Assembly: GCA_008632985.1 (NCBI GenBank)
Contig: QPGO01000034.1
Location: 201,311 to 265,310, forward strand
Length of the DNA: 64,000 nt
Origin: Psammoneis japonica
Lineage: Eukaryota
Direction of reading: 5' to 3'
Shown here one piece after another: positions 1-64,000 of this stretch. A program made the translations under genes and the position numbers. Numbering within the stretch: the first letter of the stretch is position 1; each line of letters starts with the position of its first letter. The notes beneath the pieces are model-generated. The model was not told the origin of the DNA and did not search any database. It was given only the letters and a program-made list of their open reading frames with translations.

Positions 1-1580
1 TCTTCCGTCCGTCTTCATTTCATTTTTGAAGTTCATCGGCATGTGCGTATGGTCCAAAGAGAAAGGTTTATGGGGAAAACGAATTAACGAGTTTTGGGTA
101 CCTATGGTACGGAATACGGAAAGGTAATCTTTGTATTTGATAAACGGCTGGGTTTTGTGTATTGTACCTTGTGGATTCGAGACTATGACGAAAGAGTATC
201 TTCTTGAACAATTTCTTTTCAAAAACCCATGAAAGCCAAATTTATATGCTTAAATTTCTGAGTCTCAAAGGTTGAGAGCATCCGAACGCCATGCTGAGTG
301 TTTGCCATCTCGCGGACAGTACTCCTCGATGGCAGTATTTCTGAATTGATGGGTGCTAGATGAAAACTGCTATTAGAAAGGCAGTTGGAGGAGTTTTTCG
401 TTAGCAACGAGCGTGAATCTCACCGCCCGATTGCTAGTAGGCTCCACCAAACGATGTCGTGTGTGTTTGACGCTCTTCCTCCAGTAACCTGATCCCGCTA
501 ACCTTGGTTGTGTGTGACGTGTAGGTGACGTTGAAGCGAAGATGGTCCGGCCAGTCGGTCAAAGCCTGTACTGGATGTAGAACGAAACTGCTTAGGGAAT
601 CTACAACGCCCGAACCAGCAACACTATTGCTTTTGAATTCATTACTCGAACTGTAAGGTATTTCTCTTGCCTGTTTTGTCATCGTCGTTGGAAGACTTTT
701 GCATCCTTTTTCGGCTCTGTATAAATGAGACATATGGAGACCTTCATGCGGATGCAATATGAATGTCATACTTTGACAAGGGAGGGGTTTCATTAGCAAT
801 TGTGCCACTTTTGCTTTTGCGGAAAATGTGTTTGCGTCGATTGCTTCACGGGCAGCCGCTATGCACAGTCTTTGTGTGTGCTGCTTGTTTGCTTTGGTGG
901 CAAGCCCCAACGGCCAATTGTCAGTCCTCCGCCCTAAATCTTTCTTTCTCGGTGCTCATCAATGTCAGGGATATACAAACTGATGGAAAGTCTTTCTCGA
1001 CAGTTCGAAAAGCAGGTCTCGGGATTATTGACGACACACCTCTGTCCCACTTTTTGATGCGCTGCCGCGATGGTGCTGCTCAAGTCGTAGCCAAACGCAC
1101 ATTGGACTCTCTCCAATTGGCGAAAGCGAATTTGCAGCAGTCCGACGATGCAAAGTTGTGTTGGACTTGATCGGCCGCTTTTGGAGCGACCCGAGTGAGA
1201 TTCCTAGAAACGGCACTTGGGATGGCTCGCCTACAAGATATTGAAACGATTGCTGAAGCCATTGACTCAAATGGCTAGTCTGAAACGTAAAAAATTAGGA
1301 TCAGAGATGCGCGTAGAGTTGGCAGGAATCTATGCCTAAGCCAGGGATGGGAGAACGAAGTTTCAAATTTTACGTTCATCATACGAAACGAAATCAGTAG
1401 GATAGTTCAGTAGATAGGATATTTCAAATTATCTCGTAAGTCTTCCAAAATGTGAGGTTCTGCCATTAGATTATTCAATCGACGATGAGGCTGGTTTCTC
1501 TTTTCATCCTTTTTTCTAATGAAACTGGAGGTTCAATCACAAATAACATGTTTCACGATCTTCTCGCTCGGAGTGTCTTT

Positions 1581-2377
1581 TTAATACACAACCGGACTAA
1601 TGGGCGCTGCTCTTTCGAAGAAAGGAGAATTAATATATGCTTCCCATAGCACAAGAAGAAAGATACCTATCCATGCGCCTGCCTCCAAAACCTAAAGTTG
1701 GGTAGGCGGCTCAGAAGTGAGGGTCGAACGAATGATATCTGACAACATCTAATTCCGCCCACGTTAGACAATCAACAAACCTTGACGGGATCGAGATTTC
1801 CATCCTTAACAAGCTCTCCTACAAATGGGAAGGGTGGTAAAGACGACAAAATATCACTCTGCTCCTCTTCTTTCTCGGCGATTGCAGCAGCCCTCCTCGC
1901 TTCCTGTCGAGCTCTCTTTTTGCCCATTTTCGGGGTTCCCAAGTCAGATGGCGCATCGCGGAAGTCCCCTAAATTTGGTAGCTCCATTTCCGGTTCATCA
2001 AATTTCATCTTTGATTCTAGTGAACGGTCTGAAATCAGTTCATCCACTGTAACCTGTCCAATCGGCTTGACTGGAGTCGACCTCTCGAGAGGAGCGCTGC
2101 TCTTAAGTGTCGGTTCCTCAATCCCGTCATCAAAGTCGAAGTCAGGGAGCTCATCTGAAGAGGACATGATACTGTCTTCGTCTGCGGATGGTGACGGAGT
2201 CTGCTTCCTGCGGCGGCGTTTCTTCGCCATGTTCATGATCGTGCATGGATCAGCCGCACGTGGTGTCTCGATAAGCCGCGCCCTCTGTTTCAACAGCAAC
2301 TGCGACGAGAAACCATCGCACCTAGCAATGAGACGAAGAAGCAGGACTGCCACCAGAGCACAGGATTTACGCATCAT
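1581..2377 (-). CDS. Hypothetical protein, probably plastid-targeted, with a C-terminal membrane segment (2 exons)
   Basis: ORF MMRKSCALVAVLLL..CDG-F resembles a signal peptide plus ASAFAP-like Phe. GT-AG intron 1780..1692 joins in frame to VLEAGAWIGIFLLVLWEAYINSPFFERAAPISPVVY* ending at 1581. Confidence 0.75.
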
Positions 2378-2925
2378 GTTATTATCTAACATTTTGATGT
2401 TGAAATAAGTGCGTTGTCCAGTTGGCGGCGCTCTCTGCTTCGCTCCAGCTTCAACACTCCTCGCTCGGAAGGCCTATGATGATTCCCGCGCGCTTTTTTG
2501 ATTTTTGCGGTTGAATGACATAGCGCCGCGGGCTGTGACAACCGACGACGCGCGCGCGAGGGTGCGAGAAATGCATGATGTGGAGACTCTACCGGTGCCG
2601 GTGCGACTCCTCGTGTGCGTGTGCCTGCTGCTGCCTGCGTTGGGGCCCAAAAAGATTGGCAGGCATGTGGTTGGAAAGGGCAAGACCAACATTGAGGCTG
2701 AGAAGCTGGGTGCCCCCCATGATTGGGGAGTTGAGGTGAAATGGGAGGAACCAAAGCAGTCAGGAGAGAGAGCTGTTTCCAGGTGACGGCGGCTTTGGGC
2801 AAGGAGGTCAGCCGAGAGTGAAGACACTCTGCCGCTCAGAAAAGATGAAAGTGCGCAGGGGTGGGAAAAGTCAGAAGGATCAGTCCAGGGAGACTTGGGA
2901 GGAGGGGCTGGGCAAGAAGCAGAAA

Positions 2926-2957
2926 TGTTGTTGTTGTTGTTGTTGCTGCTGCTGCTG
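2926..2957. repeat. (TGT)n(TGC)n microsatellite
   Basis: Direct reading of the sequence. Confidence 0.9.
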
Positions 2958-3004
2958 GGAGGGGGGGCAAACCAGCGTGTGTGTGCAGAGGGCAGGAAGA
3001 TGGC

Positions 3005-3230
3005 TGGGTGGAAGAAAACAACAACTCCTCACTGCTGTCTAAACAGCAGATGAGTCTCCATGCAGAGACCATTGCAGGAGCCAAAAGACTGGTGTCACGA
3101 TGTCAGTGCAACTGTTGTTGTTCTTGTGAGCCGAGTGGTGGCTCGAAAGCAAGCTGAGCTGAGCGGCACACGGAACTGAGGGCACACACAATTGTGTGTG
3201 ATGAACCAAAATCTTGTTCAAATCCTGTCA
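3005..3230 (-). repeat. 3' LTR of the Copia element
   Basis: Aligns by eye along its length with 10580-10804; TGACAGGATTT...CCACCCA on minus strand. Confidence 0.88.
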
Positions 3231-4503
3231 CTCTGCTCTAGTTTGCTTGAAAAGTCCACAGCAACAGATTCAAGGTCAGATTGGTTGAAAGCCTTGGGAT
3301 TGAAGTTCCAAAACATCAGAGGACGGAGGAGAGGTTCCAGACCTGGGAGCAGCCCCAGTGCTTGCTGAGAGTGTCAGCCGGGTTGCGGGAACCTTCGATG
3401 AAATGAAACTCAAGGAAACCAGAGGCAATCACCTCACACATGCAATGGAACAAGAGGGTGGTGTGTTGCTTGTGTAACTTGGAGTGCAGGACAGTGGCAC
3501 TGTCCACAACTGACTTGTTGTTCCCGAACATGTGACACATGTCACGCATGGGGATGCCAAGGCAACGCAAAGTGATGCGCAGATCAACGATTCTGTTCAA
3601 CAACTGTTGCTTGTTTCTTGGAGAACCAATCAACTGGAAACTTGTTGAGGAAAGAGTGTCCAGTGAGCATGTGACAGAGAACAAGTTTGCATCAAGAACA
3701 CAGTGGGTCATGGTGATGAACTTGCCAAGTGGCTTGGGCGCATCATGGGGAAGGAGCTCTTCTGCCTTGCCACACATGGATTGAGCCCAGTCACACACGG
3801 GCTTGGGGAGGTCCGAACAGCTGGGTTCCTCCGTGCACACTCAGAGGGCACCATGTTGCATCTTGGACAAGAATCTGAGGACATGTTTGGCGTGATCCAG
3901 ATGACCTTGACGGGGTGCTGCACAGAAGCCACACAGGGACATGGCGGCTGCAGTGATGTCAATGCAACCAAGCAACACAGCCCATTGCAGAGAACAAACC
4001 AAGGACTGGAGTTGATGGATGCCATTGGGTTCAAGCAATTTGGAGGTGTCAAGCTCAGGGTGGTCTCCCTTCTTGAGAGGGGAAAGCACGTCAGTGCGAG
4101 GCTTCTCCCCAAAGAGACAAGAGACGTGCACACAGTTGTCAACCATGCACTCAATGCACTTGTGTGGAGCAAGGCACAGGGTGCCATTGGAATCACGGGT
4201 GATGTTGCAGCCAAGGTGGAACTCCAATGGTCTGGTGCCCTTCAGCTTCAACCTGCATTTCTCTGTGAGAGTGTCTGCAAAAGCTTGGGGGTTCTTCATG
4301 GCAAAGGCTGGGTCATCCACATGCTCTGCCATGTGTTTGCAGTGGTCACCATTCTGGCACAACCAGATGTCAAATCAGCACGGCATGGCGAGATGCCTTT
4401 GGCACACAAGCAATTGGCAAAGGGTTCATGCCACCTGAGACTGGAGCTGCAGAGTCCACACAAGGCCTTGTGGATGACAAGGATGTGTCCTTCCAGCTCA
4501 CCA

Positions 4504-4957
4504 AACAATGGCAATCTTTTGTGCCATGTGGTCATGTGAAAAAATGCGCAGAAATTGTGCAGACCTGCACCCAAGAGAAATGTCAACATGTCTGTCTGTC
4601 TGCCCTCAGTGAATTTTAATTCTGCGAAAAATGGACTTTGCTGCCAACTGATCAGGCACATTTTAGAACAACACATTTGCAGAAATGCGCCTGATCAGTT
4701 AGCAGCAAAGTCCATTTTTGCACAAGTTTTGAGAAGACGACAGTTTTGGTGCAAAAATGTGTAGATTCAACTGATCAGGCGCATTTTGGAACAACACATT
4801 TGCAGAAATGCACCTGATCAGTTAGCAGCAAAGTCTGTTTTTGCACAAGTTTTGAGCAGACAACATCTTTGGTGCAAAAATGTGTGGATTCTGCAAACGT
4901 CCTCAAGCAATTTGTTGGTTTTGTGTTGCGGGTCATTTTTGAAAGATTCTCATTGTT
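4504..4957. mobile_element. MITE-like insertion in the Copia RT
   Basis: Splits the RT motif AGP|FGELEG. Imperfect terminal inverted repeats AACAATGGCAATCTTT / AAAGATTCTCATTGTT; internal ~124-bp tandem duplication. Confidence 0.7.
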
Positions 4958-7296
4958 GGGGCCAGCCATGATGCACAGCCAGTTTCTCCTTGGCAGCAGC
5001 TTTGAGACAGGCATTGCCAATGTTGGTTGCCCAAGTCTCCAGTTCACTGAGTTTGGCCAGGAAGATCATCAGCTGAAGGCCACAGAGAGACACTGCTCTG
5101 GAGCAGACACTGTTGACGGGCACATCTGTGAGGTGTCCATCGGCAACAAGTCACCCTTTGTGCCATCCGTTGTGTTTGATGTCGCAGACAAGATGCACTC
5201 TCCAATCATCTTGTGTCCTGCTGGGGTGCTGGAGTCCTTGTGGTGTCCGCAATCATGGAAGACCTTGCACTCACAAAGCTGAGTCATCTCAAGGTGGGTT
5301 GCATCTCCCCACTTCTTGTGGTTGCCATTGCACTCGTCAAGTGCCAAGGCATGCTTGCAGTCCCAGGGCACTTCACATCTGTGCTTGTGTTGTGGTGCAG
5401 CACAAAAAAAGCGTGGCTTGCCTTGGTTGGCCATGCGGAACAGCTTCTTCAGGCACAGGGCCACAGCTCAGAAGCATTTCCACCCTTTGGTCTCAAGCAA
5501 ACCATGCTCGAATGAGCAGATGGCACAGGTGATGGGAATGTCCTTGGCAGTGGTGGCAAGGGGTTCAGATGTGATCTCCCCATTCTCCCATTCAAGCATG
5601 ACATCGCAGCTTGAGCCTTTCCAAGAGGGGTCGTGGGGTCTCAACAGTCCTTCATGAAAAAAAGAATGCATCAGAACTTCCAGAGAGCAGAGTCCTTGTC
5701 TTCTTGCTCCATGTGGTGCATGATGTCATTGGCAGAAAGGATTTCCTCACATTCGTCATTGTCAACAGAGCAAATGAATTTGACCAGTTCCAGGTTGTCA
5801 CCAATTTCCCAGCAGCCATGGTCTTCAACTGCCTTGTCAATGCGGGCTCTGCAATGCCATCCATCCTCTTGTGGCTTCATGAGGAAGGTGCGTCCAATGA
5901 TGTCTTTGGGGTCAAAGTCTGGCATGTTGGGCATCCTGGTTGCCTCCCCATCTGGTGAGTCTGGTGAATCCTTGGAGTCGTGTCAGGATTTGATGACAGG
6001 TTCAGCAGATTTTTCATCAGGAGGGTCAAGATGCAAGTTGGAAGCAGACAGGTCACAGGCGGAGTGCATGCATGATTGGCAGAGGATCTTCTGGGTGTTG
6101 TCAGAAAGAATTTTGAACATCATGTGATGACCCATGTGTTTGGCAATGCCAACGAAGCAACCACGCAACTCGTGAGATTCAGATGACCAGCCGGAATCAT
6201 CCAGGTGGCAGCACATGGTTTCCACCGTTGAAAGCAGAGGAGGAGAGGGCTGATGTCGGGGGTGGATCTAGACAGCATTTTGGTGGGATTGCGCCAGCAA
6301 AGCTTGGCAGATGCCGTGTGGTTGAGCACAAACCACCACACGCACAAAAGGGCAAGAAGCCAGGTGCAGGCTGGGGATCCAAAGTGGTCTATGATGGTGT
6401 TGGCCATGTTCTTCACAGTTTGGCAGTGGCAGCAAGCAAAATTCTGGTGCTGTTGGTGGAGCTCGCTTTGCCAACTAGAGATGAAAAGGGCACAAAGGAT
6501 GCCAAGAACCTTGTTGCTGATCTAAATCTGGTGAGCACGATCGCTGATGAGCTTGGATGGAGCACCACGGTTGCGAGTGTTGTCTTTGAGCGTTTTGACG
6601 AATTCCTTGTCAGTCTTGGTGCCACACACATCCATGATGAGGGATTCTGTGCCAATCAAGAGCTGTGTGCTGACACATCTGGAGTCAATGGCAGGGATGT
6701 CAGAGCAGACTGTGTCAGCGGCAACGGGTTCATTGTGTTGGACATTGAGGGCTGGGTTGGGTGACTTGCATGCCTTTTTCAGGTGTGTGCTGGCAAGCAT
6801 GCAGGTGCACTGCGTCATGCAGTCAAAAGTGTGGTGAATGGTGTCCTTTGGGAGGAAGCCAAAACAAGGGTGGAGGGTCTCACAGTCGGGATCCTTGGGG
6901 TTGATCTTGCACTCTTGGCATTTGTGGAAGAAATCAGACATCAGAAAATTGCATTGTTGATGACATGTTGGCGACAATGGTTGCCAAACTCATCAAAGAG
7001 GTTGGCAGTTGGGTCATCTTGGAGGTCGGACACTGCATCACACCATGTCTTGTCTTTGGTGAACTGGCAGTTGAGGACAGATGGGCCCCATGTGTCATTG
7101 CCAGTGAGGACAACATGAGGCAGAGTGTCCCATTTGGCATTGGTGTGTGCGGGTGCATGGCAACATGCAGCAGGCCACCTTTGATGTTGATGGGGATGGC
7201 ACATCCATCAATGGTGGTGATGCACTGCAGGCCATTGGGAACCTTGATCAACCAATCATTGACATCATGTTTGCACCACTCGAGTTGGCCACAAGA

Positions 7297-8220
7297 AAAG
7301 AAGCTCAAAATCTGTTTTGCCGCTGCCTTGCTGCCGCCCACACCAACACCAACCATGGTGGACCCGTGCTCCCCAGTGCCCGTAAAGAGTGGCAGGGACA
7401 ATTTGACAGCCATTTGATTCATTGTCAAAGAACAATGCCTGTTGGATGTCACAGTTCAAAGTCGAAATGGCAACTGACCGGATGCTTGTCACATGGCAAA
7501 CACAGTTGCTGTGCCTCAAAGAATGGACAAGCCCAGCCACACACCACATGGGAGACACCAAAAATGAACACTGCAGAAACCAAACATGTGTCCATCTCCA
7601 AAGACAACATGCTTGAAGAGAATGTGAGAGAAATTCCTGGGATGAAAACATCCAAGAAAGACCAACATGGACCCCAACAAAGGAAAGGAAAAAATGATGA
7701 TTGGGATCATCGGGTGAAAATTCTGTCATGCATGATGGAATTGCACAGAAATTGTGCACTGAAGCTGCAACATCAAAGTGCAAGAGAAGCAAACACCATG
7801 ACTTGGAAATGCTGTCCACTTGGAAGACTTGTGAAGACCCACTTTGGGACACCACAGAAAATCCATCACAAACAACTGCAGTGCATTGGAAGAAAACTCA
7901 GAGGAAGCACATTGCTGAGAAACAAGAGGACAAACCTGACATGGTCATTGACTTGAAATTCTGGCTGAGCGCATGGAAATGCACATGAAATTTGTGCAGA
8001 AGGAACTGACTTGGAAATTGCTGAGTTGCGCAGAATTTTGTGTAGAAAAGACACTGAAATTGGAAGAAAATGCAAAGAGATGCAACACCATGGTGGTGCC
8101 GCACCTCCTGAATGCTGGCACAACAGAGTGTCCCTTCCAACACCTTTGGTTTTTCTGTCATTGGCGCAACTGCCTGGTGTCCCAAAGTGGACAACCCCAT
8201 GGGTGCTTGTGCAGAATTGT
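7297..8220. mobile_element. Unclassified ~0.92-kb insertion in Copia pol with 15-bp target-site duplication
   Basis: GAGTTGGCCACAAGA occurs at 7282-7296 and 8221-8235; removing the insert plus one copy restores ..HSCGQLEW.. of pol. Confidence 0.7.
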
Positions 8221-10579
8221 GAGTTGGCCACAAGAGTGTGTGGTCTTGCCCTTTCCAGTGCAGGCACGCTGGTGTGAAGAATGGCAATGATGGGTCCACG
8301 TTGTGTGTGTGTCACACCACTGGCAGCAACAATGGGGGTGTTGACAAGCTGGTGGTCATCAACACCCTGCACATCAACCTGGTGATCAGCGTGGGCCATG
8401 ACACAAACATCATCACCAGCAACACCACCCTTTGTGCCACAATCCATGAGAGCACCCTTGCAAGTTGAGTTGTGTGTCAAGGCAGAGCAGACAACATTGT
8501 GGTTGTTGACACAATGGCAAGTGTGACCATCAATCTCAATGTCAGTGGCAGCATCACAGAAGGATGTTGATCCAGAGGAGGTTTCTTGCCAGAGTGGGCC
8601 AAGGGTGGCTTGTCAAGTGCAAGGAGATGTTGCAAGTCACCAGGTGGCAGAGGCTTGTGCCTGGTGAGGTGCGCCAGGATGGGGTCAGCATCAGCTGCAT
8701 CAGATGCAGTGTTGGGTGGTTTGGGGACCGGCGCAAGATCGCGAGCATTGGCAGACAAGTTGACACCACCATCACTGCCCAGACAGAGGTTGTGCAGGTT
8801 GACTGCTGTTGAGTCATGGCAGTTGCCGGTGTGGGCAGTGCACAAGCCAAGAATGATGTTCTTGGTGGACTGAGGCAGATCTGGTGGGATGCAATGCCAT
8901 TGTTCCCTGGTGAGGGAGGAGGTGCCATGAGTCTGTGCAGCATGAGCTTGGATGGCATCAATGTCACTGTTGATGTCAAAGAATGCATCATCATCAGGGT
9001 CATTGGGGGCCAGGTCATGGGTGCAAATGGCATGGCGTGTGTGTGTGGGGTGCATGAGGCCATTTTCTTGGGGGTGAACATGCTGTTGCGCTGTGCCGCC
9101 ACGGAAAGCAGGAGCCCACAACGTTGCTTGTATGAAAGGCTTGCACCATTCTGTGTGCGACACTGGCTGGCTTGGTTCTTTGCCAAATGGAGTTCTTTGA
9201 TGGGGTGAATGGCATTCTCAAGCATGATGCATTTCTGGCTGGCAGAAAAGTGGTCCGCAGTTGGGATCAGAGCTTCATGCAGAGTTGGCTCTGCCAGTGA
9301 AGTGTGAAGGCATGGGTGGAGCCTTTCCAGGTGCTGTCACCAAGGCAAGCAGTGGCAAGGCAGTGAGGCACATGAGAAGGGTTGATGACTCAAGGGATGC
9401 ACAAGTGGATGCAAAGGTGCACTTGGACAGTTTGTGGCACACTGCTTGAGCATCAGAGGGGCCAACATGTTCACAAATGAGTGCCTTGCCTTTGTCATTT
9501 TGCAAGATGCATTTGAACATGGCAAACATGTGCTTCAGTTGTTTGGCAAACAGGGCCTTGTGCTCAGCTGTGGAGGGCTTGTTGTGTGTTGGATCAAGGA
9601 TGCGGTCAATGTCCTGAGAGCAGGGCCTGTGTGACAATGGAGGTGTGCCATGTGTGCCACGTTTGCCATTGTTTCTGGGACTTGAGAGTTGCGAAGGTGA
9701 GTGGATCACATTTGATGCCTCGTTTGAAGTCATGCCTGGGGTCACGTGATTTTGGGGGCAATGAGCCAGGTGCAGGAGAGCAGATGGTGCTGCACCCATG
9801 GAGACAGATGCTGTGTGCTTGGGACTGTGATGACAGTCAGCAAATTCTTCATGTGTGAACAAGGCGGTGTTGTTGCTGATGTCCATGCCTCTGCATGCAT
9901 TTGCCATGTGCAAACTAATTAGAGCAGCTGTCTGTGCTTTGTGTCCACGTGGCAAGGGCGTTTGATTGGTGCTGTCATTGTGAACCAGGGCATCAAGTTG
10001 CATCAGAGCAAACGTGAAGAGATCCTGGCATGAGTCTGTCCTGTCAATGCTGAGGGCACAGCACAATGGACTGTCCACAGCTTGGTTCAGAACAGTGCCT
10101 AAAATGTGCTCAAAGTCATTGGTTTGTTGCTGTCTGGTGAAGACCATGGTGCAACTGAGCAGGGTGTCGCAACTTGAGTTGGAGGATGGGCTCAAGTTAA
10201 CTTGAAGCTTGACTTAAAACTTGACTTGAAGTCTTGAACTGTCTTGCAAATCAGAAGCCACCAGGCTGTGACATCCTGTTTGTAGCTAAATGCCAAGCTT
10301 CCTGTCCAGCCCACAGAGTTGTGCCGGCACACCCAAACCCACAGCTGGCAGGAATTCCTGAGTGAACAAGTGTCCATTGAATGGATGTGTTTGGTGATGA
10401 AAGTCCTTGAACAGATCAACATGTGTCAATTGAATCCAACATCTGGCAGTGAGAAAGGTGGGGGCATGCACTTCCACCTCCAACAATGTGCATCGTTGAA
10501 AAATTTCTTGATGACAATGATGAATGCTCAATGGATGGAAATGAGCAAGACTGTTGATCTGACAAAAAATGAAGATGAC

Positions 10580-10804
10580 TGGGTGGAAGAAAACAATGAC
10601 TCCTTGCTGCTGTCTAAATGGCAGATGAGTCTCCATGCAGAGACCATTGCAGGAGCCGAAAGACTGGTGTCATGACATTGGTGCTGCTGTCATTGTTTTT
10701 GTGAGCTGAGTGGCTCAAAAGCAAGCTGCATTGCATGTTGCATGCAGAACAAACAACACACACAATTGTGTGTGACAAACCAAAATCATGTTCAAATCCT
10801 GTCA
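10580..10804 (-). repeat. 5' LTR of the Copia element
   Basis: Aligns with 3005-3230. Confidence 0.88.
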
Positions 10805-13800
10805 TGAGCAGCGATGTTGATGGCAAGGATGGTGTGTGCTCAGAAGGAGGGGCTTTGGGAGAGGTGGAGCTGGGTGCAAGTTCAATGCCAGCATCATCAG
10901 GCCTTTTAAGAAGGCAGTCCGAAAGGAGACTGGTGGGCTCAAGAAAGACATGGTGGCAGGATTGGCAAAGGCTGGAGAGAGGAGGGCAAGGACAGTTTGT
11001 GTGAGGACAGTGTGGATGGCATGTCCAGGATTTGATTGGATGGGGGGCCGACTGCATCCTCCTTCTCTGGCCCATCTGCCCACACTGCCAATCTTGCCTT
11101 TTTCATGGCTGCCTCTGCTGCCCTCCATCAAACTCCATCCACTCCACCCTTCTGCACTGCATTTTCTAAAAATGCACCCTCACAGGCCTTGCTTTGTGCC
11201 TTGTGCACTGCAAAATTCAGTGATCAACAAAAGAGCAGGTTGCAAAGATTGCTGTGGACAACAACTGCAAAACCACTTTTGAGTCAGCACTGCATGCTGT
11301 GAAGTGTTTGGTGGTTGCACAGATTTTGTGCTGGTGCACATGTGCAGATCACTTGACCTGCCAGCAAACAACAAGTTTTCCACAAGTTCATCTTGGCACC
11401 AGGCAAACATTGCGCAACAAGCATCTTTTTCCTTGAAGTCTTTGCAAGCTTCTTGGCACAAATTCACAGGCCACTTGAAAGTGTGAAATCCTTGAGATGC
11501 AGCCTTCTCACTTGTTGAAGATGATGTGCTGTCATGTCAGCGCATCTGTGCAAGTCATGCAGGTGCATCTTCCTTGGCCACAAACATCTGTGTGGCCAGG
11601 CTTGCTTGAAAACATTGGAAACAACATCAGCACCTCTCCAGCCATGAGCAGGGTCAATCATTGTTGCTGCTCAAAAAAAGAAGTGCAGCATTTTTTTCAC
11701 ATTTTGTTTGATGGCTTGCATGTCATCCCCTGTCAGATCTGCGTGCAAGGTTTCCCATGAAACAATCTCAGCCACCTGCTTCCTGGCAACTGTTTTCAGG
11801 TTGTCTTTTTTTTTCTTCTGACACAATCAGCGTGCACCACAGCTGATGTGCAGTGCCAGCCAAAGTGCTGGTCAACAGATGCTTCTGCTCATGCTCTCCA
11901 CCAGGACAATGGCCCAGCTCCTGAAAAGGGTGACACCAGAGCCAGCTGCCTGACCTGTTTCTGCAATGACTTTGACAAGACAACAATTTTGTCTTGTGAT
12001 TTCTTCTCCACAAAAAAAAAACTGTGTGCAAAGTGCTTGTTTGTGTGTGCAGGCTGTCTGCAATGGGTGCTCCTCATCCTTTCACTGTTGAGTTTAAATT
12101 TTCTTTAAGCCAGCACAGGGGCCATTTTGATTTTCTTGTTTGCCTCTGCTGCAAAAGCCTTGTGCAGCAGCAAAGAACAAATTTCTGGCACATTCATGAC
12201 CTGATTGGGTTGCAGTCAGCCTCCAAAGGTGAGCCAAGGTTGAGATGACTCAACACACAAGCAACTGGTCAAATTGCTTGGGTCTGCATTCTTTGCATGT
12301 CAAGCACCACAGTCCGTGCAACAGCTGGCACACCAGGTGCTTTGCGTGTGTGGTTTTTGTGGCCAGCAATGTGCAGGGTCATCTGTTGGTGGCCAAGGAG
12401 GGCACTCCTGAATTTTTTCATTGTTTCCCATGTCATCTCAAGCAATCACTCTGTTTCATCTGTCATCGCACAGCTCAGCTGAGTGCTGTCATTGAGATTT
12501 CTGTTGCAAAAGGCTGTGTTTGTCAACCATCTTGTGATGCCACTGCTCCAAAAATTGACACCTGGTTGCACCAGCATGCACTCTTTGAAAAGTTTGTCAG
12601 CAAAATCCCAACAAGCACACAAACAAACACAATCTCTTGCTTGGTGCTTCATGGCACAGCCAAATCTGACAAAACCTTGGCTTGTTGGTGCACCAACTTT
12701 GAGTTCTGCATCTTAAAGGCTCTTTTGAGAACCGCTGCATTGTCAAGCTTCTCAAAATGGTCTGAGAAAGCCCCCTTTGTTGAGCAAGAAAGTCATCTGT
12801 GTGCATGTGAACAGAAGACAAATCTTAAAATGGGCTGGACACTTTCTCTTGAAATGTGCCTCAGGTGCCACACAAGCCTGCCAGTGGGGGCAAACATTGC
12901 ATCTCATGATGCATTCTCCATGGAAAAATCAAACTGCAAAGCTTCTGCCAGGCATCACATTGAGCTGAACACAGCAGTGCTCCCCACATCCAAATCAAGA
13001 AAAGCAGCTCACTGAAAGACCTCAAGCTTTGCCCTTGGTGCGCCATGTCTGAAGAAGAAAGTCAACAAAGAAAAAGAAGTTTGGGTGCTGGGAATTTGAG
13101 TCTAAAAATCATGAGATTGTCTGGCCCCTTTGCAGCACTTTTCCACAACCTGCAGTCAACCATGGTGCCAAATGTGCTGTGCGTTCACAGCTCTCAGCAT
13201 TGTCAAGCAAACTGACATGACCGGGAAGAACTCTGTTGGTTTCTGCAGTGCTCCAACTGGATGCATTTTGATTGCACTGTGATCAGCTGCTTGCATTTTG
13301 TGGGCTCAATCAAATGCCAGTCACGCACATGACAGTGCGCACTCACACTCTGTCCAGACATCCATGCACCACCATGTGGAACAGACTCTGTTGTGCAATC
13401 ACCATGTTGCGCAGCTGCATCAGATCACCATCACAGTCAACAAAACACAAAATCCATTTTTAAGGCGCTGCTGTGCTTCTACTCTGCAACTCCGGCAACA
13501 AGCTGGCAGGTGATGCCGTGCCAAAGTAATTGGCAATTGTGCATGTTCCTTGCAACACCAAATGTTTTGCCTTGTGGATGCTGGATTTAAACATGGGTCG
13601 AACAACAGCCAACCAGTTTTGGAGCCTGTGAGTGGAGTGAGTGAGGTGCTCCTCTCAACAGAATTGAAAAGTTCTGCTCGGTCCTTGGCCAAGCAGTTGC
13701 CAGACCAAGAGTGAGTGTGTGGCCTTGACCTCTGCCTTGGTGTCCTGATGCTGCACTGATTTGCTGGTCTCAGAATTGCAACCATGGATGGCATCATTGT

Positions 13801-16800
13801 GTTGGTCCCATGATTCCCACCGCTGGTTCCATGTGTGGCTGCAGACAGTTGCAGCACAGTCAACTCCAGAGGTGTCACAATCTAGAGTTGCAACCATCTT
13901 CAAGTGATCAAGGTGCACATTGTTCCAAAAGAAGGAAAAGTGACCATTGAAAGGGTGTCATCACAGTCAACATCCAGCATGTGCTCAGAGCTGCACTCAT
14001 CATTTTGCAGGGTTGAGGAGCAGGACACAACTCAGCTCTGTTCTTGAGCCAAGTGTGGCAAGATGGTCTCCCTCTTCCAACACTCGCCTGAGGTGCCGCC
14101 ATCAAACAATGGTCTGTGCTTCATTTTTAGGGCAGCAAAAAGTTTTTTTGCTTTTGAAGATTACCCTGGCTTTTGGTGTTTTCAGCAACTTGAGGCAAAT
14201 CTACCACAGGTTGCATTTCACCATGACAGGAGGAATGGCCAACATTTTCTGAAGCACATTTCCAAATTTTTTGTTTTCTGGCAGCACTTGCACTCTCACA
14301 GGCAGTTCACCACACTGACCTTTGGCTGTCCAATGACTTGTTTGGAAAAGACAACACCATTTTGTTGAGATAGATTTCAATGTGTCTTGTCAGACAATCA
14401 TGTCACAGTTGATGAGCTTGCCCTTGTGTGAACAGGCTGATTTGTTTCAACACACTGCAGCTTCAGACACATTCTGATGACAACCTCATTTCAGTGTTGC
14501 ATTTTTTTAAGCCAGCAACTGCACTCTGTCCAGTGTGACTCTGTAGAATGTTTTTGCCAAAGCTCTTTGCAATGCTGGTTATCCATCAATGTGCAACAAG
14601 TGCTGTCACCTGGTGGAGCTCTCAAAATTTTTGTTTTGCCCTTGCCATGTGGGGTTGGCATTCAAGGCTGCAAACAAAACAGCCATGGCATGTTTCTGCA
14701 GCAGCTTGTGCACCTGGTTGATGCTCACCTTTCTGTTTTTCTTTTTTCTTAGAACCCTGGAAGAGAGCAGGCAGAAGAACAACTCTCTTTGTCAGCATGG
14801 TCACAGCTGCTGGCAATGCAGTGCACACGACATTGCCAAAATTTGTTGTTGACTTTGGTGGACATCTCTGCACACTTGCACATGCAATGGCGTTGATGTG
14901 CCTTGTGCACTGTGCTTTGTTGACAAACAAAAAAGCAGGTCACAAAGATCGCTGTTGGCAATCATTGTTGTGGTCATCAGACTGTTCTGAGTTGGCACGT
15001 TCTGCTGTGAAAGATTTGGTCACAGCAAGGGATCAACCTCACACATGTGCTTGTCTGAGTTTGTTCCAGGCTCATTTTGGTGCTTGGTGTGTGCTGTGCA
15101 GCACACATGTCTTTGTGTGTGAAGTCATTGCATGCATGTGGCATGGCTTCAAAGGGTGGCCAAGACTTCAATCCTTGCAGTGCAGCTTTGTTCACAGATG
15201 ACACAAAGCCATGCCAGTGCATGCATCTGGCTGCTCAGTGGCCTGTGGAGTGCAAGCCATGCAGGGCACAACACATGCACCACATTTGTGTTGTGCACTT
15301 GGTGCTTTCCGGCTGACTTCTGTTGAGGACTCCTGGCCATTTGTGTCCCTCTGACCGCCCCTCTCCAGCTGCAGCTGACAAAAAAATTCTGTGGATGGAA
15401 ATTTGCCACTTGGCTTTACAGATTTTGTGACATGCCTCAATGTTGTGCATCAACATGACAAATGTTTTGTTCAAATTGTGCAGTGCAGGGGCAACTGGTT
15501 GTTCCTGAGGGGCCCCATTTTGATTGCTGCTGTTTGCCACATCAAGAGCAGGCAAATCTTGCCAATGAGTGTCAACTTTTAACTCCTCTGCACTCACTGG
15601 GCTTGGCAGAGGATGACTCAACACAAGCAACCAGCTAGATGGAACACAGACAACACAACATGTTCCATGCCTGACACTTCCCAACCCAAACAAGAACCAG
15701 ACACAATGGCGGCACTGTTTTCAAAACACTCTGTCACAACGACAGGTCAGAGCAAACAGAAGATCACCAACATCTTGCAAGTGACCACTGCACAGCCAAG
15801 GTCACCTGTGCCATCTGTCCAGGCCTTCAACAGCCCCCCCAGGTTGATCCAGCAAAAGCAGCACCCCCCTTTGTCCAGCCAAATGAGCTCAGTTCTTGGG
15901 GCTGTGCCCTGCCTTGAGCACATCCTCATTTGAGAGCCCCTCTGCATTTGCTGCTGGTGCAGGAGCATCAGGGGAACAATCAACTTCCCAAGCTTTTGCA
16001 TCAAGAGAAGTCCTGAGGACCAGCAGCAGTTCAATCCATCACTGGCAATTGGCCCAGCTTTGGGGGATTCACCATGCACAGAAACCTTGCAGTAAAAAGA
16101 ACAGGAAGGTGACTGGAGAGAAAAAACCAACAATCAGATGATGTCAAATTGAGACCACCAACCCTGTTTTGATCACATTGAGGGGTCCTCAGAAGTGCCA
16201 CCCACCGCCAAATGCATCTGATGTTCAGAGCAATTTTTGGCAAGATGTCAGAGTGTCTCACAAAAAGTCACACAAATGTCTCACACTCAGCACACACAAA
16301 ATGAAGTTGCACATCTGATGTCACTTGGAGCAAAACAGCAGCTGCTCACAGCAATTTGCTCAAATTTTGGTGGTGAAAGAAGGGTTGACACTGAAACAAT
16401 CAAACAACACTTTGCACCTTGCTGCACCAGCATCACCCAAGCACTTTTGTTGCTCTCCCTCTTTCCTCACTCTGTGAAACAAGGCAAGAGCATCTTGAGG
16501 GAGAGGGGCACCACACACCAGGGTTGTCAAACCAGCCACACAAGCAGATTGCCAATGCATGAAAGTCACGAACAATGTGCCAGACAAGCAGCACATTTTG
16601 CTGACACAGTGCTTCACAAAGTGAGCACAACAGGGTCAGCAGTGTTTGCAGCATGTCTTGCTGCAGCACACATTTTTGTCAGAGGGGGCACTGCTTTTTG
16701 CTTGTGGTGGCATGGCATTGCATGTGTCTCCTGCAAGATGGCACTGTGAGGCCAATGGCAAAGTGCTTTCTGTGCAAGGCATGGCACAGTGCTGCACATC

Positions 16801-19560
16801 ACATGATGTGTGCTTCCACCACCTCCCAAGAGACAAAGGAGAGGGGCCGCAAACCATGCATTCTCTGCTCAAAAAGTGCGCTGCCCCCAAGCAACATTTT
16901 GCTGATGCACAGCAGATTGCTGCCAGTGCTGCTGTCACAAATGTTTGCAAATGTGCCACCTGTCATGTGCTGTCAGGAAGAGCACTGCTGCTGCTCACAT
17001 GTGCAGACAAATGAGCCCCATGTGGCAAAAAGCTGCACCCAGGGAAGTGCTTGCACACCACGGCAGGAGCACCAGCTGCTTGATGCTCAGCAGCAACAAG
17101 TGGCCTGCATGCTTTTCTTCAACAAGCTTTTGCCTTGTGCACACAAACTTGAAGTGTGAGCAGCAGACAGCAGAGCAAAGTCTTGTGTGTTGAAAGAGCT
17201 GAAGGCTCTTGTGTGGGGCTTGTGGTCAGCTGCTGGCAGTGCTTGGGGTGCTTTGTTTTTTGGCAAGTGGGCAGCACATCGCCAACTTGCCCAGGGCAAT
17301 TGTTTGCATGTGGGCTGCCATGCACTGCTCAGCACTCAGCATTGTGGGAACAAGGCGGCTCCCCTGCAACAGTGTGCAGATTGTCATTTTGCTGGCAGCA
17401 GCTGCTGCTCACTGCCCCCACGTGCATGTTTCTTAAAGGAGGGAGTGTCTGACCTTCATCAAGGGTCAACTCCTCAAACGGAAAATTCTTTGGGCCAGTT
17501 GGTGACCGTTTGAATTTAGCGGTGAGTGAAGCAAGCCTCAGTGCACAAAAGTGACCCAGATGTTAAATCTTGAGTTTGTTGAAAGCACCGCGACATCACA
17601 TTGTTGCGACGGTTGTTGTCAATCAACCACGGCACCTTTGGCGCAAGTCACAGAACACAACATCAACATCACTCCTGTTTCTTTTTTCATTCTCAACAAT
17701 GTTTCCACAATCTGTCCAACAAGCTTGGCCACATTTTGTGTCAACGAGAGTGTTGTGGATTTGTGGTTTTGTCAAAGTGTGCCAAAAAACCGATTGTGCG
17801 ATTCGAGACAGGTCAGTGCTGTTTTGATTGTCAGCGGTGCTTTCACCACTTTTCTCACTTCTTTTTTGTTTTTCATCAATGTTTTTTGCAGAAAATTCAA
17901 AGACATGGAACATTTTTGTGGCAATCTACAATCTGCTGCACCACTTTTGGGAAGAGCAGCATTGCTGGAGGCACATGTGATTGGTGTGTTGGGGACAAGG
18001 CATCATGTGATGGCAACACTCTGTGGTGGAAATGCAGGTGGCACTTGTGACAGAAAGGCAAACAGCTGTGGGAGGAAGTGAAACATGAGAAGATGGGGTG
18101 GAATCATTGCAAGCAGGGACATCCTGCTGGCCGCAACAGTGGCATGGCATTGACTGGTTCCTTGGCAGCACGTGCAGGCAAGCTTCCTCCAGCCACACTT
18201 TGTCAGCAACTCCTGGTGAGTGGGAGAGAGGGAGTGCACTCTCGTTGGTCATTCTCGTCCTCTCTGGCCTCTCGACTCCACTGCCTTTTTGCCGGCAATG
18301 CTCTGCGGATGTGGCAGCTGGAGAGCAGATTGATGAGAAAATGCACAGGGCCCCACCTTGTTGTGACAAATTGACCTGCAAGCTTGCTCTAATCTGATGG
18401 AACTTGATGACCGATGCGTTGCCTTGGTGGTGTGCCCTGCTGCCACATCAAGATTTGTTTTCATCATCAACAATGAAAAACAGAAGAAAGCTGCTTGGTC
18501 GAACTGTCCACTTTTTGAAGAGACTGCTGCAGACTGTGCCTGGAACACACTCACCCACCTGTTTTCTGCATTTGCCATGGCTGAGGCGCACCAGAAACAA
18601 CTCAACTCACTTGCAGCATCAGCTCAAATCACATTTCTCCATTCAAAATTCTGCTTCATGGGCCAAAGCACAGGATTTTTTTCATGGAATGACAACCATG
18701 TCAGCAAAAGCAAATTGACAACACCGTGGCTGACAACCCGCATTGTTTTGCATCTTAAAGCAAAAACTGAGATTGCTGGCACTTGCACCTTCCCTGCTCT
18801 CATCACAAGCACCATGCGCCAAATGACTTGAGTTTCATGTGGCCGCATGGAGCCAAACAGATCTCGCCATCAACCAATCTGGAGAGCAACAACAACCCAG
18901 CAGAGACATCACTGCAATCGGCGTTGCTCGCTGACACAGCGAGCGTCTGGTGGAGCTGAGCAACACTTGTGGTGCAAAAGCCAGAATTGTTTGTGATGCG
19001 AAAGCTGGGGTGCAGCGTGGTTTCAAACAGGGCTTTCTCTTTGACAGCCCCCCCCCCCCTTGCTCACCTCGAAAGAAACTCTTTCCACTTCCCATGAGGA
19101 GCCACAGCAGTGCGAGGCCATCTCCAGCACCTTTCCTGGTGCCGCCGTTGCTGCCATGTTTGCTGGCCATGGCGAAGAGTGTGGCCGCAATCGGCACTGT
19201 CTGACAGCAATCGGCGCTGTCTGACAATGTGCTGTGTTTCGTTGGCCTTTTCTTTTTTAAAAATTTGGATGTGATGGACATGTCTCGCACAAATGCAGCA
19301 ATGCTGCTTTTCTGCAAATTGGCCACATCCACAAAAGAGAAGCAATTTGTTGTTGCGATTTTCCAGAGGTCCAGAAAACCAGCAGCATCGGAATGTCTGC
19401 AGGTCAACCCGAGGTTGCCCCAAGTGATGTCCGTTGAGAAGGGTTGTGCGAACACAAACCACCAACTGGCACGAAAAGCTTGCCCCTCAAACAGTGTGTC
19501 CTCCTGAAACCGTTCCGGCATTGAAGACATTTGTCGAGAACCTGCTTGATGCCTTGCCAA
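10805..19560. other. TpA/CpG-depleted decayed sequence of unidentified (probably repeat/TE) origin
   Basis: Same TG/CA-rich composition as the adjacent Copia; no protein motif I can recognise with confidence. Confidence 0.55.
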
Positions 19561-19777
19561 CGGTCGTACATAGAATTGGCAGACAACACACGAATGCACA
19601 TTGACTTGCGCACGCACGCACCGGCCGTGCCGGCCGTGCCCACTGACGATGATGAAGATTGGTCATTGTACACTGATGACCGGGTCACGCACACGGGCAT
19701 TATGACACTTGCATCCTCAGAGTTTTCCACTCGGCTCACAATTGTGAGCCAAAGCACAAGTAAAGCCGATAACGACA

Positions 19778-20635
19778 ATGAAATCCGAATTACAAACGTC
19801 GGTGAAGGACGTTGCTATCAAGCAACCGGTGAAGAAAGCGAAGAAAACGGTAAGACGCCGCTGGCGTAAACAACCGGATAAACCAAAACGCCCTTTATCT
19901 GCTTATAACTTTTTCTTTCACATGGAGCGTGAAAAAATTGTGCTAGAAGCAACTGGTGTTTCTGAAACACAGGGGGTGCCTCCTGAAGCTCTTGCAGCCG
20001 TTCTCAAGGAGAGAAGCCGTCGCCCTCATCGCAAGTCTCACGGGAAGATAGGATTCATTTCCCTTGCGCGCACAGTTGCTGCCAAGTGGAAAACTCTCGA
20101 GCCTGAGAAGAAAGCTCCGTTCGAGGAACAAGCCAGGAAAGAGAAAGAACGGTACCGCAAAGAGATCGCAGAGTGGAAAAAGGTTCAAGAAGCTCGCAAG
20201 AAGGAGGAGGCCAAGTCCAACGTTCCGGTTACACCGCCGGAGATCAAGCCCGACACGAAGAAACAAGTTGAACTACACTCCCTCGGAAAGATGAACAGTC
20301 AGACCACCTTGGATGACCTGTATCACCACCGAAGCATTTCTGGCGAGTCGACCCCCGAGATGAGTGAGGAGCCTACCATTCAGGCATCTGCCTGGTCTAA
20401 CCAGGTCGGCCTCAACTTGTATGAGGGATACAATGACATCCTTCTTGGTAAGAACTTCGCAAAGGACGAACATTTGCGATCAAGAGCTGCTCCAGCAATC
20501 ATGAGCTGTGTAGAGGACTTGGCTTCGGAGCTTGATGAAGACTGCTTCGACCTTCTATCCGCATTTCGAACCAGGCAGGTAGTTCAAACAGTTCCTGAGA
20601 CTAGCTACTTTCCTTCGGGAATGATGTTGTGGTGA
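19778..20635 (+). CDS. HMG-box DNA-binding protein
   Basis: DKPKRPLSAYNFFF..ER, RPHRKSHGKIGFISLARTVAAKWKTL..KAPFEEQARKEKERY. Confidence 0.92.
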   Translation: MKSELQTSVKDVAIKQPVKKAKKTVRRRWRKQPDKPKRPLSAYNFFFHMEREKIVLEATGVSETQGVPPEALAAVLKERSRRPHRKSHGKIGFISLARTVAAKWKTLEPEKKAPFEEQARKEKERYRKEIAEWKKVQEARKKEEAKSNVPVTPPEIKPDTKKQVELHSLGKMNSQTTLDDLYHHRSISGESTPEMSEEPTIQASAWSNQVGLNLYEGYNDILLGKNFAKDEHLRSRAAPAIMSCVEDLASELDEDCFDLLSAFRTRQVVQTVPETSYFPSGMMLW

Positions 20636-21239
20636 AGATCAGTAAGAGGGCACGGGGTCTGTTGTCACAAGCATTGTTCAAGTATTTTGGCATAACAATT
20701 TGTAACAGTTAAAACTTTTGAATCTAAAGAATAAGAATAGCGCTTTTCTGACATTGTTTGGGGGATTGTTCGACCGGTTTCGTCGTAACGCTGTCTCACT
20801 GGATTCGCATGGCATGGGAGAGTGCTCAAGATGATAATTCAAGATGTTTGAGGGAGGCCAATTTCGCTGTGGAAATGACCCGTTGCGGACATTTCTGTTT
20901 CTTTTGATATATCTAAGCCCTTTCGAACAAATCGACTTTGTCAACGCTTGTGAATATCATCTTTCTACGAGGGTGATTGTCCGTCAGAGGTCATTCTGTG
21001 GGGCGTTAGTAAAGCTGAAGTCTTATTGTACAACTTTGTATCATACCGGTATGCTTTGTACACTACTTCGTAATTGTATGTACTACTGTACCGTAACCGG
21101 TACAAGGACGTACAGTATTTATTATTTATTTGCCGGTGCTGAATAAATGAAATAAAAAGGAATGGAATAAGGAATTCTTTTCCGATCAAGACGAGAGCTG
21201 CAACACAGAAAAGCATGTCGGCGGGGTCGTGTCGTCGTC

Positions 21240-21290
21240 AAGCTACCGGTAGATAGGGCCCTACTCTAGCCACTAGAGCTGCTAGAGATG
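21240..21290. promoter_or_regulatory. CTA/TAG-rich island with AGGGCCCTAC upstream of the PP2A-A gene
   Basis: Recurrent composition and motif in several 5' intergenic regions of this window. Confidence 0.45.
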
Positions 21291-21447
21291 CTTCCTCAGC
21301 TGAAGGGTGAAGGGCCAAGCGAAAGAGCGATCGAGAGGGCGCTGCAGAAGACACACTCGTTCACATCAGGATCTGGTTTGGCGAGGTCTTTGTGCGAAGT
21401 ATAGCAGTGCTGTGCAATTATTCATTAGTGAATCGTAGATCGTAGCA

Positions 21448-24054
21448 ATGCAAGAAAGTATGGATATATCGGACGAAGCCCCGGCCACGGACGAAACCAA
21501 GACGCTTGCAATGACAGATGCAGACCAGGCGTCGGGAACAGACGAAGAGGAGGCACGACAGGCGATTGGCATGCTTCGCGGAGATGATGTATCTGCAAGA
21601 GTGGCAGCGGCGAGTCGCCTTGATGCTGTAGCCGCTGCGTTGGGCGAAGAACGAACACGAGAGGTACGAGTTCTGATGTGTCGAGAGTACTTTTTTCAAT
21701 AATGATGTGACGTGGCTGTAGTCCCATGCTGAACGCTTTGCTTTTACTTCTTTGTGTGTTTCAGGAGTTGCTGCCGTTCTTGGCTGATGGTGTGGATGAT
21801 GAAGACGAAGTACTTGTAGCAATCGCATCCTCCCTCGGCAAGCTGGTTGATCACGTGGGTGGGCCCGAACATGCAGAGGCGTTGTTGCCCCCTTTGGAAA
21901 TTCTATTAACTGTTGGTAAGTGCAATGGTATCGGGTTAAACCAGCTTCTTAGAATTGAAATTAACGCTGCTCGTTGCTCTGCACATATGCCGTTATTGCG
22001 TAGAGGAAAGCACTGTTCGGGAAGCGGCGTCTGAGAGTGCGCAAGTAGTGGCGAAAGCGCTTCCGGACGATGTGTTTCAGGGACAGTACGCAGACATGAT
22101 TTCAAGACTAGCCGCTAAGGAGTGGTTCACAGCTCGAATCTCAGCAGCTGGGCTTATAGCTTCGTCTTATTCACGATTTACTCCCGCTCAACGGGAGGAA
22201 AGTCTTCGCCACTTTGCAACCCTATGTAGAGATGATACGCCAATGGTAAGGAGAGTTGCTTCTCAAAACTTGGGGCTTATGTTGCAGACAGGTGTACAAG
22301 TACATGGTCGAACCGCTTTGGAAGAGGACGGCATTGTTTCGAAGGTACTTGTTCAATTGTATGAAGAGTTGGCGTTTAATGAACAACCGGTAAGCATTCG
22401 CAAGGAAGCTACACTTCTCATGCATGGATCAAAGTTACTTTTCCTCATCACATGTTACTTCAACATGAACGCCTACAATAGGATTCGGTGAGGCTGCAGA
22501 CAACTGAAAATTGCGTTGCTTTTGGAACAGTCATGACGAACTTAGCGAAGAAAAAACCGCTATCTGAGCATGAGATTTCCTTGATTAAAAAAATGCTTCC
22601 TCTAATTGTCTCAACAATCGATGATCGATCGTGGCGTGTACGTTGGACCGCTGCATCAAAGTTTGCCGATGTTATATATGCATACGCAGATTTACCAGGG
22701 GCAATGGACTCGCTAGTTCCGGCCTATGAAAAGCTATTGCAAGATCCTGAGGCCGAGGTAAGAAGCGAACAAACATCTGGTGCTTTGTCACGATCTGCAC
22801 GCACCCGCTCATGCTAAATCCTGTAAACGTTTGCTCGGAAAAGGTGCGAACTGCAGCGACTCTGAATCTTGCCGAAGTGGCCAAATGCAAAGCGATGGTG
22901 CATCAACCGTCTGCAAACCGAACTCATGATGGTGCCGAGACAGAAGTGGACAACGGAGGACCTCGCATAGCAGTGGCAGAACGTTTAGTGAAGCGGGTCA
23001 CGAGCTTAACAGAGGATGACAGTGAGCACGTCAGGGCTGCATTAGCCATGGTTGCGACGGAGTTAGCACCCATATTGGGAAAAGACTCTACGATTTCTCA
23101 CCTCGTCCCTCCGGTGCTCCTTTTGCTGAGAGACGCTGCGTCCGAAGTCAGGTTGAATCTTATTTCATCGCTTTCGGCCTTGAATGAAGTAATTGGAGTG
23201 GATTTATTATCACAATCATTACTTCCGGCAATTCTAGACTTGGCACAGGACGGGAAATGGCGGTAAGTGTTCGACTCTGAAAGACTGCCATAACAGATGT
23301 TGCAGTTTCAATCGCATTCGTCTTGGCTCACGCCCACGGGATCGCTGTGCGCAGAATTCGACTTGCTATCATTCAACATATACCGCTTCTGGCGAAACAA
23401 CTAGGTGAAAGATTTTTTAGTGAAAAACTCTCTTCGCTTTGCGTGGGATGGCTCGGTGATGACATTTCAACCGTCCGCCAGGCAGCTGCCACTAGTTTGA
23501 AGGTGAGTGCTTCCTTTGGAGTTCCTGTTGCCGGGAACAGCTAGAACTCACGCCGTTTTTGTTTTGTTTTCGAAGGAACTGACAGCACTTTTTGGGACGG
23601 AATGGGCGACAGACTATCTTGTACCATCAATAGAGGAAATTCGGCACCACAAGTCGTACCTACGCAGGCTCACGGCCGTTCAAGCCTGTTCTTTGATGGC
23701 AACTGCAATGAAAGCTGAAGCAACAAGTACAGAACTGCTTCCAATAGTGCTTGAGATGGCAACCGATATTGTGCGTGGTACATTCCAACTGCGTCTTCAG
23801 ACTTGTTCTGGTCTTTTCTCTTATCTCACTCGCTTTGTTACAACTGTGTGGGTATAAATTAGGTGCCAAATATTCGCTTTAATGTTGCTAAGGGACTCCA
23901 AACATTGGCGCCAGTGTGCGGAAAAGTTGTCTATGAAGCACAGATACGCCCTGTTCTGGCGGTGCTTTTGGAGGACCCCGACAGGGATGTGCGTTATTTT
24001 GCGGCAAAGACATCCGAGGCAATGATTGCTGAGTTTGGAAGTAGCAACAAATAG
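21448..24054 (+). CDS. PPP2R1A: Protein phosphatase 2A scaffold subunit A (HEAT repeats), multi-exon
   Basis: [85 protein letters not shown] across successive GT-AG-separated exons. Confidence 0.95.
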
Positions 24055-24235
24055 ATTTGCAAATGGTTGCTAAACGGAACCCACACGTTGAATAGAACGA
24101 ATTAAAGCACAAAGCTGTAAACGATGATCCCATTTTATCCATTCCTGAAGAAATTCTTCATTCGACAGCGACAAGCAGCACAACCAAGTCCCCAAACATG
24201 CAAAAATCCCCACCGCTGAGTACTCTAGTGGCGCG

Positions 24236-26907
24236 TCATTCGTCCGGTAGCCACTCACTCACCGACGCCCCTCTCGTCATATCGAGTGGCGCTCCCAAAC
24301 TGATTCACAAAGAGAGAATGAAAGGAATCCTGTGAGGATAAATCTGAACATCAGATGGAACTTCCTACCAGAGGCCACTACGACCATACCTCTGTTGCCT
24401 ATCCGCGAGAGGTTCCAGAGGAATCTCTGCCATGAACGAGTCGACAGTACTATCATTGAAACAACGTACAAAACGACAACATCAACTTCTTAAGAACAGT
24501 TTCACTGCGCGAGTGGTAAATTCACAATAGAGGACACACCTTCCACGTCCTTCGGATGTAAGTGCCGCCGGCTTCGCCAACTCTGCACCTAAGTCTGACA
24601 GCAAACCCCCTACATCGGTTGAGGAGCTAAAATCATAGAGACGGGAAAATGAGAATTACGAAATATCTGACACTGGAACTATTCAACAGCAAGTGACTTA
24701 AGGCGTACCTTGTTCGCAATCTATCTCTCATGATCCCGTCAGATAGTGGGTCGTCATCCAGATCCAAAAGTGCTTCAATGGTACTACAAGGGACGAGCAA
24801 AGCGGGAAGATTATAAGACAACCTAATACCGACCGTGCAACTCTGAACGGCAGCTTCTACGACATACCTGGAGCGGGCGTTCACTTTCAATGGTTCTGGC
24901 TTCATAAACAAATCCATCGCGATGTTGTCCATAGTGCTATGATGACGGTTCACCAAGAGAATGAGTAACAATGCCAAAAAAGAAAAAGCGCAAGCTCCGC
25001 AGCTTCTAAGAACGAACAAGATACGTACCTATTTCTTTGATCGGCGGCCAAGGGTTTAGGCTTTGCTGCTTTGACATTGCCTAGCGTGCTCTGTTCCATT
25101 GAAGTGCTCAAGTTTCTGATTTCCTTGTCAGAATCAAACATTCCCTTTTCAACTTTGTCTGCTGGGAAAGCCGCTTTGAGACGGTTCGACGCAAGGCTGT
25201 TGTCGCGATTCAGTGCAGCACGCTTGACGCAGGTTCCCCTGAGATCGGGTTTTGTTTCAAAGTTCTCATTTTGATTCGAGGTAGCACGCTTGATTGTGCT
25301 AGGTCGACGAACATCTGAGCTAGCCGCACCATTATATTTCGTCTTTCGTGCTGACCTGGTCGGAGAAGGGTTCTTTGGTTTTGCCGATAGATCAGGTATG
25401 TCTCCAATCGCATCGGCAGCCTTTTCGTAATCATCGCTTTGCGCAGACCAGGTTTGGGCAATTGCAGGATCGACATTGTATGGTGAGGCAGGCTTTTGGT
25501 ATTCTTGACCAGATGAAGTTCGTTCCATTTGCATCTCCTCAGCAGAACGTCCCGACGAAGTCCGAGCGAATCCACCGCCACCTCCACTTGGGTATCGAGG
25601 AGATGCTTCATTGCTTGACCACGACGGCATGTGAGCTCCATGTTGCTGCGCCTGCGGAGGCATGTTGGGAGCATCGGCCCAGCTATAACCCGAGCTAGCC
25701 CTTTGTGCTTCGAAGCAGTCGGGTCCCATTGGCTGGCTGAGCGAGGCATTTCTCAGCTTGTTTCCTTGCAAACTGTGTTCACGTTGAATAGCCGTGTATG
25801 GCGGTGTGTAATCAGGAAGACCTGAGCCACCTGATCTATCATACGGATATTGACCATACGGCATGGGTTGTGGTGGCATCGGTTGCAACGGCATAGTCAT
25901 GGTCGAACCTCCCAAAGAACCCCAGCTCTCGTAGCGATTGCCTGAAAATTGCCTTTGTCTGTCATAAAAGTCAGGGGGCATGGGTGGACCGCCCTGACTC
26001 CCCACTCGCGGGGGATAACCCATGCTGGACGTGCTTCCCGTACGACTGCTTGGATAGCTCCCCGGAGGATGCCCACCCGAACTTGACGAGCTACTAATAG
26101 GCCCGCCTGGATAGCTTCCCGACACCTTTCTCTGACCGCCGTTGATATCATCAATTGGGTCCTCCCAAGAAAAGCCCTCTAGCGACACAGGCTCTCCCGG
26201 TGAGATGTATTCTCGTCCAAGACTGTGATCCCTCGCAAGAACAGCTCGAGGGGGACCAGCAGCATCCCCTGGTTTGGTGCCTTCGGCAAATCGTGTATTT
26301 TTCGCAGTCCCAGAAATCTGAATAGAGCGAGAAAAGAGATAGCATGTATATGATCAAACGTAAGAAAATAGCAGCGAAAATTGCATGGAGACGCTCACAA
26401 ACTAATACTAACTTTTTCCTGGTCGTCTCGTGACGCCGTCTCAACCATCCCCTCTTCTTGTTGTTTCCGAATCTGCGGTGCTTTCTCTCTCAGGGCCTGT
26501 GAAGTTTTTTCTCGTGCCTTTTTGTCCCCAACATCCTGCCACAGCCCTGTTTTCTCATCCAGCTTCAGAAAGCGTCCTGGTGGGTCCTGCCCTCTCCACT
26601 CTCGGATAATCTCCAATGCCACCAGAGGCTTGTCGAGGCGTTTGCTGTTGACGTAATCAAGCTTGCGGCCTTCGACCATTTTACGATAACGCTTGTTCCC
26701 CGGGTGATGATTTGTCCCTCCACCTCGACCATAGAGCACGTCATTTTCATGAGGTTCTTTGACATCACGAAGCGGCCAGTTCTCGGTCTTCTTTTTTGGG
26801 CTCTTTTCCTTTTCGTTTTCAGTCGCCGTCTCCTCTTCTTTGGGCTTTTCCTCGTCGGCTTTTGTTTTCTCTTTCGCCTCACTTTCTTCTTTCTGTGTCT
26901 CTGACAT
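24236..26907 (-). CDS. DUF6824-type domain protein, multi-exon (3' exons approximate)
   Basis: PHENDVLYGRGGGTNHHPGNKRYR..PPGRFLK..WQDVGDKKAREKTSQALRE, followed by a long low-complexity exon and several short 3' exons. Confidence 0.8.
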
Positions 26908-27129
26908 TTTCTATGTGTTATCTTTGTGCGACGTGTAATCGTGGCAAGCACCTCAGGGTTTTGTTGACTTCTTGTTCGAAGCTCTTCACACACCGCTCTC
27001 TCTGTTTGTGCGAAGTCGTCTGTTGTCGCTGTCGCAACATGCGTGCCAGTAGAGCGCTCAACGCACGCTTACATATCCTCCTACGGAGGTTCTCACGTAC
27101 GTAGAAGATGGTATAAGAGAATTAAGGTA

Positions 27130-27370
27130 GAACATGGTACGCTTTCTACCTAGGGCCTACGGTACATTGGTTCACAATTCCCGAATCCGGGTTCTATTTT
27201 AAGTCGTGTTTCTTAGCGCCGAAGGGAACACGCGGGATTTATTTGGATGTTGACCGCACACCGCACTACAGCACAAACCAATAAAACGCACACAGAACAC
27301 ACAACTACTTCTACTAGCTAGCTCAGTCTCTACTAGCTAGCTACTCTACTCTAGAGGCCCTACCGCATTT
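27130..27370. promoter_or_regulatory. CTA/TAG-rich island with TAGGGCCTACGGTAC and GAGGCCCTACC
   Basis: Lies upstream of the 26907 start; same motif family as other islands. Confidence 0.45.
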
Positions 27371-27586
27371 GTATGATACCGTGTTGTACGCAATCACTAA
27401 AAGTAGTCAATCAGAATAGCAGAATATATGAAAAGTGACAAGAAGGAAGAGAGCGCAACGAGCTTTTGTAGCGATACAGAAGAAGTCTGTCAGTGAACGA
27501 ACGGCATAGGTAAAACACCCTGGCATACAGTAGCTCTTCATTTCAACTCCTAGGTACTGCCTTCTCAGTCTACGACTACCAAGCTG

Positions 27587-28699
27587 CTAAAGGCCGGTTG
27601 TGAATGAGGGCTCATCGGTATCTGCATAATATAGTTCCGCATATAAAACATCAATGTCTCTCAGCCTTCCCTCCTCCGACAGTTGTCGAGCAGGAGCAAT
27701 GAATCCACTCAAGGTTGTCTGTTCCATTGAATTACTCAAGCGCCTCATTTCTCTGTCGCAGTTAAACCTCTCTTCGCCATGCGTGCTCTCCGTGTCGTCT
27801 TCTTCCCGTTCAATGCCATCACTTTCTGTGCGACCTTCTCGCTCGTCTCTAGAAGAAAATAGAGGCTTTGGTGTTGGATAACGCGGGGGTAGAATCAAGT
27901 GGGGAGCGACTTTTCCCTCCAAGTCCCTGTGCACGTCGTCCGTGTTAGTACAGGCTTGCCGCAAAGCGCCCTTCAGTGAATTCGATCTTTGGCTGTTGTC
28001 GCGGTTCAAGGCTGCGCGCTTGACCGATACTCCGTTTATCAGATCCCTCTTTGTTTCGATACTTTCGTTCTCATTTGATGTAGCTCGCTTCATTGGCTTT
28101 GGAGGCGGTGGCAATTCTGCCTGCTTGCGGCCTTCACCTCGCAAAGGTTCGTTGGAACAGGTCGGACTAGTCGCATTGTTTGTTTGCGGGGATGGGCGAA
28201 TTTCGATGCGACTTAGTATGGCTTGCTTTGTCAACGGAAGTCTAGCATCCTCTCTTAGCGCTTTGTGATCGGTCGTTTTCTCCTTTTGTTTTACGTGAGA
28301 TGGCATCGTCGAATGAGACTGTTTTGAATCCGACTCCTTTTGTTCCTGATGCGATTCCACCGCAGCACTCTTTTTCAAAAGCATCTCTGCACCTCCCTCT
28401 CGTAAAGCCTGTGACGTCTTCTTCTGGGCCAGTTTTTCTCCCAAGTCATGCCAAAGTTTTGTCTTTGCGTCTTGTTTCAGAAACCGCCCAGGAGGGTTCT
28501 GTTGCCTAATAATGCTCACGATTTCTGCCGCGACCTTTGGTTTGTCTTGTCTTTCGCTATTAAAATAATCAACTCTGCGTTCCGCAACTAGCTGTCGAAA
28601 TCTGATATTCCCAGCGTGATGATTTGTTCCACCTCCTCTTCCTGACAGAACGTCGTGTTCATGAGGAGTTTGGATATTGACGAGAGCTTGAGGCGACAT
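27587..28699 (-). CDS. DUF6824-type domain protein, intronless tandem paralogue (ORF open upstream to 28942)
   Basis: PHEHDVLSGRGGGTNHHAGNIRFR..PPGRFLK..KKTSQALRE; shares KRATSN..VKRAALNRDNS and LSxSMEQxTL with the neighbouring gene. Confidence 0.85.
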   Translation of the reverse strand: MSPQALVNIQTPHEHDVLSGRGGGTNHHAGNIRFRQLVAERRVDYFNSERQDKPKVAAEIVSIIRQQNPPGRFLKQDAKTKLWHDLGEKLAQKKTSQALREGGAEMLLKKSAAVESHQEQKESDSKQSHSTMPSHVKQKEKTTDHKALREDARLPLTKQAILSRIEIRPSPQTNNATSPTCSNEPLRGEGRKQAELPPPPKPMKRATSNENESIETKRDLINGVSVKRAALNRDNSQRSNSLKGALRQACTNTDDVHRDLEGKVAPHLILPPRYPTPKPLFSSRDEREGRTESDGIEREEDDTESTHGEERFNCDREMRRLSNSMEQTTLSGFIAPARQLSEEGRLRDIDVLYAELYYADTDEPSFTTGL

Positions 28700-29283
28700 G
28701 ATATTCTCACAACTTTGTTCTGAGCGCTCAGTATTGTACGGGTCTGCAACTGAAGCTTTGATTATCTGTCTGTTCCATGTACACGGGAAGCCTACACTGC
28801 TCCCCACCTTGGTCTCGTTGTTCTTCTCCGGTAAATAGACTGAATCTGCAGGCCGCCTGAGCAACCTTCTCTTTTTTCGCTCTTCTTCCGCGTTTCGCGT
28901 TCCTGTCTTCATGCGATCATCGCATGCATGCGATGCATGCATCGATGATGTTCACGCGCACGCAGTTGCTCTTCGCGTTTGTTTGGGGGGGACGACTCTG
29001 GACAGCTTCTGTCCAAAGAAGCTCTGTCCTACAGTGCGTTTGGGTGTTTTGGTAATACAATTTTCACGTACCTACGAGAAAGCGCACTGATTGACAGACT
29101 CTCACAGTACAGAAGCGGTAAGGTGTCCGTACATCAACCGTGCTCCCGTATTTTTCTTTTTTTTTTCTTTTTTGTGTCTGCCTGCCTGCATGGATCATTC
29201 GTCACTCAAAATACCTTAGATCTGATCCAAGTACAGTATCATCGTATTGTTCTCGATCTAAACCATTTATTGCAGTCGTTATC

Positions 29284-31360
29284 ATGTTGGGATATCGCTT
29301 TTCAATGGCGTTGATTGGGAGCATGCTAGCAACGACTCTTCTCCGAGCTCGAGCAACATGCGCCTTCGCCGGGGTTACTACTTGCTCCACTGTAGCGTTC
29401 GGGGTCAAGGCGTCAAGAAACACCGCGGCCTCGGCAATACAAAGCAGACAAAGACAACGTGTGGAATATTCTCGCCTGTTTGCAACCGCCAAATCTTTGG
29501 ATAAGAAAAGCGGCAAGAAAGAGAAACAAGAAGTTTGTCCAATTACACTGCTATCAGGATTTCTTGGGAGCGGCAAGACCACGGCTCTCAAGCATCTTTT
29601 GGAGAATACCGAGGGTTTTCGTGTTGGAGTCATTGTCAATGATGTTGCCAGTGTCAACATCGACGCCAAATTAGTTTCCTCTACCAACCAAGGCGCGATT
29701 GAGCTTCAGAATGGATGTGCGTGTTGCAGTCTTGCTGACGAACTGCTAACTTCGGTGCAACAACTACTCAATCGGAAGGATTCTCTTGATGCCGTTGTGG
29801 TGGAGTTGAGTGGCGTAGCTGATCCAGTAGCTGTCAAGTCGAACTGGAAAGAAGCCAAGGCGGTGAGTGGAAATTTCTGAATGTTCATTGTATCTAGTTG
29901 TAGGAGTTCCTTTCTCATTCGAGTTGCACACATCTCGTCAATCCCCCAGATGGGTCACCCAGCTACGAAAGTTGCGGACGTGAAGCGCATAGTGACCCTG
30001 GTTGATGCGTGTACTTTTGGAACAGATTGGATGACTTGGGATCAGGCAGGAGAGCGCAGAGGATGGGTAGATGAAGGAGACGATTGCTCGGCACAACGTC
30101 ACGTGCCAGAGTTACTGGCAGAGCAGGTCGAGGCCGCCAATCTCATCCTAGTCAACAAGGTAAGTTCATTTTTCCTCTTTTTGACTTTCTACTATGCACG
30201 GGATTGGAGTTTTCTGAAGGATTGCGCCATCGCTTTTGTCTCAGGCGGACTTGGCGGGATCTGAACAAGTGAAAGTGGCATCCTCGGTCGCTCGTGCCAT
30301 AAACGATAAGGCCGATTTGTTTGAAGTAGAGTTTGGGAAAGTCTCTCCCAACGACGTCCTTGGGTCAAAGATTGATATTGAAGTACACAACCATGATAGC
30401 GAGTGTGAAGACCCTGATTGCACCCATGAAAGCCATTCGCACTCGCACCACCATCACGACTCTGCTGCGGCGGAACCCAACGATGGCGCTTGTAATGACC
30501 CAGACTGCACAGATCCCAGCCACGATCACTCGCATTCACACGAACACAGCAGCACCGCCGCCGATCAGCTCGGGATTGACAGTTTTGTTTACAAGGCTAC
30601 GAAACCATTTAACCCGCCGCGAATCATGGCGTTGCTCAATAAATGGCCGGTTCCAATCAAAGAAGATTTGGACTTGGATTTATTGAAGGCCGCAAAGGAA
30701 GAAGAGTTTGATGACAAGATAATGGAGGAGAGCCCTTTTGTTGGAGTCTTACGAAGCAAGGTTGGTTCCATAGTCGTTTTCTTGTCCCTGCCATCGTTTT
30801 GCTGTGTCTCTGATTTATTGAGATTTTGGATGATGTTTTATCATAGGGGTTCTGTTGGTTTGCTCCTATCAACTGGAGCGGAAACAACAACGACGTCTGG
30901 CGGCACGATACTGCAATGTATTGGAGTCACGCAGGCAAACATTTCGGTACGTTATTTGAAACCAGAATATCCAATCCTTGTTGTTTTCGACCTGCTTCTC
31001 GATTCTTACCATATCGAATTGTACTGTTATGAAGGCATCTCAACTGCTGGTAAGTGGTGGGGCACAATATCTAAGGAAAAAATGAAAGAGTATTTCGTCT
31101 CTGCCCCGTCGGAGTATGAACGGATCATCAACGAGGACTTTGTTAGCGAAGAGTGGGGTGATCGTCGGCAGGAGCTTGTTTTCATCGGGGCTAATATTGA
31201 CCAAGACGCAATCATAGCTGCTTTGGACGATTGTTTGTTGACAGACGAAGAAATGGATCTGTACCGGCTGATGCTGCGCAACTACAATGATAGCACCTTT
31301 TCGGCAGAAGCTAATGGGCCGTCTTTGTTCGATGTTGGCGGAACCGATCACGTCGGATAA
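29284..31360 (+). CDS. CobW/COG0523 G3E metallochaperone GTPase with His-rich insert, multi-exon
   Basis: LLSGFLGSGKTT, IVNDVA, ELQNGCACC, VELSGVADP, NK|AD, His-rich linker, LRSKG, GDRRQELVFIG. Confidence 0.92.
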
Positions 31361-31484
31361 CGTTTGAACTTTTGTTACAATGGCTGCCGTAACGAGGAAT
31401 TTGATTCAATAAGAACGCAGAGAACGGAAAAGTAGGAAAGGTAACTTATGATTTTAATGAAATAATTTACATTGCCAAGGGTTT

Positions 31485-33268
31485 CTACTGGACGACGCAT
31501 TTCCCGGATCGACTTTTCTTGTATTTCTTGCTTCTGCTCTCAGATACGCTGGACAGAGACTCCAACTCGTCGTGACTGGAAGGGAACACTAGGCCCTCCG
31601 TTCCCCGCAAGGATTTGTCGTGTGGAATCGGCGGTAGCACCGACAGATTCAGTCGCACTTCGTCGCTAATGTCTGCTGAATCCATGAACCCAGAATGAGA
31701 TGACTGAGCGGATAAGCTCGACTGCCTCGAGAGCCTTTCTCTCGCAGCATGAATACTATCCTTTAGCATATCCCCTGCGTTCTTCAAAACCACAGCAGGG
31801 TTGATACTAGTTACCCGTTTGAGAGCCTTTGTGACGCAGAGAAACAGAACGAGCATAGAAAAGGCGTTAAGACTAAAAACAACGACAACTTCCCCCGCTT
31901 TACAACCTCTGCGTTTTGACAACTCACCGCTCGAATATCATCTTCACCAACAACCAGTTTCCTACGTTTGCTACTTTCAAATTCAATGCTGAGTTGCCGA
32001 ATTCGCTTCTCTCGGGCAAGTTGAAGAAATGGATGCTTGAGACAATCCCCAACGCCAGCTCGCAATGCCGGGTCTTTCTCCATTGTCATCTTCAACAAAT
32101 CAATCAAGGTACTTGACATTCCCATGCCTGAATAAGGTACATTTGCTTCGGCAATCAGATCAAACAAGTCTGTTGGGACGGTGGAGTAGAACGGCAATTT
32201 CCCGGTTACCAAGATGTAGAGACATACACCACAACTCCATATATCAGCCGAGTATCCACTAAAAGCTTTTGCTCCGATGCACATCTCGGGCGCCCAAAAA
32301 CACCAAGTACCTTCAGTTTTTGTAAGAATACCAGTGTCGTTCATCCCAGCCATCGACAATGCTGAGTCGGTGTCGAGTCTTGTCAATGTTTTGTTGTTCT
32401 CATGAGGTTCGCGGAAACTTCTACGCGCCCCAACGTCATTTTCGTCTTCAAAGAGGTGAGAAACCCCAAAATCACTGATTTTCACTATCCCTCTCGCATC
32501 AAGCAGAATATTCTCAGGCTTCAAATCGCGGTGGCAAATGTGGTGACGATGCAAGTATGCTAGACCGTGCAGGATATCAACAAAGTAAAGGGCGGCGTGC
32601 TCCTCATCAAAGTGACCATTTACGACGCCGTCAACTTCGGGAGTGCCTGGGCGCGGATTTTTTCTTCGGAACGTTCCATCATCTTGATACGTCAATATCT
32701 CCCCCAGAGGCATGTACTCAATCACCATGTAGAGTATATCAGATTCTGGCGAATCGATAACCTCATAGAGTGAAACCAGATTTGGATGCTGTAGCTGTTT
32801 CATCAAGGCGATTTCCCTCTCAACAGTTTCAAGGGCGGTGTGTACCTCAACTCGATGGGTTTTGGAGTCTCTTGACATCGTCCGCATCCGTTTCAGTATA
32901 CTTTTTTGGAATATTTTGACTGCGACGAGCTCTTCATCATCGCTGTCTGACGAACCGGAGTTCCATGTAAACAAACCGAGATTGCCGACGACTGAAGTTT
33001 TCTCCAGGGATGTGCTCGCCTTCTTTTTGGCAGACCCACCAAAGATATCAAAGTCGCTAGGTGCAGAAGCGCTCTTTTTTCGGTAGTAATCTTCGCCTCG
33101 GCGAATGCGCTTGTGAGATTCATCCTGGGGCTGCGGTGCTGGTCCACTACGTCGAGCGAGGCGAACCGTTCCGTACGCACCCGTCCCTAAAATGCCCTCA
33201 ACAAAGGTCAAATCTCCGACTCGAATTACATTTCCTTCACTGTCTATTTCTTCGTTAATATCCGGCAT
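31485..33268 (-). CDS. Ser/Thr protein kinase, CaMKK-like (one intron near 31830-31927)
   Basis: LGTGAYGTV, VAVK, REIALMKQLQHPNLV, HRDLKPEN, DFG, GTWCFWAPE, DIWSCG. Confidence 0.92.
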
Positions 33269-33659
33269 TGTAGTCGGACGCCTCTTGAGAAGAACCGCAG
33301 GTGTGCTGCAACAGGTATGATGTCTGAGTGTCTGAGTTTGACGTTCAATGATGACCCGTTCTGCTGCTTCCGGCTTGCGCTCCTTGTGAACATACAATCG
33401 GAAGTTGACGCCTTCCTCAGAAAGCACCAGAACGACGACACTTCCTTGCTGCTTCTGCCACTGTTAGTTGCTCCGGACTGCAGCGTGTTTGTTCAAAGAG
33501 TTTGGAGTGCAGCGGTTTGGGAGGTTGCAAGTTCGCGGTTCGCGAATTCGGCATTCGGTATCCATCACGCGCTTTTTACTCTGGGAGTGCGCCGGCGATA
33601 CCGTACAAGGTCATCAGATCACGAACCCGGCAACGGAAGGAAAATTTTAGGTATTGTAA

Positions 33660-33765
33660 CTTCCTAGGCTACTCGCTCTCTACTACTAGAGTGTAGCTAC
33701 TAGAGTAGAGGGCCTTACCATCATACCTTGAACCTGTGCTAGCTAGAGAGGGTATGGTAAGGCAA
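33660..33765. promoter_or_regulatory. CTA/TAG-rich island with AGGGCCTTACC upstream of the kinase
   Basis: Same motif family as other islands. Confidence 0.45.
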
Positions 33766-34056
33766 GACTGAACTAATCTATCCCTTAGCAGGCACTACTC
33801 CTTTACGGTGAGCTCATCACCATTTTTACAAAGAATTGATAGGATACATTGAGCCCCACTCGTTTGAGTTTCTTGAGGGAGTGACGAGATTCGGTCTTTT
33901 CTGCTCTCTGAGAGAGGAGAAACAAAAGTTAAAAGAGTAATCCTACTCTTCAAGACAGACCACTCTCTCTACTCAGCGGCGACGAGGATGACTATACCAT
34001 CCCAAAACATACAATTCGTGTCCAGCCGTGCTAGAGACTGTCATTACGATGATACT

Positions 34057-35826
34057 CTAGGGTCCTAAGCTGTCACTCTCGTGGGATGGCTTCTTTGTTG
34101 CGTCAAGTTTCGTCGCTGCCATTTCAAACGTCGCCGCCGTTGCCTCAGTCTCACTTTGCTCCCACCAACGCGCCACACCACAAAAAAGGCTAAGGTTGCA
34201 AAGCATCAAGAGGCCACAAATGTGCATTGCTGTCGCTCGGTTGATCAATCGAAACACACTTGAATACAATATTCCTCCAAAAAAGTCTCCTACGGCGGTG
34301 GTCAGAAGATAAATGGCCATGAGGAAGGCTTTCATGCTTGCCGGAGAATTGGAGTAAACAAAATCGTATCCAGTGACCGAAAGCAAGATTTCAGCAACCG
34401 CAAGAATAGTGATTTGCGGGAGTTGCCAAAAGATATCCACCTTGCTTTCGTCCCCGCGTTCTTCTTGAGCTTGTATTCGGCTTTCCAGGATCCCACTTAC
34501 AAAAAACGAGATTGCGCACAAGACCATACCCCAACTCATCCGCCGAATGTGAGACAAGCTGTAGCCTCGACGTTCTAGCGCTGGATAGATGCATCGATCA
34601 AAAAGGGGAATGAAAATCATGATTTCAACCGGATTGACAATGTTGAGCTGTTCTGGTTGCAGTCCATGCAATCCCATTCGTGACGCTTGCAACGTCCAAA
34701 CAGAGCCTTGCTGGTCGTAGAGCATCCAGAATATCGGAAGAAGTGCCAGAATTGGCAGGCAATGTAAAGCCTGTGTTGCATCTGCAAGCTGCGATGGATC
34801 CTCTGTAGGTGTCGCATCTATTTGAGCTCCGTCATCTTCGCTGCCGATTAAAACGTGTGCGTGCCGTACTCCAGGCGTGAACAACCTTGGGCAGTTCAAC
34901 TCAAGCCTCTCTCTCAGTAGTAACCCACACAATCGAAACGTGTTGACAAGAGACGATGATCCCTCTCCCGGAACGTGGTGGACGTACTCTTTGCGCTTGG
35001 ACAGAAATGCGCCAAGAGCGAGCAGCAAGAAAATGGTGGGCGCGAGGAACGCCGCGCCAAATCCAAAGTGGATCTTGATAATCGGAACGAAAAAGATGGA
35101 CGTCACCGCACCTACGTTTATGCAAAAATAGAAATAGGCAAAGAATGCCCTCACTTGATCCGCATTCTGTGGGTCGCTGGACGGAGTCGCGTCCACCGGC
35201 ATGAGCCCTTCATGTGCTAGTGCATCGTCCGTCACGCGCTCCGATAAAGTTTTTTCTTCAGAAGTCTCAACTGCATCTGCATTTGTATCTGCCTCTTTTT
35301 CTCCCATTCGAGCGCTATCGTAGTGCCTGCTATGAGCAACTTGGTCTGCTCCGAATGCACTGACGCATGGCTTTATGCCTCCCGTTCCAATGCAAACGAG
35401 GAAGAGACCAACAAAGGTACAGGTTCGTTTGAACGCTAAACTGTCGGAGGAAAACGCGCCGATAGTAAGGATAGTCAATCCTAATGCATAAAGCCATCCA
35501 AACCAGAGGATTGTTCTGTACCGCCCAAGTCTACCATCGGCCAGCAACGCCCCAAACAGCGGCGAGAAATATGCCAAACTGCTCACATACGCAAAAAGTG
35601 CGACTGCGGTCGAGTCGTCAAACTCCAGGGCGTGTTTAAAGTACAGCACCAGAATAGCACGGAAACCAAAGTAAGAAAACCTTTCGGCTGTTTCTGTAAA
35701 CAGAATGCAGCAAACAACTGTTGTCAAAAAGGAAGGGCGCACACCTGATGGCTCTGGCGCCGCGTTGTTGTTGGGCATTTTCTTCTGGACTACAAAAGTA
35801 TCTGGAGTGACTTGTCGGTTTCTCAT
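34057..35826 (-). CDS. Proton-dependent oligopeptide transporter (POT/PTR)
   Basis: ETAERFSYFG (ExxERF), GALLADGRLGRYRT, GTGGIKPCVSAFGADQ, FYFCINVG. Confidence 0.95.
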   Translation of the reverse strand: MRNRQVTPDTFVVQKKMPNNNAAPEPSGVRPSFLTTVVCCILFTETAERFSYFGFRAILVLYFKHALEFDDSTAVALFAYVSSLAYFSPLFGALLADGRLGRYRTILWFGWLYALGLTILTIGAFSSDSLAFKRTCTFVGLFLVCIGTGGIKPCVSAFGADQVAHSRHYDSARMGEKEADTNADAVETSEEKTLSERVTDDALAHEGLMPVDATPSSDPQNADQVRAFFAYFYFCINVGAVTSIFFVPIIKIHFGFGAAFLAPTIFLLLALGAFLSKRKEYVHHVPGEGSSSLVNTFRLCGLLLRERLELNCPRLFTPGVRHAHVLIGSEDDGAQIDATPTEDPSQLADATQALHCLPILALLPIFWMLYDQQGSVWTLQASRMGLHGLQPEQLNIVNPVEIMIFIPLFDRCIYPALERRGYSLSHIRRMSWGMVLCAISFFVSGILESRIQAQEERGDESKVDIFWQLPQITILAVAEILLSVTGYDFVYSNSPASMKAFLMAIYLLTTAVGDFFGGILYSSVFRLINRATAMHICGLLMLCNLSLFCGVARWWEQSETEATAATFEMAATKLDATKKPSHESDSLGP

Positions 35827-36209
35827 GTCAAACGCGACATTCTCACTCAGGGTTCGCTGCTGTCAGTTGTGATTCCAAGACCGGTGATTCGTCGGTGGCG
35901 CTAAGTTAAGTTGTTGACTCGCTGCGATCAAAGCGGCGCAGCGGTCATCGTCATCGTGTTCGCTAATTTCTAATTTCTTGAGCTTCTTTTCTGGTTTCTG
36001 ACTTTTTTCGGTCCGTGCGTTGGTCGTTTGGCTTGCGCGTCGGTCTGGCCACACAGATACTGTACCGTATGGGCAGACGGCAGGACACACATACAGATAC
36101 CGGTAGTACATCGTCCGTCTGTCTGTCCTAGGTCTGTCGGCGCCACCTCGCACTGAGCACCTCGTGATCCAAAAAAGCACCGCAGCACCGCACTTCCGAC
36201 GACTTCACC

Positions 36210-39200
36210 ATGGCGGAAAATGATGATTCTGACCCCCCTCCATCCAAACCAATCCTTCTGGGTGGAGAGGATGCTATGGAAGAAGATGAGGTGATGCCTT
36301 CATTCCAGACCGACGTCACGTCTACAGGGAGCGTTGAGCTGATATCTCGCATAATCACACCCTCACCTTACGCTCATCACATGACCGGGCCAGCCTCCTC
36401 GCGTTTTCGCAATGCTCTCAGTCGCGTCACCACACACCCGACCTCTGATATTGAAGCGTGGCAAGCTCTTATTACAGAAGCGAGCGCCTGTTATCGAAAC
36501 ATTCTGCCTACACTTCATTCGACTGATGCAGACACGCACGCGAAGCTTGATTGGATGGAAAGTTGTTACGGAACTCTCTTGAAGCACTTCCCATACGCTT
36601 CATCGTACTATGTCACTATTGTCGAGATGCTTCTGGCTCAGAGTGCTCGAGTAGGTGAAGAGGACGGTCCGGTTGTTGATTACGGCCTGGATCCATCACA
36701 GCGACAGCTACGGTGCGATGCTAAGGTTGACGCTATTTTTGAACGAGTCCTGGGCATTCAAATGGATGGAACTCCTGTCGACGATGCAGTGGGAGGCATG
36801 TGTACATCTTCTGTCGAGTTGTGGCTCTTGTATGTAAGAAAGCGTGTCCGGGACATCAGTCGACACGCAAATACTCTGCCATCGCAGGAAGAACGGGCAC
36901 AACTCGTACAAGAAGGAACAATCGCAGCCTACGAATTGGCTCTTTCCAATGCGTCGTTTGTCTTCAACAACCACCTCCTCTGGAAGCAGTATCTGGCGTA
37001 CGTTCAGTCTTGGATGCCCGTGCCAACTGCAGACCATGCGCTGGCACAGAAACAAATGCTTCAGTTGCGATCTATTTACAAGAGACTTGTCACTCACCCC
37101 ATGACTGGACTCGATCAGTTGTGGCAAGAGTACGAAGCATTCGAACGCGCTCAGAACGAAGCTCTTGCAACAGCACTTATTGCTGAATTCGCCCCAAAGT
37201 ACCAGCATGCACGCAGCGTTTACTTGGAGCGCGGTCGTGTCTACAACGTGATCGACTTGCAAATGGCACGTTTGGCGACGCCACCCGTAGATTCCGCAGA
37301 CGAGGATTATGCTGCTAAAATGGAGGAAGAAAACAGACTTCTCACGCTTTGGGTAAAGCGAACTTCCTATGAACGTACCAATCCGGAGCGTCTCACTCCA
37401 AACGAGTTAGTCCAGAGGATTAGACAGGCATACAAGGAAATGGCTTGTGCGTTTACGTTGCATCCAGAAGTGTGGCACATGTGGAGCATGTGGGAGATTC
37501 ATCGGACAGGTGCGGCGGAACCGGAAAAAGTGGAGTATGCGGTTGGGGTCTTGCAGCGAGCACAGGTACACATTCCAGATTCGACACTCTTGTCCTATGC
37601 CGAAGCACAAGCTGTTGAGGTGCACACTGAGAAGCCCTCTGACTGCATGGCTGTCATGGAGAAGTTCCTTGAGCGAAGTCCCAACACCTTGGGCTTCGTC
37701 CTCTATCAAAAGATGGTTAGAAGATACAAAGGAGTTGATGCCGCTCGTGCAGTCTTTGCCAAGGCCAGACGCGTTCTGCTTGATAGCAGTCACGGGGAAA
37801 CACAGAAAGAAGATACTCCCGATACTCAAGAGGGAGGCGCACAAGAGGCGACTGAAGGTGAAACTTCCGGTGCCAACAAAATCGTGGCTAGTGGTTCTGT
37901 TGATGACGGAAAGCGGCGGATGGTAACAAATCGACTGGGTGCTTCAATTGGAACTTCGAACAAACCTTACCCTACTGAATCAGCGAAACCAAATCCAGAA
38001 ACCCCGAATCCCGGGGACTTGCAAGTAACTGGAGATGTTATCGCGTCGTCTCAGATAGCTCCCGGTCCAATCACGTGGCACTTGTATGCATCGCATGCGG
38101 CTATGGAGCATTTGCTCAATCGGTCACCAGCAGTTGCTGCTCGTATCTACGAATTGGGACTCCGGAAGCATGTGTCGTTCTTGACCATACCGCCATATGT
38201 CATGAGGTACGCACAGCTTCTTTTAGAGCTTCAAGATACGGAGAACTTGCGAGCTCTTCTGACTCGAGCTGTCGCGGCTTGCGAAGCGGAAGAGGGCAAA
38301 GGGGATGCGATTGCCGACCTTTGGGATGTAACACTGCGCTTTGAATCAATTTTGAGCGGAACCACTGCAGGAAATGCGGGAGCCGTACTTGCAATCGAAC
38401 GAAAGAGACGAGCGGCACTATTGGGGCCTGACATAGAGGATGTATCGACTGGAGGACTTCTTGGTGGCGGCGATGCCGTTGTTGGAATTGGATCTCAGAA
38501 ATCGAGCCTTTCCGAACAACTGGTTCGAGCCGAAGGATATGATGTGAGTTCTATCATTGTAAACGGAATGAGTCGGACTGTGGACGTGCTAGAAATCATG
38601 GGCCTTTGGGGAAAGAGCGAAGCGACCAAGGGACCAAGAGGTGCAGGTACAAAGGGCGAAGCGGGTGATGACGAATCTGGGGGAAAGAGTGACGCCTGCT
38701 ACAAACGGAGGCTTGAGTACCAGCGCCTGATTAATGCTGGAATTTCGGCCGACCTAGCTATTGCCGGTGACGGGAACGCCCCTGGCTCGAAAATGCTGAC
38801 AGCAAGAGAACGGCTACAGCAAGCAGGAGTTGGTGGGGCTGTACAATCAGGGCAAACAGGAGCTACTGCACTTGCAATACAACAGAGTCCCGAATGGCTT
38901 AGACCTTTACTTCTGCTGTTGCCTGCTTCAAGGTATCGCAGTGCCGCAATGAACAAACCTCCACCTCACATGACTGAAATGGCTCTGTCGTCCCTTCGCG
39001 GGAGCGCACTGCCTGCGGAACGTCCAAACGGGGATGACACCGTGAATGGTTCTCGCAAGCGAAAAGCGGATGGCGCCGGAGATTCATCGGATGAAGAAGA
39101 CGGGGGATTAAAAAGCGGGGGCTACGGGAGTCAATTTCGAGCGAGACAGCGTGCCCGTCACATGGCCGAATCAGGCCAACAGAACGGAACACTTGCGGAT

Positions 39201-39215
39201 GCTTCGAGTGCCTAG
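36210..39215 (+). CDS. CSTF3: Cleavage stimulation factor 77 kDa subunit / Rna14 (HAT repeats)
   Basis: 1001-aa ORF: SVELWLLYV, LRSIYKRLVTHPMTGLDQLWQEYEAFE, VRRYKGVDAARAVF, AARIYELGL, DTENLRAL. Confidence 0.88.
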   Translation: MAENDDSDPPPSKPILLGGEDAMEEDEVMPSFQTDVTSTGSVELISRIITPSPYAHHMTGPASSRFRNALSRVTTHPTSDIEAWQALITEASACYRNILPTLHSTDADTHAKLDWMESCYGTLLKHFPYASSYYVTIVEMLLAQSARVGEEDGPVVDYGLDPSQRQLRCDAKVDAIFERVLGIQMDGTPVDDAVGGMCTSSVELWLLYVRKRVRDISRHANTLPSQEERAQLVQEGTIAAYELALSNASFVFNNHLLWKQYLAYVQSWMPVPTADHALAQKQMLQLRSIYKRLVTHPMTGLDQLWQEYEAFERAQNEALATALIAEFAPKYQHARSVYLERGRVYNVIDLQMARLATPPVDSADEDYAAKMEEENRLLTLWVKRTSYERTNPERLTPNELVQRIRQAYKEMACAFTLHPEVWHMWSMWEIHRTGAAEPEKVEYAVGVLQRAQVHIPDSTLLSYAEAQAVEVHTEKPSDCMAVMEKFLERSPNTLGFVLYQKMVRRYKGVDAARAVFAKARRVLLDSSHGETQKEDTPDTQEGGAQEATEGETSGANKIVASGSVDDGKRRMVTNRLGASIGTSNKPYPTESAKPNPETPNPGDLQVTGDVIASSQIAPGPITWHLYASHAAMEHLLNRSPAVAARIYELGLRKHVSFLTIPPYVMRYAQLLLELQDTENLRALLTRAVAACEAEEGKGDAIADLWDVTLRFESILSGTTAGNAGAVLAIERKRRAALLGPDIEDVSTGGLLGGGDAVVGIGSQKSSLSEQLVRAEGYDVSSIIVNGMSRTVDVLEIMGLWGKSEATKGPRGAGTKGEAGDDESGGKSDACYKRRLEYQRLINAGISADLAIAGDGNAPGSKMLTARERLQQAGVGGAVQSGQTGATALAIQQSPEWLRPLLLLLPASRYRSAAMNKPPPHMTEMALSSLRGSALPAERPNGDDTVNGSRKRKADGAGDSSDEEDGGLKSGGYGSQFRARQRARHMAESGQQNGTLADASSA

Positions 39216-39363
39216 TAAATCTAGTAAAAAATTCGCGACCTTAAGTGCTACGTGTAGCATCGTTTATGCTGTCGAAGAATCCCGAATTTGAACAAGTCTA
39301 GCATGGGATTTCCTTTTTATGAGGATAGAAGTTGAGACTACATACCGGTACTTCGTCTTGTCG

Positions 39364-40173
39364 TTACACAACTTCAGACAACATCTCATTCATTTCTTCC
39401 TCGGGAGGTTCATTTTGGTTTTGATAAAAATCTTCCTCCTCCCCGCCAAAATCCACATTGACCAAACAACAATCATTAAATGCGCACTCTAAATTTCGCA
39501 TGGCGGCCAAGTCTCGTTTTGTGTAAACCAACGCATTTTCTTTCAAGTATGGCAGCAACAGCCGAATGGCTCTTGCCAAACCAGACTCAACTTTTTCTCC
39601 ATAGGATAACAAAGAATTCCCCAACAACCATACATTGTGAAGATTATTCCAGTTAGATGCCAAAACATTATTGTACAAGAGCTGGGGGCAGTGCGGCATA
39701 TAAAAGATCGTGCTGGACGACACGGGGCGATAACCCCGCTCATTCTTCACCAGGACAACAAAACCAAAGTGATCTTCAAGAATTTCCTTTTCTACTTGCG
39801 ATGTACATGGGTCAAAGTAGTGGACTTTCTGTAAACTGAAGAGCTCTTTGAGGCAGAGAGCACATGCGAGTTGCCTAACAGGCGGCATCTGCTGTCTTCG
39901 AGTGAAGCTCCCGATTCCGTAGCATACCATTTCGGTCGGATGGATACGCTTCATTGAGGGCACCAAGCTAGTTTTGTAAAGGTCAGTCCGTTTCAAATCC
40001 CTTACGCATGTCTGAATCCAGCGCACAACTTGTTCTTTGTCGACATTACAAGCTTCAGAGCCGTCGTCGTCATGCCTTATTCCCAGCGTTCTGATTGGAC
40101 GCCGTCGTCCTTTTGCGATTCGTCGTTTGTCGCTCTTTGTTACAGTCTTCCACTCTTCTTCTTCCTCTGGCAT
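39364..40173 (-). CDS. SRR1: SRR1-like protein
   Basis: MVCYGIGSF, QLA, FDP, TIFYMPHC..LYNNVL..NW..LLGNS, AFND. Confidence 0.88.
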   Translation of the reverse strand: MPEEEEEWKTVTKSDKRRIAKGRRRPIRTLGIRHDDDGSEACNVDKEQVVRWIQTCVRDLKRTDLYKTSLVPSMKRIHPTEMVCYGIGSFTRRQQMPPVRQLACALCLKELFSLQKVHYFDPCTSQVEKEILEDHFGFVVLVKNERGYRPVSSSTIFYMPHCPQLLYNNVLASNWNNLHNVWLLGNSLLSYGEKVESGLARAIRLLLPYLKENALVYTKRDLAAMRNLECAFNDCCLVNVDFGGEEEDFYQNQNEPPEEEMNEMLSEVV

Positions 40174-40193
40174 GATAAGACGTTTATCTATGC

Positions 40194-40779
40194 TGTGGGA
40201 TATTGGACACTGCGCATCGTCAAAAGAGCTCCCGTAGAGGGTGTTGATCGTTTTGTAATTTATTCAGTGGATAGCAGTGATGCGCGAGGTGCGCGCAGAA
40301 TCATCGGAATTGTGGATATTCTCACACTCCCCGGCGGACGGATCACGGATGGATGTTCAAGGTGAAGGAACTGGAGTGGTCTGGACGTAACTGAGTCTTG
40401 AAGATGATTCGATGTAAGCGTGTGTGCTTGATGTGGTGCGTGCCACGTGATGTCAGCGTTGTGACGTTTGACGTTCTGAATGTTGTCTTGTTGAAGATTG
40501 AGCTCTTCCCCGCGGTGCAGACATGCGTGCGAGTAGGGGAGGATCAGCTTTCCGAGGTGAGCGAGCGTGCTGAAGGATCTGAAAGTTGGGAATCGAACCC
40601 TTGGCCTCTAACGTCGTATTGCAACCATGTGGGATTATTGGACCACTGCGCCACTCGTCACCAAAAGAGCTCCCCGTAGAGGGGTGTTGATCGTTTTGTA
40701 ATTTATTCAGTGGAACTGCTGAGTTAGCAGTGATGCGCGAGGTGCGCGCAGAATCATCGGAATTGTGGATATTCTCACA
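40194..40779 (-). mobile_element. TRIM-like miniature LTR element with tRNA-type A/B boxes
   Basis: LTRs 40628-40779 and 40194-40326 (TG..CA on minus); TGG-starting PBS-like site after the 5' LTR; GGGGAG before the 3' LTR; flanks TATGC/TGTGC. Confidence 0.8.
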
Positions 40780-41169
40780 TGTGCACGTCCTGCGTCCTGA
40801 TCTCGGAATTAGTTTTAGGATTTCTTGACTGCGACTCTGGGCCTACGGTACAGCACTTTAGCTACGGTAGTGCGGTACGGTGTGGGCGAGTGGGCCGTCG
40901 CTACTACTCCACTGCCACCACTAGAGTGGAGGCATCCGAGGTGAAAATCTGACGTGTGCATGTGGTGAAAGTGCTGAGCAAGTGTGGTGAATCATCGCGG
41001 CCGCGATGCTGAAAAGAAGACACCATTGCACCACATCATCAAAAGAATGTAAAGAGACATGAGATCACCATCATTAAGATCTACGTTAAAAATCTAAAGC
41101 ACTGGTTTTTAAACACACAATTGCATTGAAACCCCCAAGCAATCTCTCCACGAGTCGTCACCGGTCATC

Positions 41170-42690
41170 TCAAGATGTCCCACTGCCGACAGCTGGTGTG
41201 TTGCACAGGCTCCAACCACTGCCAGTGCCAGCAGCAAAAAACCTCCCACCACCACCAGACCTGGCATTGCACAAAAACTCCAACTGTCGCCAGTGTCGGC
41301 AGCAAAAAGGCTCTCACCATCAGCAGCAACACAAAGGGGGGCCTCCCACCACCGCCACGAGTGCTGGCAGCGACCAGGCTCTCCAACCCCGCCACCACAT
41401 GGCCATCTGTGCAAGCAGTGCAAAAAGGCTCCCACCACCACCAGAGCTGCCGGACAAAAAAGATCCAGCTGCCTCAACAGCCAGCAGCACACAGGCAGCA
41501 CACAGGGGCAGGTGTCGCTGCCAGGAGACAAAAAGGATCGAACCACCTCAATGGTCAGCAGCACACAGGCTCCCACCACCACCAGTGCCAGTGGTCATGC
41601 ACAGGCTCCCACCACCACAACCACCATGAGTGCCAGCAGCAATGCGCAGGGGCAGGTGTCACCACCAGATGAAAAGGATCCAACCACCTCAACAGTCAGC
41701 AGCACACAGGCTCCCACCACCACCAGCGCCAGCAGTTGCACACAGGCTCTCACCACCACAACCACCACAAGTGCCAGTGGCACACAGGGGCAGGCACTGC
41801 TGCAAGACAAAAAGGATCTAGCCACCTCAACAGTCAGCAGTGCACAGAGGCTCCCACCACCGCCCGTGCCAGTGGTCACACATGGGCTCCCACTGCCACA
41901 ACCACCACGAGTGCCAGCAGCATGCAGGGGCAGGTGTTGCCACCAGACAAAAAGGATCCAACCACCTCAACAGTCAGCAGCACACAGGCTCCCACCACGA
42001 CCAGTGCCAGTGGTTGTGCACAGGCTCCCACTGCCACAACCACCATGAGCGCCAGCAACATGCAGGAGGGCACGTGTTGCCGTCAGATGAAAAGGATCCA
42101 ACAGCCTCAACAGCCAGCAACACACAGGCTCCCACTGCCACCAGTGCCAAAGGTTGTGCACAGGCTCCCACCCCCACAACCACCATGAGCACCAGTGTCA
42201 CACAGGGACAGGCACTGCCACCAGACAAAAAAGATCCAATTGCCTCAACAGCCAGCAGCGCAGGCTCCCACCACCGCCACCAGCTCCAGCAGCTGCAGGC
42301 TCCCACTGCCACCAGCGCTGCAGCAATGGTGCACAGGCACCTGCTGCCACCAGGGCTGGGGCCCCAGTGGCAAAAGGTCCAACTGCCTCCAGCACCAGTG
42401 GCATGAGCTCCCACTGCCACAACTGCCAGTGTCTGTGCACAGGCTCCCACTTCTGCCACTGCCATGGCAGCAGCACACAGGCTCCCACTGCCACCAGTGC
42501 CCACAGCAAAAGGCTCCAACCGCCTCCAGTGCCAGCAGCACACAGGTGCCCACCACCACCACTGCCAGCAGTTGTGCACAGGCTCCCACTGCCACCACTG
42601 CCAGCAGCACACAGGCTCCCACTGCCGCCACTGCCAGCAGCAAAACACCTCCAGTCACCACCAGCCAGTGCCAGCGGCGTGCAGGGGCAC
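41170..42690 (+). repeat. Degenerate tandem array, ~140-bp period built from CACAGGCTCCCAC subunits
   Basis: AAAAGGATC-like anchors near 41531, 41672, 41811, 41950, 42090, 42229. Confidence 0.85.
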
Positions 42691-42691
42691 C

Positions 42692-43138
42692 TGCAATGTG
42701 CAGCTGCTGACAAGAGTCAACGCATCACGGCGACGTGTCACAGCCTTTAAATGTCACAAAGGGCGTGACAAAAACAACCTTTTGTCTGCATGCATGCTGC
42801 GTTGTGAATTCATGGCGGAGTGGTTCATCGCAGCCATTGGGCAGGAGGCCAGGGGTTCGAAACCCTGAGTGGGAGTTGTCTGCAGCAACGTTGATCACTG
42901 TCGAACGCGTGAAACTCTGTGCAGTTCTGTGTGTTCCTTCGCACGCACCCACACTGTTCCGCCAAAACCGTGCAGTGTCAGCACACGTTAGCAAAGAGCC
43001 GTGTGGATGCATGACACATGGGGAGGAGTGCAATGTGCAGCTGCTGACAAGAGCCAATGCATCACGGCGACGTGTTGCAGCCTTTAAATGTCACAAAGGG
43101 CGTGACAAAAACAACCTTTTGTCTGCATGCATGCTGCA
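42692..43138 (+). mobile_element. TRIM-like miniature LTR element with internal tRNA-type A/B boxes
   Basis: 110-bp direct repeats 42692-42801 and 43029-43138; PPT GGGGAGGAG at 43020-43028; CACC on both flanks. Confidence 0.8.
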
Positions 43139-44872
43139 CACCCACCAACACCAGACAAAAAGAATCCAACCACCTTGAACGCCGGCAGTGCACAGGCTCC
43201 AACCGCCGCCAGGGCAAAAGCAGCAAAAGGCTCCTGCTGCCACCAGTGCTGCCACATTCAGTTCTGCCATGCACATGAAATCTCATTTTGAAAACAATGC
43301 CATTGGACACCGGAGATGCCGCCAACGAGGCAGCTCTCTTTCAAAGTTTGCAACACGTGTTGTCACATCAAGAAGCGCGTGCTGTGGCGTGGCACTGCGG
43401 GAATGCACTGAAGACACCACCGCTGCATCGTCATCATGAAAGCACCATTTGCATTGGTCCAACGCAAATTTGAACAAGCTGGTGGTGCAACCGCCATTTG
43501 TGCCACCCCACATGACTTTGCCTGTGCAGAATCCTGCGCACAAGTTTGCAAATGCATGGAAGGACAGGCTGAGTGCAACCATTCCCCATTTGCACTGTGA
43601 CGCACACCCCCAATGTTCACAAACAAATGGCTCAATTGCACAACAAAAAAAATCATCACAAAGGAGAAAAACTGGAGGTGCACTCATGCGGTGCAATCAA
43701 GGCGTGGTTGTCATGCACAAGTTTCATCATCTGTGCACATGAAATTTGAGTGGATTCTGGGTGCCATGTGGTGGGGTTTTGTTGTCTTGTCATCTTGTCA
43801 GTTTGGCACCAGTGGTCTCTGTGGACAGCAAATGCATTTGTTTAAAACATGAATGCATGCTTGAGGTTTCAAGAGCAAAAAAACTGTCCTTAAAAGCAGG
43901 GCTCATTCTGGCTGACATCATCAATGGTCAGCACAGGAAAGCTGTTAGCTGCTGGGACATGAGCTGCCAATTGCTGACAGCTTTTTTGTTCCTCACCACA
44001 TGTTCTTTCCACCACAAGAGAACAGCTCATGATCCAGATGATTGCTTGCTTTTCACTGTGCTCCACTTTTAAGTGGTGCTTTAACACGTCATTCAAACAC
44101 ATCATCTTGTCAACAACATTGCCATGGCCAATCAACTGCTGGCTGAGCACATCAAAATGCAATCTGCCAACAAATGTCTCACCAATCCCATGTCCCAAAC
44201 ATTCATTCTGAAATGACATGCATCCCACATGCACAGACACATCACGTTCTCTTCTTGTCCTCCCATCGCCACCAACATGGGCAATGCCAAGCATTGCCTG
44301 GCATTCAACATCAACAAGAATGCCATCAAGAGCACATCTGTGTTGACTCGTGCCAATTGCCTCACCATCATGGGGAATCTCACGAATGCCATCAGCCTTG
44401 TTGAAGTCAAGACTGACAAATTCAAAGCCATGTCTGGCAAGAATTCTCTGAGCAATCTCACCCAGAACTGCCTTGATGATGCAGGCCAACTCAAGCCAAT
44501 CCAAGATGGGCCAGTTGCAGATTGTTGCCCTGATGGAGTCATGCATGCCAAGATCAAAGGCATCATCATCAATCTTGCCTCCCTCAGCAAATCAGTCAGG
44601 AACCCTGCAATCATCTTTTTCATTTTTATTTGTTCACCAAAATGGATGATGCCAATGCAACCAATGCTGCAGAAAACACAGCCAACCCATTCATGTTCAG
44701 TGGCCCAAGCAACTGCATGATGCCAGAGGATCAAGCCTGTCAGGACCTCATCTGCAACAAAAACAATGACAATGCCATCCAGGAGCCATTCAATCTCCAA
44801 GCGCCCAACTTCATGAATCCCAATGAAGCCACCATCTGTGCCAAGGCAAAAGGTGTGAGGATCAACATGCTT

Positions 44873-45350
44873 GTCACTCAAGCAGGATGCAATGTCATCT
44901 TCAATCTTCATGCCCATCATGCCTGCATTTGCAGATGACCCATTCAAGATGCTCAGCAGAGTCCATCAGACTGCTGCTCAGTCAGATGGAGCCATCCAGA
45001 TGAACAAGAAACTCTCCAACCCACCAGAGACTGCTGAAAAGGACCAAGGAGAGGCAGATGACTTGACATCAGAGACTGAGCAGGAGGAACAAAAAGCAAA
45101 TAAGAGCTGGTCACTCAAGCAGGATGCAACGTCATCCTCAATGACATCTTCATGCCCATCATGCCTGCATTTGCAGATGACCCATTCAAGATGCTCAGCA
45201 GAGTCCATCAGACTGCTGCTCAGTCAGATGGAGCATCCAGATGAACAAGAAACTCCCCAACCCACCAGAGCTGCTGAAAAGGACCAAGGAGAGGCAGATG
45301 ACTTGACATCAGAGACTGAGCAGGAGGAACAAAAAGCAAAAAAGAGCTGG
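44873..45350. repeat. ~238-bp tandem duplication
   Basis: GTCACTCAAGCAGGATGCAA..AAGAGCTGG at 44873-45109 and 45110-45350. Confidence 0.88.
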
Positions 45351-48300
45351 TGGATGACAGCGTGGAAGCACAAGCCACCACAGGAGTCAAGAAGAAAGCA
45401 GCTGCATGGAGGCAAAAAGGATTTTTGACAATCTGACAACAGCAGCAAAAGTGGTGGCAGCAGGGGCAACAACAGCAAGTTGGAGCTTCCAAGCACCAAT
45501 GGCAGCAATGTGGCATGCAGGGCACACAGCTGGGTGCCAAGTTGCCACACACAACAAACCCAAAAGAAAAAGCACAGGAAGAAAATCTCAACAAAGATGA
45601 AAAAAGTGCTGCCAGAGCAACAACACATCAAGGATGTCAGAGAAGCACACATGGATTGTTTTGGCACAATGAAACAAGCCTCAACTTGGGGAAGATTCCA
45701 AAACACAAGCAGTGTGGAAAGGTCTGCCAAAAGTGCTCCCAACACACTGCACAGCAGGAGCAGCAGCAGCAATCAACAACCACTGAACACTTCAAAATGA
45801 CATCAGCAAAGTGTGGTCCTGAACTCTGAGCCAAACCATGAAATTCATTTCTGTTTGTTTTCAAACAACGTGTGGTGTGTGCTCTTTTTGCTCAGACAAT
45901 GCTCTCTTTGTTGGGGTTGTGAGCATTTGCAAAAAACAGACAATGCTCTTTTGCTTTGATGTGTCACAGCAAAAAAAAGTTGAATGTTCTTTTTCCAAAA
46001 AATGAGCCAAAACGTGGGGTGCTTGCTTGCTCTCTTTCTTCCATTGAAGAAAAGCTTTGGGCTGCAGAAGAAATGACCAGCCAAAGCCACCCAAGTTGGC
46101 CCGAGTCAACAACACCTGAAGAGAGGTCACAGTTTGAGACTTGGGCCAATCCAGCAAAAAGCTGTTGGGGCAAGTGGAGCATCGATTGGAGATGCCACCC
46201 CAGCTGGCATGATGTCACTTGAAGAGCACAACCTTTTTCAAAGAAGATGATTTTTAAAAGGCTGCAGTGACACCCAAAATGCTGACAAAGTGAAGTTGCT
46301 TGTCAAAAATTGGATCAACAATGCTGGCATCTTTTGTGTGCACAGTTTGAGAGTCATCATGCAATTGTGAAGAACCTTGTTGTGACAAACAGCTGCAGCA
46401 TCGTTGTCTTGTGCAAACTGTTTTCAGCCACAAACGCACACTGAAATTTTCGTGAGCAAAAAAACTGTCAGAAAAAAGAAAAACTGCACACACACATTTA
46501 TTTAAACTGCGCACACTTTTAAAACTTCGAGAGCAAAAAAACTGACAGAAAAAAGAAAAACTGGAGATGCACACATGTGGAACTTCAAAAATTGTCAAGC
46601 AAAGCAACAACTGACAAACCAATGATGATGCCCGACATCACAAAAAAAGCAAACAGAACTTGAGACACCAAACCCACCTTGCGCACTGCCAGAAGAGAGG
46701 CCCCATCACCACCATGGAGCAAGCGGCCATTGCATGGGCAACAGAGCTGATGACCTGTCATTGGCCGCTCATGGTGCTGAAAGGAGTTTGGAGACTTGCC
46801 CTTGATTTCAGAAGAGGAGCAGGTGATTTTTGTGGTGTGTTTTGATTCATTGGTGTTGGGTGTTGAGCACAAGCTCTGACTGCACTGCTGCGCGCGATGC
46901 CTGCACTCATGCTGTCTTGTTTTCATCTCACCCTTTGCAGCAAGAGCACTCCAAACCCTGTCAAGTTGCTTTGCAGAATTTTTGCTCTCAAAACGTCCAC
47001 GCAGCGACTTCAAAATGAGTGTGTCAGTCTGTCCAAAATGTGAAGTGACCTCATTCTGGCCATGATGCAGACTCAGCACGAGAACCTTGCCATTCTGTGG
47101 CAGGTGCACAAGAAAGGAAAAACTGAGAAACAACAGAGGAGCAGTGCGTCCACATGTTGCATGACATTCTTGTTCACTTTCTGTTTCTGTTCTACAGAGC
47201 TGTCATGTCAAGCTGAGGGTTCTCGCCACAAGAGCTCCCGATCTTGCCACAAATGGGAAAAGAGTTGGCAGAGCAAGTGGAAGAGCAATGCAATCTCTTT
47301 TTAGAGGCAAATCAAACACAAAGAAAGCACAAGGCTTGAACAAAAGAGAACCTGCAGTGTGGGCAGATGCATTTTGGTGCCTCTGCAAAGGTGTTGATGG
47401 AAAGACATGCTGTTCAAGAGAAGCTGCAGTGATCAAGGTTGAGGCTCCAGTTGCTTGATGTTTTCTGCACCTGAAGCATGACATCAATTGTGCCTTGAGC
47501 TTGGGATCAAACAATGGCAACAATCATTTGCATTGGATCACACACAAGTTTTGAACCTCAGTCGTTTTCTGTTCTGTGACAGCAGCTCTTTGGTTTGACA
47601 ATGTCATGACTTGATTTGCAATTGGCATGAGACACCAAGTTCTTGAGTCTCTTCTCCAGTTGTGTGGTCCTGTGCATGCAGTGTCCCAAGTCTGCTCTGA
47701 AAATGTGAAGAAACAAGTGCTCTTGCTGCTCCTCCAGCCAGCGCCCATTCAACACTTTTCAACATGACAGCAGAATTTGCACAAAAGACATTTTGCACAC
47801 CACTGTGGTTCACAATCTTTTTGCTCCACAGGATCATCCCACCTGCCATGGGACAATGTTGTGATGCAGTTCTTTCAATCATGAGTGAATGAATTGATTT
47901 CCAGTCTAGCCAGGATTGATCCTCAGGAAATTCACAGAGACAAGGACCAAACAATTGCATGGCAATTGAAGCAAAATTGTAAAAAACTGATGCCTTGCTC
48001 TGCTTTCAAGAGCTTGGAATGCAGTGCAGCACTGTGCAGTGCCAGCAATTGTCACGTTCCTGCCCCAAATCTTCTTTTGTTCTTCAAAGCCCTTGAACTT
48101 TCAACAGAAGAAAGTGGTGGATGCTGGTGGAGTTCCACGCAAAGCTGTGCTGAAACAGAAAAGAGTCTCCAGCAGAAGAGGCCATGAGTTGCCATGCAAA
48201 GCCATGAAACAGAAAAGGGGCAAAGGGCAAAACAACAATGAAACAACTCTGGTTTGGTTGGCTGCTCTCCAAAGAGCCACAGAAAAGCAAACAAAACACC

Positions 48301-48557
48301 CGGTGCCATGGCGCACCTCCTGTGATGCATTTTCTGCACAAATCTCTGTGGGAAAAAGGCAAGCGCCTGCCAACAAGAAATTTGCACCAGAGGGTCAGTT
48401 GAAGAAGACAAAGAAAAGCTGAGCAGAGCTCAGTCAGCCAATCTGCTGTCTCAACCCAGCAGCAGCAGACAAAAAGTTGAGAGAAGAACAACTCCTCCCA
48501 GCATCAATGTGGCTGTGGTTGTGGCAGTCGTGTGACAGCAGCATGTGAAGATGAAAA

Positions 48558-49060
48558 CATCCAGACAAACAAGAAACTCCCTGACCCACCAGAGAGACTG
48601 CTGAAAAGGACCAAGAAGAGGCAGATGACTTGACAGCAAAGAATGAGCAGGAGGAACAAAAAATGAAAAAGAGTTGGTGAGTGACAGCTTGGAAGCACAA
48701 GCCATTGCAGTGCAGTCAAGAAGAAGCAGCTGCATGGGCAGAAAAAGGATTTTTGTGAATCTGACAACAGCAGCAAAAATGGTGGTGGCAGGAGCAACAA
48801 CAGCAAGTTGGAGCTTCCAAGCACCAATGGCAGCAATGTGGTGCGCGGGTGCACAGCTGGGTGCCAATGCATCAAGGATGTCAGACAAGCACAGTGGATT
48901 GTTTTGGCATGATTGAGTGAGTCTCAACTTGGAGAAGATTCCAAAACACAAGCACGTGTGGAAAGGTCTGCAGCCAGTGCTCCCAACACACTGCACAGCA
49001 GCAGCAGCAGCAGCAGTGGTGACAGCAATCAACAAACACTGCACACTTCAAAACTGAAAT
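48558..49060. repeat. Diverged direct copy of ~45234-45800
   Basis: Shared blocks such as CTGCTGAAAAGGACCAAG, GCAACAACAGCAAGTTGGAGCTTCCAAGCACCAATGGCAGCAATGTGG and GAAGATTCCAAAACACAAGCA. Confidence 0.85.
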
Positions 49061-49227
49061 GTGCGCAGGCTCCAGCATGTCTTCTGCTCTGTTTGTGGTG
49101 ATCACAAATTGAAAAAATGAAGCCTGTGTTCAATGTTTGCAAATGGGCGCAATGAGTTGAGTTGGGGTGCTGTTGGCCAGAAAATGATGTGCAAGCCATT
49201 GCGCACCATCGTTCGTTCGAGAGAGAG

Positions 49228-49260
<33 letters not shown>

Positions 49261-49454
49261 CACAGAGAAACAGCAATGGCAGTCACAAGCATCCCACTGG
49301 ACAGATGTGTTGGGTTCATTTGGCAAGCGAGAGAGAGAGAGAGAGAGAGAGAGACGACAACTTGACTTGAATTGAATCAACCTAATCAACCCATCTGTCC
49401 TTCTTTGGATCTTTTTAACGCAACAATGCCCACCGCACGTTAACAACAACAGCC

Positions 49455-49502
49455 GGCCGCTGATGAAGCCACCGCGAAAGTCTCATTCTCCTGACTTTGG
49501 CC
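49455..49502 (+). ncRNA. Minimal type I hammerhead ribozyme (copy 1)
   Basis: GGCCG-CUGAUGA-A-GC(CACC)GC-GAA-AGUC(loop)GACU-U-UGGCC: core plus stems I-III. Confidence 0.72.
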
Positions 49503-52500
49503 AACGTTGTTGTGCCTGCTGTCACTGAAATGGTTGGACAAACATCTGATTGAGCAGCTCCGCCTTGGCTGCTTGCACCGCCATTGTTTGTCACATTTGA
49601 CAGAAAATTGGCTTTGCCAATTTTGATTGTTCGTTTGAGAGAGAGTACAACAACAACAATGGATGCTGCGACCGAGACCACCAACCCAAAACGCGTGCAT
49701 TTCGATTCGACTGCGGTGAACCCAGCCAACCAGCAAACAAGGACACCCCTTGCCACCGCCACCCAATGCATCAGGGACCACATCGTGTCGCTACAACCAG
49801 AAATGGCCACCATCCTCGAGAAGCTTGCCATCAACCAAATCCAACTGTAAGCTGAGGCCCATGACAAGGTCTTTCATGTCCAATGGATGGAAAGTGATGA
49901 GGAGTTCATCCCCTGCTCAGCCCGAATCAATTTCGAATTCCAAATGTCGAAAACTGCTGAACAGAGCCAGGAGTTTTTGGCTCTGCAGGAGGAAACCAAC
50001 GACCTCATCTCTGCCACCCAAAAAGCCTTCAAAAAGCAAGTTGTCCAAGCCACCAGGATTGAACTCAACGTCATCCAAGAAGAAATTTTGGAGTCCTGCG
50101 CGAAAGCCACCCGACTCGCACCCGAAAGTTTCACTGTGGCCGACAGCATCACCACACCTGTCGACACCGCAGTGGTCACCCTGCTTGACCACTGCCATGA
50201 AACACTGCCAAAGCATGTCAAGGTCGAGAACCTCAGTGCGTTTCTCACCAAATGCAAGACAGTGAATGCCATTGCTGATCTGCCGCAACCGCTGGTTGCT
50301 CCAACCGCTCGACAGTCTCAAACTCAAGACAACTAAGCCAGTGACTCCTTGTTCCTTACACAAGAAATAGCACCAGCACCCGCCGCACCACAAATCACCA
50401 CTGCGCAACAGAAAATCGAAACTGAACTCAGCAAGATCTTCCAGGTGCTTGAATGCATCTTCGTGTCTCCCTGGACTGCCTGCCTGGCATCCAAACAGAA
50501 ACATGACATTGGCCTCCAATTGAAGAACTCAACAAGGAACACTTCGATGCGAGGCCACCAAGAGCGTAAACATGGAAATTGATGGCAAAGCTGCAGTCAA
50601 CCCTCCCACCCTCCAAGAGCTCATCCGCAAGGAGACCAAGAAAAATGCCAAAAAGTCTCACAACAGGTCAACACGCTTGCTCAACGCCTCAAGTCCATCA
50701 AAGCACAGCAGTCAAACAACCGAGGGGCCGAAACTACACCACCAGCGCCTCAACACAAAAGAAAAGGCAAATGCCTCAATCATGAAGAAAACGCTCAATG
50801 CGACGGAAGCGACGAGCGACAACGACACACCAGTGCAACAAAAACAATGCGCACTCCAATCGAAACAGCAATCAAAAAAAAGCAGCAGCGCTCCAACAAC
50901 AATCGGAACAGGCACAGAGGCAACAGAGCACGAATCCATCGCACACACGGATTCGTTGCTGACCCATCTCACACAATCTGACACAATGCCTGCACCCACC
51001 TGCGACACATGCCTGCCTGGCACTGCTTCAACAGGCCTTCACACCTTGCCTTCCATGATTGCACCACCACCAAACAACCACCAAAGAACCTCCAATCACT
51101 GCTTGGTCTCAGCTTGAAATTTGTTCCTGCTCCATGCTTCACCAACAACGGGAAGTCCTCCAAGATCCAAGAACATGCACTTGGAAGATTCAAACAAGAC
51201 CTTGACAAATGAGATTGCTTTGCCAATGCGCCTGTCAATGACGACGATGGAGATTGCAATCCCAGGATGCACCTCCGTTCCAACTGGACCCCCCCTTCCT
51301 GGAAACTCACTGACATTGTCACCCATCGATGCACCACTTTTAAATCACAAGTCACCAACCTCTTTGTGAAACGCCATGGCAGAGCCAACCCACTGCCCCA
51401 CCAACAACGTGCCCTGGCCTTTCTTTGCAAACAAGACGACTTCACAATGGCCCAATGCGACAAGAACCTGGGGCCCGCCATCATCGAAAAAAACCGAGTG
51501 CATCAAGATGGCATTTCGCGATCATCTCAACGACGCCAACGCGTGTCGATTTTTGAGCAAGTTTGAAGCTAGAACCCAAGAACACAGCATCAAAAACCTC
51601 CTCAATGACTGGCTCAAGACATGTAAAACCAGCCTCACCCCGATGGAACGTGAGTGTCTGAAACATTGTCTTGAAACCAACAAAGACCCGTTCCCCATCT
51701 TCTGCCTCACTCCAAAGGTGCACAAGCCCCCTCCGCTCCGATCCCAACCAATCGTCTCTGCCAGTGGTGGCCTGCTCTACGGCTCAGGCATCTGGGTAGA
51801 TGACAAGCTCCAGAAAGTTGCTCGCCGCCAACGATCATGCTTCAAGAGCTCCCTGGACCTGAAACAAGCACTTGTTCAAATGGAAACACCATCGCATTGC
51901 CTCCTCTTCACATCCAATGCCGAGGCCTGCTGCTCCAACATGCCCACCAGAAAAGCACTTCGATTGATTGCCTCCTGCCTCCGATGTCATGAACACAAAT
52001 GTGACGACGTGCCAATGCATGCCCTCATCAAAGCCCTCCGAATTGTGATGGAAAATAATGTGTTCACCTTTGGAGACACCACTTGGCACCAGCGCAATGG
52101 AACCACCATGGGCACACCACCCGCCCCTCCGTGTGCCACCTTGTGCTGCTGCACTCCATGAAGACATGCTCCTGGAGGAGTTTGGCTCCCAGCTTTTTCA
52201 TTACAAACAATTTGTCAATGATGTCTTTGGCATTTGGCACATTGCTGACACTGCCACTGATGCCGCCACCTGGGAAGCATTTGCCTCCAGACTGAATGAC
52301 TTGACACCACATGGATCACGAGCCCACAAAGCCACCAAGTTAACTTCAGGACCTGAAATCTCGCTCCAAGGCCCCCACATCCACACCACCCTCTATGAAA
52401 AAGAAATGAATCTGTGCATGTGCATCCCACCTCACTCAGCTCACCCGCCTGGAGCACTCACCTGCCTCATCATGGGCATGCTCCGCCACTTTAAAAACCT

Positions 52501-52924
52501 GTGCTCCACCGCTGACGCAAAAGCAAAAGTAAGCCCACTCTGCCTTCGACTGCAAACCCAGGGTTACAAACCCAGCAAACTACAACCGCTCTTCCAAAAA
52601 GCACCCATGACCTCATCTTTGGCAATGCTGACAGAACAATGGAAGAGCCCCAGTCAAACCCAATCTTCCTGCATCTTCCTCACCACCCAAACGACCGCCA
52701 TCCAGTGAACTGCAGAAATTGTGGAAAGGCACAATGGCCAACCCTCCCCACTCACAACCTCTCTCAAACCTTTGAAATCACGCCCGACAACGCATCAGCC
52801 TCAACGCATGATTGTTTGTTGCAGCCACTCCTGCAATCTTGGAAATCTCCTTTCCTGCCGCATGCTCCGAGTCTCCCATGGCCTCCCAGTTTCGTCCTGT
52901 CAGATTACAAACACGGAGGCCACT

Positions 52925-52964
<40 letters not shown>

Positions 52965-53065
52965 ACGACAACTTGACTTGAATTGAATCGATTTAATCAA
53001 CCCGTCTGTCCTTCTTTGGATCTTTTTAACACAACAACGCCCACCGCACGTTGACAACAACAGCC

Positions 53066-53113
53066 GGCCGCTGATGAAGCCACTGCGAAAGTCTCATTCT
53101 CCTGACTTCGGCC
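53066..53113 (+). ncRNA. Minimal type I hammerhead ribozyme (copy 2)
   Basis: GGCCG-CUGAUGA-A-GC(CACU)GC-GAA-AGUC(loop)GACU-U-CGGCC with a perfect 5-bp stem I. Confidence 0.78.
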
Positions 53114-54617
53114 AACGTTGTTGTGCCTGTCATTGCTGAAACAGTTGGACAAATGTCCGATTGAGCAGCTCTGCCTCAGCTGCTTGCATTGCCATTGTTT
53201 GCCACATTTGATGGAAAATTGGCTTTGCCAATTTTGATCATTCGAGAGAGAGAGAGAGAAACAGCAATGGCAGTCACAAGCATCCCACTGGACAGATGTG
53301 TTGGGTTCATTTGGCAAGATGTCAGGACAGCAGCAACAAGCACAGTGCCAGGGATGAAAGAAAGTGAGCAGAAGATCCAGAGAGATCTGGCCACCAGCCG
53401 CCATCTGCATGGACTCCTCATGTCTGTCTTGATGGGCTTGAGTTGATGGGTGTGCACACAGCAGCACACCCTGTTCAGCCAGATGGCTGTGTCAGACTTT
53501 GCAAGCTGCTTGCAGAGTTGTCAGGAGAACAAGCAGCTTGGAGCTTTGAATTTCTGTGTTGCTGCCACCCCTCTTCAGAGAGATCACACACACATCATCA
53601 GCAAAGTGGCCAGCCTCCCTCCTGTGCAGCTGCCAAAATTCACTTTTTGTGCAAATGTGCTGCAGAGTGTGCTGCATTCATCCTGCTTTTGCATCACTGT
53701 TTCAGACACCCAAGCTGTGCACAGCTGCTGCGCAGGTGGCGGTGGTCTGCCCCACTGCTTTGCCCCTCATTTTCCTTGTCAAGCCCAGTTTGTTCTCCCT
53801 TCTCAAGCTTTTCGTCTCTCACAATGCTGCCCACAGCAGCACTTGCAGGAACAAAAACTGCCATGTGGGAGATTTTCTTTGTCTTGTCTTTGTCTCAATG
53901 TCCGCTGGCATCTCCCCCCCCCCCTGACATGTGACTGCAATGACACAGCCATGCCACCCAAAAAGAGCCATGCACAGCTTTTCACATCTCTCTGGTGCTT
54001 GCCATTTTGAGGCTTCTTGTTTGCTGTCTGAGGAGAGTGACACAGAAGCAATGATGCTGTGGCGAAGCACGGCTTTGGCAGAGGTCGTGTGCAAACAAGT
54101 TGCACAGTTGACAAGAGAAACTTTCTTGCTGCACTTGAGAGCGCCATGGCTGACCAACAAAAGTGCTCAGTCCAACTCTGTTGCTGGTTGGTGGTGGTGG
54201 TTGTGAGTCTTGGGTGTTCCATGCACTGCTCTGATTTTTGTTTTCTTGCTCAAGCGCATTGTTTGCTCACACTGTGATTCTCTTGTGTGTTTCAAGCCCT
54301 TGCACGACCCAACAATGTGTCTTGCTGCTGGCTCCTCCTGCCCCACCCATGGCGGCTGAGGATCTGGCAGTCCACGAGGACAGGGCATCGTCCATCGTCT
54401 CTCTTCCTTGTGTGTTTGCGATTGTGCACTGCACCGGTGCGACCTGCGACCCCAGCTCGGCCGGCAACAAAAAGTGACGCGCGTCGAATCGCGCAAGTGA
54501 GGAATTAGTAGGAATTGAAGTTGCAAGTTGGCATCGACCCTCGTGTTCACTGTTCACGTTCCTTCGTTCGTAATAGCAGATCAGTGAAACTTGCGTTTTG
54601 TGGATGTCGCTGTGGCC

Positions 54618-55628
54618 ATGGCAATCGCAAGTGCGGAAGTGTCGGACAACAGCTACGCACCACCATCTGCTGAGAAAGCAGCCAAAAGTCAGAACAGCGT
54701 AATTGAAGGTGATGTGGAAAGGATGGAGGGAAAATGCCGTGACCTTCGTCGCAAGCTGCGCGCAACTAGACAACGACGAGTGGAAGTGAATCGCAAGCTA
54801 GAATTGGTTGCAGTGGACGAGTATCCCAAGTGGTTGGAGAAAAGAAATGAAGCAGAACGTAGACGTAGCGAGGCTCTAGGAAAGTTCTGCTTGACGCTTT
54901 CGCGCTGCGATTTGGAATCTTCCAAGCTGGACGTGGCACGAAAGTGGAATGTTACAAACGATTGCTTTTATGTGTGGCGTTCAGGACCCTTTGGGACAAT
55001 CAATGGCCTTCGCTTAGGAAGTGAGGTACCTCCGCTTCCGTACAATGGAAATACTACCAATGATGGAACGATCTTTAGGACTATGGATACGAATGCAACC
55101 AATCCGGCAAGCAATGGTGGTGACGTCGATCCGGAAAAAGTTGAAAGAGACGCAGATATGGAAGAGGAAACCGGTTACAAAGTTCCATGGATGGAAATCA
55201 ACTCCGCTCTTGGACTGGTTGCTTTGCTTCTATCGACATTGGAGCAGAAACCGCACAGTTGGATTCGATTCACAAACGAGATTGTTCCAATGGGGAGCTG
55301 CAGCAAGATCGGGTGGCGCCGTGGCGAATCCGTAACAATGTACAATCTTTACTCGGATGACAGTTTCCAGCTTTTTGGGAAGAGAAATTTTAACATTGCA
55401 TTGAATTGTCTCTTAGCCTGCGTTTCTGAGGCTGCTGCGGAGGTGTTGAAGCGAAATCGAACGATTGCCCTCCCACACTCCATCGAAATGGTTTCAGGAG
55501 AGTACGCCATTGGTGGGCTTTCCGTATCATATGGCGTTGATGGCGAACGATGGACACGAGCTATGAAATTCCTTCTGACTGATCTAAAGTGGCTTGTTGC
55601 CTTCACAGCGAAGCACGTCGACAGATAG
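54618..55628 (+). CDS. ATG6: Beclin-1/Atg6 (Vps30)-like protein
   Basis: NVTNDCFYVWRSGPFGTINGLRLG, VPWMEINSALG, IVPMGSCSKI, ERWTRAMKFLLTDLKWL. Confidence 0.9.
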   Translation: MAIASAEVSDNSYAPPSAEKAAKSQNSVIEGDVERMEGKCRDLRRKLRATRQRRVEVNRKLELVAVDEYPKWLEKRNEAERRRSEALGKFCLTLSRCDLESSKLDVARKWNVTNDCFYVWRSGPFGTINGLRLGSEVPPLPYNGNTTNDGTIFRTMDTNATNPASNGGDVDPEKVERDADMEEETGYKVPWMEINSALGLVALLLSTLEQKPHSWIRFTNEIVPMGSCSKIGWRRGESVTMYNLYSDDSFQLFGKRNFNIALNCLLACVSEAAAEVLKRNRTIALPHSIEMVSGEYAIGGLSVSYGVDGERWTRAMKFLLTDLKWLVAFTAKHVDR

Positions 55629-55672
55629 ACAAATACAGGGACGAGTATGGCTCTACTATTCTGGTCAGTACA

Positions 55673-57967
55673 TCACGGCTTATCACTTTCGGGAACATTC
55701 TCACTCCACTCTGAACGTATTGTTCCCAAGAGATTTTTACGAAGGGCGTTGGGCATTTCGTGATGTGCTTGCTCTAGAATTGCACGGTCGACTTTCCCAG
55801 CGTCGCAACAACCTTGGAAGACTGCTTCTAATAGCTCGATGCGTTCGTAGTAATCACACGTGAGGCGAAAGCATGCAGCCAATAAGATAGAAAATGTTCG
55901 TGACTGCGGCTTTCCAAATTCAGGAGACTGCTGTAGTTCCTCGAACGTCCGAAGAGCCGTTGTGAGAGCGCCTCGCCGTTGCTCTTCGGACATCCACTGA
56001 GTCCTAGCGCAGGCGTTTATCACACGTCCAAATGCAAATGCGTCGGGCTTGGCACTTTCGTTTCCTTTACGGTACTCTTCAATCATGTGTTTGAGCACTT
56101 CGGAAGCGTTCACAAACTGTCTGGGATTGTCAGTACGAGACCAGCATTCAATAACAGACGTATAACTATGAGCATCTGGCCTCACCGTCGTTCTCCCTCG
56201 ACGATATGTATCTTCCATCCTAGTCACAAATTCCCGGGCGGTCGAAGCAGCATCATTTCGCCTCCGCCGTCGTTTTGCCAGTGCATTCAAAACGCTGTTG
56301 TAGCTGATAATGTCTGGCTTGGCTTTTTCATTACCTCTCTTGTACGCCGCTTCCATTTGATCAAGAATTTTCTTGGCAGTTCTAGAATCGCCTTGCTTGG
56401 CCAGTGCGTCCAAGACTGCATTGTAGCTATAGGAGTCCAGAGAACTGAACCTTTCAATCTTTTGTAACAAAGATTTAGCGCGGTACGCTGAATTTGGATG
56501 TCTACTCCTCGCCCAAGCTGTTATAACCGCATTCCCGGTAACGGAAGTAGGTTTGAGGTCATCATCTCCGCTTGTTTGGTGCAGCTGTATCAGTCGATCA
56601 AGAAGTGCTTCGGCGCGTTCAGCTGCGTCTCGTACATTCGTACTCCTTGACCACGCTTTGATGCACGTGGTGAAGCTAACGTAGTTTGGTTTTACGTCAT
56701 AGCCGTCGGCGTGTAGCTTCTCCATATGCTCAAGGATATGCTGCGCACGCATTGCGGCGTTACCGGACGAGTCTCGGCATTGTGCCCAGGCATCCAAGAT
56801 GAGCGACATAGTTCGCGTGTTCGGCTTTATACCAATGTCGTCAGGGTCGCCTGTGTCACTTCCGAGTTCTTTGCTCTCATCTAAGCTTTCCATCATTTTC
56901 AAGATTTCTTCTGCTTTTACAGCTGCATACTGTCCCTGTCCACTATTTACCCAGGCGTGAACGACAGAGTTGAACGCGACAACGCCTGGCTTAATCACAG
57001 TAGCGCCATCCACCACGTTCCGGTTGAATACTTTATCACGTCGCCCTTCAATTGCGTGCTCGAGAATAACAGTTGCGCGCTCTGCGGCGTACAATGACTT
57101 TGTCTGTGCCCAACAGTCCAGGACTCCACTCAAGGATCGTGAATTGGGCAAGTCGCCAACGTATACGGACGCAAATTGTTCCTTGCAGTCTCTAGCCCAC
57201 GTTTCCATCATTGTGAACACCTCTTCCGCTCTGGTACCAGCATCTGGTTCTCCACTTTTCGCCCATGCATTGATAACGATGTTAAACGTTCTAGCCGTGG
57301 GTTCAGGAGGCTTGACCTTGAACTCATTTGCATCTTGTGCGTAATCTCGACACGTAGTGAGCATCCGCGTTAGGATTGAATGAGCGCGCAGAGCGGCGTC
57401 CTTGCCTCCAGCACAAGTCGCATAGGCATGTAAAACCTTGTTATACGACACGGTATCTGGTATCAAATGCTTTCCGTGTTCTCTGTCGGAATCCATATTT
57501 TGTTCGAGAGCCACAAGTAACGATTCCGCCTGTATGGCTGCATCCATTCCAACGTATTGTGATGTCTCAGCCGCATTCCCAGCGGCTTTTGACCATGCCT
57601 CTAGTATCCGATCAATCTCCTTAAAGTTCGTTGAAAGCAACTTAGTAGCTTCATCATCTAAATCATGCGAGGGATCGCCCAGAGCTCTCACTAAATTCGA
57701 AGTGTCCTGGACAAGATCTTCGTCCAAGTCCAACGTAGGGTTTCCAGAGCTTTGCCCATTTCTATCTATAAGTGAATGTCCGGAACGCGATTCATAGTGC
57801 AGAGAATGGGAAAGATCATCCATTCTCGCCTCCCCGAGAATAATCCAATAGAAGTCTCTTTTAGTTTGAGAATTGGGACAACCGAAAATGCTCGGCGCTG
57901 CTCGTCGGAAACAGTTGGCAGCCCGTCGTCTCGAGAGCAACAACGTTGCTTTCATGATTCCTGACAT
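55673..57967 (-). CDS. Pentatricopeptide repeat protein, probably mitochondrial
   Basis: Repeated PDTVSYNKVLHAYA / TFNIVINAWAKSG / PDIISYNSVLNALA motifs; Arg/Ser-rich N-terminus. Confidence 0.92.
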   Translation of the reverse strand: MSGIMKATLLLSRRRAANCFRRAAPSIFGCPNSQTKRDFYWIILGEARMDDLSHSLHYESRSGHSLIDRNGQSSGNPTLDLDEDLVQDTSNLVRALGDPSHDLDDEATKLLSTNFKEIDRILEAWSKAAGNAAETSQYVGMDAAIQAESLLVALEQNMDSDREHGKHLIPDTVSYNKVLHAYATCAGGKDAALRAHSILTRMLTTCRDYAQDANEFKVKPPEPTARTFNIVINAWAKSGEPDAGTRAEEVFTMMETWARDCKEQFASVYVGDLPNSRSLSGVLDCWAQTKSLYAAERATVILEHAIEGRRDKVFNRNVVDGATVIKPGVVAFNSVVHAWVNSGQGQYAAVKAEEILKMMESLDESKELGSDTGDPDDIGIKPNTRTMSLILDAWAQCRDSSGNAAMRAQHILEHMEKLHADGYDVKPNYVSFTTCIKAWSRSTNVRDAAERAEALLDRLIQLHQTSGDDDLKPTSVTGNAVITAWARSRHPNSAYRAKSLLQKIERFSSLDSYSYNAVLDALAKQGDSRTAKKILDQMEAAYKRGNEKAKPDIISYNSVLNALAKRRRRRNDAASTAREFVTRMEDTYRRGRTTVRPDAHSYTSVIECWSRTDNPRQFVNASEVLKHMIEEYRKGNESAKPDAFAFGRVINACARTQWMSEEQRRGALTTALRTFEELQQSPEFGKPQSRTFSILLAACFRLTCDYYERIELLEAVFQGCCDAGKVDRAILEQAHHEMPNALRKNLLGTIRSEWSENVPESDKP

Positions 57968-58054
57968 AATTCAAAAATGGTGGCGCTTGTATTTATGCAA
58001 TCCACGCGACTTCTACACTACACTGGCATCCATCATCATTTTTGGCTCGCTTAC

Positions 58055-58145
58055 GACGACTCTCTACTCTACTAGCTCTACTCTAGAGAGTAGAGTAGCC
58101 TAGCTCTCTAGAGAGAGAGAGAGTTGAGTTACAGTATGTAGTATA
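58055..58145. promoter_or_regulatory. CTA/TAG-rich island upstream of the PPR gene
   Basis: CTACTCTACTAGCTCTACTCTAGAGAGTAGAGTAGCCTAG; same composition as other islands. Confidence 0.45.
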
Positions 58146-58169
58146 GAGATAAATAATACGGTGTAATTG

Positions 58170-59664
58170 TTATTTTTTACTGTAGGCGGCGGCTGATGAC
58201 GTCAGACGCATTCGCACAATAAAACCGTTGGTTTCCCCGCCGCAACTCTTCCTCTGCTGTGCGTGGAAGGCCGTTTTCAAAATCTCCAGAGCAGAAAAAC
58301 CTTCTACCTCTTCTACTGACAGATCCCTTGTTGTTGCTTCACTCAACAATGACAGCTTCTTCCTTCTTCCTTTTACCTCTTTTTTTCCATCAACTGCTCT
58401 TTGGCTCTTTGCTCTCCACCAGCGCCTGCTCTCAGCCCAAGCCTCCCTGCTGGCCCTTCTCATCCAATCTGCACCACTCCAATGCCTCCCATTCTGCCTT
58501 CCTCTGTGCTTTGATGTCTCCATCTGCCCTTCTTCTGCTGCTGATTTCACCTGGAATTGCCTCTTTCCAGCAAAAAGCTGCTTTGGCAGCAGAGTGCACC
58601 ACCATTCTGCCTCTTCTTCTCAAGAACGGGTGCCATCCAAACACTTGGTCGCGACCTTGTTTGTCATTTTTCCATGCACACCCTTTGCTTCACCTCCTCT
58701 CTCTGCACTGATTCATCTCCTGCTCCCTCTGCCAAATGCCCTGCATCCTGCTTTTTGCACCTGCTCTGCTCTTTGCTCCACTGCTGCAGCTGCTTCCGTG
58801 CCTGCTTCTCTGCTGTTTTCCTTTCCATTCTCAATGGGCTCTTTGACAACTCTGCACTCAGTTTTAAATTGCTGTCATGCAAGGCACACAATGCCACAAT
58901 CTTCTCATCACTTTTGACACAAATTGTTTTGGTTGATTGCCACATTGACTTTGTTCAGCTTTCAAGGGTTGGGGTTGTTGACCTGCAAAACAACCGTGTG
59001 ACGAAGATGTCACTAAGAGGAGAAGAAAGAAGGTTGCCAAACATGAATGCCATGACATCCCAAGGTTGCCTTGGCCTTCCTCTGGCTCTAATTGTTTGCT
59101 CTAATTTGGTGTCCTTGGTCTTCTTCCCACTCCAGACTTCTTGTTTTGTCATGTTGCGCTCGAGTGCACCTCCAATGTTAAGTCCATTTCTTGTTGCTTT
59201 CAATTTTCATTCATGAATTGTTGCCAACAGTCCCTTTTGCTTTCATTGTCGAAATGCAGAAATGAAACCTTTCATGAATTCTCCAAAAGATGTTGTCAAG
59301 GACAAGGAGACCACTTGCAGCAAGAAGTGTGTCAGAGCTGCAAAGACTGCTAGAATTGATGCAGCTTCTCCTGAGAGCCTGCCTCCAGTGCCAAACCATC
59401 TTCTTCCGATGCTCCTTCGACTTACAACATCTGCACGTACCCCTTCTTGACCATTCGAGGAATCGCAGCCATTGAAAAATGAAGACTGAAGGTTTTCTGC
59501 GTCATTGTCATACGGGCTTTGTTTTTTAAGTTTTGGGGGAGAGTCGTCATGACAGATTATTGTTGGAGATAGGTAGAGCATGTAGCGCGGCAACTGTAGC
59601 AACACCCCGCCTTCTTGGCCGCTAAGGAAGGCAATGGGGTTAACAAGCGGCAAAGTTGTCATTC
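58170..59664 (-). pseudogene. Broken gene-like sequence with a TpA/CpG-depleted core
   Basis: Fragmentary minus-strand ORFs with normal composition at both ends and almost no TAC/TAT/CG in ~58250-59420; no recognisable domain. Confidence 0.35.
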
Positions 59665-60009
59665 TTACTTCTATTATTTGTGGGATAGTGCATAAAAAGG
59701 TTTTGTTGCAACTACTCATGAATCAAGTGATGCGTTTAGCGTTGACCATGTACACAGTTACTATTGTACCTCCCTGTGTACGGGCGGAATGCAATGTACT
59801 TCAGTCACCATGTGCTTCGGATTGTTGGTTTCTGGTAATCTACCGGTACTCTATCTACTTCTACTACAGTAGTTAGTGGAGGAGTGCATCCGTAAAACTA
59901 ACAAAACGCATGCAGCTTTCACAAAAACGTGCAAAGGAAAACATGGTGAATCATCGTGGACAGACAAAGAAAGAAGCCTGGAGCATTGAATTGATGAGCC
60001 TGTGCGCAG

Positions 60010-63000
60010 TTACTCTGCGACAGTAAATCTAGAGACAACATTTTCCTCGTCGTTCATGAATTCCCGAACAATTGATCGAGGTGTTCTGTTGGCATCTAGG
60101 TCGGGGTCAAAGAACTCCTCAACGCCAACACATTCAACTGCCTGACATCGGTCGCCAGCATTCATGACAACATCATCCAACAATTTGTAGAGAACATTGC
60201 ACGCATTAGATTCCTCGGCTTCAAAATCCTCGCTTACAAAATGAGGAACCATACATCGTAACAACTCAACGTCCACTTGCAGTTGTCGATATCCACTGCA
60301 TGAAAAGGTGCAATTACGCGCCACCTCCGCCATTGCCTTGAATGCAACTTTGAACAGGATAGTCAAAACCGCGTTGCGGGAGAATTCCATGAAGATCGAC
60401 GGACAAGGATAGATCGCAACCTTTTCCGCGAACATTCGTGCTACGTCTAGCTGCAGAGACGAGAAATGACCACCAACACTAGATGATCCGGTAATATTTC
60501 GTTTCAGAGGCGACATATTCATGTCATCTTCAAGAAGCTCCGGCACAGGTCCGGCTCGCTTCTCGCCTCCAAAAACATTGGAGCAGTCAGAAGACGCGAC
60601 CTTAGCAAATTCCAACATCTGCCACGCTGCCGCTCGCGGGCTCTAGGTATGAGATCCCCATCGGTACATGCCATGGCAAACATTCCCTCACAACCAACAG
60701 AAGCAGCTGAGATTCCTTGACTCACGGCATAGAATGCAAGAACTCTCGATCCCGCCAAACGAAACCTTACGGACACGCTCGGTTCATCGTCTATATCGCC
60801 GGGCTGAGACTTAGACTGGTCAGCCGACGCAAAGATGCCAGTTGACTTCGCCTTTTTCCCAACGCCGTCAATGGATTGATTGATGTTATCCATCACATTG
60901 CGTTCGGCGAGACGACACATTTCTGCAATAGCAAGGACCAAGTCGGACATCCCAGAAATCGATCGCTTGTCTTCCATCTCTAAGAGGATTTCACTGAGAG
61001 TGGAATCAACGCTCGCGGACACTTCGTCATTCTGATTCGCATAGTCTCCAAAGTCGTCGCCTTTCGAATCGATATCCCCCTTGTATGGTCTTCAACTTCA
61101 TCAAAGGCTATGTCGTTACTGCCAGTTTCAGATTCATCCATAGAATTCGTTACTTCCACCATTGATTGGGGATCACTATTTTCGCACCCAGCAAGTACCT
61201 CTAAGGTTGATGCCAACCACAGTGCAAACTGACGGGCGCTTGACCCAACCGCAACTTTCACCAAGTCTACTGAAGTCGCCGAAGAGCCGACCACGACACC
61301 GCCTGACAGAATACCACGAACAACATCATCGACAAGTTGCATTCCATCAGAAAGCGCCACACTTGCAATTTGGACCACTTCAACGACTTTGATTTCGTCG
61401 TCATCGCCGCCGCTGGTCGGCATGGCCAGGGCCTCGCTTGCAAAGGGGCCAAGACAATCCTTGAGAACACGGATCCGAAGTCTTACAAATTCTTGCGCTA
61501 CTCTCCTTCGAACCATTGCCTCCGTAATTTCCACGGTTTGATCAACAAGACTTGATGCAACCTCCATGTCGACACCAACTTCCGGGAGTGCCAGTCCTGA
61601 TGCCAATCCACGCACGGAACGAAGGAGATGAGCCATTGCAGCTGATACCTCACCATAGGCATCTTCCTCATCCACTGCATCCGGTTCTGTGGATTCGTCT
61701 ACGCCCTCGCCCATGCCAGTGGCATTGTCAGCCATATGTTGCTCTAAAAGAATCATACGTACATGACCGAGAAACGTAGAAAATGCTTCCAACACAAAAT
61801 CAACAATCCGAGAACGATCCTTGACATCCAGTCCTGTATCAACATCATTGGAGAAGCTCATTCCGTATAGAGTAGCAGCTTCTAATAGACTGTCCAAGAA
61901 GGTCGCTGGGATAAGATTGTGCCCTTTTGTATTTTCTTTCGTTCCATCGTCAGGAGAAGGAGGTCCAATTCCGCTGAGCGCCGCTGCGTTAAAGGTAGGG
62001 GTTGCTCCAACCGAGGCTGCGGCGAACTTTGCTTCTTGAACATCAATGTGGTGAGAATCCAGAATACGATCCAGCAGTCTCAAAGATGATCCCAACGCCA
62101 TAGATTTACAGTCTTCCGCTGAAATGCCCGAGTCAAAAGAGGTGTGATCCTTCTCCTCTGCAGAATCTTTGGGCGGCAGTAGCATCACAAGAGTGCCCGC
62201 GCACTCGAAAATCTCCGACACTGTTTGTGGAGGCTCAGGAGGTGGAACCCATCCAGAAGACACTTCTTCCGTTTTCTCTTTGCCGTCTTCATCGTCCTCA
62301 TCGATAAAGTCATCCCTTCGACCGCTCCAGTAGAGAACCTTTCGTTTTAAGACTCTGACCATGTCAGTCAAAATCGCATGGCATTCGGTTTCAATACTCT
62401 TGAGACTTTCAAACCCGGACGAGTGCTTGCGGAGGATAGACGAAGCAGAAAGATAACTCTTGGCAGCCAAGCGGTACTTTCCGTTTGAGACGTGCTGCTT
62501 TAGCGTCGTGGGAAGCTTGAGCAGAGTGTCAAGTCTTGTCAAGAGTCGTTTGACGCGAAGCTTCTCGGCAACGGCATCACGAAGCGATCCAATGCTTTCC
62601 TCCACGGATCGTGTCTGATCATCAATGGTCTGCATACCACGAGAGAGCCTTGCTAGGCCATCTTCGTTGGCGGTTACTGAAACACCGATAGATCGAATGG
62701 CATCGGTAGCGTCAATAAATTTTGAGTAGTTCTCATACACTAATGTCTGCATCGTGCTGTCGAGCGTTCGAACATCCAGAGCTGTGCAAATATCGGGAGC
62801 GAATGAAAGACATATGAGCATAGTATCGTGTATCGTGTGTAATAAACAAAGCGTTTCTTCAACTGACAGGACGAAACTCACCCAACTGTTCTTCGGTTTC
62901 CAACAACGTGTGCACCGATGACCCGACAATGTGTCGTGAAGTGTGGCTTTCGGCGTCAAAGTACGGTGAATCCAAATCATCATTTCCCTTCGAAACACGC

Positions 63001-63266
63001 GATGAAGAATCTAGCATGGAAGCGTCTGGCTTGGACCCGTCGGAAGAGGAAGAAGACGAGGAATCATCGTCTCTGTCGTCGCTCGCTGCTGCCGTCTTGC
63101 CATAAAAGCTTTCCAGTAGCTTTTTTCGAATAAGCGCCTCTCGATCCTGAATTCCTGTACCGGAGCTCCCCCCTCCTATTGTTAAGTATTCATCGTCAGA
63201 TGATGACGAAGACGATGATGAAAGCGAGTCGACGTCGTCCGCGACATCTGGATTTGCGAGGGCCAT
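60010..63266 (-). CDS. VPS51: Vps51/Ang2 (GARP/EARP subunit); intron 62881..62782; two apparent 1-nt frameshifts
   Basis: LLESFYG, DLDSPYFDAE, VRTLDSTMQTLVYENYSKFIDATDAIR, LQLDVARMFAEKV, FSCSGYRQLQVDV. Confidence 0.9.
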
Positions 63267-63439
63267 GGCGAGCAAGCTGAAAGCGTTGTGCACTAAAAAA
63301 AATAAAAATAAATATCTTGTTTATCAGATGCCTTGCCGTCGTCCGTCGCTCGCGCATCACACACCAATAAACTCCAAAACACCGAAAACACACAAAAAAA
63401 AAACCACTCAAACAACACGCAACGAACAAAAGGGCAACC

Positions 63440-64000
63440 ATGAGCTCCGAAGCATCTGAACTACAGCACGCAGACCCGATAGACAGCGACGTTGCTGCGA
63501 AGGACATTACCTCACAGAATCTCGCTGACGCTAATGTCATACCTGAAAAAGAAGAGCTTCAGATTGACACGGTAGATGCGAGGGAAACCGCCTCTAAAAA
63601 CACCTCTGTCAACACAGCACGAGATGATTCATTTGCACGTACGTGGGACAGCACTAGTCGGAAAGTGATTGTATACAAAGTTCTCAAGTTTCTAGGAACC
63701 AAGGATGCACCTAAACTTGTTGATTCGTGGTTGGCGAAATTGTCGGATCCCAAAAGCATCAGGGTCGACAAACTCAAGAAGCCGCCGAACAAAAGCTGGA
63801 TGACTATTACTTTGGAACTAGATTCTATGGTACAGCCTTTTTTGGATTTAATTAACAGCGGAAACTTCACTAATTCGCGTGGGGAAGCACTCTTTGCGAA
63901 ACGAGCCGACGAGGGGGGGATGAACGACAGAGGAAACAAACGTAAGAATGCCGATGAGAGAATGCCAAATCGTGTCAAGAAGCAGAAGCAAGCACACGAC
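63440..64000 (+). CDS. 5' part of a gene running off the window; possibly TRMT2A-like tRNA methyltransferase N-terminus
   Basis: Open frame from ATG 63440 to the window end (MSSEASELQH..RKVIVYKVLKF..KLKKPPNKSWMTITL). Product is a weak guess from an RRM-like pattern. Confidence 0.55.
   Translation, partial: MSSEASELQHADPIDSDVAAKDITSQNLADANVIPEKEELQIDTVDARETASKNTSVNTARDDSFARTWDSTSRKVIVYKVLKFLGTKDAPKLVDSWLAKLSDPKSIRVDKLKKPPNKSWMTITLELDSMVQPFLDLINSGNFTNSRGEALFAKRADEGGMNDRGNKRKNADERMPNRVKKQKQAHD

Follow-up and report, generated by a model that had tools for sequence, protein, structure and literature searches.

Three discrete islands in a 64-kb stretch of nuclear DNA from a pennate diatom (the whole stretch analysed, hereafter the window) have lost nearly all of their TpA dinucleotides to TpG or CpA. 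The loss is symmetrical between the strands, follows a rule set by the base 3' of the adenine and stops within sharp limits. It arose in place, separately in each sequence copy, and is a process separate from the decay of CpG. We consider it probable that two transition processes have run close to completion in these transposon-rich, presumably silent islands, and infer that the one acting at TpA would be driven by an adenine deaminase and serve as a genome defence.

Composition and limits of the islands

Pooled over the three islands (Table 1), TpA occurs 107 times versus 1217 expected from flank density and CpG 526 times versus 1862, and the combined surplus of TG and CA (2650) roughly balances the combined shortfall of TA and CG (2446). 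TA (0.09 of flank) and CG (0.28) are the sole depleted dinucleotides and TG (1.49) and CA (1.71) the sole enriched ones, with the remaining 12 at 0.78–1.22 of flank (ApA 1.15, TT 0.88, TC 0.78). A preliminary description of this DNA had proposed that A:T is converted to G:C at TpA on both strands, by something other than 5-methylcytosine deamination, in transposon islands and not in the neighbouring genes; the TA ratio and the mass balance bear this out. Its reservation that A-to-G change might not be enriched at TA falls away, since only TA and CG are lost and adenine elsewhere is spared. GC content within the islands is 0.45–0.55, with no change accompanying the loss of TpA, and TG/(TG + CA) lies between 0.45 and 0.57 in most island parts. 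An excess of TG over CA at 49–53 kb, apparent in observed/expected (o/e) values, was gone in raw counts and was dismissed as base-composition skew.

For island a, the same description had noted ~17 kb with TA nearly absent, TG and CA dominant and normal flanks, and sliding windows agree: TpA o/e is 0.04–0.15 in all 2-kb windows from 2001 to 20000 versus 0.49–0.73 in the gene flanks, TA numbers 0–5 per 500 nt versus 8–42, and TG and CA o/e in the TA-poor 2-kb windows are 1.5–2.3. Island edges are sharp to ~100 bp, and the adjoining genes have TA o/e of 0.5–0.7. In island a, the last and first TA at normal density stand at 2590 and 19567, and no TA occurs between 2591 and 3039; on the right side, CpG density recovers from ~18800, before TA does. 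At island b (TA o/e 0.03–0.09 over 42001–54000), TA keeps its normal density as far as 41110 and regains it from 54506, and a short repeat pair just outside (40194–40326 and 40628–40779) retains both TA and CG. Island c is set in intergenic DNA that is TA-rich on both sides. Three observations go beyond the preliminary description, namely the extent of island a from ~2600 to ~19560, the two further islands and the depletion of CpG alongside TpA in the same stretch (o/e 0.09–0.59).

A Pfam scan covered 178 stop-to-stop open reading frames (ORFs) of at least 90 aa in or overlapping the islands. None of the 174 inside the three islands gave a match above cut-off, the sole such match among the 178 being the flanking Beclin/APG6 gene; weak sub-cut-off matches in four ORFs were taken as chance.

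Table 1. Coordinates of the islands and of the sequence features within them (positions in the window)
Feature	Position	Strand	Basis or remark
Island a, TpA-erased CpG-poor domain	2600..19560		56 TA in 2500-19500
Copia flank within island a	2600..2993		G-rich, microsatellites; single-copy up to 2913
3' LTR, dead Copia	2994..3230	-	82% to 10571-10804; TG...CA ends
Copia gag-pol remnant	3284..10147	-	several frames, in-frame stops; tblastn with 12 polyproteins
5' LTR, dead Copia	10569..10804	-	alignment to 3' LTR; read depth 36030, bin 10356-11009
Single-copy TA-less DNA	10805..19560		read-set contigs at depth 63-69; no Pfam match
Island b, TpA-erased domain	41110..54500		47 TA in 41100-54500
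GC-rich tandem array, ~140-bp units	41384..42700		TRF period 140, 5.6 copies, 79% matches
Direct repeat B copy 1	45234..45797		87% identity to copy 2; 8 TG/CA doubles
Direct repeat B copy 2	48558..49053		partner of 45234..45797
Putative LTR A copy 1	49326..49656		88.6% identity to 52936-53267
Putative LTR A copy 2	52936..53267		partner of 49326..49656
Island c, patch of 1 kb sharing the signature	58380..59420		6 TA and 12 CG in 1041 nt

A dead Copia element and copy-by-copy change

The dead element of island a (2994–10804, minus strand) can be assigned, from its LTR pair and a collinear polyprotein, to the Ty1/Copia LTR retrotransposons of the diatom lineage: residues 1 to 1868 of the P0123 polyprotein align in order along 10147–3319 of the minus strand. 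Pfam RVT_2 is present in homologues of the remnant; the copy's own ORFs of at least 90 aa gave no Pfam match. Read depth over the gag-pol remnant is 700–9900 versus ~60 for unique DNA, and the family is therefore a high-copy one. A tblastx comparison of the non-Copia island parts with 80 metagenome Copia loci gave 0 matches.

All five peptides in which Tyr had been said to read Cys or His are present on the minus strand (HWGC at 3360, HVDD at 4323, KALCGL at 4469, GNACL at 5018 and DTVCSD at 6716). More generally, in columns with six or more homologues of which 60% or more have Tyr (tblastn alignment, 12 intact homologues), the remnant keeps none of 25 Tyr residues and has 15 Cys (TGY), 6 His (CAY) and 4 others instead, with a single transition explaining 21 of the 25 codon changes and at most four arising otherwise. 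Conserved Arg is kept in 11 of 42 columns; CGN has become TGN or CAN in the other 31, giving 13 Cys, 9 His, 5 Gln, 2 stops and 2 Trp. Among the other 17 residue types, 16 are retained at 56–90%, the exception being Met (1 of 4). Outcomes by preceding base (8 Cys and 6 His after A or G; 11 Cys and 2 His after C or T) go in the predicted direction and are not significant.

Related elements provide the control. The 12 intact homologues contain 3.6–5.3% Tyr, and TA o/e is 0.35–1.07 across the full set of 80 related metagenome loci, the lowest of their 1300 1-kb windows being at 0.20. Because these relatives have Tyr and ordinary TpA, the lack of TA is not a family trait, which also disposes of the caveat that intact copies might already carry Cys or His and be low in TpA. 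The metagenome loci lowest in TpA (L030 and L035, 0.20–0.35) were considered as hypermutated and rejected, as their remaining TA has no YTAR bias. Copia proteins without Tyr are also present in other public assemblies.

Comparison of copies places the changes in the DNA where it now lies. Among six paralogue pairs, adjacent double mismatches of TG against CA number 25, and the equally likely TA-against-CG phase is found 0 times; the changes thus arose in situ and independently in each copy. The LTR pair of the dead Copia element has 8 such doubles in 232 ungapped columns, and YpR changes make up 21 of its 37 mismatched columns. In LTR pair A, 7 TG/CA doubles stand beside 9 CG-versus-TG/CA and 8 CG/CG positions; these CpG counts predict only ~1 discordant double, so that most of the 7 derive from TA. 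Units of the satellite array diverge from one another likewise, with TG/CA choices that differ by unit: 24 listed column pairs contain more than one of TG, CA, CG and TA, TG/CA mixtures being commonest and some pairs combining CA alone with a CG or TA that has survived. No pol was detectable in the 3.9-kb element bounded by the putative LTRs A.

Neighbour rule, CpG decay and single-copy DNA

TpA survival relative to flanks, for which the ancestral baseline is flanking genes or foreign Copia elements and not the intact copy of a sequence's own family, is 0.006 in RTAY, 0.059 in RTAR and YTAY, 0.28 in YTAR and 0.79 in TTAA; ATAT occurs 0 times in the islands versus 162 expected. Loss is ordered by the base 3' of the adenine (T > C > G >> A), and its weakness before A leaves TTAA largely surviving, with RTAY wiped out. 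An additive per-strand model (k = 2.8 for T, 2.0 for C, 0.93 for G and 0.33 for A) fits the 16 contexts with r = 0.98, and the same hierarchy recurs in 4 of 4 sub-regions when transposons serve as baseline.

The TpA loss is distinct from the decay of CpG. A fraction of ~0.16 of TA survives in element A, as opposed to ~0.6 of CpG; metagenome Copia loci with CG o/e of 0.10–0.3 still have TA at 0.57–0.66; and P0176, a homologue devoid of Tyr, still has 23 Arg among 365 aa. Decay of CpG to TpG and CpA is present in the islands as well, and methylation is presumed.

Read-derived contigs (k-mer depth ~60–69, lengths up to 315 kb), from a run that is possibly of the assembly's own sample, has an unrecorded library type and excludes assembly error better than chemistry-specific read error, reproduce the TA-less sequence at single-copy depth, and the doubt as to whether reads would support the consensus is thereby removed. 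The contig over 1200–2913 (depth 59) has 0 differences to the window, and those over 10758–17588 and 18246–19560 (depth 63–69) have 0–10 each, with 12 differences in the ~6.8 kb of 10758–17588. The single-copy part has 22 difference events, among them 8 of CG versus TG/CA, 4 of TA versus TG/CA and 2 TG/CA doubles. The same contigs hold 21 differences in ~8.6 kb of island versus 0 in ~2.6 kb of flank, a comparison confounded by purifying selection on the flank genes; we take the island differences as a probable sign of recent activity.

Since 10805–19560 (~8.7 kb) and 2600–2913 are single-copy yet equally TA-free, the target looks like a chromatin domain rather than sequence duplication, judged by read depth at ≥90% identity, below which old repeats may have drifted. 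Of the repeat-targeted, RIP-like system first suggested, the hypermutation of transposon islands stands; repeats as the target find no support in single-copy DNA at depth 59–69 that is equally free of TA, subject to the same limit of identity.

Candidate agents and related systems

The likeliest agent, we infer, is a DNA adenine deaminase, and the TpA process would serve as a genome defence. The islands are best read as transposon-rich chromatin, presumably methylated and silent, in which ordinary decay of CpG to TpG and CpA has run beside a faster process that turns the A:T of 5'-TA-3' into G:C on either strand, yielding TG or CA. In this faster process, the strands are hit independently and the base 3' of the adenine is read; it reaches LTR retrotransposons, the satellite array and single-copy DNA, and ends less than ~100 bp from adjoining genes. 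A polynucleotide adenine deaminase recruited to marked chromatin would convert A to hypoxanthine, which is read as G. Elements may be killed in this way by missense change, affecting all Tyr and many Ile, Asn, Lys and Thr codons after T, and also by loss of TA-containing signals.

Deamination of A on one strand and modification of T on the other would be indistinguishable in such sequences. It is nonetheless unlikely, in our view, that thymine is the modified base, with a TET/JBP-type oxidase placing 5-hydroxymethyl- or 5-formyl-uracil at TpA in silenced DNA and the oxidised base mispairing with G, so that T becomes C (TA to CA there, and TA to TG from the other strand). Oxidised thymine is mutagenic, and, the data being symmetric, the neighbour rule can just as well be written 5'-V-T-A (with A > G > C >> T in front of the T); against this, 5-hydroxymethyluracil (5hmU) itself pairs well with A, and TpC has not been lost as a target would be (TC 0.78 and TT 0.88 versus TA 0.09 of flank). 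A parallel, likewise in a SAR lineage, is dinoflagellate 5hmU, which according to the source consulted is made by TET/JBP homologues, replaces T mainly in TA and TC within repeats and transposons that carry 5mC, and is tied to transposon silencing (PMC11572971); it is, however, described there as an epigenetic and not a mutational mark, with TC targeted as well as TA, and the literature searched held no such modification for diatoms.

Editing before integration, in which an ADAR/ADAT-like enzyme or another deaminase would hyperedit retrotransposon RNA or cDNA ahead of its insertion, much as APOBEC acts on retroviruses, is very improbable. The best-characterized target is indeed an LTR retrotransposon, and ADAR and ADAT are stated to favour U before the edited A (10.64898/2026.01.13.699255). 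However, the LTR pair of a single element is mismatched at 8 TG/CA sites, and the changes fall about evenly on the two strands. The signature is shared by the satellite array, by single-copy DNA and by the unique stretch at 2600–2913, borders follow the domain and not the elements, and, at single-copy sites, TA-versus-TG/CA differences separate two genomes that are nearly identical. ADAR-type hyperediting of RNA that retrotransposition would then fix was rejected on the same grounds (both strands hit, LTRs that differ, non-retroelement DNA affected). Error-prone repair by Pol eta (WA to WG) recruited to methylated chromatin, a candidate of the preliminary description, is still harder to credit: TA is a WA motif and A-to-G is the commonest Pol eta error, but ApA, the other WA motif, is untouched at 1.15 of flank, the changes are almost only transitions (one suffices for 21 of 25 Tyr codons), and we know of no such strong 3'-neighbour rule or near-total saturation for this polymerase. 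Least probable of all is an artefact or native composition, whether modified bases led reads or assembly into systematic error or the DNA is foreign and lacked TA from the start. The uncertain provenance of the supporting run leaves room for it, but the read-derived contigs agree with the window, the proteins show a polarity (Tyr to Cys or His; Arg to Cys, His or Gln), TG/CA choices are copy-specific in paralogues, limits are sharp with normal flanks, and the Tyr-free Copia proteins come from other assemblies.

The signature has previously been seen in one other alga only, Bigelowiella natans, so that the earlier statement that no description exists is outdated. In mutation-accumulation lines of this chlorarachniophyte, Mettrop et al. 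(10.64898/2026.01.13.699255) report that integrated NCLDV and virophage DNA is hypermutated at TpA only, from A:T to G:C; they find TpA-depleted coding sequences enriched for reverse transcriptase and DDE domains and propose an adenine deaminase. Of the 231 de novo mutations in their two viral hypermutable regions, 230 are A:T-to-G:C. The diatom islands fit this type: only TpA is hit in this way, it becomes TpG or CpA by strand, the changes are transitions, and they are confined to discrete regions of selfish or invading DNA amid a normal genome. Differences are also evident. Bigelowiella is a rhizarian and the diatom a stramenopile; its case was established by de novo mutations, whereas the diatom case is known here from sequence alone; its TpA is partly depleted (Rho 0.45, NCLDV region), while the diatom islands are saturated (0.09); and the diatom targets are LTR elements, a satellite and single-copy DNA. 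Parallel loss of CpG is seen in the diatom islands and not reported in the accessible text of the preprint, and the 3'-neighbour rule with TTAA spared is visible in the diatom, the words 'trinucleotide' and 'TTAA' being absent from the preprint's main text. In the accessible parts of the literature searched, including PMC2806351, PMC9998398 and 10.1101/2025.10.24.684338, no report of TpA hypermutation in diatoms was found.

Fungal RIP resembles the TpA process in that dinucleotide-specific transitions inactivate transposons in place, diverge their copies and can leak into adjacent unique DNA. RIP changes C to T at CpA, producing TpA and lowering GC. It thus works in the opposite direction to the diatom process, which turns TpA into CpA or TpG and keeps GC; and it makes stop codons, whereas the diatom process removes TAA and TAG. 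Because the islands have lost TpA, gained CpA and TpG and kept their GC, RIP was rejected as the process at work. The accessible text of the Bigelowiella preprint likewise gives the direction of RIP as CpA/TpG to TpA (10.64898/2026.01.13.699255). Diatom transposons are described as CpG-methylated through DNMT5 (PMC9998398), and deamination of 5mC explains only the CpG half of the pattern, being unable to change TA.

Among adenine deaminases, the tRNA enzymes offer a likeness in that their preferred A is preceded by U, which matches TpA. The natural target of TadA and ADAT2–ADAT3 is an A after U (tRNA position 34, after U33). To our knowledge, no report has any known member of this family acting across whole domains of double-stranded chromosomal DNA. 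The preprint cites amphioxus ADAT2 and Trypanosoma ADAT2 as editing DNA (10.64898/2026.01.13.699255).

A wider reading, which we hold tentatively and regard as somewhat doubtful, is that diatoms possess a chromatin-guided adenine deaminase system that sweeps heterochromatin, converting every 5'-T-A-(not A) to T-G on both strands, and that they have it in common with chlorarachniophytes. If a SAR-wide system of this kind is real, it would be an old genome defence that runs counter to fungal RIP, and a native base editor turning A into G in chromosomal DNA. Even taken alone, the diatom process, if enzymatic, would amount to a naturally occurring editor that changes A:T to G:C in chromosomes within a defined context of three bases, of interest for both genome-defence biology and base-editing technology; we know of no such enzyme that has been identified. 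The islands extend the phenomenon from one rhizarian alga, described in one preprint, to diatoms, and because these are major, genetically tractable phytoplankton, a hunt for the enzyme is practical.

There are also consequences for annotation. Hypermutated elements evade domain-based methods, as the 174 island ORFs without a Pfam match illustrate, and repeat content is under-counted because this process takes family copies down to ~82–89% identity. Dating by LTR divergence is inflated, given the share of YpR changes among the mismatched columns of the Copia LTRs.

Composition and limits of the islands

In 2-kb windows, the observed/expected ratio (o/e) of TpA is 0.04–0.15 at 2001–20000 and 0.03–0.09 at 42001–54000, compared with 0.49–0.73 in the gene-bearing flanks; the contrast between island a and its flanks in the preliminary description is thus borne out and is stronger than described. 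Exact TA positions delimit three islands (a, b and c; see table), with 0–5 TA per 500-nt window inside and 8–42 outside. Their borders are sharp to ~100 bp and come to within 100–200 bp of the frames that encode the HMG-box and Beclin proteins. CpG is also low in the same islands, less fully and less uniformly than TpA (o/e 0.04–0.8). A short CG-repeat run (2543–2557), inside a CpG-dense segment (2487–2638), lies exactly on the left border of island a, with the last TA of normal density (2590) on one side and the interior poor in CpG on the other. Read from left to right, CpG is back at 18800 at the edge of island a and at 54350 at the right edge of island b, TA only at 19560 and 54500, respectively. 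At these gene-proximal edges (18800–19560 and 54000–54500), TA is near zero where CpG o/e is already 0.4–0.6; either the TpA process extends beyond CpG decay there, or it merely runs faster.

Pooled across 31,390 island positions, with flank density as the expectation, TA was observed 107 times versus 1217 expected (ratio 0.09) and CG 526 versus 1862 (0.28), whereas TG and CA rose to 1.49 and 1.71 and the other 12 dinucleotides stayed within 0.78–1.22. The gain in TG + CA (2650) balances the loss of TA + CG (2446) to within 8%, and G+C content is unchanged; in effect, all pyrimidine–purine steps of the islands have been pushed to TG/CA. A-to-G change is not a general one, as ApA, GpA and other contexts are unaffected.

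The flanks carry genes of ordinary eukaryotic type with long open frames. The POT transporter is 60% identical to its best relatives, and among the 120 relatives listed, all those with names are pennate diatoms (Cylindrotheca, Fistulifera, Seminavis, Amphora and a Bacillariaceae MAG). From these genes and relatives, we take the window to be nuclear and to come from a raphid pennate diatom.

Features of the window
Feature	Position	Strand	Remarks
Island a	about 2600–19560		
Copia LTRs	2994–3230; 10569–10804		236-nt direct repeat, ends TG...CA
Copia polyprotein remnant	10147–3319	minus	
Five Copia motifs	3360 to 6716	minus	
Search query frame	3844–4374	minus	
Tandem duplication	4645–4891		123 bp, in Copia remnant
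Rest of island a	10805–19560		
DUF6824 protein 1	26398–26910	minus	one DUF6824 domain, E 8e-32
DUF6824 protein 2	27587–28951	minus	one DUF6824 domain, E 2e-29; neighbour of protein 1
Suf/CstF-77-like protein	36168–39215		flank; long open frame
Repeat pair outside island b	40194–40326; 40628–40779		
Island b	about 41110–54500		
LTR pair A (putative)	49326–49656; 52936–53267		in island b
Element A	49657–52935		between LTR pair A
TA-dense neighbours of island c	58014–58183; 59511–59899		
Island c	about 58380–59420		
PPR protein			flank; long open frame
POT/PTR2 transporter			flank; long open frame
Protein kinase			flank; long open frame
Beclin/APG6 protein			flank; open frame
HMG-box protein			flank; open frame
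CobW protein			flank; open frame
SRR1 protein			flank; open frame
PP2A-type HEAT repeats protein			flank; open frame

Island contents and polarity of the changes

All five Copia motifs quoted in the preliminary description, with Cys or His for Tyr, are present. One remnant frame, used as query in a profile-free search across 1.8 billion representative proteins, yielded 2088 relatives, and 12 full-length polyproteins were aligned back onto the whole window by tblastn. Residues 1–1868 of one of these (P0123, 1881 aa) are collinear with the remnant, crossing several frames and stops, and none of the 12 matched the window outside this region. Together with the direct repeats that bracket the remnant, this collinearity identifies a single dead Ty1/Copia element with both LTRs, from a family highly repeated in the genome (read depth 700–36000 versus ~60 for unique DNA). 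Between its reverse transcriptase and integrase parts lies a tandem duplication, the copies of which already differ at CA/CG, TA/TG and one TG/CA site; the duplication is therefore older than part of the hypermutation.

The rest of island a is single-copy by read depth, which counts only matches of at least 90% identity, and no coding remnant was recognised there by Pfam on ORFs or by tblastx against 80 related Copia loci from metagenomes. Island b contains a GC-rich 140-bp satellite and two direct-repeat pairs spaced 3.3–3.6 kb (putative LTRs), together with DNA not assigned to any element, and island c is a 1-kb patch within TA-rich intergenic DNA. The proposal of repeat targeting needs correction, as single-copy DNA inside the islands is likewise affected. 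Just outside island b, a short direct repeat pair (~87% identical, mostly indel differences) retains TA and CG, so a nearby ~140-bp duplication alone does not attract the process. The neighbours of island c are unusually TA-dense, with TA every 3–13 bases on the left and a higher density than elsewhere on the right, and the transition to the TA-poor patch, which may be a solo LTR, a fragment or a gene, is abrupt.

Polarity was assessed in 553 alignment columns, each covered by six or more of the 12 intact homologues with agreement of 60% or higher. Conserved Tyr is retained in 0 of 25 columns, 21 of which now read Cys (15 TGY) or His (6 CAY) and 4 something else; conserved Arg is retained in 11 of 42, its replacements (13 Cys, 9 His, 5 Gln, 2 stop, 2 Trp) matching the prediction of CGN to TGN/CAN. 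Remaining residue types are retained at 56–90%, with the exception of Met (1/4). A looser column rule gave 0 Tyr, 19 Cys, 8 His and 8 other in 35 Tyr columns; the intact homologues contain 3.6–5.3% Tyr and about 1% Cys. These losses relative to intact homologues indicate that TAY became TGY/CAY in the remnant, as the preliminary description had supposed, and that CpG decay accompanied this change.

Six paralogous pairs within the islands were compared: one of Copia LTRs, two of putative LTRs, two of local duplications and one in tandem. They show 25 TG-versus-CA sites and no TA-versus-CG sites, though the latter phase of an adjacent double transition is equally likely by chance; 8 of the 25 separate the LTRs of the one Copia element. 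Each such site is an ancestral YpR step mutated separately in both copies after their split, and the changes thus arose within the chromosome, copy by copy. In LTR pair A, where CpG is partly decayed (8 CG/CG, 9 CG versus TG/CA), simple arithmetic predicts ~1 discordant double from CpG and 7 were found; most must therefore derive from TA. Units of the satellite array differ among themselves in the same manner. The raw TG share is 0.45–0.57 in most sub-regions, off parity only where base composition is skewed, so both strands were mutated.

Relatives, tempo and a 3'-neighbour rule

All 80 metagenome Copia loci have a TA o/e of 0.35–1.07 (minimum 0.20 and median 0.69 over 1300 1-kb windows), showing that intact relatives are not TA-poor to begin with. 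In several, CpG is strongly depleted and TA normal (CG 0.10 and TA 0.57 in L040, for instance), and the CpG and TpA processes are therefore separable. Five loci from other environmental organisms (L040, L054, L065, L075 and L012), with CpG o/e 0.10–0.28 and ordinary TpA (0.57–0.66), probably represent methylation decay without the TpA process.

One public run was used as contigs assembled from its reads. These span 10758–17588 and 18246–20800 at depth 63–69 (flanks 59–60) and reproduce the TA-less DNA with 0–10 differences per contig; because the run is possibly from the assembly's own sample and has no recorded library type, assembly error is excluded more firmly than chemistry-specific read error. 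On the same single-copy contigs, window and read set differ at 21 positions in ~8.6 kb of island and 0 in ~2.6 kb of flank, a contrast confounded by selection on flank genes. Within the single-copy part, the 22 differences listed as separate events comprise 8 CG versus TG/CA, 4 TA versus TG/CA, 2 TG/CA doubles, 6 other transitions and 2 transversions, which suggests a recent or continuing process. In element A, the least decayed, TA stands at ~0.16 of flank density and CpG at ~0.6; the TpA process is therefore faster per site.

TA survivors are non-random by context. Relative to flank density, survival is 0.006 for RTAY (4 counted versus 708 expected, both strands), 0.059 for RTAR and YTAY, 0.28 for YTAR and 0.79 for TTAA (68 versus 86), and no ATAT survives of 162 expected. 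A model in which the loss rate of each strand's adenine depends solely on its 3' neighbour reproduces the 16 contexts with r = 0.98, at rates (−ln survival) of 2.8 for T, 2.0 for C, 0.93 for G and 0.33 for A. With the 80 foreign Copia loci as the baseline, the same order is found separately in Copia, the single-copy part, island b and island c (few sites). In its opposite-strand form, T is lost unless T precedes. This T-A-(not A) rule is a new mechanistic clue, absent from the preliminary description. It predicts that old Tyr codons favour His after purine and Cys after pyrimidine; His is found at 6/14 and 2/13, respectively, in the expected direction with counts too few.

Mechanism, precedents and breadth

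The comparisons show transitions confined to the A:T pair of TpA, arising on both strands with a one-base 3' context rule and in place in all sequence kinds within CpG-losing domains, adjacent genes being unaffected. They support the core inference of the preliminary description, and we consider the process-level reading as a whole likely. The islands would be methylated, silent chromatin domains; diatom transposons carry CpG methylation by DNMT5 (PMC9998398). A polynucleotide adenine deaminase could turn A into hypoxanthine, read as G; it is kept from the earlier candidates as a tentative agent, at somewhat under an even chance. The other candidate, error-prone synthesis by Pol eta, is contradicted in that ApA is spared and transversions are almost lacking. 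By sequence alone, the adenine route formally looks the same as oxidation of thymine at TpA. The latter has a dinoflagellate precedent, 5hmU, a base that favours TA and TC and is a mark of transposons (PMC11572971); TpC, however, is not a comparable target in the islands.

Editing of RNA or cDNA ahead of integration is contradicted by the differences between the LTRs of one element, the strand symmetry of the changes and the involvement of non-retroelement DNA. Artefact or native composition is likewise contradicted, in that reads reproduce the sequence, the protein changes are polarised and outcomes differ copy by copy. The TpA process may serve as defence. TAA and TAG stops are removed by it and cannot be created; elements would be inactivated via wholesale missense change and loss of TA-containing signals.

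Although the preliminary description knew of no prior account, the same signature has been reported in Bigelowiella natans (Mettrop et al., bioRxiv 10.64898/2026.01.13.699255, 2026), the closest known case. In its mutation-accumulation lines, 230/231 of the mutations that fell in two integrated viral regions were A-to-G or T-to-C, GC-biased mutations were all at TpA, rates were about 1000-fold over background, TpA-depleted genes were enriched in reverse transcriptase and DDE domains, and the authors put forward an ADAT2-like deaminase. Both cases share the TpA signature and its restriction to selfish DNA, whereas the present locus differs in its stramenopile lineage, saturated loss, targets (LTR elements, satellite and single-copy DNA), parallel CpG decay and visible 3'-neighbour rule; the words 'diatom', 'trinucleotide' and 'TTAA' are absent from the preprint's main text. 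We found no report of TpA hypermutation in diatoms in the literature searched. The present locus is a new, more extreme example of a probable genome defence of a kind known from a single preprint, like fungal repeat-induced point mutation in logic and opposite in chemistry and direction, and it brings the TpA process to an ecologically central, genetically tractable group.

The best 150 representatives homologous to the Copia fragment include 12 with <0.5% Tyr, 11 of them with zero Tyr in 101–381 residues and raised Cys and His. All 5 that were aligned have Cys or His at the Tyr positions of intact relatives. These homologues are 38–53% identical to the window's Copia copy; the phenomenon thus extends to several divergent lineages of Copia among public sequences. 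One of the 12 (P0165) comes from an ENA assembly contig, and a further Tyr-free homologue (P0292, 469 aa) from JGI.

Follow-up and report, generated by a model that had tools for sequence, protein, structure and literature searches.

The 64-kb window, by which we mean the whole stretch of pennate diatom DNA analysed here, contains three transposon islands (~2600-19500, ~41150-54500 and ~58250-59450) that are nearly devoid of the dinucleotide TA and are also poor in CpG. Across the islands the observed-to-expected ratio (o/e) is ~0.05 for TA and 0.1-0.6 for CG, and TG/CA is raised about twofold; pooled over the three domains (counted within 2750-19450, 41250-54450 and 58300-59450), only 111 TA remain in 31,055 bp. 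The first island (D1, 2600..19500) has per-kilobase TA o/e of 0.01-0.11, CG o/e of 0.06-0.36 and TG/CA of 1.6-2.4. The second (D2, 41150..54500) is likewise delimited by its dinucleotide composition, and the short third (D3, 58250..59450) has TA o/e of 0.15 and CG o/e of 0.22. Depletion is restricted to repeated or foreign DNA and spares the neighbouring genes: TA and CG counts flip within 100-200 bp beside intact genes, including an HMG-box gene and an APG6/Beclin gene. AA/TT and AT show no depletion in the islands, and island GC equals that of genes (0.46-0.52, except for a tandem array at 0.61). The initial annotation placed the depletion at 3005..10804; it extends well past these coordinates, and the loss of CpG in the same domains was absent from that account.

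The element at 2996-10804, on the minus strand, is assigned from its RVT_2-type polyprotein and flanking LTRs to the Ty1/copia LTR retrotransposons, in agreement with the Copia label it had been given. Using tblastn with intact homologues (P0126), residues 143-1878 of a 1,884-aa polyprotein align collinearly on the minus strand at 3301..9728, a degraded gag-PR-INT-RT-RNase H region broken by frameshifts and TGA stops. Reading through 3319-4374(-) gives 352 aa that match ~1,890-aa proteins with PF07727 (RVT_2; E down to 1e-105), and the open reading frames of the element itself returned no Pfam match. The 3' LTR (2996..3230, minus strand) matches the 5' LTR (10571..10804, minus strand) at 82% over 237 bp. 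Coverage of the polyprotein has a gap at 4511-4965, where an insertion splitting the reverse transcriptase region carries a 124-bp tandem duplication (4645..4891; self-match 4645-4768 / 4768-4891, 92%).

Only 23 TA remain in the 7,809 bp of this element, against ~303 if TA were as dense as in gene regions of the window (1,173 TA in 30,207 bp) and ~376 if it were as dense as in 79 metagenome-derived related Copia loci (21,810 TA in 453,186 bp), both baselines being stand-ins for the true ancestors. The survivors comprise CTAA/TTAG (10), TTAA (3), CTAG (3), CTAC/GTAG (3), GTAA/TTAC (2), ATAG/CTAT (1) and ATAC/GTAT (1), with none in ATAT, GTAC or ATAA/TTAT. The predominance of the first three classes (16 of 23) bears out the initial annotation, and its four example sites are all present (TCTAAA at 3040, TTTTAAT at 4617, ATCTAGA at 6269 and ACTAATTAG at 9916/9920). 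In the polyprotein, not one of 50 conserved Tyr columns retains Tyr (24 Cys, 13 His, 13 other), and Arg is kept at 16 of 70 conserved Arg columns.

Depletion is equally strong in the remainder of D1 (10805..19500), unclassified sequence with TA o/e of 0.04-0.06 and CG o/e of 0.11-0.22. This part is mostly single-copy in the contigs of the source run (word depth ~68 versus thousands over the Copia element), and Pfam scans of its open reading frames, and of those in D2, gave zero matches. D2 holds a tandem repeat array (41420..42678; GC 0.61, TA o/e 0.026, self-matches at offsets of ~140-560 bp) and two elements, E2 and E3, bounded by LTR-like direct repeats. Those of E2 (45234..45797 and 48558..49053) are 83-87% identical, and those of E3 (49253..49656 and 52936..53318), the younger pair, 89-97%.

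Survival of TA depends strongly on its flanking bases. Against the two baselines, and with unclassified sequence included in the islands, RTAY is the most depleted class (3 of ~358-506 expected, 0.6-0.8%), mixed contexts are intermediate (41 of ~613-745, 5.5-6.7%) and YTAR is the least depleted (67 of ~236-244, 28%). Equal depletion across the NTAN classes was not seen (likelihood-ratio statistic against uniform depletion 155 with the gene and 165 with the Copia baseline, 3 df), and the spectrum of surviving contexts departs from both baselines (chi-square 289 for genes and 251 for related Copia, 9 df). The pattern is present in D1 and in D2 taken separately. The initial claim that TAY/RTA is lost and YTAR spared was thus right in direction, but its purine/pyrimidine split is too coarse: within YTAR, CTAG survives at 12-15% and TTAA at 52-81%, and ATAT and TTAA lie more than 100-fold apart.

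A model of two independent half-sites fits these data, with additive loss rates (gene/Copia baseline) of 0.20/0.37 for TAA, 1.10/1.01 for TAG, 1.82/1.93 for TAC and 2.96/3.12 for TAT. The order at +1 is therefore T > C > G >> A. At +2, A is disfavoured: TAAA survives at 0.39-0.44 versus 0.09-0.19 for TAAB, TACA at 0.09-0.10 versus 0.02-0.04 for other TAC sites, and TAGA at 0.20 versus 0.02-0.03 for TAGG. At 0.02, TACG has one of the lowest survivals, but loss is no slower in TAT contexts, and G at +1 is tolerated. Within LTR pairs, 3/4 TA positions are common to both copies and all lie in CTAA/TTAA; these are ancestral rather than new, although some surviving TAs could still be newly created.

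The lost dinucleotides became TG or CA by transition, as seen in the 37 of 50 conserved Tyr that are now Cys or His and in the raised TG/CA, with LTR differences in agreement and decaying CG feeding the same products. The neighbour that decides is the one directly 3' of the mutated A or, equivalently, 5' of the T on the other strand. TAT codons went to Cys and His at 10:2 and TAC codons at 14:11; by preceding base, His and Cys stand at 5:2 after A and 3:13 after C. The fates of these codons, at 37 informative sites judged on present-day flanks that may themselves have mutated, have a log-likelihood of -23.25 when the neighbour 3' of the mutated A decides, -33.36 when that 5' of the T does and -25.65 with no context, a margin of 2.4 log units over this null. 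Additionally, the least enriched products are TGA/TCA (1.10x) and ATG/CAT (1.15x), and TGC/GCA is enriched 2.32x. Of the initial proposal that the mutated base is the A of 5'-TAY-3' on either strand, the role of the 3' neighbour thus stands, whereas A in TAN and T in NTA are inseparable by sequence. We infer that adenine is the base attacked.

Loss of TA occurred after integration. The two LTRs of a retroelement are identical at integration, and a CA/TG doublet between copies requires that they started from the same TA or CG and that opposite strands were then hit. Such doublets number 25 over the 1,010 aligned bp of three LTR or direct-repeat pairs, whereas 2,000 column shuffles average 1.2 and never exceed 6; the same pairs hold 32 other transitions and 23 transversions. 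The elements are old and the alignments uncertain in parts. The Copia LTRs (alignment A1) contribute 8 doublets plus 6 CG<->TG/CA sites, and the E2 repeats (A2) contribute 10. The E3 repeats (A3) have 7 doublets, 9 sites with CG in one copy, 8 shared CG and 2 shared TA (both CTAA/TTAA); from these CG counts we estimate that only ~1 of the 7 doublets is attributable to CG. TA poverty is not a trait of the Copia family, since intact relatives have normal TA (o/e 0.31-1.0 over the 79 related loci, with no 500-bp window below 0.2). Comparison of the window with contigs from its own sample, in which alleles, copies and errors are indistinguishable, listed 40 differences, 9 of them TA<->TG/CA and 14 CG<->TG/CA; TA<->TG and CA<->TA sites are among those that fall in the single-copy part.

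TA loss outruns CpG decay, and the two can be told apart. CG survival varies only 2.6-fold by context (0.20-0.52), as opposed to the more than 100-fold range of TA. The whole E3 element (49253-53318) combines TA o/e of 0.11 with CG o/e of 0.58, and the two signatures stand apart in public relatives. Among 150 of these, 12 have <1% Tyr, and several of the 12 show conserved Tyr changed to Cys or His with Arg mostly kept (in P0357, Tyr changed at 14 of 15 sites and Arg kept at 7 of 12). Other relatives show the opposite (in P0271, Tyr kept at 9 of 10 and Arg changed to C, H, Q or W at 10 of 13). Methylation of transposons is known in diatoms, and a slower, nearly context-blind decay of CG to TG/CA running alongside would be expected from cytosine methylation of the islands. 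Such decay accounts for the slow, weakly context-dependent CG loss but cannot remove TA.

We favour, at a probability of about 0.6, a repeat-targeted enzymatic hypermutation of TA after insertion, superimposed on slower methyl-CpG decay, with adenine deamination as the probable chemistry. Because A>G on one strand is indistinguishable by sequence from T>C on the other, thymine-directed chemistry is equally compatible with the mutations themselves and, by strand symmetry, accounts for all the counts no less well than attack on adenine does. Oxidation of the thymine of NTA in silenced DNA, for example by a TET/JBP-type enzyme, to 5-hydroxymethyluracil (5hmU) or another base then misread or misrepaired to C, would mean that the base 5' of the T is preferred in the order A > G > C >> T, and dinoflagellates do hypermodify thymine with a dinucleotide preference. 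We nevertheless consider this unlikely: we know of no pathway for clean conversion of a modified T to C, repair by a 5hmU glycosylase should also yield transversions and indels rather than the clean Cys and His changes at Tyr columns, and the literature matches listed for 5hmU concern dinoflagellates, with no diatom report among them. Less probable again is an N6-adenine methyltransferase marking island TA, the methylated A being then deaminated or miscopied so that mutation is a by-product of an epigenetic mark, as for 5-methylcytosine. The parallel with CpG decay in the same domains, and the coincident edges of the two signatures, count in favour of such a mark. However, to our knowledge eukaryotic 6mA lies at ApT rather than TpA, a point also made in the initial annotation, and is not strongly mutagenic, TA loss outpaces CG loss with far greater context dependence, and public relatives can carry either signature without the other.

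The remaining alternatives fare worse. Editing of retrotransposon RNA or cDNA by an ADAR- or APOBEC-like enzyme, which would make copies TA-poor on arrival, draws on the facts that the best-characterized element is a retrotransposon and that it belongs to a family with many copies in the source run. It is very improbable given that LTRs of one element, identical at integration, differ by CA/TG doublets, that the tandem array, the unclassified single-copy sequence and sequence outside LTRs are equally depleted, and that TA<->TG and CA<->TA differences from same-sample contigs fall in the single-copy part. We give just as little credence to an origin with no dedicated enzyme, through selection against TA, GC-biased gene conversion or some bias in the chemistry or repair of heterochromatin. 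In its favour is a mild, general shortage of TA, whose o/e is ~0.55 in genes of the window and ~0.66 in the related Copia loci. Against it stand the survival gap between ATAT and TTAA and the sharp edges beside genes. Selection on the elements cannot be acting, since frameshifts, TGA stops and the loss of every conserved Tyr mark the copies as dead, and undepleted AA/TT and AT with unchanged GC indicate that there is no general AT-to-GC drive. The preference for an enzyme over GC-biased drift expressed in the initial annotation therefore holds.

Under the favoured reading of enzymatic TA hypermutation, 5'-TA-3' would be converted to TG or CA within defined domains after insertion, with the strands hit independently and the rate set by the two bases 3' of the adenine, such that TAT and TAC vanish and TTAA and TTTAAA largely survive. 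The likeliest chemistry would be enzymatic deamination of adenine to inosine in DNA, the inosine then being read as G, by a putative tRNA-adenosine-deaminase-like protein directed to silenced repeats. No deaminase domain was found among the genes within the 64-kb window. Together, the TA and CG processes would drive both self-complementary dinucleotides to TG/CA and wreck the coding capacity of the elements. We infer both the enzymatic origin and the manner in which the islands are targeted.

Fungal RIP is a comparable process in that it hypermutates repeats by transition after integration with a dinucleotide preference, kills transposons and leaves compositionally distinct islands. Its signature is close to the reverse, however: RIP changes C to T mostly at CpA, makes TpA and lowers GC, and is linked to sexual reproduction and to sequence duplication. 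RIP itself was rejected here, as TpA is depleted rather than in excess, CpA/TpG is enriched and GC is unchanged, without AT enrichment. TadA, ADAT2-ADAT3 and TadA-derived DNA editors share with the diatom footprint a T or U before the target adenine (strict by construction in our analysis of TA), but the diatom footprint lies on chromosomal DNA in defined domains. The eukaryotic tRNA anticodons with A34 presumably do not follow the order T > C > G >> A. This order also differs, together with 'not A' at +2, from the known TadA motif, as wild-type TadA depends on UACG and TadA-8e favours UA (text excerpts of PMC12296453). The comparison with TadA drawn in the initial annotation remains a lead, the contexts lost in the islands being compatible with its native motif without being diagnostic of it.

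The only close precedent that we found in the literature is a 2026 preprint on Bigelowiella natans (10.64898/2026.01.13.699255). Its main text describes, in mutation-accumulation lines, A>G/T>C changes in integrated viral DNA, solely at TpA and at a rate of ~6e-7 per site per generation, and proposes a DNA adenine deaminase as the cause, with an ADAT2-like candidate; long-term TpA-poor, CpA+TpG-rich clusters are enriched in reverse-transcriptase and transposase domains (10.64898/2026.01.13.699255). As in the diatom, TpA goes to TpG/CpA and the changes are confined to foreign or selfish DNA. In contrast, B. natans is a chlorarachniophyte (Rhizaria), its targets are NCLDV and virophage insertions, its mutations were directly observed rather than inferred from sequence, and its depletion is partial (Rho TpA 0.45 in an NCLDV region), whereas the diatom islands are near saturation. 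The main text of the preprint contains none of the terms 'flanking', 'trinucleotide', 'TTAA', 'CpG' or 'diatom', and to that extent its account covers neither the 3' hierarchy nor the survival of TTAA nor a CpG decay running in parallel.

We tentatively suggest, at somewhat less than even odds, that diatoms possess a DNA adenine deaminase system directed at repeats or heterochromatin, with the footprint T-A-(T>C>G>>A)-(not A) and a common origin with the TpA hypermutation of Bigelowiella. If true, the diatom system would be the adenine counterpart of fungal RIP, and would represent an old genome-defence pathway of SAR lineages that has been overlooked in one of the best-studied algal groups.

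TA is scarce throughout three transposon islands (D1, ~2600-19500; D2, 41150-54500; D3, 58250-59450), where its observed/expected frequency (o/e) is mostly 0.01-0.1. CG o/e in the same domains is 0.06-0.6, TG plus CA stand near twice expectation, and G+C is unchanged despite the depletion. The initial annotation had located the loss at 3005..10804; depletion is present there, but the feature is much larger and spans all three domains. At the island boundaries TA and CG counts change together within 100-200 bp. Edges adjoin an HMG-box gene and an APG6/Beclin gene, and D3 is sharp at both ends; immediately beside this TA-free island, 58000-58250 is very TA-rich (25 TA in 250 bp). The window is nuclear DNA of a pennate (raphid) diatom. 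Its gene regions are tightly packed and carry long open frames; their TA o/e is ~0.45-0.95 and their CG o/e ~1.0. They include a 601-aa POT transporter gene, whose best relatives share 51-60% identity (those named being Cylindrotheca, Fistulifera, Seminavis, Amphora and Bacillariaceae), and one gene with a DUF6824 domain. A Pfam search gave no family for the 467-aa open frame at 24953-26353 (-) in a gene region, and no match for ORFs of the left flank and at 18838-19662.

The degraded Copia element in D1 (2996-10804, minus strand; LTRs 2996-3230 and 10571-10804) retains 23 TA in 7.8 kb, against 300-375 expected. Sixteen of these 23 are CTAA/TTAG, TTAA or CTAG, as the initial annotation had claimed for most of them, and its four example sites were all found. 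No ORF of the element has a Pfam transposon domain, and neither do any of 89 D1 ORFs or of 65 ORFs spanning D2 and the right flank. Sub-threshold Pfam matches on island ORFs are to Cys-rich families alone (fn1, phospholipase A2), and we take them to be artefacts of Tyr/Arg-to-Cys changes. The element was recognized by read-through of 3319-4374 (-), which matches ~1,890-aa RVT_2 proteins at 49-50% identity, and by tblastn with a ~1,890-aa homologue, of which residues 143-1878 are collinear across 3301-9728 with frame changes. Its reverse transcriptase region holds an insertion of ~450 bp (4511-4965), within which 124 bp are duplicated in tandem (4645-4768 and 4768-4891, 92% identical); several of the TAs still present in the element (TTAG, TTAA, GTAG) lie in this insertion.

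The Copia family is highly repeated, with a word depth in the thousands against ~68 for the rest of D1 (depth among contigs, possibly those of the source sample). The segment at 10805-17500 is depleted of TA and CG to the same degree as the Copia element, yet is single-copy (depth ~68) with no recognizable domain; this points either to repeat DNA of great age or to a process that needs no present-day repetition. D2 contains two LTR-like direct-repeat pairs and a tandem array (41420-42678; GC 0.61, TA o/e 0.026) with self-matches at offsets of ~140 bp and multiples. On its plus strand the array has 17-21 CA against 2-7 TG per 100 bp, a strong strand asymmetry that the rest of the islands do not share. 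In the younger LTR-like element of D2 (49253-53318), (GA)n microsatellites (49245-49330 and 52936-53000) flank the direct repeats, and a 75-bp segment is common to 49253-49327 and 53244-53318 at 97%.

Loss of TA depended steeply on sequence context. Survival by NTAN context, computed against the window's genes and against 79 related Copia loci (values in that order), was 0.81 and 0.52 for TTAA, 0.20 and 0.21 for CTAA/TTAG, 0.12 and 0.15 for CTAG, 0.11 and 0.10 for GTAA/TTAC, 0.08 and 0.06 for CTAC/GTAG, 0.04 and 0.03 for ATAA/TTAT, 0.03 and 0.02 for ATAG/CTAT, 0.02 and 0.01 for GTAC, 0.006 and 0.004 for ATAC/GTAT, and 0 by both for ATAT. By class, with R a purine and Y a pyrimidine, 3 of ~358-506 expected RTAY sites survive, 41 of ~613-745 mixed sites and 67 of ~236-244 YTAR sites. 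Equal loss in all contexts is rejected (chi-square 251-289, 9 df; likelihood-ratio statistic 155-165, 3 df), and the pattern is found in D1 and D2 taken separately. The count proposed by the initial annotation thus came out as it had expected, RTAY being most depleted and YTAR least. Its purine/pyrimidine rule has the right direction and is too coarse, as the dependence is graded (T > C > G >> A) and the second base counts. All 16 counts are reproduced by a model in which the strands are hit independently and the base following A fixes the rate; its fitted loss rates are 0.2-0.4 for TAA, 1.0-1.1 for TAG, 1.8-1.9 for TAC and 3.0-3.1 for TAT. An A at the second base after TA raises survival several-fold within the TAA, TAC and TAG classes, and occupies that position in 54% of surviving half-sites against a 24% baseline. 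TATA, itself made of two TAs, has zero survivors, and TACG ranks with the most strongly depleted contexts.

Survival counts by themselves do not separate an effect of the base after A from one of the base before T, but the mutation products do. In the Copia reading frame TAT codons became Cys in 10 cases and His in 2, and TAC codons became Cys in 14 and His in 11 (Tyr codons 'followed by' T or C, respectively); a preceding A gave His 5 : Cys 2, and a preceding C gave Cys 13 : His 3. With the fitted rates, the log-likelihood is -23.25 for the base after the mutated A, -33.36 for the alternative and -25.65 for no context. Of all trinucleotides in the islands, TGC/GCA shows the strongest enrichment (2.32x); within the TG/CA class, enrichment is weakest for TGA/TCA (1.10x) and ATG/CAT (1.15x). 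The enrichment order is exactly that predicted from the base after the mutated A. These products agree with the earlier proposal that A is mutated and its 3' base decides. By strand symmetry, however, an attacked thymine fits equally: a thymine-directed modification that prefers 5' neighbours in the order A > G > C >> T is possible and matches the same survival and product data. A 6mA-dependent route to TA mutation is also possible.

The loss is mutational and took place after insertion. A family that was TA-poor by nature is ruled out because the 79 related metagenome Copia loci have TA o/e of 0.31-1.0, and none has a 500-bp window below 0.2; as best matches to intact proteins, these loci provide a baseline and could not reveal hypermutated copies. 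At 50 Tyr columns conserved in an alignment of 16 intact homologues, the window copy retains none: 24 have become Cys, 13 His, 3 Trp and 10 other residues. Of 70 conserved Arg columns it keeps 16, while 17 now read Cys, 14 read His, 6 read Gln and 4 read Trp (with TGA translated as Trp). Cys and His for Tyr, and Cys, His, Gln and Trp for Arg, are what a single transition makes of TAY and CGN. The three LTR or direct-repeat pairs hold 25 doublets, CA in one copy opposite TG in the other, in 1,010 aligned bases (mean 1.2 and maximum 6 in 2,000 shuffles). They additionally differ by 16 CG<->TG/CA, 1 TA<->TG, 32 other transitions and 23 transversions, some in poorly aligned stretches. Each doublet requires an ancestral TA or CG that mutated on one strand in the first copy and on the other strand in the second. 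As the LTRs of one element are identical at integration, these changes post-date insertion, which contradicts RNA or cDNA editing before integration. Selection on the elements is contradicted because the copies are dead, and GC-biased conversion because AT and AA/TT content is normal, in line with the initial annotation's argument against GC-biased drift. UV photoproducts at TA were dropped, since they would not stop at island edges. In single-copy D1 (11091-16010 and 18714-19226), same-sample contigs differ from the window at a few sites (among the 40 listed of 1,831 differing places in total), and many of these are TA/CG<->TG/CA, for instance TTATC/TTGTC (14581) and TGCAG/TGTAG (15178); they may be alleles produced by ongoing mutation, or assembly noise.

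Survival of CG ranges narrowly with context (0.20-0.52), as expected of methyl-cytosine decay. The youngest element, at 49253-53318, has a TA o/e of 0.11 against a CG o/e of 0.58, and its repeats have 8 CG in common and only 2 TA (both CTAA/TTAA). Thus, TA loss is the faster process. It is also separable from methyl-CpG decay, as the two signatures are found apart in public proteins. Among the best 150 of 3,797 public cluster representatives matching the query, where median Tyr content is 4.0%, 12 have <1% Tyr and 7 of these have none. Conserved Tyr became Cys or His at 14/15 positions in P0357, 10/11 in P0256 and 5/5 in P0329, with Arg kept at 7/12, 9/15 and 5/6. Five other relatives (P0271, P0286, P0359, P0258 and P0388) show the reverse pattern, with Tyr mostly kept and Arg changed to Cys, His, Gln or Trp at the majority of conserved Arg columns. 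These five thus mirror the first three, showing CpG decay in the absence of TA hypermutation. P0357 derives from an ENA contig and P0409, another Tyr-free relative, from a JGI contig; a search of viral_contigs with two Tyr-free proteins gave no DNA match.

A TA-restricted, transition-only, strand-independent and saturating change, with a two-base 3' footprint and in sharp-edged islands, is what a repeat-directed enzyme would leave. Such an enzyme, aimed at silenced repeats, would alter TA within the islands, probably by deaminating adenine in DNA to inosine, which would then be read as G. Adenine deamination is the most economical chemistry. The tRNA adenosine deaminases target A after U; wild-type TadA requires UACG and evolved TadA prefers UA (PMC12296453).

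As far as our searches show, TA-specific hypermutation of selfish DNA has been described once before, in a 2026 preprint on a chlorarachniophyte; a full-text literature search for TA hypermutation in diatoms found no report, the nearest being this preprint. A>G/T>C changes made up 230 of the 231 mutations that arose in two integrated viral regions of Bigelowiella natans mutation-accumulation lines; all 230 fell at TpA, at ~6e-7 per site per generation, and the genome carries TpA-poor, CpA+TpG-rich clusters (10.64898/2026.01.13.699255). Its authors put forward an ADAT2-like candidate enzyme, and the main text of the preprint makes no use of 'flanking', 'trinucleotide', 'TTAA', 'CpG' or 'diatom' (10.64898/2026.01.13.699255). 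That text offers a candidate enzyme and no extended context, whereas our case offers a diatom, saturation and a two-base downstream context. We file the window as a diatom instance, at saturation, of this TpA hypermutation, to which it adds the downstream footprint and the separation from slower CpG decay.

Fungal RIP is a functional analogue, with a nearly opposite signature. The two-base downstream footprint provides an in vitro criterion for any candidate enzyme, and a natural chromatin-acting DNA adenine editor would be of interest for base editing. Hypermutated elements are missed by domain-based annotation, as with this near full-length Copia that lacks any Pfam match. Additionally, hypermutation yields long, stop-poor ORFs that are Tyr-free and rich in Cys and His, which gene callers deposit as proteins in public databases. 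Diatoms dominate ecologically and include genetically tractable species, so that knock-outs could reveal both the enzyme and how it is targeted.

Follow-up and report, generated by a model that had tools for sequence, protein, structure and literature searches.

TpA-confined transition mutation and slower CpG loss in a mobile-DNA domain of the Psammoneis japonica genome

In RIP of ascomycete fungi, TpA is made from CpA and both partners of a duplication are mutated, a process that requires RID/DNMT4 and a sexual cycle. The TpA-poor domain analysed here, located within a stretch of 64,000 nucleotides of Psammoneis japonica DNA (the window), resembles this system in its dinucleotide-specific transitions and in that repeats are killed and genes spared. 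However, the direction is the opposite, as TpA is lost and not gained and C>T changes at CA stay at background level (6/332); moreover, the source of one copy was spared, as were many copies that are nearly identical. According to the available text of one report, diatom DNMT5 is responsible for CG methylation of transposons (PMC9998398). This activity would account for the CG>TG/CA component of the same blocks, but it cannot yield TG or CA from TA, and that component was here ~23 times slower.

A published precedent for the spectrum was found in one preprint of 2026 on two viral inserts. As given in its available text (Mettrop et al., bioRxiv 10.64898/2026.01.13.699255), NCLDV and virophage DNA integrated in Bigelowiella natans undergoes TpA hypermutation; the spectrum was measured in mutation-accumulation lines, with a ~1000-fold per-generation rate and with activity in only part of the lines; low-TpA genes include RT and transposase domains; and deamination of A is proposed, ADAT2 being suggested. 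The P. japonica domain shares with that system the restriction to TpA>TpG/CpA, the involvement of both strands and a regional, copy-number-independent action on silent foreign DNA. In contrast to what that text describes, about half of the bins sampled here are close to saturation, transposons of all classes and copies of host DNA are affected, and the pattern includes a flank rule (TAY>TAG>TAA), fronts that are graded and a CpG clock that runs more slowly. The B. natans rate comes from living lines, whereas ours is deduced from copies (in TRIMs, no less than 350 times background) and concerns another, diatom-like lineage. A literature search, mainly outside subscription journals, did not find a diatom report of such hypermutation. 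Here the process reaches every mobile-DNA class at genome scale and comes with the flank rule, the fronts and CpG as a built-in second clock.

Extent and composition of the TpA-poor domain

The preliminary description had placed a TA-poor domain at 41110..54500. The depletion is real, as this interval contains 47 TA (O/E 0.06) against 803 expected by base composition and ~466 at genic level (Poisson p 5e-137). Its CG O/E is 0.34 and its TG/CA value 1.75; three genic stretches of the window, taken as reference, showed TA O/E of 0.52-0.62 and CG O/E of 0.98-1.09. The left edge, on the other hand, had to be moved to ~40932 (Table 1), because most of the six TAs at 41050-41110 stand in contexts that resist the change, and a sensitive GTAC occurs for the last time at 40876.

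Towards the right end, positions 53028-54505 have zero TA; within the terminal stretch CG returns from ~54350 onward with TA still missing, and past its first 140 bp this stretch had no match among the genome loci compared. The fronts of the domain thus fall within 40876-40932 and 54350-54510. Outside the domain, 150 bp from the depleted block, lies a TA-intact repeat whose 55-bp repeats are 100% alike, and run X1 contains an allele without this element. Rfam gave no match over 39000-56000.

Table 1. Features of the TpA-poor domain and its flanks (positions in the window).
Feature	Position	Strand	Remarks
TpA-depleted domain, corrected edges	40932..54505		~13.5 kb; element start 40932 common to other copies
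Left flanking gene, SRR1 domain, unmutated	39364..40263	-	PF07985, E 5e-36
Outside control: young small LTR-like element, TA intact	40191..40781		17 TA, CG O/E 1.11
Dispersed non-coding element with internal 140-bp tandem array (~41495-42680)	40932..43583		array found together with 43185-43583 elsewhere in the genome
TRIM	42692..43138	+	two ~110-bp LTRs (109-bp repeats), TG...CA ends, tRNA-like interior, purine tract, 4-bp TSD CACC
Decayed gag-like fragment, LTR element	43889..44989	+	71% match to loci L191/L192
240-bp tandem duplication	44871..45380	+	the pair differs at 4 of 235 columns, none of them a CA/TG swap
Copy of host-like DNA	46708..48122	+	source C17:55471-56875, normal TA and CG
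Older duplicate of 45221-45800, separately mutated	48541..49060	+	14 CA/TG swaps among 34 differences, 305 columns
Penelope-like retroelement	49335..53245	+	300-bp direct repeats containing a hammerhead-like core; RT frame disrupted; (GA)n ends
TA-free stretch, no family assigned, reaching Atg6 gene	53246..54505		0 TA in 1260 bp
Right flanking gene, Atg6/Beclin, unmutated	54588..55628	+	PF04111, E 1e-39

Mutation spectrum and order of TA and CpG loss

From the TA-rich Copia copy L031 to copy L057, 109 of 123 TA had changed, 55 to TG and 54 to CA, with a CG loss of 25/122. Sorted by the 5' base, A>G changes in one compared pair amounted to 111/246 after T, 10/329 after A, 18/333 after C and 3/293 after G, and from the Penelope-like copy L165 to L164 to 56/220, 1/601, 17/552 and 2/521, respectively. 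AA>AG was at background in both cases, as well as in a further count (3/476) and in the TRIM cells (3/1148), and transversions were nearly absent. Both strands are affected with similar frequency, since TRIM outcomes (window plus best 40 of 322 candidates) were 544 TG and 637 CA. Taken across aligned copies, these data clearly indicate that DNA of the block undergoes T:A>C:G transitions confined to TpA after insertion, and that the first hit abolishes the TpA site, leaving TG or CA, on either strand and site by site. The four closest Penelope copies were TG/CA discordant at 198/347 site pairs, and the two LTRs of the same TRIM agreed at 219/336 sites, 210 being expected under independence; discordance among copies and independence of LTRs imply that mutation followed insertion and proceeded separately in each copy. 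TA survival depended on context (TTAA 0.81, CTAG 0.11, RTAY 0-0.01), which clearly points to a flank preference of TAY over TAG, with TAA the least affected.

An earlier proposal that TA loss outpaces CpG loss was borne out in 41/41 TRIM copies (window plus best 40 of 322) and in 4/4 closest Penelope copies. In the window the TRIM had lost 31/34 TA-class and 2/22 CG-class sites, and the Penelope-like element 70/87 and 49/129, its portion 49600-52200 keeping, as described, many CpG and few TAC (101 CG, O/E 0.59; 14 TA, O/E 0.09; 5 TAC). The proposal had been built on the Penelope-like element as an apparently younger insert; although the TA-before-CpG order holds there, the TRIM is younger and shows the CpG lag far better, being the youngest insert of the block. 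By CpG loss, the gag-like fragment is the oldest part, as 69 of 81 CG of L192 now read TG/CA. Over the TRIM family cells, 163/1362 TA survived and 78/902 CG were lost, with 20/6744 background changes; this set comprises 41 places (the window plus the best 40 of 322 candidates) and at most 40 events, as L086 and L090 resemble a single insertion, and it under-samples TA-intact copies because the query was itself mutated. TA loss in this family was ~23 times faster than CpG decay and ~350 times faster than background, both lower bounds, with CpG decay at ~15 times background; background rows for the Penelope copies, which are zero by the way they are built, were left aside. This difference in rate explains why, by these counts, TA is nearly exhausted while CG largely remains.

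Regional targeting and its possible mechanism

The proposed independence from element family held across unrelated elements, since TA>TG/CA changes were polarised or TG/CA-discordant in the Penelope-like element, the TRIM, the array element and the host-DNA copy; however, it does not extend to all repeats, as TA-intact copies occur in three families, one of them beside the block. In the host-DNA copy, the 71 source TA now read 30 TG, 28 CA, 1 TA, 2 CG and 10 other, and the 51 source CG read 38 TG/CA, 6 CG and 7 other, while the source on C17 is unmutated. The tandem array is indeed TA-poor, but it is not a stand-alone feature, as it forms the interior of a dispersed element. The best match of the array has 19 TA, 16 of which read TG/CA in the window and none TA (counts at the element ends include overlapping matches). 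TA-rich copies of this element lie on C256 and C301; two TA-rich copies have CG O/E of 0.27-0.45, one sitting within a TA-poor block, and their low CG may mean either that CG was lost while TA was kept or that the unit itself is poor in CG. As for the duplications, also listed originally as TA-poor, the lack of any TG/CA swap in the 240-bp tandem pair implies that it postdates TA loss; the pair thus inherited its state and gives no separate evidence.

Eleven Copia copies 98-99% alike mostly retain TA. One Copia copy, on C388, contains a graded front, with 144/153 TA and 22/230 CG lost over 3.6 kb, followed by 13/19, 5/28 and then 1/81 in its 3' part (background 1.1% vs 0.6%). In a genome sample of 75 1-kb bins at 15 fixed places, TA O/E was below 0.2 in 41/75 bins, and all 26 TA-normal bins had CG of at least 0.7. 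Together, these patterns strongly indicate that targeting is regional and ignores family, copy number and coding status, and that it acts on foreign or mobile DNA and spares genes, the flanking SRR1 and Atg6 genes being normal.

We lean, with slightly better than even confidence, towards a putative chromatin-guided DNA adenine deaminase acting alongside a slower 5mCpG decay. A host enzyme of TadA/ADAT fold would be recruited to silenced chromatin, presumably guided by it, and would convert the A of TpA to inosine, copied as G, although the sequence is equally compatible with attack on the paired T; decay of 5-methylcytosine would provide the second, slower clock. The outcome would be genome defence, with Tyr codons turned into Cys/His and the element killed without stop codons. 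TadA-type enzymes prefer a 5'-T. An ADAT2-like candidate gene at C26 carries an Asn that the B. natans preprint emphasises; against giving this weight, ADAT2 is, to our knowledge, universal, and that Asn is normal for it. An APOBEC-like gene at C2 is a further candidate.

A possible but rather doubtful account is that a modified base at TpA of silenced DNA (methylated A, or T changed by oxidation or alkylation) miscodes or converts as 5mCpG does. The palindromic target, equal strands, single independent hits and transitions only follow the logic of CpG decay, and hydroxymethyluracil is present at TA steps in dinoflagellates. No strand runs were seen in five pairs (p 0.06-0.95) and TRIM covariance was flat past 4 bp; since a deaminase sliding on single-stranded DNA would leave such runs, a decaying mark fits equally well in this respect. 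Against it, the TA rate of at least 350 times background is far over CpG decay at 15 times, a Tet/JBP search of the genome gave 0 candidates (weak as a sign of absence), and the on/off behaviour among B. natans lines, as described in the preprint's available text, suggests an enzyme (bioRxiv 10.64898/2026.01.13.699255). We consider improbable a RIP-like system in which duplicates find each other by pairing and are both mutated, even though the targets are mostly repeats, the genome has 31 DNA-methylase matches (of any class) and, in the available text of PMC9998398, diatoms carry a RID-related DNMT4, because the B. natans target is described as single-copy (bioRxiv 10.64898/2026.01.13.699255). 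Furthermore, RIP produces C>T, the C17 source is intact beside its mutated copy, the 11 Copia copies are mostly spared, and the front lies within one copy.

Repair synthesis by an error-prone polymerase of the eta type (WA>WG), which repair of deaminated 5mC might trigger, appears very improbable. A>G at TA is the best-known error of this polymerase, and TA and CG losses share domains, but transversions were almost absent, TA loss reached up to 90% where CG loss was <10%, and the AA counts, at background throughout, tell against a WA signature, so that this explanation seems largely refuted. A-to-I editing of element RNA fixed via reverse transcription, or inheritance from an already mutated master, might be invoked because RNA deaminases prefer a 5' U, according to the preprint's available text (bioRxiv 10.64898/2026.01.13.699255), and because the 240-bp duplication did inherit the mutated state. 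For the elements analysed, however, strand symmetry (TG ~ CA, so both strands were hit) and the independence of LTR pairs refute it; non-retro DNA was mutated too, and one target-site duplication (L089) differs TG/TA, which leaves the idea barely credible. Equally far-fetched would be an assembly or base-calling artefact. The reads come from a single study only, possibly from the source sample; nevertheless, run X1 contigs carry the TA-free letters, and the one over 46534-48823 differs by 11 letters and 8 gaps; of the 10 differences listed, 6 fall at CpG and no TA is restored by any. Graded fronts and CG decay are also unlike an artefact. Run X2 covers 9/30 bins, where absent cover carries no weight.

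Returning to the adenine deaminase, a native enzyme of this kind would, if true, represent new chemistry in genome defence with relevance to base editing, and the TpA signature offers a fingerprint for an enzyme hunt and a culturable test system. More tentatively, and with somewhat less than even confidence, we suggest that an adenine base editor of natural origin, acting on DNA and guided by silent chromatin and not by pairing, may have rewritten about half of the genome, may be common to stramenopiles and rhizarians, and may constitute the A-directed counterpart of RIP/APOBEC defence. Mutated copies keep long frames and lose Tyr, so that Pfam missed them (0/11 peptides from two mutated domains) and transposon dating is misled.

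Identity of the Penelope-like element and the TRIM

The repeats at 49335-49634 and 52946-53245 are 300 bp long, 90% alike and 3611 bp apart, a pseudo-LTR arrangement. The motifs FCLT, PPCATLC and NLCMCIPP, reported originally, are present in the window frames, and 13/15 conserved Tyr columns of the RT read Cys/His. The reading of NLCMCIPP as altered NLYxYIPP stands in part, as among 108 pattern-matching homologues (120 examined) only 35 have Tyr at its first Tyr position and 73 have His. Intact homologues do not carry the Cys: over 264 proteins, the 11 conserved columns contain 2194 Tyr and 3 Cys. In a search for hypermutated homologues in other organisms, 0/264 database proteins had at least 30% Cys/His at Tyr columns, although gene callers would discard most such copies.

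For an intact homologue, the modelled structure (pLDDT 88) resembled telomerases most, at Z 15.4 (rmsd 7.4 with 338 aligned) and Z 15.0, and a DGR RT came close behind (Z 14.4); in Foldseek, viral polymerases ranked top by E-value and telomerases by TM-score. The RT of 49335-53245 is thus predicted to be telomerase-like; a PDB sequence search using the Penelope alignment gave nothing below E 0.4. A hammerhead core pattern occurred in 18/30 loci versus 3/30 Copia loci, with no Rfam match and folding z of -0.55 and 0.0. Pseudo-LTR repeats, a telomerase-like RT fold and microsatellite ends are shared with Penelope-like elements as presented in the available text of PMC8557442 and PMC4209133, and the putative hammerhead-like core would be a further common trait; a GIY-YIG endonuclease, as in EN+ clades, was not detected by Pfam in 3 intact homologues.

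The loci matching the gag-like fragment, L191/L192, contain long gag-protease-like frames (motifs judged by eye; no Pfam match). The TRIM combines short TG...CA LTRs, a non-coding interior, a purine tract and a target duplication; its interior is tRNA-like by eye, with no Rfam match. Target duplications of 4 bp, also judged by eye, were found at 35/40 other TRIM places (best 40 of 322 candidates).

Composition and anatomy of the TA-depleted block

The window, placed at G000:C35:201311-265310 (contig C35 of the 91-Mb assembly G000), alternates between gene-rich DNA (TA O/E 0.52-0.62, CG about 1) and blocks lacking TA. Between 41110 and 54500 we observed 47 TA where about 466 would be expected at the genic level, together with a CG O/E of 0.34 and a TG/CA value of 1.75. 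Relative to genic density, TA survival in both window blocks depended on the flanking bases: 0.81 for TTAA, 0.21 for CTAA/TTAG, 0.11 for CTAG, 0.10 for GTAA/TTAC and 0-0.01 for RTAY. This flank rule of the surviving TAs puts the left edge near 40932, at the start of a dispersed element, and the right one at 54505, directly ahead of Atg6. In a genome sample of 75 1-kb bins from 15 fixed places, TA was under 0.2 in 41; ten bins were TA-poor (under 0.4) yet had CG of 0.7 or more, and none of the 26 TA-normal bins was CG-poor. The host appears diatom-like from the look of its genes and one named homologue from Cylindrotheca closterium.

Features of the TA-depleted block and other features of the window
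Feature	Window position	Remarks
First TA-poor block	2700-19000	TA 0.05, CG 0.20; contains Copia remains
Young LTR-like element	40191-40781	small, tRNA-like interior; directly upstream of SRR1 gene; missing from the allele of sequencing runs X1 and X2; 5 close copies
Dispersed element with internal 140-bp array	about 40932-43583	copies at other loci
TRIM, 447 bp	inside array-bearing element	CACC target duplication
gag-like fragment	43889-44989	
Copy of DNA from contig C17	46708-48122	C17 source with normal TA and CG
Penelope-like element	49335-53245	direct repeats, relatives, fold, hammerhead-like core
75-bp pieces flanking both Penelope ends	49253-49327 and 53244-53318	97% alike, with (GA)n runs; either a long target duplication or a tail
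Further TA-free DNA, 1.26 kb	right end of block, after Penelope-like element	
Small third TA-poor block	58150-58950	TA 0.23, CG 0.34

The Penelope-like assignment is based on 300-bp direct repeats, 342 relatives in the database (each about 640 aa long), the predicted fold of one relative, for which telomerases were the best structural matches, and a hammerhead-like core within the direct repeats, for which Rfam gave no match.

Tyrosine codons and the order of TA and CpG loss

The preliminary description had read the Cys residues in Penelope motifs (FYLT to FCLT, PPYATLY to PPCATLC and NLYxYIPP to NLCMCIPP) as former Tyr, and the intact relatives agree. Among 120 examined, all 75 matching the pattern of the first motif carried Tyr, and the remaining motifs held Tyr, Trp, Phe or His but in no case Cys; none of 264 scorable database proteins (266 retrieved) had Cys or His at 30% of Tyr columns. 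Where at least 60% of the relatives have Tyr (15 columns), the window copy had 11 Cys, 2 His and 2 Tyr, and 16 copies pooled had 126 Cys, 54 His, 16 Tyr and 6 other residues; non-Tyr conserved columns were retained at 195/239, and Arg at 6/12. A column that reads Cys (TGY) in one copy but His (CAY) in the next is the outcome expected of TAY if either strand can be hit.

That TA loss runs ahead of CpG loss, also proposed from the sequence, was borne out. Changes to TG or CA had removed 31/34 TA-class sites vs 2/22 CG-class sites in the window TRIM, 70/87 vs 49/129 in the Penelope copy (four closest copies compared) and 58/71 vs 38/51 in the C17-derived copy, where 1 TA and 6 CG remain. We scored the TRIM at 41 places, the window copy plus the best 40 of 322 candidates, a set biased towards mutated copies as the query itself is mutated: TA was kept in 163/1362 TA-class cells, CG had become TG or CA in 78/902 CG-class cells, background transitions were 20/6744 (changes per base about 1.06, 0.045 and 0.003, respectively), and CG loss reached or exceeded TA loss in none of the 41. 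The gag fragment had lost CG at 69/81. As CG losses differ per element and TA is nearly gone throughout, the block forms a series of stages, from TRIM through Penelope, then host copy and array element, to gag. At other sites the window Penelope copy differs from its nearest copy by 2.1% transitions and 0.4% transversions; over all 30 Penelope loci TA O/E was 0.02-0.15, and CG spread from 0.03 to 0.81. Against a strict TA-then-CG order, two TA-rich array-element copies are CG-poor, which may be their native make-up. A second Penelope-like family (L164/L165, on contigs C412 and C214) has two copies 96-98% alike with TA loss at different stages.

Regional action and differences between copies

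The process had been described as family-independent, and TRIM, Penelope, array element, gag fragment and C17 host copy are indeed all depleted in one block. Targeting goes by region and depends on neither family nor copy number. Of the block's local duplications, one arose after TA loss and drops out as separate evidence. Pairing-based RIP is excluded as the rule by the TA-intact neighbour, near-identical Copia copies, a graded tract and the unmutated C17 source. The neighbour is the young LTR-like element, which retains its TAs; of its four close copies compared, one keeps TA at 16/16, and the others at 15, 12 and 11. Eleven Copia copies, 98-99% alike, mostly retained TA, yet their private changes already lean towards TA (36 vs 17 at CG), with 22 of the 36 coming from a single copy; there, a 3.6-kb tract lost TA at 144/153 and CG at 22/230, and beyond it TA loss falls to 13/19, then 5/28, then 1/81. 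The window contributes five unrelated sequences at differing stages in one block; for one of them the source survives unmutated, and the TA-intact neighbour serves as a control.

The changes took place in DNA, once the copies had inserted. The four closest Penelope copies conflict, TG vs CA, at 198/347 site pairs; the Penelope direct repeats differ by 14 CA/TG swaps and no transversions, the two LTRs of the TRIM agree no more than by chance, and most differences among the array units are CA/TG swaps. TA-rich copies reveal the direction: TA turned into TG or CA at 109/123 in a Copia pair, and A>G was confined to A after T as opposed to A after A or G. X1 and X2 represent one sample, possibly the source of the assembly. 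X1 contigs carry the TA-free letters of the domain, and of the differences listed for 46534-48823 most (6/10) fall at CpG, which is what a stretch already depleted of TA should show; an X1 joint at the TRIM omits 451 bases and is either an empty allele or another array-element copy. In X2, a 226-base contig over the TRIM has 14 differences, each of three shown restoring a TA, and loose ends display TA-rich relatives of the array. No strand runs of hits extended beyond 4 bp. In the TRIM alignment, linkage between outcomes was positive for TA sites at 2-bp spacing (z 3.1) and negative for those 3-4 bp apart (z -3.0), a pattern in which the first hit alters the context of its neighbour.

Comparison with known processes and candidate enzymes

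The process is a regional, strand-symmetric TpA transition, made one site at a time and far faster than CpG decay. It is not RIP. According to a preprint on Bigelowiella natans (bioRxiv 10.64898/2026.01.13.699255), two viral inserts took 231/302 new mutations, almost all of them at TpA and in only some lines. The spectrum seen here is identical, and three sequence features of that process recur: transitions confined to TpA, hits on both strands, and regional action on foreign or mobile DNA with genes spared. The TpA process is real and well supported, of a kind previously known from that one preprint; we found no diatom report of TpA hypermutation in the literature searched.

A TadA/ADAT-fold enzyme on silenced chromatin would deaminate A to inosine, the explanation towards which we lean, with the fold at candidate level for the responsible enzyme; the main rival, a modified base at TpA, seems less likely. 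The genome carries ADAT2-like and dCMP deaminase genes, a TadA-like gene whose N-terminus is signal-like, guanine-type and RibD-type deaminase genes, these two labelled by eye, an APOBEC-like gene and many C5-methylases; for the process they are at most putative candidates.

At locus L214 (G000:C2:247476-247712, minus strand), an intact frame of 320 codons matches the NAD1 profile (E 1.6e-10) and specifies an AID/APOBEC-like deaminase, whose Atlas neighbours are APOBEC clusters at 0.90. A repeated multi-gene cassette that includes a C5 DNA methylase (L179-L181, L185, L205 and L209, on C297 and C301) lies in TA-poor DNA (TA 0.07-0.11, CG about 0.7); its other frames had no Pfam match, and it may be a large mobile element or a viral insert. 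The 491-codon frame of L065 (G000:C79:88506-88676) fuses a zinc deaminase domain with an apparent 2-oxoglutarate/Fe(II) oxygenase, judged by eye, and probably serves purine breakdown. A deaminase-fold gene on the margin of TA-poor DNA (L070, G000:C151:67565-67717) has apparent Tyr>His/Cys changes and appears to be a non-transposon gene struck by the mutator.
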